64,000 nt of DNA, from positions 37,882,001-37,946,000 of the forward strand of contig NC_083288.1 in assembly GCF_963506605.1 (NCBI RefSeq), read 5' to 3'. This DNA comes from Zootoca vivipara (lineage: Eukaryota). Positions 1 through 64,000 of this stretch are shown here, piece after piece. The notes below the pieces were generated by a model that was given only the letters and a program-made list of their open reading frames with translations, did no database searches and was not told where the DNA came from. The first letter of the stretch is position 1; every line of letters begins with the position of its first letter. The position numbers were made by a program, and so were the translations under genes.

Positions 1-437
1 ACGCCACATGATGTGATGATGATCACTAGCTGACTTTGGAAAGATTAGACACTTAGACACACGCACAGAGAATACAGCTATCTGCAGCTAATGGAACCTC
101 CATGTCAGATAGCATATATATGCACACTTGAACAATTTTTAGGAAGTTTCCACTGTGTTCTATGGAGCTTAGTACTGAGATGGGATGTATATCACCAAGA
201 ACTTTTAATCTTCTTCGCTTTTCCCTGTACATAGATGTCCAGTATAGCAGGATCACTCACCCTGCTCTTTTAGTTTTCTGAATTTGTCAGCTTCAAAAAT
301 GAAAAAAAATAATAATTTGTGCCAACTACTGCTGAGGGTGGTGGCAGCAGCAGGAGTAAGTGGTGGTCCTATTCTCCCCCCCCCCACAACCCGCCCAATT
401 AAAATATTCTAACCCACATTTTTAATCAACTTTGCAG

Positions 438-3400
438 GCGGATGTTTCCACAGCTGAAAGTTTCAGTAACAGGACTGGATCCTGAAGCCAAGTACCTGCT
501 GCTAGTGGATGTGGTCCCGGTGGGCAGCTCCCGGTACAAATGGCATGGCAAGCGGTGGGATGCCAGTGGCAAGGCCGAACTTCCCCCGCCAGACAGGGTC
601 TACATCCACCCCGACTCGCCTGCATCCGGCGCCCACTGGATGCGCCAGCCTGTATCCTTCCACCGGCTCAAGCTCACCAACAACACACTGGATCCCCATG
701 GACATGTATGGCCAGGGGGAAAGGGCACTTTGGGCATGAGGCTATATGGAACCATAGGATATTAAGTGGAAAGGAATGTAGCTGTAGGGAATGCTCTGTG
801 CGCCTCAAGGGAAAAATGGGTTAAAAGAATGGCACTAACAGATATTGGGCAGTTCAGATTGATAACAATAATGGATCGTGGCTATGGGTTATATAGCAAA
901 GAGGCATACCCATGGTTTTGTACAATTTGTGCTTAAAATAAAATCTCCTCCAGCGTTCTGAAATTCTACATCGTCTGCAAATTAAATAAACTAAACACAT
1001 GTAGATATGTTGCTTTCTCTCTCACGTATGCTGTAGTTGAGATTCCAGAATGACAGGGGGTCGGACTAGATGACCCTCAGGGTCCCTTCCAACTCTACAA
1101 TTCTATGATTCTGTGCATTATTTATTTTGCTCCCATCATTCATGAGAAAGGGCTAGTAACTATGCAGCTCCTTGAAGCCCCATATCCGGATCATTAGAAG
1201 TCTACTCAGTCCATGTGATTTCACGAGGGACTGAAGCCTCATTATGTAGCCATGAGGACTAGAATCTTGCTCTCCTTCTTAATGTACGATAAAACAGATA
1301 TTCTCAATCCTGCAAGTTAACATAAAAAAGCCTGTGCTTCGGGCAGATTCACAGAATTTACACTGGCCCTGACTACAACGGGAGCTAAAATATCTGTTTG
1401 CATTAAAAAATGAAATATGGTAGGGAAAACTGTTTGGACAAGTAAACAAATAATATGACTCACCTCTGGCTCTTGCACCCCCTTCTCAGCTGATTGTTCA
1501 CTCCATGCACCGTTACCAGCCGAGGATACATGTGGTTGGAGCTGGAGGACGCCGTGGGGCAGGCAGTGGCTGCGCTTCCTTCACCTTTCCCGAGACCCAG
1601 TTTCTGACTGTCACGGCCTACCAGAACCCACAGGTGAGAAACAAGGCCACTGTTACAAATTTAATATTTGCTTCTAAAAGGCCCCTTTCCCATTGGTGGC
1701 AGGAAGCAGGGATGTGTCCCCTTGCGACAAATGATTTATCCATTCCCCCCCCCCCTCTGCTGCCTGCCCCCATTGCTTATCCCTGAAGGAAAGGCACTTT
1801 TTTTTCATCAGCAAATGATAATCAAATCATAAACTAGCCATTAAAATAAGGCAGCAGTCCTGAGAATTCTCATGCAAACATCAACTCCATCAAATTCTAA
1901 AGGACTTCAGAGGAAATGTGTTTAGAATAGCAGCACAAATGTGAGAGACAGCTTCATTTTAGAGAAATAGCACGGCAGACCCTCCCCAGAAAGTCAGTCT
2001 GGCTTTCTGTGCGACCAGCGCTCCGCTCCATATTATTTGTCGCGCCCGTTCTTTTCACCAAGCTCCAGAAACAGCAGCCTTCCAATGCCCATTTCCTTAG
2101 AGACACTCTGGAATTGGCACAAATATTAAACCATCAACGTATTCCAGAACCACCACCGCTATATTGCGGAAGGATAGCAAACAAGTGTAGCAAGAAGACG
2201 CCTCCATTTTTCACAAGGGACACACACACACACCCTCTCACTTCTAAGTAGTGGCCAAACCCCACGTCTAGAGAGGCAGACGAGGTGACCTCACTTTCAA
2301 TTTAATCTCATGCGACTCACTATCAATACAGCAGGGAAAAATCACAGCAAACTAAAAAACCATTCCAACATGGCACATTTTAGAACTCCACTGCCCTTCC
2401 CTGAGCTTTTCTACGTCGCTAAATTGGCCTGTTTTCCTTTTCTCTGGCCATATCCCTTTGCCCCCTCACGTTTAACGGCATCCTTTGACTAAGACAGCTC
2501 TGACACTTTTCCTTTTATTTATTTATTATTTTATTTTTTAAAATATATAGCTTTTTTATTTAAAAACAAAGAAAAGAAAAGAAACGAACAGAACAACAAT
2601 CGATAAACTATTAAATTGACAAACATCTTTGCAACTTCACATTTACAGACACAAAAATCACATCACTCTAACACTTAACTAACTCATACATACCTACATA
2701 GGTTCCCCCCATCTAAACACACAACACATAACACATAAATAAGCCCACACTAATCTTAAAAACACATTGTTCTATTACTTTCGCCGTTTCACTTTCTTCG
2801 CCAGAATCTGAACAGACTTCCAATTAAACTTGCTGTTTTTTAATCTATTCCCTTTATATTTTTGCACAGTTGTATATGTATTATTTATCTTAATTCCAAC
2901 ATAAATCTAACAATTTATTTTACAAGGTACAGTCTAATTCTGCCAGCGGGGTTTCCTTTAATTTGTTATTTTTCAAATATTCTTCAAAAATTTCCCATTC
3001 CTTATTGACTTTTCGTTTCATTATTTGACCTTTTATTCTACCTGTTGTTTTTGCCAATTGCATATATTCTACCATTAGGGCTTGCCAGTCTGTTATGCTT
3101 GGTGTTACTTTGTTCTTCCAATTTCTCGCTATCAGTACTCTACCCACTACTGTTCCATACATAGACGCTTTTCCTTTTACTGTAAATAGTGCTGCAAAAG
3201 TCTATTTCCCCGCACTTATTTTTGCATCTCTATGACATGGGGCAAACCTTACATTTCACTTACCCTGTTTCTCCGAAAATAAGACGTAGGGTACCTCCAT
3301 GAAATCTGGGGCTGCTGACGCCCTCCACCTTCCTATGAAGCTCTCTTCCCCTACTTGTCCACCTCCATAAAACTCAGGCCTGAGGCCTCCCTTCTTCACT

Positions 3401-4342
3401 TGCCCACCCTCATCTATTGATGCCATTACAGCTAGAACACAATGGCTTCTCCTCAGGATTCTTCCACCTCTAAATCACATTTCTCCTCCTGGCCATATCC
3501 CTTCACTCCACAACCTTTCACCTCATGCTGAATGGTTCCCTTCCACCTCTGCGCAGCCCTCATCATTTTGTATCTCCCCTATGCACCCTTATTTATCACT
3601 CCATTCCTGTGTTTCTTTCCACTTTTGAATAGCTCTTCATACCTCTCACCCAAAATAGCCTTCCCTCTACTCATGGAGTCTTTCCATGTTTTACGATATT
3701 CCTTCTTACGTTTCTGCCCTAAAATATACCCCACCCCCACCCCTGCTCAGCTTCTCTGTTATTTAACCATTTATTTGGACCTTAATATCCCTTAACAAAA
3801 CTATTATTCAGTGCAATTCCTCTACTCTCACACAGGCTCTACAATAGCTATTGCACTCTATATCCCTCCTCCGGTCTTAAAATAGTTCTTCTATCTCATT
3901 CCTCCCATTATGTGCCGGCCTGGGTTGATGGGAGTTGTAGCCCAATACTTCTGGAGAGCACCAGATTGGTTAAAAGCTATTTTGCACANNNNNNNNNNNN
4001 NNNNNNNNNNNNNNNNNNNNNNNNNNNNNNNNNNNNNNNNNNNNNNNNNNNNNNNNNNNNNNNNNNNNNNNNNNNNNNNNNNNNNNNNNNNNNNNNNNNN
4101 NNNNNNNNNNNNNNNNNNNNNNNNNNNNNNNNNNNNNNNNNNNNNNNNNNNNNNNNNNNNNNNNNNNNNNNNNNNNNNNNNNNNNNNNNNNNNNNNNNNN
4201 NNNNNNNNNNNTAGGGGTACTCTCATTTTCCTACTCATATTCTCATATTGAAATACTGCCCCTCAATGAGGCCAAGCTTAGATTCACAAAATGTTTGTAT
4301 GCATACCCCTGCATTCCCCAAGAAAAAAAGCACTGTGTGTGT

Positions 4343-4384
<42 letters not shown>

Positions 4385-7300
4385 CCCCAAACATGGGGAA
4401 AAACAGCAACACAGCAATCAGCTCACATCTAGGTAAGAACTACCATGTTTCCACGAAAATAAGACACTGTCTTATATTTATTTTTCCTCAAGAAGACACA
4501 ATATGTCTTCTTTTCAGGGGATGTCTTATTTTTATTACGCGTCCAGCCTCACCTCTTCCTTGGCGCCCTCCAGAACTGTGCCTATCACTATGTCTTATTT
4601 TCGGGGTATGGCTTATATTGCGCAAATGCTTAGAAATTTTGCTCTAGGTTTTGCTCTAGGTTCTGAAACTTGAATACGCTGTCAGCAAATTAAAAACATC
4701 TGCCAGTATTCTATCATTTTTGAAAACATAATACAAAAGTGGAAAGACTGGTCATATATCTGTGCTCGCATGCTAAACCGAATCTCAGAACACATAAAAA
4801 TATATGTGTGTATACATCTAATCATACCCTTTCAATCGCCTACCTAACATTTTCCTGTTTCCTCCCCTCCCAGATCACTCAGATGAAGATAGAGAGCAAC
4901 CCTTTTGCAAAGGGCTTCCGGGAGAATGGCATGAACAGCAAAAGGTGAGCTGACCTGATCAGGAAAGATGTCAATGCCATAGAGAGGAGCTGCTTCAGCC
5001 CTCACATTAGCTGGCAGCAGTGATTCCTTTCCCAAAATGTTTGCCACTGACATGGGGGGCTTGTCCTCACTGGAGAAATAGTTCACTGGGCTGGAGACCC
5101 ACAGGGCGCCAAGATAAATGGGCTTATAACTACTACCGTACTCAGTTTATACAGGTGCCTACTGAGACGATCCATTAAAAAAGCAATCATACCAAAAGGA
5201 ATTATTGAGAAAATAAAAAATATTAGAAGAAGGGGGGATTTTGTCCTTGCTCAGGGTACCATATTATTAAAGTCTGCCCCTGGCTTCCACCATTGCTTTT
5301 CCACATCTTATTATGGTCCCCCTTACAAAATTTAGGGAGCGCGAGGCCCGAATCAAGAGGAAAATGAAGGCAAATGAATGTGAAGCCAACATGGGGGAAA
5401 ATGGTAAGAGAAACAAACATACCTTATTCTGTCGCTTAGCTTCATAAGACATTGTCCGGTCTCCGTCTCCTTCCAGACAATGGGAACACATTTGCTTTGT
5501 TTAAAAGCAAAACACAACATTTCTCTCCAGACATCATTAAACAAAGTGAGGATTATTTAAGTGGATACTCTGTGGGCCTCCTCACCATCCTTAACTCTCG
5601 GTAGCTACTCACTGCCCTATGTATATCCATTTCTTACAATGCCACATGCAATGGCCACCTTTTGCTTCCTTTCACTGCTTGTCTTTTGCTACCCCCACCA
5701 CAACATCCCATCACTTCCCTCACCCCAGGTCCAGTATAACTCATTAAATTATACCTGCTGTTTCATATTTTTGCCAGTGTGGTGTAGTGGTTAAGAGCGG
5801 TAGACTCGTAATCTGGGGAACCGGGTTCATGTCTCCGCTCCTCCACATGCAGCTGCTGGGTGACCTTGGGCTAGTCACACTTCTCTGAAGTCTCTCAGCC
5901 CCACTCACCTCACAGAGTGTTTGTTGTGGGGGAGGAAGGGAAAGGAGAATGTTAGCCGCTTTGAGACTCCTTCGGGTAGTGATAAAGCGGGATATCAAAT
6001 CCAAACTCTTCTTCTTCTTCTTGCCTCCTCTGAACTGTCTTTGCCCACAATTACAACCACACCCTGCTCTGCCCTGATAGCACAAACTTGCTAGAGGGCC
6101 CTTACCTGAAAAGGTCACAACCCCAGGTACTATAATGAATTCCCTCTTTATTTCAGACATTCCAGAGAACCTGTTATTTGGAATTTTTTTAAAAAAGTTG
6201 CATGCATCCCTAGAGGTTCACTCCCTCCTATGCCACATTTACATGCTTTCTAAAGCCATACAAGTCCTGTTTTATTATTCCCCTTTCCCATTATATAACC
6301 TTCTGCCTGCTTTTCCTCCCCTACCTGCACTTTGCCTCCACCTAGAGAGCAAGAAAGGCCCCTGCGACTCCACCTTGACAGAGGAGACACCTATGGAGCA
6401 ACAGCAACCACCTGCGCTTCCACACCCTTCTTGCTCCTTCTACCCCCCTGCAGGGATCAATCCCAGCGGAGCAGAGGCTTATGTCCAGCACCCAGCTGCC
6501 TTCCATGGTTTGCGGGGGGCACCGTCACCCTATGGCAGGTGAGCTAGCCATGCAACATTCCCTGAGTTCTAGAGCTGTGTTGCCAAACTTCTGCCTTTGT
6601 AAAATAAGTGTGGAGCTTCCCTGGGTGATCTGAATCACCCCCCAGGTGTTCATGTTTCATTTGGCAGCTGAATAAACCCTGTCCTAGGTGGCGCTGTGGT
6701 TAAACCATTGAGCCTAGGGCTTGCTGATCAGAAGGTCGGCGGTTCGAATCCCTGTGACGGGGTGAGCTCCCGTTGCTTGGTCCCAGTTCCTGCCAACCTA
6801 GCAGTTCGAAAGCACATCCAAGTGCAAGTAGATAAATAGGTACCGCTACAGCGGGAAGGTAAACGGCGTTTCCATGTGCTGCTCTGGTTTGCCAGAAGCG
6901 GCTTTGTCATGCTGGCCACATGACCTGGAAGCTGTACGCCGGCTCCCTCGGCCAATAATGTGAGATGAGCGCGCAACCCCAGAGTCGGTCACGACTGGAC
7001 CTAATGGTCAGGGGTCCCTTTACCTAGGGTATAAACAGGTATAAACATTTTTAGAAAGGTAGGGCTGATTTGAAAGCACCCTCACAGCATTTAAGATACC
7101 CAGGCAATAATTTGAAGTGCTCTGATTTCTTGCCACGCCTAATACGTTGAATAATCTTTGCCAGAGGGAACAAAAACAAAAACAAAAAAACCCCACTTGG
7201 CAATGGGTACTTTTTCCTTTTTATGGCATAAACGGACTTCTGGAACGGATTAAGTTCGTGAACCAAGGTACCACTGTAACTGGAATTATCTACAGGTACA

Positions 7301-9059
7301 TCGTGGCATTGAAAACAAGTCAGTAGAGCACGAGACTCTTATTCTCAGGGTTGGGGGTTTGAGCCCACTGTTAGATAAAAGATTCCTGAATTGCAGAGGG
7401 TTGGACCAAATGGCCCTTGTGGTCCCTTCCAACTCAACAATTCTATGATTCTATGTGCCCATTGTCCAAATTTTACTTTGAGAATTGCTGCAGATGCACC
7501 TGGCAAAGACTGCGCTGTGCTCTAGATCAGTGGTTCCCAAAAGGTGGTCCGGGGACCCCCAGGGGTCCGCGAGCTATGCCAGAGGGATCCTCAAGATCCT
7601 ATTAGAATAAAAAATATATTAAATATATTTCGTATGATAACAGATTTTTTGTTTTGGCCGCTTCCTGCATGAGCAGAGTCTAGCACAAAACTAGAATTAG
7701 ATAGAGGCAGTAGTTCTGCTGTATGCCACAAGGACTACAAGAAACTTAGAGATAAGGCAATGAAAAAGATCCTTCCATTTGCAACCACATATCGGTGTGA
7801 GCAAGCATTTTCTTCCATGTGTTTCATGAAAAACAAATATAGGAATCGGCTTGACATGCAGTCAGATTTCAGAGTGAAAGTTTCAAGTTTGGAACCTAAT
7901 ATTTCAGAAATAATGGACTCAAAGGACAGATTTAACTCATCTCATTAAGAACTTAAAATTAAAACTAACTGTATACTGATGGAGTACTCTGTTGTAACTG
8001 TAAAAAACGTATAAATATAAAATATAAAAAGACTCTTAATTTGGCTCTCACTTTTTAATTTTAGGATTAGGAATTAATGGGGGTCCTTGTCACAATAGCG
8101 GCTCGATGAGGGGTCCTCGAGAAAATTTTGTTGGGAACCCCTGCTCTAGATAAACATTAGCCAACATGGTGCTCTCCATATGCTATGGTCTACTACAACT
8201 TCCCTACTCACAGTTGTAAAGCAAGTTACAAAGCAAGGGTCATGCCCATGATGAAAAAAGCCACTGGAGCAGTCTCTTAAAAACCTACACAAATAGATAA
8301 CCTTCAGCCTTTAGTGAGTAAACATCACTTTACTTCTTATGCTAGTGCTTGATCCGTAACAGAGAGCAGCCACAAATTGTCACCAGCTGCATGCAATGGC
8401 GGAGTCTCTGATTATTCACAAGATTTGAACGCTAAGCATCCTTCATCACTCCATCTTACTCTTGAACCCAACCCAGTGCAGAAATCTCTGAGAAAGGTGT
8501 TTGGCCCTTACCCAGGCCATTCTGTGGTAGAACCAGAATTAACCATGTACTGATTACTGTGGCCAACATCCTGCACAATATGACGTTTATGAGGAATATG
8601 CAAGGCAAGGATGCAGAAAAGACATTCAGGGCTGTAGCATTATCTATGGGGAAGCTAGAACAAGTAGCATACAGAAAAACTATAGCTGTCTGTAGGAAGG
8701 CGTAGTTGGGCAGATACATGCACTTGGAAGGTTGGTCATGTCGAGCCACTTACAGGGGGGCCACCTGCACTTTTATCAGTTTGACTTACCCCTCATTTTT
8801 CCTCCACAGCCCAAGTCAAGAAATGGCAGCTCCTCCATCATCCCCAACTACCAAGTCACCTCCTGAGCAATCAGATTTCAGACCTATGCTCCCGGCGAGT
8901 TGGAATGGGCTGGATATTATTCCTTTCCTTGGGGGAACAGAACCCCCCGATACCTCCTCCTTTCCCCCCTTCAAATTCAGCTTCACACCCTACCCGCCTC
9001 CACCTCGCGTCTATGGGCCCCCCTCTGGCTATCCTGGCTCTCAGCCACCTATGCTCTAA
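438..9059 (+). CDS. TBX6: T-box transcription factor TBX6 (5'-partial, 6 coding exons in window)
   Basis: Exons 438-705, 1490-1633, 4874-4944, 5336-5403, 6346-6538, 8810-9059, all GT-AG and phase-compatible. T-box sequence [19 protein letters not shown]...[11 protein letters not shown]...[14 protein letters not shown]...[11 protein letters not shown], followed by the TBX6-type KRERE and GPCDSTL motifs. Lies tail-to-tail with PPP4C as in human. ATTAAA at 9200-9205. Confidence 0.93.
2520..3170 (-). mobile_element. LINE (L1/Tx1-like) ORF2 3' fragment
   Basis: Minus-strand peptide LIARNWK..PSITDW..M.EYMQLAK is typical of L1-clade C-termini. A-rich tail on the minus strand. Further degenerate LINE sequence extends to about 3900. 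Confidence 0.6.
3989..4211. other. Assembly gap (223 N) in a TBX6 intron
   Basis: Run of N bases. Confidence 1.
4345..4383. repeat. (CA)n microsatellite
   Basis: Direct reading. Confidence 0.95.
5773..6022 (+). mobile_element. tRNA-derived SINE (Squam3-like) with (CTT)n tail
   Basis: GTGGTGTAGTGGTTAAGAGC A-box, GGGTTCA B-box-like, CTT repeat tail. Confidence 0.75.
6686..7025 (+). mobile_element. Sauria SINE
   Basis: tRNA head GGTGGCGCTGTGGTTAAACC...GGTTCGAATCC and CCTTTACCT tail. Near-identical to other copies in the window. Confidence 0.9.
7528..8143 (+). mobile_element. Internally deleted hAT (Buster/Charlie-type) DNA transposon
   Basis: TIRs CAGTGGTTCCCAA / TTGGGAACCCCTG, perfect 8-bp TSD CTCTAGAT (7520-7527, 8144-8151), hAT dimerisation-domain remnant [22 protein letters not shown] at 7760-7948. 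Confidence 0.9.
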
Positions 9060-9855
9060 CTCTTGCTCCTCTCACAAACCCTGGAATTCCTGTCTTCTAG
9101 GTATTCTGTTTCCCCTGCTAGATTTCATGGCTTTCCCTGTTCCTTTATTACTGTCGATGTTGGGAAGGGTAAACTTGTCTGTATCCTGCTTGTCTTATAA
9201 TTAAACATTTTTAAGGTCATAACATGGGTGTACGTTCTGTTTTCTTCCCTGACATATTTAAGCAAGCTAGAATTCTGAAATTCCAGCCTAGATTTCTGCT
9301 CTGCCAGACAGCTTGACTGGTTTTAAGTTATACGTCAGAAGGCTTCTGCAGATCCTTTAAGATATCTCACCAAAACAGGTTAAATAATTCGGGGCAGTTC
9401 TCAGTTGTAGAGCACAGAGTTTTGGGGCAGGAAGTATTGATGAGTGTGTGTAGCACCAATGTGCCTCGAGAAGCAGCACCATCAAGTAAGCGAGAAACTC
9501 CTTTGTAAAAAATGTAGGAAGTAGTAGTATAATATATTAGATAACAAGTTCTGCGGTAGACAGAGATTCCACCTGTGGCATGATTGAAGGCCGTGAAGAT
9601 TGCTAGGCCCTTTATTCTGTCAGCTTCAACACAATAAAGGAAATGGAAACACTCCCCCCAACAGTGAACGTATGGAGCTCAGCTCATCCTCCACTCTTCG
9701 CAGGAGCCAAGCAGGTTTGGGAGGTAAGGAATGACAAGGAGGACACCTACACAGATAGTTCTGCCCAGGATCTGGCAGCATTCAACATGCACCCTGCTCA
9801 CAAAGCATATGGCCACAGAAATATGCAATGTACAAAATGTCGATTTTTTTTTAGT

Positions 9856-9861
9856 TTTATT
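9856..9861 (-). terminator. Likely PPP4C poly(A) signal
   Basis: AATAAA on the minus strand after a U-rich 3'UTR end. A proximal AATAAA is also present at 11166-11171. Confidence 0.55.
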
Positions 9862-11311
9862 AGAATTTTTTTATCTAAAAGTTGTAAATAGGAAAAAACC
9901 CAAAATGAAAACAAAATAAAATTAGAGCAAGAGACAGATCATCGGAGGGGAAAGCACTCCTAGACATAAGAAAAGTGGCAGGAAGTTCCACCCTCCCCTT
10001 CTAACTCTAAGTAGATATCTGGATTGAATGCGAGTATTCCTTCATAGGAATAAAGGGAAGGGGGTGGGAGGTTTTGACCCTGTGGTGGGTGGGATTTGGA
10101 TACACCAACCCCACAGGGGGTAGGATATGGAGGGATGGAGAGAGACAGAGAACACGCCCCATTGGTCAAATTAACTAGCGTGATATGGTCCCAGTCTCCC
10201 CACTCAAGGAGAAGTAGCGGCAGGGAGGGGGATAAACAGGATATAGATTTGCCAATAATACATTTAATAAATCCACCACAAAAAATTAAATGGATTTCAT
10301 AGCATTTGCATCCTCCAGTGACCAGAAAGTATACTTTATTTTAATTTTATTTATTTTTTTTGCAAAGTCTGGACTTTCTGCTGCAAAAGGGTAGGGACAG
10401 TTTAACCTTCCAGTGGCCAATAAATGTTAAGAGGAAAGTGGGAATGAGATATGGCAGCACACAGAGGAACCACTTCCCAGTCTATGTTCATCTATTCCAT
10501 GTAGTTCAAGCAGACTATACATCGAAGTGCGAAGAAACCAGGGTTATAGGTCTTCCAGCAACCAGACACAGCAAGGTTTGAAGCACTTCCTATTCTCTGC
10601 TTAAATGCTATGGAATGGCACCAAAACCAGAGTTCTAAGATCAGCTGACCAAAAAGTTTTTTTAAAAAAATTTCTTTAAAAAAGAGTTAAACCAGGAAGC
10701 ACCTAAGTGACGTAGAAGCAGAGAACTAGTCCAGATACTTCATCCTCCTAACAGTTGCAGATATTCTTTGGTCACTGGTTTCCTCTTTATTTCCAAGTCC
10801 AGTTCTCTCCATCTGATACATCCTCTATAAATAGTTTCCAGTCCTTCTAGAGAATAGAGAAGCACTGCAGATGAGCTAGAGAACTAGGCTGGGAGCCTGT
10901 CAGCTGCGCCCCTAGGAAACCATAGAACTCTGAAGATCTACAGCTTCTCTCCATTTCTGGGTTGACCTTTGTCCCCCCCGTTTCGCCTGGAGTGATCTGA
11001 GATCAGCAGAGTTCTAGGTTTTTCGATGACCAGAGGTCCCAAAAATGTGTTTCGGGCGGAAAATAAAAACTAGGGCAGCCCTGAAAAGACTATAAAGCAA
11101 TTGGCTGGAATTCAGTAGTGTGGAAAAAGATGGCCATTTCAGTCTAAGGGGTCCAGAACTGAGGGTTTATTGGGCAAGGGGAATGGAGTTGGGGGGGGGG
11201 GAGAGGAAGAGACCTGAACCCTGCCAAACTTCAAAGAGGCTGCCCACCCCAGCCAGGACAAGAAAACAGAAGCCGCACGAGGGGAGGGTGGGGGGGAGAT
11301 GGAAGAAGCAT

Positions 11312-14300
11312 TCACAGGAAGTAGTCCGCAACAGGCTTCTTAGACGGGATGCCTCGAGTTTCTTGGGGGGCAGCTTCAAAGATAATAAATTCCTTCTGAA
11401 GGTGTTCGTCCAGTTCCAGGATGGCTGCCACATTCCCGCAGCTGTGTGCAGAGCAGAGGAGAAGGGTCACAATGGGATGCCTCCAGTTTCATCAATGCCA
11501 CCCTTCCAGGTGGCATAACTCACCACCCTTCAACACAGACTAACCCTGCAATCCCTCCTTTATGCCACACAGCTCAAATGGTACACAGTGCTAGGCTTGC
11601 CATATCTGCCCGCTATTCCACACCCGTCCCTTCTGTCTCCTCACCGGTAGCAGTAGTTGGGAGCTGACCACACAGTAAGAACTGTTTCATTGAAGTGCCA
11701 CTTGTACCCCTCCATGACCAGCTGATGCGCTCGACAGATCATGTCGATGTCATTCGCCGCGTTGAATTGCGCCACCACGTCACTGCCGAATAAGTAGCCG
11801 GCACCTCGTGGGCTCACCCCCCAGCCTGTGGTATCTGCAAAGGACAGAAATGCTTGGCTTACTACACAAAGGAAACCAAGTTACCAGGCATGATCGACTA
11901 GGGGAAAGGGCATCTGCTCTCGATGAACTTATAGAACAAAGCTGATCAGCAATTGGCCAAGAGGTAGGATTTCGTATAAAGCCCTCAGCCCACCTCACTT
12001 GGGCTGCTCCATGTGCATTTTTACCAGTTAACCCCTTTTAAAAAGAACCAGAGTGAGATGAAATGATAGGGGCAGAAAATACCTGATCTTCTTTAGATCA
12101 AAGACTCAAAGGTTCTTGTTTTAGAGATTTTTGGATTACTGCACTAAGCAGCAAATAAAAGCTCTAAAACAAATAAGTAAACAAACAAACAAACAAACAT
12201 TCCTCACTGTGCAGTTTATCAGGTATTAAACCCACAGAAACTATAGGATCCTCTGCCTTCCAATAAGTGAGACCCTATTCATTCCCTTACAACACAAAGA
12301 ACTATAAAAACACAGGACAGATTCATTAAATACGTTCCACGGAGTGCTCAGATCGTATCAATTGTGATCTCTCTTTAGCAGCTTGTACAGAAGTACAAGG
12401 TCAGATCAAAGTTGCTGGGGACCTCTTGGTAACAGACTCCGCCTCTTTGGGTTTCAGTGCAATTTTAAACCAGAATTAAAGGCTCAACACTCTTCTACTT
12501 AGGCTACACTGCTCTTCCTGGCACGCTCTACTCCTAATAGTGTTTAACCTATTAAACATTTCCTGGAACAAATACCATTACCATCTTAACCATATGCAAT
12601 GCGCAAAGATTCCTTTCTCCTTCATGCATGTGTGTGCGCACACACCACACCACTCCACACACAAATATACCTTCAGGGTCAGACCAAAGGAGATCACACA
12701 TGGGGCCATCATGAGGAACCTCCTGTTTGCGATCTATTGTTCGAATCTGGTCCAGTGTCTGGATGGATGGGGACAGACCACCATGGACACAGAAAATCTG
12801 CAACAGAAAAGGAATGTGTGCATTTGGAAAGCTGCATATAGAAGCTCTAGGGCCAAACAGCACCTCCCCACCCACCACATTGAAACTCATCCTGTTGTCT
12901 TCCTGCTTTATTCTAACTGTTGCACTCTATTCTCACACCAGAAAACCTAAGTGTTTTTTTAGGCTGTAAGGCCCTTGCAGGAGTGACAGGGCCTCTAGTA
13001 CTCTGGAAAGCCCTGCACACAGTGATGGTGTGCTCACACTCTTTCTCAAATACTCCTACCATCATAAACACACACAGCATGCTTACCTTGCCATCAATGA
13101 TAGCAGAGAGGCTGAGGTAGTCAAAGATCTCAGTGCAGTAGCGCCAAACGGTGACAGAGCCGTATTTCCTCAGGCACTCATCGTAAAAGCCATATACCTG
13201 GGTGATCTGTCTGCTCTCATGGTTGCCACGGATCAGGGTGATCCTGTCAGGGTACCGGACCTGTAAGAGAAAACGACGAAACCAGCATAGACCACAGACA
13301 TGGAAATGTTATATAACCCAGAATTCCCAGCATCTCTATTCAGGTAGAACAAGGAAAGCATCCTTGGATTCATCAGGGGGCAAGGGTCATTCCTAACCTT
13401 GAGCGCCAGCAGTAGCAAGAATGTTTCAACACTGTAGAAGCCACGGTCGACAAAGTCACCCATGAAGAGATAGTTGGTCTCAGGCACATCACCACCCACC
13501 TGCAGGAGAGAAACAAAGGGCACGTAAATATATTGTCCTAGGAGTGCTTTAAAGCTGAAGTTGGGCACTGGAATTGGATGGCTGAGCAGTACTCACCCTG
13601 AAGAGCTCTTTAAGGTCATAGAACTGGCCATGGATATCCCCACAAACCTGGAAAGAAGATTGAACTCTTTAATGTTCTCAAGGGGGCTATTACTACCATC
13701 ATACCTAGTCCAGTGTATCTGAAAGGCCAAGGCCCTTCCCTCTGCCCACCAGTAAGAGCTAGATTGGCATGAGCATGGCATTTTTGGTAATAGCAAAAAA
13801 AAACATTCTTGAAACTACACCCCCAGGGAAATATGTGGTCCCTCCGTCATTCCTCTTTTTCAGAAGAACTTTGGAACTTTCAGAAGAATCCAGGTGTTGT
13901 GTTTTGATATTCTTTTTCCTCTGTTGCTGTTCATTCATTAAGGCAGGAGAGGAGAAACGTGTTCACATTCCTTTGTTGGCCTGTGTCCAGTTTCTGCCTG
14001 CTAGTAAGGAATGAGGCCAAAGGCAGAAATGGATGGAGAAACGGCTGTGACTTGTACCTTTTATACAACAGACTACATTCCAGTCATGCAAAACTCAAGA
14101 GGTTTGTACACCTACACAGACACGCACCAAATCTCCATCCAGGAAAGAGACATGATTACAGTTCAAGCACACGTTCCAAGTGAGGAAAAGGCGCATGAGA
14201 ATATTACGCAGTAACATGGCATATGGAATAGTTCTGAAGGCCAGATAGTGTCCTGGAAGTCACCTTTGGCCTCCCTCAACCTACTTCAAAGGATGTCTTT

Positions 14301-14712
14301 TTAAAAATCAGCAGCATGCTTCAATTTCTTATTTGTAAAATGCCTTGTGACAGCAATTTTTTTTAAAGGATAAAATAAAAAGTTCAGGTGTTATTGCTGC
14401 CAGCATTTGAGTCCCCAAACACTGATGAACATTTGCTTAAAAACAAGACTCACTGTTACTGGGGAATCTACTCTCTGGACGTTGCTTTCTTCCACCAAGA
14501 TCTCTCTGTAGAGAAAGGAAAGGAAATGTGTCTCACACAGAAACTCTACACCATAATTGGCTACATTTTACAGTCTTAGAACAGGTATTCTTATAGATGT
14601 CAGGCAACACTCACCTCGCCTTGGCACAGAGGGCTTTGACCTCGCTCTCCTTGATGAGCTCACAGCGCCGCAACTGCTCTATCTGACGGTCAAGGTCACT
14701 GATTTCAGCCAT
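11312..14712 (-). CDS. PPP4C: Serine/threonine protein phosphatase 4 catalytic subunit (307 aa)
   Basis: Exons 14615-14712, 14454-14505, 13597-13647, 13398-13499, 13087-13260, 12671-12797, 11645-11834, 11312-11441 (sum 924 nt). [14 protein letters not shown] start, GDIHG/GDFVDRG/RGNHE motifs, C-terminal ADYFL*. Confidence 0.98.
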
Positions 14713-15219
14713 CTTGCCCCCTTGTAGGGATAGAATTGCAGTCAACTTTTTAAAAAAATTAAAACACTTAACATCAAGGCATACAACTTTGATGACAATG
14801 GGGAAAAAGAACTGAGCACATACACCCAGAAAATATTTCCATCAAAAAGGATGAGAGTAAAAGTCAAATAATAGACCCTCAGCTCTATGTTGTTTCCTAC
14901 TATTGTCCAGTTAACAGGAAGGATCACAAGGAATATCAATAAGGGAGAGACTTATAATCTATATCTGTTTTTCCCAAGCTGGTGCTCTCCAAATCTTGCT
15001 GGACTATAATTTCTATTGGTCAAGTTGGCTGGGGCTGACAAGACCCCAAAACACCTGGAGGACACCAGGTTAGGGAAGGCTGATCTATATAGTAAACCCC
15101 TTATACTACCCTTTCCACAAAAACGGTGAAGCACCTGTAAAGAAACACTGGGGGCAACGTCACACACTGTAACACTAACAAACAAATAAGAAAGTGAATT
15201 AAACCCAAGCTGGATGCTA

Positions 15220-15257
<38 letters not shown>

Positions 15258-16326
15258 AAAAGAGCTGAAAGAGACTATGCTTTCAGACCCTCTGTGATAT
15301 GAGGCTGTTGGTATCAGAGGCATTCTCTTTCAAGCTTCTCCAAAGATTTGTGCAAACTGTGCCTCATACACTGAAAAGGCAATATAAATTTGGAAGGCAG
15401 TAAAAAAATGCATTGTTATAAAAAACAATGATCATTGTTCTACACACTTCTGTTATCAAAGGGGAGAGGGTGGTAAAATCTTTATGTTGTGTCCCAGGAC
15501 TTCTTTTCAACATCAGCAGAGTGAGCAGATTATCTCCTAGGAAAAAGTTCCCACCCTCTCCATCTTTCTTATCCAACAGTAATGGGAAGGTGCCTCCACC
15601 CAACCATCTCATTCAAAAAGCCAGGTCCCCACCTCACTATCTGATCTCTTTGCCCAATGATACCCAGAACTTTTTAAGATAAGGAGTGACGAGTCACATG
15701 AAAGGAGACAGAAGAGCATGACCAACTACCTCCTGTTACCATGACAATACCACCCTATATGTCTCTAAGATCTTCCCATCATTGCACCCATATTTGTTTC
15801 TCTGCCCCCCTCACGCAGTTAAATGATCCCATATCCCCTGAACTCACCATTAAAAGGGCAAAGGGAAATTTGCATATAAAGAAATCAAGCAAGTTGCTAC
15901 TTGTTGTATTCTTTCGCACCCTCAGAAGGGCCACCTTCCACCCCACGCCCATCCCTTTCCAAAAAGCCTTCCTTTCGGAAAAACATAAAACACCTCACTC
16001 CACGAGGTTGGGCACCCCCAAGACAGAGCGACGCCTGCCTTCTCCATGAGCTTGAGGGGAGAGAAGCCCCTTTCTCTCCTCCTCGCTTTCTCCTCCTCAT
16101 GGGCCCCACCAGCCCCGCTCCCCAAGGAAGCTCTGGCGGTCTCGCTTGTGAAAAGCGCCCAGAGCCTCCATCCAGGTGACAACTCTCCCCTCTTCCCCCT
16201 CCTGACCCCACAGGCTGCTGTCTCTATGGCAACCAACTTTCCCCGGCGCCCCCACCCGCGGCCAGGATCCAAAGGAAAGGGCGCCTCCCCCCGCGCACAA
16301 GGACGCCCCACCTTCCGGGAGCCTAC

Positions 16327-16640
16327 CTGGGGTCCCGGTAGCGGCGGCGGCGACGGTGGCGGCTGCTCCGCGGCTCCCTCCGGCTCCCGGGCCCGGCCCC
16401 TCCCCCTCTATCTTTCCGGCTCTCCCACCAACTACTGGGCGCTGTACGTCACTTCCGCTTCCTTCTAGGACGAAGAACAGGCACAGGTGAGGCGGGGCTT
16501 CTCTCCGCTATCCCTTTGAAGGGGCGGGACCTTGACTCATCGGAAGTGACGAAAAAGGGCGAGGCAGGCGGAAAAAGTATGCCGGCCATGCTGGGGTTTA
16601 AAAGGCGCCGCTGACACTCCGCCGGAAGTGACGGAATCGT
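16327..16640 (-). promoter_or_regulatory. PPP4C: PPP4C CpG-island promoter and non-coding exon 1
   Basis: GC/CpG-rich. Donor CAG|GTAGG at 16326/16327. ETS-CRE motifs CGGAAGTGACG at 16447-16457, 16541-16551 and 16622-16633, plus GC boxes. Confidence 0.75.
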
Positions 16641-18466
16641 GGGGGGGAACCTTTTTTATTTTATTTTATTTTATTTTATTTATTGAATCTATACCGCCCT
16701 ATACCCGGAGGTCTCAGGGCGGTTCACATAAAAAAATCACAATATATAGAATCAAAATAAGAACAATAACCCAATAATACCCCCAATTATTATTTACTTG
16801 ACGCGCATCCCTTTTAAATATGAACATTGTATTAGTTAGACAGCACTTCACAAGGTGTTTTGCACGTAGCCAGGGGGTCGAGAACGAAAGCGTGGCTGGA
16901 GGCCACCTAAGTTATGGGACTTCAGGTTCTGCTGGACTACAGCCCCCGTCATTCGTCGCCGTCGGCCTTGCCGGCTGTGGCTGATGGGAGTTGGAGTCCA
17001 AAAAGTCTCTGTCTCTATCTCTTTGAGGCAGAAGGATGTCGGTCTGGAAGTGGCCTAGTATCACGGGCGGAAGCCTCCTGAAATGGAGGAGAGGATGCGC
17101 CTCCTGACTTTCTGAGGGCGCGCCTTGGAGGAGCTCAGTTGAAGGGTGTGATGAGCCATGCGGGGCGGGTGGGGAAGTGAGAACAGCCTATTCGATTTTA
17201 AAGTGCCCCACCCCCAAAGCGGAATGATTCCCAACCCTACCGCCCATCAATGCTCTGTTACGTTGTAGGAAAGAGCTCCGTCTGAAGCCCCTAGGGAGTG
17301 AGTGGCTATCAGTTAGCAGAGTCTAGGCAGGGCGTGCAGCGCTGCGTTCCGTGGATCCATAGGGTTTCAGCGGAAGGGGAAGAGCTACGGCCTTAAGGGA
17401 GCTACTTAGTCCTCGAGCTTTTATATACAACCTTCGAAATGTGCATAATTACTTTTCTGCTGTATATTTTCTGTGTCCATCGTGTACTGTCCTCATCCAG
17501 CCGAACACTGGACCAACATATATATTCTGAGAAAATCAAATCCACTTGTGCAGAAGTTAATTGTTATTCTGGCTGAATCTAGAGGTTTGTCAGCGCCTTC
17601 CATCCCTTAACACTTGTTCTTTGAGACAATCGAGCATTTTCCTAGCTGAATGGGAAATAAGACACCACCACCCTTTCCAAGGATATAGTCCATGACACCA
17701 AAATAGCCATTTCCCTCATTATGCCAAGTTTCAAGTGTGAAATATTTCAAGACCACAAGAAAGCCTGATTTGTGCATTTACTGAGGATAGACCAAGCTGG
17801 TAACTGTCCCCTGGTTCTATATCCAACACTTTTCAAAACCCAGAGATACAGGATTGGGGGTTGTTAGCACACCCAATTGAGTTTATGGTCAAGCCACTAA
17901 AAAAGGTAAAACATTTTATCAATCCTGTTTCACTAATCCTGTTTTTCCCTCCATTTGATTGCAAATTGGGCTGTGTTCTATGTAGTACAAGGGCTAACTA
18001 AAAACTTTGCAGTATACCCATATTTTCAAGTTCCTTTTGCATGTGATATTCCTATTCTATAGGCCTCAAACCAATCTGCTGCAATGGAATTACCAGGTTA
18101 TTATGCTAGGTATTGCTCAAATCAAAAGATCTTCTATAACTCACACTTCCCAAAGATTACTGCTAATAATTCCTGTCATTTAAATAATAATTCCTGTAAT
18201 CTAAATAGCATTCAGAGAATTCCAGCTCTACATCCCATATTAATTCCTCAAATTATCAATGATCAGAAACAATTTTCTGTACAGTACAGTGAATAAAAAC
18301 TGATGTGGCTTCTTCTAAGAAAAACTAACCAGCAAAGTCCTTGATGCTACTTCCCATGATCTCAGAGTCTTCACCACCATTTCCCTCAACACTTTTCTGG
18401 GGGAAATGGAGACACACACTTGGATAGCTAGGTCATTTAAGTGGAAGCAGCATAGCTGAACAGCTA

Positions 18467-18666
18467 GTGGTACCTCTGGTTAAGAACTTAATTCGTTCTG
18501 GAGGTCCATTCTTAACCTGAAACTGTTCTTAACCTGAGGTACTACTTTAGCTAATGGGCCTCCCACTGCCGCAGCATGATTTCTGTTCTCATCCTGAAGC
18601 AAAGTTCTTAACCTGAGGTACTATTTCTGGGTTAGCGGCGGAGTCTGTAACCTGAGGTACCACTGT
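18467..18666. mobile_element. Tc1/mariner (Tigger-like) MITE
   Basis: AGTGGTACCTC...GAGGTACCACTG terminal inverted repeats. Confidence 0.75.
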
Positions 18667-19581
18667 ATAGAAGAGATTCAAGCCCCTGGCTTCTAAGACT
18701 CTCAAAAAGAAGGGCAAGGTGGGGGGAACACAATCTGCCACTCAACATGGTGCTCTCCAGATGTTTTGGACAAATACTCTCCATCAACCCTGGCCAGCAT
18801 GGTCAATGGTCAGGGAGGGTAGGGCTATCAATGGCTACTAACCATAATGGCTATAATCTGCCTCAATGGTTGGAGGCAGAAAATGCTTCTAAATACCACT
18901 TGCTGGAAACCACAGGAGGGAAGAGTGCTCTTGTGCTCTGGGGTCCTGCTTGCTGGTTTCCCACAGGCATCCCAACATCCCACTGAGAACAGGATGTTGG
19001 ATCAGATGGGCCACTGGCCAGAACCAGCAAACTCTTCTTATGTCCTTATGATGGGAGCTGCAGTCCACAACATATTGAAGGCCCTGCATTCATCGGCTAT
19101 CCCTGAAGTAAACAACAACGGGCAAAAGAGGACATAAGCCCAATGCAACTCCTTGTACATCTTTTGGTATGGCGTGCGTTAAACTTTCCATCTAGAACTC
19201 TGCGGGGGGAAAGAAAGAACAACAGAGACCCTGGCAATTTTCAAATAGATTTTCTTTTATTTCTAGAAGTCCGCGAGTCAGGCGTCATCCCAGCTCCAGA
19301 GACATTTCGGTGTTATGGCCACAGACCAGGAGTGTCGTCGGTCACCAGAAGGAAAAGCAGGACATCACACACACACAAGGCATACAGAGGCTGGGGGGTG
19401 GGAGGTGGATCAAGGACAAGGAAGAAGCCAAGGCTTCCGGGTTCTTTCAAGGCAAGGCAAAGATGTCCACCTTTCCCTGCTATAGAAGCTGGCAGAGAGG
19501 AAGCAGGGCTGGGCAAGAAACAGAACAAGAGACACCACAGGCACAACATTACAACAAAAGAGCGCAACCAGGCCTCTGATT

Positions 19582-24459
<4,878 letters not shown>

Positions 24460-25336
24460 CTAAACTGGAGAAGGCAAAGAAGTGTTAATACAAGCCTGGC
24501 AACGAGGTCTCTTGGCGCCCTGTAGCCTTGCCTTCCTCTTCTCTGCCTGCTCAGTCCTGTATCTGGAAGCCTGAAGGGAGACACCCACGCCAAGGACCTT
24601 CGGTCTGTACAGAGACTGGCAAGGAGGGCAGGAGAGAATTCTGCTCCTCCCTGTTGCTATGGAAATCGGAGGATTCCCACTAAGGTCAAGGGGGATGCCC
24701 AGATTAAAGCCATATTTCAAAGAAGGAAAGGCTCCAGCAGGTGATGGCTAGCAGATACCAAGGACGTTTCAAGGACAGAGGAAATCGCCGTTTACCCTGT
24801 TCCTCAAGAGAACCCCAGTTCTCACCCTCCCTTTTTCCAACTTCTTGCCCTGCTCTGAGCTTTCCCCCTGATATTAACTACCCCAATCAGCTACAACACC
24901 TTTGCGATGCGAGTCCAATTGCAGAAGAAAATAAACACTGGAAAGTGTAAACGAAGGAGTGAGGAATATTTACGCTTACTTTAGGGGTTTTTTTGGGGGG
25001 GCGTCCTGATTTCTTTCCCCCTCTGCAACAGTTGTACATTAAGCTTCACCACGTGATTTCAAATCCCGCTTTTCTTCCCCCGCCCGGACTTCCTCCTCCC
25101 TTCCCCCACCCCACCCCACGTTTTACCGTCTCCATCTTATCTATCTCAAAGTCCGATTATATAAACCGCGGCGGCGGAGAGAGAATAATCGCAACTGCTC
25201 CTTCGACCATATCTTATTTTTTCTTTACTTCCCTTCCCTCAAAATCCTAATCTGTAAAGAGGAAGGGCTCGCCACCCGTTCTCCTTGGAGGAAGAATGCG
25301 TGCGTAAGAAAATTTGAAAAGGGGGGGGGTTCAAAC

Positions 25337-25640
25337 CTGCCTTCTTCCTTAGCAGCAGCAAACGGGAGCCGGGATGGGCGCGAGCAAAGTGAAGCGTTCG
25401 AATCGAATGCTCAAAAGAAGCTCCGCGTTCCAGGATCGAACGTCACGCAGCAGGGCAAGGCGGAAAAGGGTGTGAAATTGACTCATTGAGGAGGGGGGGA
25501 GGGAGGAGATTTAAAGGGCCCAAGCTCTCCCACCCCCTAATAGCGGCGAAGGTATTTATTTAAATATAAGGAAACGGAGATAAGCGTGGACGAACTCTGC
25601 TCCACTCTACTGAGCCCTACGCGTGGAAATAAGAGATTTC
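25337..25640 (-). promoter_or_regulatory. ALDOA: ALDOA proximal (housekeeping-type) promoter and non-coding first exon
   Basis: CpG-rich segment about 0.9 kb upstream of the first coding exon (acceptor at 24464). Donor CAG|GTTTGA at 25336/25337, AP-1 TGACTCA near 25479, TTTAAA/TATA-like boxes near 25510-25570. Confidence 0.55.
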
Positions 25641-27073
25641 ATTCCCGTGGCCGACCGTGCTGCAGAACCCCAGTGTGTGCTTAGGGGCAAAATCACGTTT
25701 TCATATTTGCGATTAGATTAGATTAGATTAGAAACCTCCAAACGGTAGGCGCATTCATTGCATACCCTAAAAGGGCAGATGCACTTTTTAACCTGCTTAT
25801 TTAAAGAGCACTAAGGGGTAAAATGTTGTTGAGGACCGAGGGCGTTCCCCCATCTTCCTGGGAGATGGAAAGGGAAGCCAAATCGGGATCCATAGGTCTT
25901 TCCCTCCTTTGCATCCTCTCCCAGACTCTAGTTTCAGCAATGACCTTTCAAGGGGACACCTGATCCCCGCTCCTCCAGCTCCTCTGTCCTTTTCCGAAGG
26001 ACACGCTGCTATTTCTGGATCCCCTCACCCCCATGAGTGTTGGGCTTTAGCTGCGGAAAAGAGAGAGGGGCCTGGGCATGGAGCTGATTGTGCAAGAGAG
26101 AGAATCGGAGTGGGAGCGATAAGATGGAACTGGTGGCATCGCAGAAAGGAATTTTCACAGGCGAAAGGGCAGCTTCTATAACGGGGAAAGGCTGCAAGCC
26201 TAAGCACATTTGCAAGGGAGTAGGACCCGTTTGAAAGGACAAATATTTTCTGCCTGTAGCCACAGGCCACTGCAAAACCTTGCCTTTAATTCCAGAATAA
26301 AGGAGCACAGTGCTAAACGATCAGAAGCAACAACAGCTGATGGCGAAGATTCTGAACTCCCCATAAAAGCTCCAGGGTCAAAACTGGTGGCTTTATCAGT
26401 ATAGGGGCAACAGAGATTTCTTTGACAAGACCAAGCATCTGGGTTCTGGAGTTGTGACCCTGCCAGTGCTTTATTGGCCTACAAGCTGTGCATTGGGGTA
26501 AAGATGTCATAGGTGGCTCACTGAGATTGGGGGCAGGGAGGAAGAATTGCAATACTGACTCAAAACCTGGCCACCGAAACAGTCCAGATGTCCAATAGTT
26601 TTAAAAAAAGCAAAACATATAAACCCAAAATTATCTGAACCACTTTGAATTCTGCCCAGAGCTTAACCCAATTCAGGGTGCCTTCCCAGAACCTGGTTTC
26701 ACTCTTCTTAGTCCTGTAAACTCATAAACAGGGGTGCATCAGAGCAAGCGCAGAATGCCTTTTGCTCAAGACCACACTGGGATCAGCCTCAACCTTTCTG
26801 GTGTTAGGAGCCAAACATTCGTCCCATCTGACATTCTCTGGTTCCAACACCCTTGCAATTTAGAGAGCCAGATAAGGAGGTTCCCTTGGCATCCCTCTTG
26901 TCAGATTTTAGGCGCCAGGCAGATACATTCCAGTTTTCCCAAGCATTTGGATCTTGCTGTGGCTTGATTTTTGACCTGTTCATGGTGTCCAAATTTTGGG
27001 ATGGGCAGATGTTTTTTTCCTGTTACTAATTGCTGGTGGATATAAACTTTTAGTGCCATGTATGGTTGCTTTA

Positions 27074-27354
27074 AGGCTTGCCGATGAGAAGGTTGGTGGT
27101 TCGAATCTCCGCGATGGGGTGAGCAGTTCGAAAGCACGTCCAAGTGCAAGTAGATAAATAGGTACCACTCTGGCAGGAAGGTAAACTGTTTCCGTGTGCT
27201 GCTCTGGTTCGCCAGAAGCTGCGTAGTCATGCTGGCCACATGACCCGGAAGCTGTACGCCAGCTCCCATAGCCAATAAAGCGAGATGAGCGCCGCAACCC
27301 CAGAGTCGTCCGCAACTGGACCTAACGGTCAGGGGTCCCTTTACCTTTACCTTT
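27074..27354 (+). mobile_element. Sauria SINE (5'-truncated, internal deletion)
   Basis: Shared body sequence and (ACCTTT)n tail. Confidence 0.85.
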
Positions 27355-30300
27355 ATGGTTGCTTTGGGCTATTTTATGTCATCTTTGCATTTTTAACTTG
27401 CTGTCAGCTGCTTTGAGACCTTTTTTCTTGTAAAAAGGGGAGGAATAAATTTAATAATACTTGCAATTTAAAGTGGCACTGATCCATGTTTTAAGGACAA
27501 CAGTGCATTTTGGCTTGTTTGTTTCGGTTGTAGGGCAGATTTCCCCGTGCAATTATTGCACTTGTAATGAACCAGGAGAGATTCAATAACCCAGAGAAAA
27601 AGCTGGGCGTTTATGCACATCCAAGATGTGGGCTGGGGTGGAAAACTGGGCTGTTGTCAGTGGTTTTTTTTTTTTGTACTGAGCAATGAAGTACTGTACC
27701 AGGGAAGCACGGTGGGTTATATAACACCCCAGCGGCTGGGAAGTGAGAGGCAGCTGCTGTTTGATTGATGAGAGGAGCGAAAAGGCCAGGCACTTGTGGG
27801 GTCAGTGTAACATGGGAATGCTTGGGGGAGGGGACCCCTTTTGCCTTGGCTCCCCAATCCGAAGTCCAGAACCTTCTACTTAGCCCTGGTCAGAATCCAA
27901 ACTGGGCTTCTCTTGGGGTGATTACGGTAATAGCTGAGTCACTGGTCTCTGTGCAGGAAAGCACGTAGCAGGCGGCAGGGGGTACGAGAGAGGCGCCCCT
28001 CCCCCCATTCGGACGGACCTGACTGGCGACTATAAACAGGGTTGGCTGATTGGGAGCTTCCCTGCCGGGACTGAACGTACGCGCGGCTTGAACGGCAGAA
28101 AGGTCACCATCCGTTCAGATCCCTCTTCCTCCTGCACCGATTTCTCTCTCCCCACCCGATCTCCACACTTTTCCAGTAAGGTTGCTTCCTGATCTCTTCC
28201 CCCTCCCTGAGGAGAACGTCGCTGTCTATTTTTAAAAATATATCTCTCCATTTCTCTTTTTTTACATTTCCAAAACGCACAATCATACCGAACAGTTAAT
28301 CAACAAAGTGATTTACACCGGAAGCTGCACGGCCTTTTTAATTAAATAGCAGGTCAGGCACCCGTTCAACAGGTGAAGCGTTTCCCGGATTTCTCCGCAT
28401 CATGCACTGCCTTAAAGGGTACAACAGAGAGAGGAGGTGGCAGAGGGGGAGGGAGGCCTACCCGCAGCAGTTAATACTTTTTGCTCCACCTCTGCAGGGC
28501 CAGTAAGACCAACCCCTTCTCACCACAACTAACATACCCACTCGCCCCCTATAAAGTTTCTGCAGAGTCTTAGATCAGCCAACCTTTAAACGACAATGCA
28601 GTCAAACAGCTGCTCATCCACAACGCCAAAATGATCAAGCCCCGAAATGCTAACGGGGGGAGGGGTATAGGAGGAGATGTCTAGGCTCCAGGAAGAAGGT
28701 GGCGAAGGCTTCCTGTCTCTTTGAAACGATTGCTGAATGGCAATAGATGTTCATTGTTGGCTGTTTTAATGAACGGTATGGATGGCAAGCCGCTTTGAGA
28801 GAGACGTCTGTGCAGTACAGAAGCCTTTTGAATAATAAATACTGCCACCAGGGTTCCAGTGCAGAAGTGTAGGGGGTGAAGCTTTCCCCCTCTTTTGTCT
28901 TCATGCTAAAGAAAGTTTCACCCACCTACTAAAATTTCTGCTCCGCCAGCAACTGTTAAGGGCATTGTAGCTCTGCCTTCCCCATCACAAATAGCAAAGA
29001 GCCTCGCTGCAGATTTATTGTGGCAGCTTTCATGAACTTAAGTCCATTTCCTCCAAAGGATGGTGTGGACTCTTGTCCGCAAAAGCTTATGCTACAATAA
29101 ATCTGTTAAGTCTTCAAGGTGCCATAAGACTATTAATTGATTTTTTTCTGCAACACATTGATTAACCCAGCTATCCACCTCTGGAAGCTCTTACTCCCCA
29201 AAGAGGTGGCAGTAAGGGGAGGAGAGCAACAAAGGAAGGAGCTTAACTGCGTGCCCCAGGCCCTTCCACCGATGATCACTACAAATAGGCAAAAGCAAGG
29301 CAGATCCTTCCAAGAAACCTACCGTACGCACCCTGTCCAAACCACCTTATGTGGAAGAGGGTTTTCACAAGTGATGTTCAGAATAGCCACAGCCTGGATA
29401 AGGGTATCCTTTTCATGCAGGATAGAAAGCAGCAGGCAGGGCTTTTTAAATCAAAGTATACATTCCATTCAATGTAGGCTTTACATCTGAATTACAGGTG
29501 CAGGGATTGCACAACCTGATTGAAAGCATCATTTGGAAGAAAAGAAACAAAGCTGCCTTAGATAAGAAAGAGATGGAAGCAGGTTTAAGGAGGAGCAAAG
29601 AATGAGCTAAGGAGCAATGGAGGTTCAGGCAAAGTGAGGCCACAGGCTTGATTACAAGACAAATACGGGAAGGTCCAACACACACACACACACAAACCCT
29701 GGAGCGGTGGATTGGGCAAGCACCAGGGACAGAAGGATTGAGACACACACACACACACACTTTCTGTTCCTGTGTCCCAGATACCATAGGATTATGTGAG
29801 CATTACTTCCTCAAACAATCAGCAACTGTGCAAGACTTTTGCAAGTCATTGCAGCATTCAAAGGAAACTGCCGTGTTAGATAATATAGCTGGAGTCCCTT
29901 TGGTCTTACATGGAGTAACTGGATGTATGAAAGCAAGATCCAAGGTTTAGGGAGGCCCCATCAATTATTCAATAAATAAATGATAAAGGGGGTGATGGGA
30001 ATAGAACAGAGACAAGATTTAAAAAGGGGAGAAGAATCAGACACAGACAGGCTCGGTGTGGTTGCTTTTTTTTCCTTTTAAAGGATAAATCTACTGTTCA
30101 TAAACTCAGAACAGGCAGAGGGTTTTGTCTGTTTTAAACAAAAGGATGCACCCTTGAAACAACATCCACCAATAGCATGCCTTGTCATTCACAGAGATGG
30201 AATAATAGAATTGCAAAGTTGGAAGGGACCCCGAGGATCATCTAGTCCAACCCCCTGCAACGCAGGAATATGCACGTGTCCCATTTGGGGGGTCGAACAT

Positions 30301-30559
30301 GCAACCTTGGCGTTTATCACCACCACACTGTAACTAACTGAGCTATAGATGTTGGTTCCCGCTAAGGCCGCTCACTGCACCCCTACTGAGTCCCACATCC
30401 TTTCTCCCTTGAAACCTTCCGACAATCTCATGCAGGCAGCATCTCAAGCCTTTTCCTAGTAGCGTGAGCATTTAGATTTGCCTCTTCTTGACAGCCCCTT
30501 CTCCCGACTCCCACCCTCCCCTCCACAGCCCACTCCTTTCCCTCCCATCTCCCACATAC

Positions 30560-30780
30560 CGTGGGTGTAGCGGGGGTTCTGGCAAGACACGACGGCTCCG
30601 TTGGGTGCTGGGTGACTGGCAGAGGCAAAACCGGGGGCTGAGCTGTATAAGAAGGGAGCAGGGGCGGGAGGGAGGGGCCGCACTAACCTTCTCCCCGACC
30701 CCTGGCCTTTCGCAGGGCAGCCTAAATATAGGCCTTGGGGTCTGGGAATGTGAAACAAGAGGCCTCTGACATTCCCTGCA
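30560..30780 (-). promoter_or_regulatory. ALDOA: ALDOA muscle-type (pM-like) promoter and short non-coding exon
   Basis: MEF2 consensus CTAAATATAG at 30722-30731, GC box near 30661, TATA-like CTTATACA at 30644-30651, M-CAT-like CATTCC sites near 30745 and 30770, donor ACG|GTATGT at 30559/30560. Confidence 0.65.
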
Positions 30781-31203
30781 GAGCAAGGAGCAGCAAGGGT
30801 GTCACGGGGCCCCGGGGCTGAGAGACCTGTGCGATACCCCCTCCCCCAGTGTGGCTCAGTCCCAACCAAGCAGCCATCCCCACACATGCATGCTATCCTT
30901 CTCGCTGCCGGAAAGCCTCGCTTCGACCCACTTCCCTGCAGCCCTGCACTGGCGGTGGTGCAGACTGTAAGCAACCCCTAGGATTTAGAATATCTTTTGG
31001 CCATCTGCTTCAATCTGTGAGCTGTATCCAACCCCCTCCTCCCTTTGCCAAGGAGAAGGCTAAGCTAAAGGAGGCAACTTCCACCCTCCATCTTGGGTGA
31101 TTTCCCCCTCCCCCCCACACTTTCTCCTGCTACTGGCTTGCATTTTAAAGCTTCTGTTGGGATTCCCATTATTTCTGCCCCTACCCCAGGACCTTAAGTC
31201 TCC

Positions 31204-31222
31204 CAGCGCCATCTGCTGCCCC
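31204..31222 (-). promoter_or_regulatory. Candidate CTCF site
   Basis: Minus strand GGGCAGCAGATGGCGCTG matches the CTCF core CCASYAGRKGGCRS at nearly all positions. Confidence 0.5.
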
Positions 31223-32045
31223 CCTGCAGGAACAACAACTTGATACCAAAAGGGGTTTGTTTTTCTTCTTCTTTTTTTTTTTTAAAAACGAGAGGTACTG
31301 TATATGCAACTCGCTGTTAAGACGGCACGATCCATTTCAGAGCAGGACCTGAGGAGATGGCAGACTCTCGTTTGCTGGAAATATTTTAAGAGCGGGGCTT
31401 GCAGCCATCTGTCAGGGGTGCATCCTGCATTAACACACCCTGCACTGAGTTGTATAGGGTGCTATCGTTGACCTTTAGGGCCCCTTTCCACAGTATGATT
31501 CTAGGATTGTGAAATCTTTTTAAAAGCAATGGGTGTGGTGGACCAACTCAGCTAAAGGAAGCGGATTCCTGATATTTAGGGCCTGGGGAGGAAACAGGCC
31601 TTAAGATTACTCCATCCCAGGGACATTTCAGGCTCTTAAAAGTCTACAGTTATAGCTACACAACCCATTAGAACTGGGAATTATCACACAACCCCCACCT
31701 CAAATTATTACTGGAAGAGGAGGCAGTGGCTACACCAGCTGTAAAGCAGCTGGCTGGCAGACCAAGAGCCCCTCTGTTTCTCTAGCCGATGTCTTGCTGC
31801 TATGAAGTGGACAGAAGTACTGTACATCTTCCAAAATTCATCAGATGATGAAGGGGGCGGGGGAAGGCTGTCTCATTTTACATTATATAAGCAGTGCCTC
31901 AGGGTGAGGTGCAGAGCAAGTGTCAACACAACTAGATGTGTCCTCATGGGCGGGCGAATTTTGGCCACTACAGGGCTTTTGGAACTTCAGCCAAGTCCTG
32001 TGAGGAAGAGTTGACATTGCCTTGGCTTGTTTAGCATAGAGAATA

Positions 32046-32400
32046 GGTAAAGGTAAAGGGACCCCTGACCATTAGGTCCAGTCGTGACCGACTCTGGGGT
32101 TGCGTGCTCATCTCGCATTATTGGCCAAGGGAGCCGGCGTATAGCTTCCAGGTCATGTGGCCAGCATGACAAAGCCGCTTCTGGCAAACCGGAGCAGCAC
32201 ACGGAAACGCCGTTTACCTTCCCGCTGTAGCGGTTCCTATTTATCTACTTGCATTTTGACGTGCTTTCGAACTGCTAGGTTGGCAGGAGCTGGGACCGAG
32301 CAACGGGAGCTCACCCCGTCACAGGGATTCGAACCGCCGACCTTCTGATCAGCAAGCCCTAGGCTCAGTGGTTTAACCCACAGCGCCACCTGGGTCCCCC
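32046..32400 (-). mobile_element. Sauria SINE, full length with TSD
   Basis: Full reverse-complement copy flanked by the 13-bp direct repeat AGCATAGAGAATA (32033-32045, 32401-32413). Confidence 0.92.
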
Positions 32401-32859
32401 AGCATAGAGAATACCCAGGCTCAAACAAACGGGTAAAAGTAGCAGATTGCAGCTAAAATATCAGGGGAAGTTTCCTTAATGGTAGGAGCTGTTTGATAGT
32501 GGAATGGACTGGGAGAGTTTTGGAAGCTGAGGTTGGACATCCAAATGTGAAGGATGCTGAGGTTATACTGTATCCTGCATTTGCAGATCGCGTCCTGAGT
32601 AAGATCCTGCTCTTGAACTAAATGACCAACAGTGATGATGGTACTAGATTCTAACATTTCCCTGCCACCTAGAAAGAATAATTTCTATCTAGAGATAAAC
32701 ATGGGTTAAGGTATCCACGGATCACAGAGGGATTTGGGGGGAAGTAATGACAAAACACAACTAAAAATCAGCAAGATGACTTTTCACCTTATATCAAGGG
32801 GTAGTGCATGTACAGATGTAACTTGTGTATGGTGTGCCATACAAATTGTGCCTCTAAAT

Positions 32860-33175
32860 CATAGAATCATAGAGTTGGAAGAGACCACAAGGGCCATCCA
32901 GTCCAACCCCCTGCCAATGCCAAGCAGGAAACACCATCAAAGCATTCTTGACATATGGCTGTCAAGCATCTGCTTAAAGACCTCCAAAGAAGGAGACTCC
33001 ACCACACTCCTTGGCAGCAATTGCCACTGTCGAACAGCTCTTACTGTCAGGAAGTTATTCCTAATGTTTAGGTGGAATCTTATTTCTTGTAGTTTGAATC
33101 CATTGCTCCGTGTCCGCTTCTCTGGAGCAGCAGGAAACAACCTTTCACCCTCCTCTATATGACATCCTTTTATAT
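32860..33175 (-). mobile_element. CR1 LINE 3' end
   Basis: Peptide RTRSNGFKL..RFHLNIRNNFLTVRAV..W..LP..VVESPSLEVFK and the CR1 (ATTCTATG)n terminus. Confidence 0.9.
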
Positions 33176-34558
33176 CAGTCTTTCCCCATGTTGGTGCCAC
33201 CTAGATGTTTTGGACTACGGCTCCATCAAGCTGCCTGGGACTGATGGGAGCTCTTATTGCATTTGCAACCCACTTTTTTTACCCAAGGAGCTCAAGGGGG
33301 TGTATGTGCCTCTCCCCTTATGAGGTAGGTTAGGCAGAGAGGGCAAATGGACATTTGAACCCTGGCCTCCTAGGTCCTAGTCTGACACTGTAACCACTTC
33401 ACCACACTGGCTCTCCCCAGGTATTCCCTAGGGCAGACACTGCTTGGCTTCCGAGATCAGATACTATTTGGTGTTTTAAGGGGTCTGGAGAGCACCAGGT
33501 TGAGGAAGCCTGCTCTAAATTCTATAATGTACTGAATTTTGAAATTCTGAATATGCCAATGGTGTTGTTAAGAGAAGGGAGCAGCTGGGACTGTATCAAG
33601 AAGAGGTAGAAGCAGGGCAACCAGCTCCAGTAAATAGGTATATAAACTTGGTAAGGGGGGTGGGGGGATACTGTACCTATTAAGCAGGAACCATTGGCAG
33701 GCATGGAGAGAGACTTAGTAGTGATCCTCACGCAGCCAAAATGCCCTATGCAGCATTTGTGGCCTGCTGCTGCTGCCTCATCCTGCCTACAGCAATAGGC
33801 TCTGCTCCACTTCACCATGGCAACATTTGAGGCCTGGGTTGTGATGCTCGTTACCATAACAACTGTGCTACTCTTTCCCCATATTAACCCTCTAGCCCCA
33901 CCCCAGAAGGAGTAAATTACCAGCGAGGGATAATCAGCAGGAAACTTTAATTAACAAGGCAGTTTGGAACAGACAACAAGTGAAGCAGGGTACCTATTAG
34001 GAGTGGGGAGGATTTCCTGTCAGGAATCTGGCCAAAGCCAAGCACTCCCCCCCCCCACCGCCCTGTCTCCCCACCCCAAGTGGACAGGATCAAACGGAGA
34101 GAGAAAAATCACAAGAATAAGGGGATCAATAATCAAAGCTCAAGAGTTTCTGGGTTCACAGGGCACAGGATGCGGAGTTGCGAGATTCAAGGGCACATAA
34201 TCAGAGTTGGAAAAAACCACAAGGCCAAAATGGATCGACGTTTCTAGGGAGGAAATATGAACGGATCCCCGTAAAGAGTCAGAAGTTTATAGGGTTCAAC
34301 TACCACAGCATTTTAAGAACAGCGAGTCAAGGAACAAGGTTCATGGGTTAAGGAGTCCAAAGTGGTAGAAGAGGTCCGTATCCAAGGAGCTTGAGTATCA
34401 ATGAACCGGATGATCAATAACATCCACCGGGTAGGTCAAAATTCAAGGAAGTACAATGTTTGAGACGGTCAGAAGCTCACAAGTGTGTGGGTCAGAGTTC
34501 AAGGGCCGTGCCCCACTGCAGGGAAAGTCAACGTTCCAGGGGTTACATCATCAAATGT

Positions 34559-36186
<1,628 letters not shown>

Positions 36187-37499
36187 TTAAGTTGCACCAG
36201 AGTTTGAGAGCACTTTGTCAAGAGGAAATTAACCTGTTGAACATTGACCTCATGTAGCTGCTCCGGTTTCCATCCAGTTCAGTGTGACCTCCAAATAATC
36301 CAGATACTGTACACATAACACCCCCACTCCCACCCAAGGAATATGGTTCTTCGTCACTCCACCCCAATTTCTCTTATACCAAGGATCATCTAACTTCGAT
36401 AGTAGATTTCCAAAAAGGGAAGAAACGACTCAGAAATGTAGACAACACTTCTACAACCTGCAATCAAATCCTGGAAATTAACGGGATGTCGTGAAAAGTT
36501 AGGTCACTTCTAGACATCCCTCTTGAGTTCTAATATAATGGGGAAGGGGTACTTCCCTGACCAACCTACCCTATTAACAGTTAAATACCTACTCAAATAC
36601 AGCTTCTACTGAATAACCATCTTCATATAATACAATGAAACCAGTGGTATATCCGCGGGGAACACATACAGTATATTTACGTCCTTGTATTAGAACATCC
36701 CTACAAAATTAAGAGGTCACACTTGGTGAATTAAGTAGTACACACAACCCTCCCCTCCCCAAAAAAAGTGTGATATGATTGCACCCTCTAAAAATTCCTC
36801 CTGAATTCCTCCAGCACCTCATCAATGTAGCAGGATACTGTTGTTTGTTTGTTTTAAGTCAAGGTTTGGAGGTAGTCAACCTTATCAAAACCTAATCTTT
36901 CTCAGATGAAGATACGTACCCACCAAGTGAATAGAATAACTTCCATAGAATTGCAACACTCCCATATGAAAGCATTCTTACCCCAGCATAGGATTTAACC
37001 CACCAAAAGGTTAATGGGGATTTTTCACAGATGGACTCCTATGATCAGCCCCTGTCCCCAATTCACTGGTTATCCTCTGGAGAAAGGTACAGCTCCCCAA
37101 ACTGCGTCCCCTAATGGAGACCATTCCCCAACCACCTGGGGAGATCACAAACTGGCCAGCATTCTCCACCCCACCCAACTAGCCCCAGTGCAACAGAACA
37201 ATAATAAAACACACACACACACCCACAGCCTCCTGCCTCCCAAAATTTCCAGCATCCAAAAATATTGCACGCAGCCTCGCAAAAACCTATCTGCCTACCA
37301 CCCCACCAGCTCTGGACAAACAATAATGCAACTGCTCTCTCCTCTCAGATGTCCATACATCCACTCTACTACTCTCCAGTATTCCCTGGAAGCAACACCC
37401 CGATGCTGCATTGCAGCCCTTTAACGGATTAAAAGCAATCTTGAAAAGCCTCCCCCTCCAAAAAGAAAAAAGAAGATCAGCTGTGCACCCTCCAAGCGC

Positions 37500-37920
37500 T
37501 CTTCAGCGTGCCCCTCTGCAGCAGCGCCACAATGAAGCCCTCTCTCCCTTGTCTGCACATGGCTTCCCTCGCACGCCTCGCCTCCTCCCGGGGAACCCCA
37601 CAGCTCCGGGCCACGACCTATTGCAGCCCCGCTCCCTCCTCCCCAGAGGACCCAGGCATCCCGGCTCCCGGCTCCCCGGCTCTATCCCATTCAGAGCCCC
37701 AGCGCTCCGGCCAGCAGCCTCCCCTCCCTCAAATCGCTGCAAGCGACCCTGATTGCAGCTACAAAAGGGTTGATGGGAAAGTGACGCACCCCGCTCCCCC
37801 TTTAAACCGGGGAGGGTGGCCATCTTGAGGCCGGGCAAGCTGGCCGTGAAGCTGCCGGGAAGGGGGAAAGAGCCATCTTGGCTGTGGGAACGAGCCCCAA
37901 TTCCAAGATGGAGTCGCCTC
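37500..37920 (-). promoter_or_regulatory. CpG-rich candidate promoter / 5'UTR of the CRK-like gene
   Basis: Local CpG enrichment 1.4-1.8 kb upstream of the ATG, TTTAAA at 37801-37806, TGACG half-site, three YY1-like CAAGATGG motifs. Exon boundary not resolved. Confidence 0.45.
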
Positions 37921-38103
37921 TCCATCCCACTGCCAGGGTCAAGCTGCTGCTTTTGTGATGGGAGGTTTAGCTGTGAGCTTCTCACTTTTTTTTGCCCCTA
38001 ATTGTTGTGATAATCCTTCAGTAAAGAAGGACGAGAGGACTGGCTGTTTAGCAATTATGGAATATTAAATAGTATTTTGCTGCGATAGCCAGGGGCACAC
38101 AGG

Positions 38104-38193
38104 CATAGCTGCCAAGTTTTCCCTTTTCTCGCGAGGAAGCCTATTCAGCATAAGGGAAAATCCCTTAAAAAAAGGGATAACTTGGCAGCTATG
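38104..38193. mobile_element. 90-bp MITE with 15-bp TIRs and 6-bp flanking direct repeat
   Basis: CATAGCTGCCAAGTT ... AACTTGGCAGCTATG, flanked by CACAGG on both sides. Confidence 0.7.
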
Positions 38194-38616
38194 CACAGGG
38201 TATCAATCTCTAGTGCTCTTCCCACTCCGCAGGATTCAAAATTTACATCCCTCATCTGCATATGCAAATATATCGAGCTACTGGAGCAAAAATCTTATGC
38301 ATGCTTACTTGGGAGTACGTCTGATGGGATTTTGAGTAAGGCATGCATAAGATCCCATTGTTCTAGTTACAGGTAGGTAGCCGTGTTGGTCTGGTGTAGT
38401 CGAAACAAAACAAAACAAAAAATTCTTTTCATACCAATGACAAACTTAGTTGGTCTCTAAGGTGCTACTGGAAGAAGAATTTTTATTATTATTTAGGATC
38501 CCATTGTTAGCCTTGTAAAAAGGCTTGGTGAACTAAGGTCCAGGCACCCCCAATGGGAAGTTAGTTGGCTTTTTCTTTTTTTTTGAGGGGCAGTTTCCCT
38601 GTGTTGTAAGAATTAG

Positions 38617-38742
38617 CTGGGATAGCTCAGTCGGTAGAGTATGAGACTCTTAATCTCAGGGTTGTGGATTCAAGCCCCACATTAAGCAAAAGATTCCTGC
38701 ATTGTAGGGGGTTGGACCAGATGACGCCCTACAATTCTATGA
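38617..38742 (+). mobile_element. tRNA(Lys)-like SINE with CR1-type tail (other copies near 7317-7452, 47305-47415 and 30205-30350 on minus)
   Basis: TAGCTCAGTCGGTAGAG..GACTCTTAATCTCAGGG head and GGTTGGAC..GATGAC..ATTCTATG tail. Confidence 0.7.
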
Positions 38743-39860
38743 GAAACCATATGATATCCTTGATGGCGCTAGGTCTGCAGAGCTAAAAGGCAGCACATGC
38801 TGGTCTCTTCAGACAGCCAGGACACCTCTGCTTCCCAGGAATATCTTCAGGGCTAGGCACAGACTTTCCCGTACAACCCTATTTCCCAATCTCTTCATGA
38901 TCCTTTTACACCTTTGCACATCCCTCTCCATGTTTGCCTAGGTGTGTGTTTGTGGAACATAACAAAATATAACAAATGCCAAAAATAAAACTATAAGGGG
39001 TATCGAGAACTGAACATAGCAGAACCAATTTCCATAGCAAAATAAGTATAACAGATCAAGGTTCCAAATAACATTGCATTATCCTGTACCTTATGGCTCC
39101 AGTACATTACAAAGAGACTCCATTTCTCCATAAATCTATTATCTTGCCGTCTACCCTGTCTGGTTCTAACCACGTGTGAGCTTAACCGTGCATACTGTGT
39201 CCCATATTTTAATTATTTGTTCCCTAATAGATGCTCTTTTTCCCAATTTTGACTAATAATTCTGGCAGCCGTCAAGGGATGTTGTATTCTTTCCCTGTCC
39301 TCTATTAAAAATGCTGCTTGAGCATACCCAAATGGGAAAGGGCCCTTGGGTAAATTATAGTCCATCATTTCTTCAATTTCTGTTCTTATCTCTTCCCAGC
39401 AGTTTCTGAGTTTAGGACACATCCAGAATATATGCCATATCCCACTGTTTGTGGTTTTACACCTAGCTGCCTAGAGCTATTTGTGTGCTTTTTCCTCTCC
39501 GGGACATCTACCATTACTGGTCCTGTGGGAATGGTTCCTAGAGATAAGAAAGAAGCAGGCATGTGATGAAGAGCACCTCAGAGCAGTCTCCAGCTGTGCT
39601 GATTATTTTTAAAAATATTGATATTGTTTATTGAACTGTTATTGCTTTTTAAAATGTGATTAAAGTTCAGTGCTTCTTGCAAGCCAGCTTGATCTGTATC
39701 CTGAAAGGCAGAATGCAAATAACTCTAATGCTAATTAAACGCCTGTCCCTCATCATGTGTCTGTGCACTTAGAGGGGGCAAGGGTGTTTGTCACGTTGTA
39801 GATGCTTTTATGTGGCTTGGAGGATATGGACTACTGGTCATTTGAGGCTATCACTGAAGC

Positions 39861-40170
39861 CCCATCTGCACTATCCATTTAAAGCACTATGCTACCACTT
39901 TAAGCATGGCCTCCCCCCCCAAAAAAAAATAATTCTGGGAACTGCAGTATGCTAAGGGAGCAGTGAGTTATTAGGATACATCTATTCCCCTCCACACAAA
40001 GTAATTTAACAATCAATCCCTCTTCCCAAGAAACTCTGGGAACTGTAGCTCTGCGAAGGGAATAGGGAGTCTCCTAACAACTCTCAGCACGCTTAAAAAA
40101 CTGCATTTCCCAGGATTATTTGGGGAATGTTATGACTATCTAAAGTGGCATGATACTGCCTTAAATGTAA
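39861..40170. mobile_element. Palindromic non-autonomous DNA transposon (Harbinger-like MITE)
   Basis: Long imperfect inverted arms CATTTAAAGCACTATGCTACCACTTTA / TAAAGTGGCATGATACTGCCTTAAATG with internal CTGGGAACTG(C/T)AG motifs. Confidence 0.55.
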
Positions 40171-40668
40171 CCAAGGAGGAAAGCTTTCCCCCCCTACTGG
40201 AAGATAGTATTTTTTATTTCACACAGATCTTCAGACAATGATATCCTCATTGTATTTCTTCCAGCCTCCAACATTCAACTTGGTGAACAAGAAAAATACC
40301 TAAACTTTTTCATCAACTTAGCAATCAAACGCCTCCATGCAGCAAATGTCTATTAAATGGACTCCATTTGCATTCTCACTAAAGAGACACAAGCGATATT
40401 CAACCTGCTTTATTATAAAATGCAGCAATTCATATAAAAACATTAATATCAAACACGTAGTACAAAGTACAAAAGCTCTTGAAAAATCAACATGAAAAAC
40501 AAAAAGCTCAGTTTCAAAACTTCTTGCATCAGGACAAGTTAATTATGTCAGGCTGAGCAACTAACTCCCCATTTTACTTGTCCACCGCTTGTAGGATCTA
40601 CCACTTGTATGGAAACTTCCAAATCCTCCCACACTCCCAAATCACAGACATAATCTATTTTGAGTTCT

Positions 40669-43600
40669 TCATCGCAGTTTGATCTCAAAGCAAATGCAAT
40701 TGATGTTCTGGCAGTCTGGGGGCTGGTATGTGCAGGCACAATCGCAGAGTGGACACAAGCGGGGAAAGGAACAAGCCCCTGGTTCCCAGCCCTGCTGGTA
40801 AGAGACAGAAATTGTACACTGTTAACCTATGGAAATACCTGCATCAAAATGTTACAACATCCTTCACTAAACTTGGACTTAGGGAAATACCGAATAATGA
40901 TTACCACAAGACTGTTGAAAGGCAGGGTATAAATATTTTAAATTAATAAATAGGCATTGTCTGAAGATAGATACCAGAAAAGGATAGGCTTGAATATCAT
41001 GGTAAGTTCCCTTGACATTTTCCCACTCTGAACACCTATAAGTTCAATGTTTCTCAACATGCAGGCCACATCCTCCCTGGAGAAGCTCAGACAAGCTCTA
41101 AAGAAAGTTTAAGTGTCTGTCTACCCTGTTCATCTTTCTTCCTCCCACATGGATCCCTCTTGCCTGTCCCTCTCCTTTCAAATGATATATATTGTTTTGG
41201 TTAGCATATGATTTTAAGGAGTATGGGTTTATTAAATAACAAGTGCTGCTGTTTTCAAGAGCCTCTTTACTTGAAACTATTCAGGTAGCTTGTTATCTCT
41301 CCAGAAATACCACATGTTTGCTACTGCCTAACTTGCAGGCTTTGTTACTCATGCAGGTAGAATTAGAGATCCACAGGAAATGCATTCTCTAGTTCAGAAT
41401 TTCAATCTAATTCCACATTCAGACATTGCCACTTGCACAAACACACTACACACAGGTAAACAGTAGAGCTGCCACACAATTCAAGATATGCAGCACAATC
41501 CTATACATATTGATAAATTTTATGTCTACCCATTTTTAAGTTTGATTTTATGAGTGCTTTTATGAATATATTGATTTATGTATACCACATAGAGATATTT
41601 AAAATTCAGTACTATATAAATCTTGTTAAATAAGTAACATCTGGAAAACTACAGGTTTGCCATCCTTGCTCTAAAAAGGCAAGGTATTATTCTGCTCCGA
41701 ATTGTTCTCTCTTTCCTCTTAGCACAGAGTAACAGAGCATGCAACCATACCTTCTCACCCTTCTCCTCCACCCAACAAAAAAATAAGTTTCCCTCCAAAA
41801 TGTGTAACATACATGAAGGCCAGTCATTGCCACGCCCCACATTTTCATCTGCTAAGCCCTGGACCGCCTTTCCACCTGGACACTGCTGTGTACAGTGGAA
41901 CCTCATGTTATATACTGTCCTCCTTACGAATGCTTCGGGTAACGAGCTCCGCTAACCCATAAGTAGATGCCCCTAGTTGTGAACTTTGCCCCGGGATGCG
42001 AGCGGAAGTCGCGCACCGGTGGCGTGGCAGCAGCAGGAGGCCCCATTAGCGAAAGCGTGCCTCATGTTAGGAATGGTTTTGGCTTAAGAACAGACCTCCA
42101 GAAGTAATTAAGTTTGTAACCGGAGGTACCACTGTATTCAAATGACCCCAGGGGAAACTAGTCTCAGATATTTCCAAAAAGCCAATCAATTATCCAGAGG
42201 GAAAACTCACATTAGTACAGGTGCAGTAGCGATCCATACAGCGGGTTGGGGAAGGAATGGCACAGTCACATGATTCTGCACAGGTCAAACAGCATTCGCA
42301 CATGTTTGGCCAAGGCCGCTTTTCACAGGAACAGCAGTTGGCACAAAGACCCCGGGCCTGCGAAGAGATAAGAGAAGGAAAACCAGGTTGGTTAACCAAA
42401 CAACCAGAGTTAAGAAGCAATTCTTTTTATCTCTCATAGGCTAGAGCTCCTATGATTTGTTACGAAATTGATTGCAAGGACGCGGGTGGTGCTGTGGGTT
42501 AAACCACAGAGCCTAGGGCTTGCCAATTAGAAGGTCGGCGGTTCGAATCCCCGTGAAGGGGTGAGCTCCTGTTGCTCGGTCCCTGCTCCTGCCAACCTAG
42601 CAGTTTGAAAGCATGTCCAAGTGCAAGTAGATAAATAGGTATCGCTACAGCGGGAAGGTAAACGGCGTTTCCGTGCGCTGCTCTAGTTTGCCAGAAGCGG
42701 CTTTGTTATGCTGGCCACATGACCTGGAAGCTGTACGCCGGCTCCCTCGGCCAATAACGCAAGATGAGCGCCGCAACCCCAGAGTCATCTGCGACTGGAC
42801 CTAATGGTCAGGGGTCCTTTTTAATCCAAAATTGTCAGAACACCAACTGCGCAATATTAACAATGTGAATTTGTTACCCCTTTCTACTTGCTCTCCAAAG
42901 GACTACTGCTTCCATAATGCACTGTCATATGGTATGCTGTAATACACTATGGAAAAGATAGATCTATCCTCATTATTACACCTATAAAAATCCCCAAATG
43001 TGTTTTGCCCTTTCAACCATCACCATCCCTTTCCCAAGTTACCATCAGGCACTGTCGGAGGACAAGGACCAGGGCCAGGAGTAATAAGTAGGATCCAACG
43101 ACCAAGAAAATGATGGCAGGAAGAGGCAGGAACAAGGTTGTGGCAAAAGGGAGGTCTGGTGGAGGGTTCAGCGATGGAGTCTGTAAGGAGAGGAAAGCCA
43201 AAGGAGAAGGGACATTGACAGTACGGTATGGAGGGTGAGGAGGAAGAGGAGCAATTAAAGGCGTTACATGGCTGAGCACTGAAATACAGCTTTGCACGTA
43301 ACACAAAACACCTGCTAGGAATTTGGAATGTTCTTAATATCAGAAAATTGACAGATGGAATATTTAACCTCTGACCAGAAGCATATACATGAAGTGTATA
43401 GCTTCTCTGACATAGGTTAGTACATGTTTGGAAGTTAGGTGACTCCTCTTAATCTAGTGGTGGTGGCAGCAGCAGCTGCAGATATAATATTGTTTTAATG
43501 AGTTTCTAACCTTCAAATATCTGTGAGGCACAGAGGATCACATACTTATATGAAGAGGATCCCACAATAATCAATATTCCAAACTCAAAATGTTTGAATT

Positions 43601-44526
43601 TTAACACATGGCTTTCAAATCAGTCTTCAATGATTCCTAAGTAGATTTGTTAAATTCAGTTCAGTCACATGTCAAACTGGGAGATGAGAGATGGGGCACT
43701 TTGAGAAGTGAAGTGAAGGGCAGTGTGAATACAGATGTAAGAATGCTTTACCCTGTTTCCCCCTTTTTAATACATAGTCATAAAGTAAGCCATGGCAGGG
43801 TTTTTAAGCATTTGAGAAATATAAGACATACCCCCAAAATAAGCCATACTTCCGCGCCATGGAAACCAACCCCCACAGGCACCTCCACTCACAGAGTCAC
43901 TCCATGCGGCCAAGAGCTCTGCTTAACAGCTGATCGCGCTCCCGCCTTGCTGGCTGCATCCCCGTGCTCCGCTTGCCACCATCGCTGGGCTCACTGCTTC
44001 TTCCTTGCCTGGCCCAGCCAAGGAGCTTGGAGCACCCTGCAGCGGCGGGGGGAGCGCCTGAGCCAGTGGCCTCCGCCTGGCCTGGCCAAGGACGCCTGCT
44101 GCCCCGCCGCCCGGAACCGGTGGCTGCTGCAGTGCTGAGCACTCAAGAGAGCACAGCAGCGCCCTGAGCCAGCGCCCTGAGCCGTAAAAACCGTACCAGT
44201 AATTAAAAAAAATAAGACATCCCACCGAAAGTAAGCCACCCTGTGTTTTTTTGAGGAAAAAAAGTTATAAGACGGTGTCTTAAAAAGGGGGAAACACGGT
44301 ACTTACTGCCATTCCTCAGCTGGGGAAGGACTAGGCATCAACCTCTGGAGGCTCCATGGATAGCTCAGAGCCCCGAGGAAGAGACAAATAACTTGAAGCT
44401 ATTACAGACCATGCTTCTACTTGTTCCTTGAGCACAACATCTATAGTCTGCTAGAGCAAAAGAGAGGGTCAGAACTTACTGAGCAACAGAGTTAAAACTC
44501 ACTTTCTTCATGAAGCTTTCATTCAT
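40669..44526 (-). CDS. Small single-pass membrane Cys-rich protein (144 aa), orthologue-like of the uncharacterised human ORF upstream of ALDOA (LOC112694756)
   Basis: Exons 44503-44526 (MNESFMKK, least certain), 43043-43180 (TM: LPLPAIIFLVVGSYLLLLALVLVL), 42211-42357, 40669-40794 (CPLCDCACTYQPPDCQNINCICFEIKLR*). All phase 0 and GT-AG. AATAAA at 40409-40414. Probable non-coding exon 1 ends at 45292. Confidence 0.85.
41891..42137. mobile_element. Tc1/mariner (Tigger-like) MITE
   Basis: TA-CAGTGGAACCTC ... GAGGTACCACTG-TA. Confidence 0.75.
42478..42819 (+). mobile_element. Sauria SINE
   Basis: Full-length copy starting GGACGCGGGTGGTGCTGTGGGTTAAACC. Confidence 0.9.
43790..44301 (-). mobile_element. 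Non-autonomous mariner/Tigger-like element with GC-rich interior (related pieces at 3261-3290 and 4441-4640)
   Basis: Repeated AAAATAAGAC/AAATAAGCC motifs and terminal GAAACACGGTA. Confidence 0.6.
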
Positions 44527-44615
44527 GTACATTAACTCTGAAGACTACTGATTTCAAAGAGGTCTCAACCATATTGAGATTGATCAAACAGGCTCCAAAG
44601 CTCTAATGTTGCTGT

Positions 44616-44618
<3 letters not shown>

Positions 44619-44666
<48 letters not shown>
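44619..44666. repeat. (CA)n microsatellite
   Basis: Direct reading. Confidence 0.95.
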
Positions 44667-44670
<4 letters not shown>

Positions 44671-45229
44671 GAATGGTATTGATTAAAGTTTCAGTGTCAC
44701 TGGGATAAATAAATTTTTATTTTGGAAAGGAAGCTCGAATATTTGTCTTCTGTTTTGACAGTTGACCCCACAGCCCCCTCCAGCAAGCCTACTTCCCCTC
44801 TCCCTGCTCATCGCACCCTTCCCTTCCATTCTTCAAAATTTCCTCTTTCCATAACCAAATGGAAACGAAATGAAACAGTCCTTCCTCCTCCTCCCAATGT
44901 TAATGAGCCTCCAGTCTCTTCTGATTAATGTCCACTCCCTTATGAATATTGTTCATTATTCACTGTGCAGCTTTATTCGTATTACGTAATCCGAGACAAG
45001 AATCTGCGCTCCCTGTTTCTGGCGATGTCCAAACCCACCCGCCAGGAGGTGGACATCAGTGCTGCCGATTCACGTTCATACGCTTCCCGGGCCTTCCTCC
45101 ATTGTGGAGCGAGCGGCCTAGACGAAACTGGGCTCTGAAGCTCAAGTCGTTGTCTCTCAGCCTAACCTACCTCACGGGGCTGCTGTGAGGATAAAACGAG
45201 AGAGGGGGGGACGCTGCTCTGAGCAACTT

Positions 45230-47150
45230 GGAAGCCATGCAGTAGTATGTAAATATACCAAGGCGTCCCTCGGTCGCCGTGGAAACCGCACCTGCGCGCG
45301 CGGCCCGCTACGGGCTCTCACTGCGACCAAACTCTCTTAAGGCCGCTGTGCTCCTCCGCGGAAGTGAGGCGAGACATCGGACAGGAATGAAAAATGTTGC
45401 GTCAACGGAAATGCGGCGAACTGCACCAGAAGTGACGTCAGAGAGAGAGAGGAAGCGAGTGGGCCTCTTCCATTTTTGTGCGGGGGGGGAGGGAGAACAG
45501 CTCAAGGTAGAATAGTCGACTCAAAGCCCTTCCTCTAAACGAGTGGCCGGGGATTTCCCCTATTGCCTGCATTCGAGTAAACGTCGACCCAATTCATTCC
45601 TAACAGCAACCCGCCAAACCATCAGACTTTTCCTCCACTCTTCTCTCGGTCCTCAGTAAAACGTCGCCAGACAGACTTATCCTACCTATTGAAGGAAATC
45701 TACCCAGTAACGGGAGTGTTCTGCAGCGCGGCATTGGCCCGTTGTAGCGACCAATCAGGCCCCGAAAGGTGGAGGGAAGGAGGCGGGGCGGGGTGGGGGG
45801 GTAAAACGGAAAGCCCATCATATTCAAAAGTTCATGACAGTCGTTACTCCACGAGCGGCGCATGCGCGGATGATTCGCTCGGTTTTGCGCGGCGCATGCG
45901 CTCAACAAGAAGATTATAGACATAAAGATTATAGACTTGTACGTTGAGGCTGCCACCGGGTTTACTTCGGGCGTCATATTCGGTCTCCTCCAGGACGGAG
46001 AAAATGACGGGGTTAGGTGTGACGGAGAAGTGGAGTGTCCACGCCCCATAAACAGCAGCAAAAATAGGAGATCGTACTATTTCTTAATCGGGAGTCGTTC
46101 CGTATTTTTTAATTTTTTTAAAATTAAGCATTTCAAAGTGCAGCACACACCTATCTGCATGCATGCGAATCGCCGGAGCACCAGGATTTTGTGTGCAACT
46201 GAGCGCTGGATTTGGCCTCGGGGTACAATTTAAGCAGATTATTCAGCTTTCCTGCAGTCTGAAGAGTATTTTACGTGAGGAGTTGTTGCAGAACAGCTTC
46301 TCCGTTATATTACCGGTATCATTATTATTTCGATACTTCTACTCCGCTCTTCCAAGTGAATACCCAAAGCAGCTTACGAAAGAAATAGAAACCCAATACA
46401 GTATACAATATCAAAGCCCTAAATCAATACAAATTGTTATTAACGCAGCAATATTTCACGGGGCGGCGGCATTGCAGGGCTGTGCAAAGCGCTCTTTCTT
46501 TCCCTCCCGCAGTACCGCAGCCTGCAAGAATGAGGATGATTAATGGGCTGCATTGGCGTTGCCAGGGTTTTTCTTCTTAAACGAAAACGCGTTTTCCGCA
46601 CTAAATGACAATTCTTCTTTTGTTTCGGGCGGGGGGAGGCGGCAATCAGAGGTGAGAAATGCGCGGGTGGGGGGTTCCGATCCCACGTTCAGCCTCGGCT
46701 ACGGAGCTGCGTTCTTCTATCTTTGCAGCGCTCCCTCCCACTTCGGAAAACCGCGTTGCCCCTCTTCACTTTTCCTGCATCTGTCTCGAAGACGGGCTGC
46801 AGCTCTGTGCACATGCGCAAAGCGCCTCTCCTGCTCCACTCCACCCCTCCGCCTCCGCGTGTCCCCGCTATTGTTGGCGGTTCGTTGTTGCCACGGAAAC
46901 CACAAACTATCTGAAGGGGCAGTTAGGCCCTGGGTGGGGCGGGCTGCGTGCAATACGTTAGATGCGCGGAGAGGGCAGGAGAGAGGAGGGCAGGCGCTGA
47001 ATGGGGGGCGTGATTTAAGTTTACGCAGACGTTTGCTGCAATAATTTAAATGTATTAATCATCCCGCGTTAATTAGCCCCAGGACTGGGCGGGAAGGAGA
47101 GCAAACATGCAGAGTTACTCAAATGCGCCCAGGTGGATGGCGGTGCATAT
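45230..47150. promoter_or_regulatory. Large bidirectional CpG island between the Cys-rich gene (-) and TLCD3B upstream exons (+)
   Basis: High CpG density. ETS/CRE GAAGTGACGTCA at 45429-45440, NRF1 palindromes GCGCATGCGC at 45858-45867 and 45892-45901, CCAAT and GC boxes, RFX X-boxes at 45273-45286 and 46887-46900. Confidence 0.7.
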
Positions 47151-47642
47151 GTAATAATTGAAAGAGTCATTTAAATGTATGTGCAGATCTGCCTTCATAA
47201 GAAAATATTTTGGTCGCGGCATTAATATTCCTGAAGGCGGGTAAGCTAGTCATTTAGGTGCCTCGTTCCTCGTAAAAAATGGATTTTCACCCTTTGCACT
47301 GGATGGCTCATTTGGTAGAGCAGGAGACTCTTAATCTCAGGGTCGCTGGGCAAAAGGTTTCTGCATTGCAGGGGGTTGGACTAGATGACCCTCGTTGGTC
47401 TCTTGCAATGCTATGAAATTGACACCTACGGTTCATATATTTAGTAGGAAATGTGTCACCCCTCCTCCCCTATAATGCTGAAACTTCAGCATATTAACAG
47501 CTTCTCTTTTTAGTTCCTATCCAAGGGTTTTCATGCTGAACTACTACTCATTGTTACTAAGTGATTGCTAATCAGAAAAAAACCCATTTTGATACCCCAA
47601 CGTTTTTAAATTTACTATGCGTTTTTTACTCAGAAGTACTAG

Positions 47643-47916
47643 ACGGGGTGAGCTGCCATTGCTCAGTTCCAGCTACTGCCAACCTAGCAGTTCGAAAGCA
47701 TGTCAAAGTGCAAGTAGATAAATACGTACCGCTCCAGCGGGAAGGTAAACAGTGTTTCCATGCGCTGCTCTGGTTCGCCAGAAGCGGCTTTGTCATGCTG
47801 GCCACATGACCTGGAAGCTGTACGCCGGCTCCCTTGGCCAGTAAAGCGAGATGAGCGCCGCAACCCTAGAGTCAGTCACGACTGGACCTAATGGTCAGGG
47901 ATCCCTTTACCTTTAC
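47643..47916 (+). mobile_element. Sauria SINE, 5'-truncated
   Basis: Shared body and CCTTTACCTTTA tail. Confidence 0.85.
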
Positions 47917-48329
47917 TAGCTGAGTAATCCTAACCTCGGGCCATGTGGCCCTAGGGACCTTGAAGCAGCTGGCACAGCAGCAGGAACCAAATCCATCTCA
48001 TATCCAGCGAATCATCAGCTGTCCTAGCTCTGCCTGTCCCTGTGCCCCCATTGCTCCATTTGGGGTGTCCTGTCCTAACTACTGAGGACAGCAGGGACTT
48101 CAGCAGTGGCAGAGTTGGACTGCAGCCCAAATCTTCAAATATCAGACTTCCCCCCCAAAGAATTATGTGCTTCAGTTATGCTGGCTGGGGGCCTATAGAA
48201 GTTTCCAAATGGTGGTCTCCAGACGAACTTCATTCAGGTGGTCTACAGCTTGTCTGAAATTACAGTTTAAAATCATACAGCATCTAGTGCAATGCAGTCA
48301 TACCTCGGTTTAAGAACGCTTCGGTTTCC

Positions 48330-48770
48330 GACCACAATTAAAAGTGTTAGTGCTGACCTTTAAAGCCCTAAGCGGCCTCGTTCCAGTATACCCGAAGGAG
48401 CGTCTCCACTTCCATCGCTCTGCCTGGACACTGAGGTCCAGTGCCGAGGGCCTTCTGGCAGTTCCCTCGCTGCGAGAAGCCAAGTTACAGGGAACCAGGC
48501 AGAGGGCCTTCTTGGTAGTGGCACCCGCTCTGTGGAATGCCCTCCCACCAGATGTCAAAAAGAAAAATAGCTACTAGACTTTTAGAGGACATCTGAAGGC
48601 AGCCCTGTTTAGGGAAGCTTTTAATCTTTAAGAAGTTAGTGTATTCTAATATTTCTGTTGGAAGCTGCCCAGAGTGGCTGGGGAAACCCAGTCAGATGGG
48701 CGGGGTAATAATAACAATAACAATAATAATAATATATTACTATTACTATTTATTATTATTATTATTACTT
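48330..48770 (+). mobile_element. L2-clade LINE 3' end with (AAT)n tail, nested in a Tigger-like MITE (about 48295-48927)
   Basis: Peptide [29 protein letters not shown] halves CAGTCATACCTCGG and ACTGAGGTAC on either side. Confidence 0.75.
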
Positions 48771-49208
48771 TCAGTTTAAGTACTCCGCAGACCTGTCTGG
48801 AACAGATTAATCCACTTTCCATTACTTTCAATGGGAAAGTTTGCTTCAGGTTAAGTACGCTTCAGGTTAAGTACAGACTTCCGGAACCAATTGTGCACTT
48901 AAACTGAGGTACACCGGTACCACTGTACATGGAAATTGCTACAAAAGGCAGAGCGGTCTGCCAATTTTCATGTGGCCTATGGGGCAAAGTGAGGGGTGGG
49001 GGAGTTTGGGAACCACTGGGTTAGAGGGCAGAAGCCTGCACCAGGCATGCCACTAAAAATATACTGGTGAATACCTCAGATACGCTAGAGGTGCACTTCA
49101 TCATAGTGCAAAGATAAAATACTATATGAAACTTCCCTCTACTTTATTGAATATAGCCACAACCTTAACAAACCTGTCAGCCAAAAGGAGTACAATAACT
49201 GGATGGAG

Positions 49209-49384
49209 TACAGTGGAACCTCGGTTTATGAATTTTCGGTTTATGAACGCCGCGGACCCATCTGGAACGGATTAATTCACTTTCCATTACTTTCAATGGG
49301 AAAGTTCGCTTCAGTTTATGAACGCTTCAGTTTATGAACAGACTTCCGGAACCAATTGTGTTCATAAACCGAGGTACCACTGTA
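49209..49384. mobile_element. Tc1/mariner (Tigger-like) MITE
   Basis: TA-CAGTGGAACCTCGGTTTATGAA ... TTCATAAACCGAGGTACCACTG-TA. Confidence 0.8.
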
Positions 49385-49873
49385 ATATGAAAGTGCCACC
49401 GACCAAGTGGGCTTTCCAGGCCTTTTTTGAAAACCTAAAGTGTGGCTATTGTGCACAGGGTTGCACTGTTGATATCAATGACACCGTAAAGTGCACAGCT
49501 TTGGATTGTGTCTGTGTTTGCATAAAACCTGCTGCTTTCTTTTTTTCGTATGTTTTTTTTTCGTATGATTGGGTTGTGGTGTTTATCCCACAGGAGTAAA
49601 TATAAGTTTTATTTATTACATTTCCATCCTAACCTTTATTCAAGGAGCTCAAGGTGGCAGGCATAACCTCCCTTCATTTCATCATTACAACAACCCTGTG
49701 AGGTGTAGGATTAGGCTGAGAGACCAGCCTAAGTGATCCTCACCAAGGAATGGGAATGGTCTGAGTCTAACACTCCAGCCCAGTGGTTCTCAAACTTTTT
49801 CCTCTGGGACACACTTTCAGAATAAAGTATGAACCACCCTGAGTTCTCTGGGTATAGGGAGGTATATAAATTC

Positions 49874-49904
<31 letters not shown>

Positions 49905-50537
49905 TTGCTTGCACCACACTGAATTTTTATTGATAAGAAATACATTGGAAAACAAAAAAATTAGCAGTGCTTGGTTTATATAATAGAACACACCTACTTA
50001 ATAATATGATCACGGGACATCCAGAAAGTACATATAAAATAATGCGTAAGAACACAAATCATTCCCCAAATACAATATTGATTGTCCTTGAATCTTCCTG
50101 CCATGCTTGCCATCCTCTTTTGCCCAACCCGTGTGACATGCCAAACCCTTTTCAGGACTACTGCTCTAGCCACTGGGTCATGGTTGGGTTGTTAGGAAAT
50201 GCATCTCTTTGTTGCCTCAATGGTTTGTTCCAGTGGGATTTGATCACTTGGGTTGTGGAATGCTAGTGAGCTGCGCCAGTTTCTATTTTTATTAACTTTC
50301 GGGGGGGAATGTGAAAACATATCTTTACCTTGGCAAGGTGGTATACAAATTAAATCAATAATATATTCAAGAAATAATAGGTGGTTTAAGTAGAATCCTT
50401 TTCCGATATGATATTTCAATTACATCTTCATTAGCCCCTTAGGGAAAGATCTCTCGCCAACATGAAATACCCTCCATAGATGTGGAGGACAGCGGATGGT
50501 CAGGATGTCATTTGTCACTACTGCTGTCTTTGCTAGG

Positions 50538-51607
50538 ATGGCATGGGAACAGGTGAGTTGGTTGAGGTCATATATGTGCAAATTCATCCCTCATTTCTGT
50601 ACCATTGAAGAAAGAGGCTCCTCGTTCCGAAGCAAAGGAAATTTAAGTTTTATCCAGCAGCAGATGGTGGAGGGGGGGGGGGAGAAGGGGAAGGACAGGA
50701 CGACCCAGGAAATAATGGCACAATTAGTTGGAAAGCTCTGGAATGTAAGAGTTATAGATGGACCTTTTGGTCCGATCCAGCAAGGCAGTTCTTACTATGC
50801 TCCAGTCTTGCTTTACAGGGTTGCAGTGTGAAAATCTTCATTCATTTTAACAGAAAGTATACTTTGCTCACAATGAACTGGCTGGCTGAGAGCACAGTGA
50901 GAACTGCCTTCCTGTATGGTGCCAAAGGTCTGTCAAGCCCAGCACCCTGTATCCAGCTCACAAGCAGAGTGTAGCAGGGAGACCCTCTTGTCCTTTGTTC
51001 TTGGCATCTGCTAGCAGAGGTGTCTTGCTTTTGTCCGTGGAGCAACCGCGTCCGCATTACAACTGATGCCAACAGGGTAGGACTTTGGGGGGACCCTCTC
51101 AGCAGAATGAGTAGAAGGGCCCCTAAACACAGCATTGTTGGCAAATGAAGTACTGTACTGTAATGCACATTTCCAAATGAAGAAGGTAGTCCCTTGGAGA
51201 CCATGGAGTCCATAGCCTAAGCTTGCCTTGCTGCACCATGCTTTAGCTGTCATGGCTACCAGCCACTAAAATACTTTCATCCAAGAATTTATACAGTACA
51301 TAACGGGGTGGGGACCAAAATACCGGTAACCAGTGGAATAGTTGTACTTTGCTGACCAAAGTGATGTGCTGACTTTCTGGAGGAAGAGAATCTTCTGTTA
51401 GTTAGGAGAGGTGAAATGCCAATTCTGCCTTGATAAAAACAATCTAATTTCTGACATTCTCTCCCACTCCCAGTTTTTGCAGATAGAATTTCCCTATCTC
51501 TTTATGCTGGGTTTGGCCACCTATCCCAGCTTCTTCTACACAGTGTATCTGTTTCTGCGTCACTTTGGGCAAATGGAGGAGCTCAATGCGGTCTATGTAT
51601 CTGCCAG
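50538..51607 (+). CDS. TLCD3B: Alternative 5' coding exons of TLCD3B
   Basis: Exon 51483-51607 (acceptor TTTTTGCAG; IEFPYLFMLGLATYPSFFYTVYLFLRHFGQMEELNAVYVSAR; donor AG|GTGAG, phase 2 like the main exon 1). Possible upstream exon ending at 50552 (MAWEQ|GTGAGT). Confidence 0.6.
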
Positions 51608-51642
51608 GTGAGAGACTACCTGGACATCCAGACTCTCGTAAG

Positions 51643-51644
<2 letters not shown>

Positions 51645-51696
<52 letters not shown>
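51645..51696. repeat. Compound (TG)n(AG)n microsatellite
   Basis: Direct reading. Confidence 0.95.
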
Positions 51697-52089
51697 TAGC
51701 CCTACCATTCATCAGATGGGGGGTGAAAATGGGAAGGACGGAGCCCAGTGTGCCCTTGCCTTCAGATATAGTGGAAAGGCAGTCCTATGCTGAAGTTCAA
51801 AGCAAGATTCAGCTGCCAGTCCAGTCAGCTCCTGTAGGTGAGCATGTAATCTTCTCCCACACACCTCCAGACTACATGATATCTTTAGCCCACCTTAGAA
51901 ATGGGTTAAAGCAATTCATAAAACCAGGTCACCTGTGTTCTTTGGGAAACCCACCTGCTGCAGTTCCTATAGTCCGGCACAAGGTGTCAGTATTGCTTTA
52001 GTTACCGCCACAGGCACTTGCCAGGCTCTTTTCCACCCACCTATCAAAGGTCACATCAGGGTCACCTGCTCAGCAGGTGGAGCTTTATT

Positions 52090-52430
52090 GGAGGATTAGT
52101 CCCTAATGCTTTGGGAGCGGAAAGGGTTAATTGCCCCCACCCACCCCTTCATTTTACCTCTCTCTCTCCCCCCCCCCTACACCCTCCCACTTCCCACATC
52201 AGAGACCTGATCCTTCCTCACAAACCAGGCTGGGATTATAGGATTAGCCTAAAAATCATCCTGTGAGCACGGACTTCCTGCTAAGGGAGGGAGGGAGGGA
52301 GAGATAGGGGAAGGGATGATCTGGCACTCAGGGGGTTAATTCTGCTGCCTGATTAGCCACAAATGGGGGGATGCCTCCTCCCCCACCCCCAATCTTCTTA
52401 GCCAGCTTCTCCCAGTTTAAAAGAGGCAGA
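52090..52430 (+). promoter_or_regulatory. TLCD3B proximal promoter with CRX/OTX-type site cluster
   Basis: GGATTA at 52093, 52233 and 52241, TGATTA at 52350, TTTAAAA near 52415. Confidence 0.5.
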
Positions 52431-53058
52431 GGCTAAACCCAGGGGACTCCCTGCTGCGGTGAGGGTTTTAAGGAGATGAATGGGCAGATTCCTCTCCCTC
52501 CTTCCGCCACTCTTCCCTGTCCCAAGCCTCCCGCTCTGAGTCACCATCCCAAACCTCTCCCCGCTTCTGATCCACCCATAGAGTCCAGCAGCCCCAACCC
52601 GCATCCTCTCCCTGCCTCCCTCCTATCAGCACCCGCTTCCTCCCTTTCCTCCTCCGGCAGCTCAGCCCCTGTCTCCAGTCCCCAGGAGCTCCTGGCTGCA
52701 CTGATCCTCGCAGCCTCCTTTTGCCCGCTCCTCTCCTCCGCCAGTCCCTCCACACACCACAGGCCACTGTCTCTTTAAGTTCCCTCCCGCACTGTGCTGA
52801 CAGCTGCTCCCTGCTCCCCCTCCCTCCCCTGGCTCTGTCTCTCTGTCTGTCACAGCAGCTCTGCTTGGGACCAACCCGCACACCACCGCCATCCCCCCCT
52901 TCCCTCTCCATCCCCCCCTCGCCCCCTTGGTTACCATGAGTCTTCCTCGAGGGGAGCGCCTGGAGGGATCCTAGCCCTGCTGACCCTCCCCATCTGTGTG
53001 GCCCCCCCTCCTCTTCCTCCTCCTTCTCCTCCCCCCTCAACCCTGCAGCCTGAGCGAG

Positions 53059-56000
53059 ATGTTTCACGCCTTGGTAGCAGGGGGCATTGTCTTCCCCGGC
53101 CTCTTCTTGTTGTCCAAGAACGGCCTTAAGTGGCTGCCATGGCTGCGATGGGAGGAGGCCGACGCGGTCATCGTCTCCGCCAGGTAACCAGGGAGCCAGG
53201 GGAGGGAGGATGCAGCCAGGGTCCAGCAGCGGAGGGTGGGCCGCATCCGAGGGTGGGCATCCAGCAGGCCTCAGGTGTGAGGGGCTAGGACTCTTCCCTC
53301 CCATATTTTCTTGAAGGATGAGGGTGGAAGCAGTGGGTCCAGGGCTTCAGGGAAAGGGGCAGGCTCCTTTGAAAGGGGAGTGGTACAATGGCATCGAGAG
53401 GATGGGCTATGAACTAGGTTTTTCTAATGAGGTTCTTTTTTTAAATAGGTCCTAGAATGAGGCGGGGTTGGGAGCCAGGTTTCCTGGGTTCGTTGGGATT
53501 GGAATGGGGTGCAGCAAGTTGCAAAGTGGCTTTCCCTAGTGGATCCATGGGCATATCTGCAAGGAAGCAAAGGGACAGATCTGCTGGATTCTCTGGGAAA
53601 GGTGGAGTGCCTGGGACCATGAGCCCAGACCTCTGGGTTTCTCAGGGAGAGATTGGGGCGTATTAATTGGGAATCAAGAGCTGCGCTAAAGCTGAACTTG
53701 GGTGATGAGGTGTCACTATCCCACGATGACAGCCAATAGAAGCAGTAGCCCAGATAAACCCAGGGTTCCTCTCAGCAAGATGTTTGGAGCCCAGCATTGA
53801 GGAGATTGGTGAACCCACGGTTAGGGTTAGGCTTTGGCAAGGTCTGTGACTTGTGAGGGATGAGATTCCCGGGGATCTGCTGTTAAGAGGGTGTGTTTCA
53901 GGAGATGAGGCTGTTTGCTGGGCTTCCCAGCAGTGTCAATACACTTTGTCTGCTCAGTGTTTCAAGGGGGACGCTCTGGGGCAGAATGTCTGGTTGCTCT
54001 CATTGCTTAGTGCATATATCTAGGAGCTCAAAAGCTGCTCCAGGGTTGGCAGTCTTTGGTGATCACATGACAAGGCTGTGTGTCAGGGTCACAGAGCAAA
54101 TGAGGCTCTTAGCAATTGTTGCTGATCCCCTAAGATGACCTTAAGATAGCAGCTGTTCTGGGATGGCGAAGAGCATGGATTTGAAGGTGCTTGCCAGGGC
54201 TGAAGGTGGAGGAGGCCCAGATCAGCTCCAAGGGGCATTTCATTGCTCTGAGGTCTGCTGGTCTGGATTCCAGGGGTCAGAACTGGAATGGTGAGCAGAC
54301 TATTAAGTCCAAGAGAAGAGAGAGGCAATGGCAGTAAACTTTGTTTTTGTTTCCCCCTTCTTCCCTACCACAGGTTTGTCTCCTCAGTGCAGGCCATCAT
54401 GGCTTCCACGGTCGGCTACATCGTCTCCTCTTCCTGCAAGCACATTATCGACGACCAGTAAGTCAGCATTTGCTGTGTGCATGCCAGCCCAGCACTGCAG
54501 TGCGGTAACTCACTCTCTCCCTGTGTCTCCCACACCTTTCCCAACCTCACTTTCTGAACACGGCCCAGCAGAGTGTTGGCAAGGTCATGCTAGTGAGAAA
54601 CCCGACACCCTCACCGGGATGGGCACCAAATTTAGAACAGGATGACAGTGACATGTTACAGGCAGATGTGCAGCAAGGAGTAGGCCTGGGAAGGAGTCAG
54701 TACAGGGAACTGGAAGGCACAGCACAGGAAATGAAATAATCTTACCAGCAGGAGGTGCTATGGGGAACAGCATTGGTGGAAGCAATGGCTTGTGGGAAGA
54801 GGGCAGTGCCCTGCTGTTTCTGCCCCATAAGAAGGTATTTGGGAGGTAGCTGGAGAGTAAAGTCGGGAACTTTGCTTTTGGAAGCTGCTCCCACTTGCTA
54901 CAAATCCAACAGGGGGTGCTGGAGAGAACAGGGCAAAAGTGATGGCAATAAGAGAGGCAGATTGGCCTGTGTGGCACAGAGCGCTGTCCGTGGTGCTGCA
55001 GAAATACCTCATTCCTTGAGCTTCTAAATTCAGCACCATGGGCAGCTCCCTCTTGCACAACTGTTCCCAAGGTCCCAAGCAGTTCATGGGGCATCTGAGT
55101 TGAGGATTCCCAGAGCGTGTGCTGGAGAGAGAGCTGCTAGTCTCACTGGATTCTAGGACAGCTGCCAGACCTCGGTCTCTGCAGAGAACAATTTGGCAAG
55201 AGGGCAGCTCTGCAGGGCAAGCAGGAGCATAAACACAGCAGGAACCCAGAGAGCTCCTGGAAGGGGGACGGGATAGAGGTGTGGGGTGTGTATGTGTCTG
55301 GGCCTTTTCCAATTCGCCGTCCCTTTTTGCTTTGCCATCAGGATTGTTTCATTTCACGCTAATGAATTTAGCTGAGATTAGTCCCTTCCCCAGGACAGGC
55401 TAGAATGGGGGGCACGTGTGCTAATTCTCCCCTAGGATAGAGCAGGGCAGGGGATTAGACCAAAGCAACAGCTGTTTCTACCGCTGATTTGCGTTCTTTG
55501 GACTCATAATTGGCTTTATTGGGCAACCAGTGATGACGAATTCCTGGGCTCCCTAAAGGGGGGGGGAGAGTGGGCTCTAGCAGGTTACATCATACGGAGG
55601 CTGGATATCTGGATTCTTGGAGAGTAAACTCCAGCTGGTTAGAGCAAGGCAATTAGAGGCAGGAGTTGAGGATTCTCTTAGGGCAAAGAGAAGAGTTTCC
55701 AGATTTCTGTACTTGTATCCATTACAATGCTCTCACTGTGCCCTTTGCACTGGGAATCTCCTGTTGGGAAGCAATGTGGCTGAGGGCAGGCAGGATTTCA
55801 ACTCTTTCAAAGCGTTCCCTTAACTGACCCCAATGCCAGGCTCCTGATATCATCTTTGCAGTCCTGTAACACAGAAACCTTCTAGCAGCGCCCCCATCCC
55901 CACCCCATCTGAATTCTGCTTGGATGCCACCTGCCCCATTTTGGTCTCCAAGCTGAGCACCCCACAGCATCTCTTGGGCCCTGCATCCCGCATAGCACTG

Positions 56001-57756
56001 CAGCATCCTTGCTGCTTTTCTGGCATTTGGCCTAATCACCTTGCATGGAGCCATCAGCAGAAATGCCCAGGCAGGCTGCAGTGGTGAGGGAGGAGAGTGA
56101 CGAGAAGTCAGCTGGGGAGGTGGCAGTAAGGAAGTCACAGCCCAGACTTAAAGAAACAGCACTCCATTTGCCTTCCTCTCAGCCTGAAGGGGGAAAAGGA
56201 TCAGGGCTAGAAGCACCTTTTTCAGTCCCTGAATTCCCCTCTTATCACCTGAAATGGAATAGGATTAAGGCTGATGTCCTGGACTTATTTACATTAATCC
56301 TATTACCTTTTATAGAACTTGTGGACTTCTAAATAAGCACAAGGTCGGAAGCATGGTTCGCTGCCGGTAGTCAGACAAAATATCCTGGATCTAAGGGGAT
56401 TGAGGGTGCCCTGCCTGGGGGTGGCAGTGGGGCTGCGGTCAGGATTGAAAGGCAATGCCAGGACAAGGTGAGGTGGGAATGGCAGCCCGTAGCTTGGATA
56501 TGGCTGTGGTCAGCGTGGCTTGGAGAAACAACAGGGAGCTGTCAAACCACAGAGAGCCCAGCGAGCAGGAATGGAAGAACTTGGGGGCTATGGGCAAAGC
56601 TTTGTTCTCATTGACCTTGTGTGAGCAGAGCGCACCAGCAGGTCATCAATACTCATTGATCATGGCTGTGAGCCTGTTCTAAGGGGGCGGGGCACCTCCT
56701 CTTGCTCTCTCTCTCTCCCCCCCCCCCGGCTGGAATTCCCTGCTGAGTCACTGCCAGGACTGTGTCTTGCTCACAACCTTCCCCTGCCCTAGCATTCTTT
56801 CTCCTCCTTCTGCAGGCACTGGCTGACCTCCAGCTACACCCAGTTTGCCATCCCCTACTTCATCTACGACATCTACGCCATGTTCTTGTGCCACTGGCAC
56901 AAGTACCGGGTCAAAGGGCACGAGTCGGCCGGCACCCGGACGCTGCGCACCGTCGTCCGCGCCTACTTGAACAAGGAGTTGCTCATGGTGGTCCACCATC
57001 TCTTCATGGTGCTGGTTTGCTTCCCCATGTCTGTGGTGAGTGTGGCCTGGCGTGGGAACCTCTGTACATAGGAGGAGGAGGAGGCGAGGAAGGGATGGGA
57101 TGGGATGCTGATGTATGGAGCAGAAGTGGGGCAGAGAGGGGCTGTGCGCTTTAGAGGCTGCTAACGCCCACCCCAAAAAGTCACCCTTCTCGCTTTCTCC
57201 CACTTCAGCTCTGGCGCCAGGGCAAGGGCGATTTCTTCCTGGGTTGTATGTTGATGGCTGAGCTTAGCACCCCTTTCGTCTGCCTCGGCAAAGTCCTCAT
57301 CCTGGTAAGTATGACCCAATCCTGTGGGTTTTCTGGGGAGAGGAACGAGAACCCAGCGGGGCAGAGCAGGTTCTTTGGCTTCCTGGAGGGAGCTGGTGGT
57401 GGCCTAACTGTCCTCTCAACCCCTCCTCTTCTTTCCTGCCACAGTACAAGCAGCAACACACCCTTCTTCATAAGGTGAATGGAGTAATCATGCTGATCAC
57501 ATTCTTCTGCTGCCGGATCCTGCTCTTTCCTTACATGTACTGGGTATACGGGCACTATGCCGGCCTGCCCCTTTATCGCGTGCCCTTCTCCATCCCCGTC
57601 GAGTACAACTTGGGATCGGCCATCCTCATGGCGCCCCAGGTTTACTGGTTTGGCCTCATCTGCCGCGGCGCTTTCCGCGTGTACCGCTCCCAGGGCGCTG
57701 CCAAGGATCAGGTGCTGCGAAATGGGCACAGACCAGAGACGCAGGCGCTGGACTGA
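53059..57756 (+). CDS. TLCD3B: TLC domain-containing protein 3B / FAM57B (ceramide synthase-like, 278 aa)
   Basis: Exons 53059-53183, 54374-54457, 56816-57035, 57209-57304, 57445-57756 (837 nt). VAGGIVFPGLFLLSKN..RWEEADAVIVSAR, MVVHH, GDFFLGCMLMAELSTPFV, RILLFPY, APQVYWF motifs. ATTAAA near 58906. Confidence 0.95.
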
Positions 57757-58062
57757 TGATACCTCTCCCTCCTCAGCCACAGACGGACAGACCACATTTC
57801 CTCTAACTTATTTATTTATTGGGGTATGGGAGGGAGTGGGGGAGTGGGCTCCTAGGCCAAAGGGGATTTGGGGAGGCCTGGAAAGGCATTGCGGGGGGCG
57901 GGGGGGTTCCAGTGAAGTATTCGGAAGGGACGCAGACAAAGACAATAGTCCTTTGGTGCAGGGTGGGGTTCCTTTGCTAAAGGCAGCCCTCTAATATTGC
58001 AACATTCAGTATTTTGAAACTCTTCGGGGGCGGGGATGGGGGTAGAGTCCTAAACCAAAGGG

Positions 58063-58065
58063 ATA

Positions 58066-58116
<51 letters not shown>
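58063..58116. repeat. (TA)n microsatellite in the TLCD3B 3'UTR
   Basis: Direct reading. Confidence 0.95.
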
Positions 58117-58119
<3 letters not shown>

Positions 58120-59220
58120 TGATGATGTTTCTTTTACAGAGGGACTTTCAGGCCAGTGGTTATATAGGAGTGCTGAGAACAGGGTACATGGACGAAGTTT
58201 CTTTGAGGCTGCAAGATAAGAATAAGGCATCTCTAGTGTGTTGGGCTCTCGCAAGTCACCCCCCCCCAAATAATAATATGTGTGCTATTTATTTCCACAC
58301 AATGCTGTGAGCACCCCAGGACTTCCTGAGCCCATACTAGGCAAGGAGACAACTCCTTTGGGTGGGGTGGTGCTGTTTCTTGGGAACAGAGAGAGATGCT
58401 AGTGATGGGGGTGGGGAGGTAGGGAAGAGAGACAACGGGAGCTTTTCTGTACTATTATCCATAGAGTCACAGTATCACAGCTATTATTAAAAGGGGCAGG
58501 GAAATAGTCTGGATTTCCTCACACTGTATTGTTAGGGGTTCTATCAGCAGAATTAGGAATTGTTGTAGGGTAGCTGATAGGGAAACACCCTGGAATTTTT
58601 GGATGCTGCTAAATTGCAAGTGATCCTTCAGTATTACTGTGATGCCACCTGCCCAGAAAACCCCAAAATGCTGTATAAAATGTATCCCCTTGCACTGGGA
58701 AGGTTCCAAGAGGTGTGCTTCCTAACATGCACCCACCCCTCCCTCCACCTAGCAATAACCAAGCCTCTTGCCTCCACCTCCTCCTCTGTTCGGCACACCA
58801 ACCCCTTCCTTCTTCCCTCCTAGGAATGCCCATTCCATGGGGCAGGGATCCAGCTGTAAATAGGGGGTGGGCGGGCTGTATTTATAACCTGAGGTCTGCA
58901 AAAGTATTAAAGGAGCCTTTATCTAATGCCAGCAGAGGGCCAATGTGTGTCTTTATTACTTCTCCCTGCTAAGCCTTCCACAGGCCGCTCGCAGTCCTGA
59001 ACTTAGGTCTGTCTGCTGTTTAAGCCCTCGTGTGCCCCATAAACCAAACCTGCCAATCCCAGCTCCCCCTCCCCCCTTGATTTTCCATTGGCACATCACA
59101 CCAATCACAAAAGAACCCCTCATTCAATCGCCTTTTATTGAACAGAGGAAAAGACACAGGGGTGGATGGCTGGCTGGCTGGCTGGCTGGCTAGAGCCGTG
59201 TCTGCTGATCACCTGGATGT

Positions 59221-61075
59221 TTATCCTGCATTTGACTTCTTGAAGATCCTGAATGAAATTGTGGAAGAAGAAGGAGGAGGGGAGTGTCATTCCATCCGTG
59301 GAGGTGGGAGTAAATAATGACACCCAAAGGCAATAAGGAGGCAGGGAGAATACTTGCAGTATAACATACACCGGCCAAAATGACACGTACACTTTAGATA
59401 TGATCTGATAGAGGAAGAACAGCAGGATGAGTATAATGGATCCCACTAGGATATAACGCAGCTGGTGTGGGAATGAACCTGTAGGGGGCAGAGAAAAGGA
59501 AGGTTGGTAGGGAAGGTTTGTCACAGGGAAATAGGGCAAGGCTAGAGCAGAGCTGGGGCAAGGAGGAGGAAGCCCAAAGCAGCCCTGAATCATTCTGGAA
59601 AGGGAGGACAGCAGAGGTTAGGCATAGAGCAGGGTGAATCAAGCCATTAGTCCACCTAGCCTAATATGGTCAACTCAGGCCATCAGTGGCGCTCTGGGTC
59701 TTTCCCAGCTCTTACCTGGAGGATGCCAGGGATTGAACCTGCTGGGACTTGGTGCCTGCAAAGGCTGTGCTCAGCCCCCTCCCCTGCAGGTGCTATTGGG
59801 GAGGGAGTATTTGAGAGCTGAGACAGTAGAGAGGGTCAAGAGACAGGAGTGGCAGGGGGACTCACTTGGGGGAATATACTCAGGCTGCTCTCCAATGAGC
59901 TTGTAAACGGCAAGGATCTTCTTCTCATCCGAGTCGGGATAATCAAACCAGAGATGCTGATGTCGGGGCAAATCTCTCTTGGTGGCATTCTCTGGGTTTC
60001 CTGCACGAGCTGTGGGCCCCAAAAGCATCTCCCATCAGTGGGCGTTTTAGCATTCCTGTGCTTAGTCCATTTACCTCATTACAAATGCAAGCAAACAAAA
60101 AATATGTTTTCCAAGAAACATTTGTGACTAATTTCCTGTTCCACGAACAGTCGTGCCCTTGCATTGCAGCAGCAATGAGTATTTCTCTTCCAGCCAGCCA
60201 CACAATGCTAATGCCTTATTGTAGCCATGATTTAGGCCCCACACAACCCACCACAAACTCCTTTGGCCTCATGAACAGTTGCCCCACACAGCCCTTTGCT
60301 TGGGCAAGAGAGGAAGTTAAAAAGGAGCAAATGTTTCCTGCTACAATCTGCGCTGCAAGATGAATGTGGAGAAGGAAAGAAGCCTCAGCAATCCAACATC
60401 ACCAGAACCTTATTGCGATGATAATCTCCACCGAGAACCTATTTGGAAGCTACTGTGGTAATAGGGAATTTTTGCAGTAACTATATCACTTCAACAAGTA
60501 TAACATGTAGTTTCAAACTTGGTTGGTTCAGGGCTGGAACCATCCCTAGCCATATAAAAATAATGCAAGATTGTTGACACATTTCTAGATCAGAATCCAA
60601 GGACTCCCTGTTATGGCTTCCCATTAAAGCAGTTTAAAATGAGTAGCGTGGAAATGCCCAGGGTCGAAATTATACTGTGGAGAGACCCTTCACACGGCCA
60701 GATGAAACATCCCAGGGTTCATAAGGCAAGGTCTAGGAAGCAGCCTTAAACCTAGATCAGTATTGTCTACCCCAAAGGACAGCATCTCTCCAGCATCTCA
60801 GGTGGAAGGTCTTCCCCAACATCTCCTACTCCAGACCCTTTTCATGGGAGCTGCAGAGATTGAACCTGAGATCTTCTGCCTGAAAGGAATAGCACTGAGC
60901 CATGGTCACTTCTGCAGCACTCACTGCTGCCAGGGATGAGTGGGGTGGAAGGATGCCTAGTGGAGGAAGAGCTGTGCTCACCTGTCACAAGCCGAGGACT
61001 ACTCAGGATCAGCTCGGAGAGATTTGTAAAAGTGTACAGGAGCTGGAGTAGCAGAAATTGCCCTCTGCTCAGCAT
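59221..61075 (-). CDS. C16orf92: Fertilization-influencing membrane protein (C16orf92/FIMP) orthologue, 117 aa
   Basis: Exons 60982-61075, 59866-60009, 59391-59478, 59221-59248 (354 nt). Signature WFDYPDSD..KILAVYKLIGEQP (human FFDYPDSD..LLAVAQFIGEKP, from recall), TM YILVGSIILILLFFLYQII. AATAAA at 59134-59139. Tail-to-tail with TLCD3B as in human. Confidence 0.88.
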
Positions 61076-61418
61076 AGCTGCTCTCCTGGCCACACCTACT
61101 TTCTATGACCTCACAATGGATGTGCCTCCCATCTCTGACCAACACTCCCTCCTTTCCAGCCTTCACTTAAAAGCCAAGATTCTTCCCACCCCCCAACAAA
61201 CCCAGGATCAATGTTCCCACAAGAAGACAACTCCACACTTTAAATGAAAATGAGTAAGGAGATTACATGGATTGCTTCAGCGTTTATTGTACACTTCTAC
61301 AAAAAAAAAAGGCACATTCAAAGGAGGCTCCGATGGCCTGGGAAAATTATTACATTCTATGTTTGCAAAGGTACTTAAAGCTCTCATCCAGAAGGAAAGC
61401 ATCCATCTCCAGCATCTA

Positions 61419-62998
61419 TCAGGTCGTAGAAGGCTTGGGCAAAATCCCCAACAATCCTCCTGCAGCTGTAAAAAGGTTGATAGGAGAAGAACCATCTGTG
61501 ATGAGTGTGGATTGAATGCCCAGGCCCTGGAGTAGTTTTGCCTGCATGGAAGATAATTTTATTAATAATAATATAATTAAATCTGTATATCGCCCTTCAT
61601 CCAAAGATCACAGGGCAGTCCACAACCTAAAATTATAAAATGAGAACGTAAAATAAACATAACAAAAACCAATAACCCCCCCTCCCACTAACACGTTTTA
61701 GAACATCAATCAGCCAAAGACCTAGTTAAAGAGAAACATCTTCACCTGGTGCCTAAAGATATGTAATGAAGGCACCAGGCGAGCTTCTCTGGAGAGGGCA
61801 TTCCACAAATGGGGAGCCACCACAGAAAAGGCCCGTTCTTGTGCTGCCACCCTCCAGAGATCTCATGGAGGAGTCACGTGAAGAAGGGCCTCAGAGGATG
61901 ATTGCAGGGTCCAGGTTGGGGCATATGGGGAGAGGTAGTCCTGAGCCATTTAAAGCTTTAAAGGTCAAAACCAGCACTTTGAATTAGGCCTGGAAACTAA
62001 TTGGCAGCCAGTGCAATCAGGGCATGATCAGTGTAATTTGCCCAAGTGAGCAACCTAGCTGCCAAATTCTGCACTGGCTGAAATTCCCAAACCATCTTCA
62101 GAGGCAGCCCCACATATAATGTCTTGCAGTAATCTAGAGTTTACCAGAGCACAGACAACCGAACATAGGCTACCCCTATGCAGATAGGGGTGCAGCTTCA
62201 GCTGCTGGCCCTCAGTGCTACCCACCCCTAACTCCAGAAGGATACCATGGCCGATGGTATTGAGAGCCACTGAGACGTTGAGGGGAATTAACAGGGACAC
62301 ATTCCCCCTGTCTCTCTCCCAACAGAGGTCATCATACAGGGCAACCAAAGCAGCTTCTGTGCTAAAACCAGACCTGAACCCCGACTGAAATGGCTCTAGA
62401 AAATCATTTCCCTCCAAGAATGCCTGGATCTGGTCTGCGACCACCCGCTCAATGACCTTGCCCAAGAAGCGAGATAATTCATCAATCCTCTTGCCCAAAA
62501 CATAGCAATCTCTTAGGATTCCCTGTTGCTAACACTCTAGTTCTGTTTTGCCTCCCACATTCCCTCAAGTCCTTAGGCCAGGTCAAGTTACTTGCTTTAG
62601 AAAAAGCTCGGTTATCTTCTACTCCACCTGGCAGGGCCATCACCTGTTGCCAGATCCTTCCTAACGGAAGCCGCCAGCAGGGATTGAACTGGGACCAAGC
62701 ACAAGCTTTGCCACTGAGTTATGGCTCCATCCCCGATAAAAAAGTGACAAGCTTCTAAAGAACCCCTCCCTATTGCTCCAGAACCCTCTCTCCTCTCCTC
62801 GCTTCTCACCTGCATCTCTGGGCCGGCCACAGCAATGTCACGGATAGTGCTGGCCCCCAGCGCACTTATTACCGCCTCAAATTTCTTCACTTCAACAGCA
62901 GCCAGAGCCTCCGCACGAGCCACGTCCAGCTCGGCCTTAGTCTTGGAGTAGCGCAGCTCCTGCTCTTGCGCTCGGTCCAGACGCTGCAGTTCCGACTC
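61419..62998 (-). CDS. MVP: Major vault protein, last two coding exons (gene continues beyond window)
   Basis: Exon 62810-62998 (..[30 protein letters not shown]) and exon 61419-61541 ([24 protein letters not shown]). AATAAA at 61283-61288. Confidence 0.93.
61560..62470 (-). mobile_element. L2-clade LINE fragment in the last MVP intron
   Basis: RT remnant [31 protein letters not shown] and an L2-type 3' end. Confidence 0.8.
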
Positions 62999-63261
62999 CT
63001 GCAAGGGATGGTGGGGAAGAGAGTGCGCAAGATGCTCAGCACATGGGACAATGACAACCGGCATCAAAGGGTTTGGGTTGTTTTTCTGAAATAAACATTG
63101 CACCTAGGAGGACACATTGGTTTGGATCCAAACATCTGAGTGGAAGCAAAAGCAGTCCACTAGCACTGTTCCTTAGACCAGGAGCAGATGGTCTTGAATT
63201 ACAACTCCCACTATTCCTTGCCATTGACCATGCTGGCAGATTATTATATATTATTGTAGAT

Positions 63262-63397
63262 CAGGCATCCACAAACTTCGGCTCTCCAGATGTTTTGGAC
63301 TACAATTCCCATCATCCCTGACCACTGGTCCTGTTAGCTAGGGATCATGGGAGTTGTAGGCCAAAACATCTGGAGGGCTGCAGTTTGGGGATGCCTG
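63262..63397. mobile_element. hAT MITE, 136 bp
   Basis: TIRs CAGGCATCC / GGATGCCTG, near-perfect hairpin, 8-bp TSD TTGTAGAT on both sides. Confidence 0.88.
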
Positions 63398-64000
63398 TTG
63401 TAGATTTATCTATACCTCGCTGTTTCCCCTAGCAGGACTCAAGGTAGCTTGAGTTGGGAATTCACCAACATCTGGAGGGCCAGAGTTTTTAGCCAGCTCT
63501 ACCTTAAAACATCTGCACAAGAGCCCAGAAGTAGTGCAGCGTGTGGCATGCAATCTTGATAACTGGGCCTCATACTTCCAATTATGGAAGAGTTTTACAC
63601 CAAAGGAAAAGCATTTATTATTATTATTTTCCACTTTTCTTTCCCGATGTCCTGGAGACAAGGGTATAAAGAGAGGCCCCACTTCAACAAGAGGAAGATG
63701 GCTTTTGTACACTGAAAGGCACTTCTGGATCCAGTCCAATGTATTTAAAAATCCAAACGTGCCGCCAATACAGCCATCATTTCTTCTAAACAAATTTGGG
63801 TAGCTGCCAGGGCCTAGGGCTCACCGAAGGAGCCACCAAGCCAAGGGCTCCTGGAATAGCTGAGCCATGGAATTTAAAAAGCCCTCCAGGTCAGGCCTTC
63901 CCGAGTGTAGTCTTCTTGATGTATTGATTAAGAAACATTTTCTTAATCCGGAATTTTCAATTCCGCTCAGACAGGCGTAGAATGCTAGAGCTGAAATGGA

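Follow-up and report, generated by a model that had tools for sequence, protein, structure and literature searches.

The reverse-strand locus studied here, within a window of 64,000 nucleotides of the Zootoca vivipara genome, is a real, spliced, expressed, single-copy gene whose product is a one-pass membrane protein of 137 aa. Profile E-values reaching 1e-64 and read-supported junctions place its reality beyond chance. The preliminary description presented a hidden, uncharacterised reading frame; a near-identical lizard protein was in fact already annotated and the human coding sequence was published in 2019, although the family is unnamed. In the preferred account, to which we assign a probability of about 0.5, a cytosolic cysteine-rich tail would be S-acylated and lie flat on the membrane, and the protein would assist another membrane protein as its accessory subunit or adaptor.

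Gene structure and transcripts

Raw RNA runs carrying the same species label were used as transcript evidence, and four of them (X1, X20, X21, and X22) were mapped to the locus. They show a gene model of five exons with the start codon in exon 2 and a product of 137 aa. Exon 1 (45171..45321, reverse strand, as are all features below) is non-coding, with a provisional 5' end. It has two donors, at 45171 and 45292, joined to 44447 by 5 + 8 and 6 + 5 reads, respectively (X20 + X21), and lies within a CpG-rich stretch (45-47 kb; observed/expected CpG 0.97). An alternative first exon, of which the 3' end only was seen (45686..45698, donor 45686), is joined to 44447 by 5 + 2 reads. Exon 2 (44307..44447) is mostly untranslated: four short upstream ORFs sit in a 5' leader that precedes ATG GCA (44312-44307), so that the exon contributes the start codon and codon 2 only. 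The start has G at positions -3 and +4 and an in-frame TGA two codons upstream, the donor is GTAAGT, and the joint from 44307 to 43180 was found in 17 reads of X20, 22 of X21, none of X22, and one contig of X1. The closest homologues likewise begin with Met-Ala or Met-Thr before the same sequence.

Exon 3 (43043..43180, 46 codons) encodes a Pro-rich N-terminus, a transmembrane helix (residues about 21-47, from 43126, placed by hydrophobicity and AF2) that includes Tyr33 (43090), and a juxtamembrane Arg-Gln-Cys46. Exon 4 (42211..42357, 49 codons) holds clustered Cys together with two amphipathic helices, predicted at about 67-77 and 85-92. The joint between these exons, 43043 to 42357, was present in six reads of X21 and one contig of X1, with none in X20 or X22; X22 gave no joints of the gene at all. 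The coding part of exon 5 (40669..40791) comprises 40 codons and TGA and includes the conserved core C-x-C-x6-C-x3-N-C-x-C-F-E-I. The last acceptor in the reads is 40791 and not 40794 (a tandem AG; 2 + 1 reads plus the contig). The form spliced at 40794 carries one extra Gln, as does the RefSeq Zootoca isoform (P0004) that it matches, and could represent a second isoform. The 3' UTR (40394..40668) contains AATAAA at 40414-40409. Assembly of the transcript ends at 40394, a contig end that alone is no proof of the 3' end, and, at low coverage, raw sense reads are absent below 40370.

This model departs from the four-exon, 144-aa product first proposed. Those four intervals are indeed open and in phase 0 with GT donors, and the three internal or last ones have AG acceptors. 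Their joined translation has 144 aa and 22 Cys, of which 21 fall within the last 90 residues, as had been described. The proposed start exon, 44503..44526, was rejected as exon 1: depth was 0 over 44480-44753 in all four runs, no joint leaves 44503, and no homologue begins in this way. The N-terminal N-E-S sequon is encoded in that unread exon, and the read-supported protein of 137 aa, with 22 Cys, has no N-x-S/T sequon; the implicit support that the sequon gave to a lumenal N-terminus is thereby removed. As to the two splice joints on which the description had staked itself, 43043 to 42357 was recovered as predicted, and the exons of the other are joined, but at 40791 instead of 40794.

Orthology, family range, and locus order

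Comparison of proteins and gene names shows the lizard gene to be the single-copy orthologue of human LOC112694756/ENSG00000285043, the kinship that had been proposed. The product differs from the annotated Zootoca 'LOC112694756 homolog' at one of 137 positions once the optional Gln is removed; it is 52% identical, at 96% coverage, to a 139-aa cetacean member and 50-54% identical to several mammalian members. A genome search returned one locus, the next-best match (E 0.013) containing a stop. The human row lists four coding exons, as in the lizard, and the human 139-aa coding sequence with the C-terminus first described appears in the supplement of Mudge et al. (2019, PMC6886504). The human gene, its mouse counterpart (ENSMUSG00000114515, Gm57854), and its fish counterpart (si:ch211-198p11.6) share the plan of a helix followed by a Cys-rich tail, the same C-terminal motif, and a position adjoining ALDOA. 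The label AC093512.2, used in three papers, is a clone-derived name for which no link to this coding sequence was established, and it was set aside.

Homologues with conserved Cys spacing were found in lamprey, a tunicate, a hemichordate, molluscs, an annelid, chelicerates, crustaceans, nematodes, and a sponge, so that the alignments show a family extending from sponges to mammals, in agreement with the ancient origin first suggested. No insect or non-animal member was seen among the 30 clusters looked up (16 named), and since 14 of the 30 were unnamed this range is a lower bound. One representative-search match, P0109, is a Cys-poor repeat protein that looks false and was excluded from every alignment; alignments A2 and A3 also omit truncated or mis-spliced models, while A4 retained some partial rows. 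The C-terminal motif, described beforehand as invariant, ends the protein in vertebrates and a few invertebrates, whereas most invertebrate members extend beyond it.

The neighbouring genes in the window are presumably TBX6, PPP4C, ALDOA, and a TLCD3B-like gene, as named from window translations. The order TLCD3B-like gene, this gene, and ALDOA-PPP4C-TBX6 matches the human list, with the gene on the same strand as ALDOA, and the human gene falls, between TLCD3B and ALDOA, inside the BP4-BP5 gene list of 16p11.2, the interval in which the preliminary description had placed it. In the lizard, the first ALDOA coding exon found is about 16 kb away, with a tRNA and a third, intact CRK-family gene in between, and the gene seems to terminate at an AATAAA of its own. 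The human and mouse transcripts, by contrast, continue into ALDOA: passages of Mudge et al. describe an uncharacterised coding sequence in the ALDOA 5' UTR, 'conserved amongst vertebrates' and co-transcribed with ALDOA in both species, and the supplement gives the zebrafish orthologue as a separate polyadenylated locus (PMC6886504). The peptide-support cell for the human coding sequence is empty in their table, and a supplementary legend assigns promoter activity in human and mouse largely to testis and cancer lines, with cortex/brain expression also listed (PMC6886504). The range given there is vertebrates, as against sponges here, and those passages carry neither topology nor mechanism.

Membrane topology and the cysteine-rich tail

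A single hydrophobic segment was found (19-residue Kyte-Doolittle peak 3.07), as originally claimed, and AF2 placed a helix at residues 22-50 (block pLDDT 86-98). In 44 of 46 homologues the 15 residues that follow the helix hold more Lys and Arg than those that precede it; in two the numbers are equal, and none shows the reverse. This positive-inside charge favours a cytosolic tail, and with it the type III orientation suggested at the outset. The helix length and uncharged N-terminus point to the absence of a cleaved signal peptide, which together with N-out type III insertion is considered probable. The N-terminal part has no Cys in 877 residues of the 46 homologues, and its sequons number 10 against 6.3 in shuffled sequences (p = 0.076), with none in the lizard protein. 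Within the helix Tyr33 is kept in 44 of the 46, with Phe in the other two; one-sided periodicity of conservation along it was not significant (p = 0.18).

Structure prediction was confident for the helix alone. AF2 with 38 and 98 sequences gave mean pLDDT of 59 and 63, the two amphipathic helices being of low confidence and exon 5 forming a beta-hairpin at pLDDT of about 50; a two-copy complex prediction, in which the alignment was unused, scored 0.01 and was given no weight. Foldseek returned no matches, and the best VIA-align hit (Z 4.0) had its rows over the helix region, with the tail hardly sampled; the modelled tail was of too low a quality to compare folds, that of the CXC zinc cluster included. 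No Pfam family was found: there were no matches for the three exon peptides, two weak single-member matches among nine members, and seven weak matches among 46 members (best E 0.005), mostly to membrane-protein or DUF models. PDB sequence matches to a sodium-channel beta-2 transmembrane stretch (E 0.04) and a Cys-rich plant peptide (E 4) were judged to reflect composition. In the ESM Atlas the family's own unnamed clusters scored 0.93-0.96.

In the 23 Cys-majority columns, 157 of 231 substitutions were to F, I, L, M, V, W, or Y, compared with 683 of 2880 elsewhere in the tail, and two were to His. A count on a tree of 97 of the 98 rows, in which each single-residue clade entered one time, gave 395 changes: 266 were hydrophobic against a BLOSUM62 expectation of 44%, 124 were aromatic (9% expected), and one was to His. 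Among one-step codon neighbours, F/Y/W were reached 61/31/32 times and S/G/R 27/29/6 times. Scoring Cys as hydrophobic raised the helical moment of residues 66-81 and 84-94. We infer that these substitutions, counted in the lizard gene's family only, suit S-acylated, membrane-facing Cys better than metal ligands or disulfides. Buried free Cys of folded domains also exchange with hydrophobic residues, and Cys-rich stretches do not align reliably. Conservation reaches at least 85% in nine core Cys columns, of which five (111, 118, 125, 130, and 132) lie in the last 30 residues.

Alternative readings, known systems, and proposed role

It is rather unlikely, in our estimate, that the cytosolic tail instead binds Zn or Cu as a cluster, with a structural or a metal/redox-sensing function, chiefly through core Cys111, 116, 118, 125, 130, and 132 (P0004 numbering). 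Such a site would fit the dense C-x-C and C-x2-C motifs, the weak AF2 beta-hairpin at the core, and the nine conserved columns, which exceed the usual need of acylation alone. The core of mammals and fish is C-x-C-x4-C-x4-C-x-C-F, a spacing that also marks the initial half of the CXC zinc cluster in tesmin and MSL2. That cluster (CXC/CRC), however, has nine conserved Cys in two halves; here the spacing is first-half-like only, the second half is absent, and the would-be ligand position 120 is Tyr, Phe, or Trp in many members, the lizard included. His accounts for just the single tree-counted change, and none of the 46 members matches Pfam metallothionein or CXC at E <= 0.1. Metallothioneins are soluble, contain about 30% Cys, and have no aromatic residues, whereas the lizard protein has a transmembrane helix and six aromatic residues in its tail. 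A type II protein whose Cys-rich part is lumenal or extracellular and disulfide-folded into a ligand-like domain is improbable: the even number of Cys in the lizard protein and the lack of a lumenal sequon fixing the N-terminus would permit it, but in 44 of the 46 homologues the basic charge comes after the helix, the count of tail Cys runs from 13 to 35 and shows no even bias (odd in 23, even in 23), sequons occur in the tail about as often as chance predicts (24 against 25.5 expected), and paired Cys loss is weak (best phi 0.61 on two to five sequences).

Equally improbable is a sperm or epithelial cross-linker resembling SMCP or keratin-associated proteins, forming intermolecular disulfides on an organelle membrane. 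Many members are auto-named after these proteins, and the promoters are largely active in testis and cancer lines (PMC6886504). The names look composition-driven: keratin-associated proteins and SMCP consist of repetitive Cys-Pro-Ser units and have no transmembrane helix, while the lizard family differs on both counts, has no Pfam keratin-associated match, and keeps a non-repetitive, ordered motif from sponge to mammal; the cortex/brain listing also speaks against a sperm or epithelial role. Finally, co-transcription with ALDOA in human and mouse might suggest an upstream ORF that regulates ALDOA and whose peptide is itself irrelevant. The separate zebrafish locus, the lizard gene's own AATAAA, its separation from ALDOA by a tRNA and an intact CRK-family gene, and amino-acid motifs conserved to sponges leave this explanation close to refuted.

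The S-acylated account has partial counterparts among known systems. The nearest named ESM Atlas cluster was NB, the influenza B glycoprotein (PF04159), at a language-model score of 0.76, below the 0.9 bar and with no alignment. NB is a small protein of type III orientation whose Cys-rich tail is palmitoylated, and the likeness is taken as a lead in architecture, not as homology. DNAJC5 (cysteine-string protein) and other poly-S-acylated clusters have dense CC and C-x-C motifs that can be exchanged for large hydrophobic residues, and in the cysteine string of CSP-alpha it is Leu, not Ala, that substitutes for Cys in membrane binding (PMC5428344). The lizard family has no J domain, possesses a true transmembrane helix, and shows no sequence match to DNAJC5, so the comparison is one of analogy only. 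CYSTM/CYSPD proteins are small and widespread, and their Cys-rich C-terminus has been proved palmitoylated, in yeast (PMC10840359); they have 5-6 Cys in one C-terminal segment without a true transmembrane helix, whereas the lizard family has an N-terminal helix, 13-35 Cys, and no Pfam match among 46 members.

Under the S-acylated account, the long hydrophobic segment would probably insert as type III, N-terminus out and tail in. It is fairly likely that zDHHC enzymes then acylate juxtamembrane Cys46 and many tail Cys, with the two amphipathic helices lying along the inner leaflet. More tentatively, mid-membrane Tyr33 and the N-C-x-C-F-E-I strand could be partner-binding surfaces through which the protein sorts or stabilises a partner in a lipid domain. 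This arrangement may coexist with a metal site at the best-conserved C-terminal Cys.

In the literature searched no functional study was found, nor a family model or matching fold, for a protein that is kept from sponge to mammal, is apparently single-copy in the lizard, and sits in a much-studied copy-number region. One clinical paper's gene list for 16p11.2 omits the gene in three of five passages. A bolder version, which we regard as unlikely, would make this an animal-wide family with some 20 acylatable Cys and N-C-x-C-F-E-I as a conserved docking strand. Its members would be accessory subunits on which a core membrane machine, such as a channel, transporter, or zDHHC-type enzyme, depends, and the gene would be an overlooked dosage-sensitive 16p11.2 gene, missed because the mammalian copy became fused to the ALDOA transcript after loss of the CRK-family gene. 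The lizard layout of own promoter, own poly(A) signal, and intervening gene, together with zebrafish, supports the human two-ORF transcript as the later arrangement, in which case human ALDOA expression counts and '5' UTR' variants may partly belong to the upstream gene.

Transcript structure and apparent separation from ALDOA

Three raw RNA runs (X20, X21 and X22; about 6 in 100 of each sampled) and one contig set (X1) were aligned over 39000-47200, and they show the structure and expression of the minus-strand gene for the Cys-tailed membrane protein. The four exon intervals of the preliminary description are open, phase 0 and bounded by GT donors, and when joined they encode 144 amino acids with 22 Cys (21 of these in the C-terminal 90 residues) and a single hydrophobic segment. 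Reads crossing the joint 44307->43180 numbered 17, 22 and 0 in X20, X21 and X22, respectively, and those crossing 42211->40791 numbered 2, 1 and 0. The joint 43043->42357, which had been proposed from sequence, was recovered in six X21 reads (none in X20 or X22), and a single 854-base X1 contig carries all three joints together. The proposed splice from 42211 was likewise observed in three reads and the X1 contig, with 40791 used as acceptor in place of 40794. The proposed first exon (44503-44526) was not borne out: its bin, 44480-44753, has depth 0 in all four RNA sets. Upstream donors at 45171, 45292 and 45686 all splice to 44447, and exon 44447-44307 terminates in ATG GCA ahead of a GTAAGT donor, with an in-frame stop two codons upstream. 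The read-supported protein starting in this exon has 137 amino acids, not 144, and 22 Cys; it contains no sequon, the N-E-S one having been described because the start was mis-called. Apart from an additional Gln in P0004 that corresponds to acceptor 40794, it has a single mismatch to the RefSeq Zootoca isoform P0004 ('LOC112694756 homolog').

Four short upstream ORFs (7, 15, 8 and 14 codons) lie in the 5' leader at 44307-44447 (minus strand), the last overlapping the main start out of frame, and a fifth upstream ATG sits in a longer first exon; translation may be damped or regulated by them. Every coding exon being phase 0, some annotated isoforms of homologs (P0056, P0059 and P0064; P0005, P0067, P0071 and P0072) omit either the membrane exon, leaving a soluble Cys-rich protein, or the Cys exon in the middle. 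No exon-skipping joints were listed among the lizard reads over 39000-47200. Most aligned reads are attracted by intron repeats at about 42480-42820 and 43750-44290, where depth does not represent expression of the gene. X22, which has no spliced reads of the gene, has reads in the opposite orientation at 40370-40643 (depth 4.2), which may represent either an antisense transcript or misplaced reads.

An AATAAA at 40414-40409 finishes 15 bases before 40394, where the assembled transcript ends. No sense coverage was seen below 40370, at low overall depth and with a contig end being no proof of a 3' end. The first ALDOA coding exon was found at about 24450. Between them lie a tRNA match (38616-38688, plus strand, 47 bits) and then an intact CRK-family gene of 251 amino acids. 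In the available text of Mudge et al. 2019 (PMC6886504), a 139-aa, four-exon CDS within the ALDOA 5' UTR (ENSG00000285043) is termed uncharacterised and conserved among vertebrates; in human and mouse it shares transcripts with ALDOA, in zebrafish it forms a separate polyadenylated locus, and it is expressed in testis, brain and cell lines. The accessible part of the supplement lists no peptide support (PMC6886504).

Orthology, family range and gene neighborhood

A last-exon query alone matched 12 of 12 candidate proteins, with 'LOC112694756 homolog' at the top. Of 7997 candidates scored with a nine-sequence profile, 75 proteins matched; they span sharks to mammals and include one nemertean. 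The profile also matched 87 cluster representatives. Thirty distant clusters were looked up, 16 of which carried names, among them lamprey, tunicate and hemichordate; spiders, horseshoe crab, priapulid, copepod, crayfish and two nematodes; bivalves, argonaut, annelid, Seison and an orthonectid; and the sponge Amphimedon. Sequence comparison shows orthology with human LOC112694756 and a family ranging from sponge to mammal, in line with the preliminary description, which named this human gene and called the protein ancient. The lizard genome holds one copy.

Six-frame peptides from the window are recognizable as those of a T-box gene (403-6600, plus), PPP4C (11200-16500, minus), ALDOA (about 20000-24460, minus) and a TLCD3B-like gene (52900-57750, plus). 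This arrangement matches the human order TLCD3B - LOC112694756 - ALDOA - PPP4C - TBX6 inside 16p11.2 BP4-BP5 (PMC11354020, available text), in keeping with the earlier 16p11.2 placement and further supporting the ortholog; judged by these translations, the order of the block is kept in lizard.

The CRK-family gene (34559-36132, minus; SH2-SH3-SH3) comprises exons 36132-35959, 35769-35314 (GC donor) and 34684-34559. The genome has three such loci, and because the other two sit on contigs C15 and C17, this one looks like a third paralog. Humans have two CRK-family genes (PMC5043372, in part), and the human 16p11.2 gene list, in the available text, shows none at this place (PMC11354020). The third copy is possibly a whole-genome-duplication copy retained here and lost in mammals.

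Tail anatomy and possible function

Across 46 diverse homologs, the N-terminus has 3-33 residues and is Cys-free (0 Cys in 877 residues), and the hydrophobic segment spans at least 23 residues, with Tyr33 (P0004 numbering) kept in 44. Lys/Arg are more numerous after the helix than before it in 44 and equal in two. The tail has 13-35 Cys, odd in 23 homologs and even in 23, and three blocks: A-E/Q-x-C-D/N-C-x2-P-S, C-L-D-x2-C-P and C-x-C-x6-C-x3-N-C-x-C-F-E-I. Pro83 and Asn129 are each conserved in 42, Cys93 in 44 and Cys132 in 45. The third block ends the protein in vertebrates, as had been described for an invariant C-terminal motif; across the family it is not terminal, and because most invertebrate members extend beyond it with low-complexity tails, it reads as an internal motif, not a terminal sorting signal. 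AF2 was confident for helix 22-50 alone; the remaining predicted elements, a pair of short helices and a hairpin at the end, scored pLDDT about 50. No Pfam family or PDB sequence explains the tail, nor does any known fold in searches that barely covered it.

At 23 Cys-majority columns, large hydrophobic residues made up 157 of 231 replacements and His two, the sequences being related, which inflates significance, and alignments of Cys-rich stretches being soft; other tail columns gave 683 of 2880. A tree-based count (97 of 98 rows, single-residue clades collapsed) gave 266 of 395 hydrophobic, 124 aromatic and one His, where BLOSUM62 predicts 44% hydrophobic and 9% aromatic. Of the residues one codon step from Cys, F, Y and W (61, 31 and 32) exceeded S, G and R (27, 29 and 6). 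Because Cys is replaced mostly by large hydrophobic residues and hardly ever by His, the tail cysteines are read as serving as hydrophobic residues at the membrane surface, i.e., as putative S-acylation sites. Buried free cysteines likewise exchange with hydrophobic residues. A precedent for the S-acylation reading is the CSP-alpha cysteine string, whose membrane binding is preserved by Leu, not Ala (PMC5428344, in part); yeast CYSTM proteins, with a palmitoylated Cys-rich tail, are a second (PMC10840359, in part).

The combined reading that follows is given a probability of about 0.5 as a whole. The protein would likely insert in type III orientation, and multiple S-acylation would probably lay the tail on the cytosolic leaflet. 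N-terminal sequon enrichment among the 46 homologs (p = 0.076) and one-sided conservation around the helix (p = 0.18) were not significant, which counts against this reading. An accessory-subunit or adaptor role via Tyr33 and the N-C-x-C-F-E-I strand is speculative and somewhat doubtful. The nine columns with Cys in at least 85% of sequences could hold metal, and a metal-thiolate module, which could coexist with S-acylation, is an unlikely alternative. A lumenal disulfide domain, set beside the basic residues following the helix and the evenly divided Cys parity, is improbable, and a structural cross-linker in sperm, for a family found from sponge to mammal, is equally so. That the gene is a mere regulatory ORF is very improbable given its conserved tail.

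The gene is already known and annotated. In the literature searched, from which subscription journals were largely missing, LOC112694756 occurred in nine papers, never in a title or abstract, and the fish, mouse and rat gene names did not occur; there, Mudge et al. 2019 alone was clearly relevant. Four identifiers gave no bioRxiv match, and 16p11.2, ALDOA and bicistronic together returned no paper in that literature, within which the family is unnamed and unstudied. Interest lies in the age of the family, its 16p11.2 location and the cheap tests available, tempered by the 2019 publication. Family members carry automatic names such as keratin-associated protein, SMCP, Mst84Db, aldolase A, MEDEA and G-protein gamma 4-like, and this widespread mis-naming conceals the family in databases.
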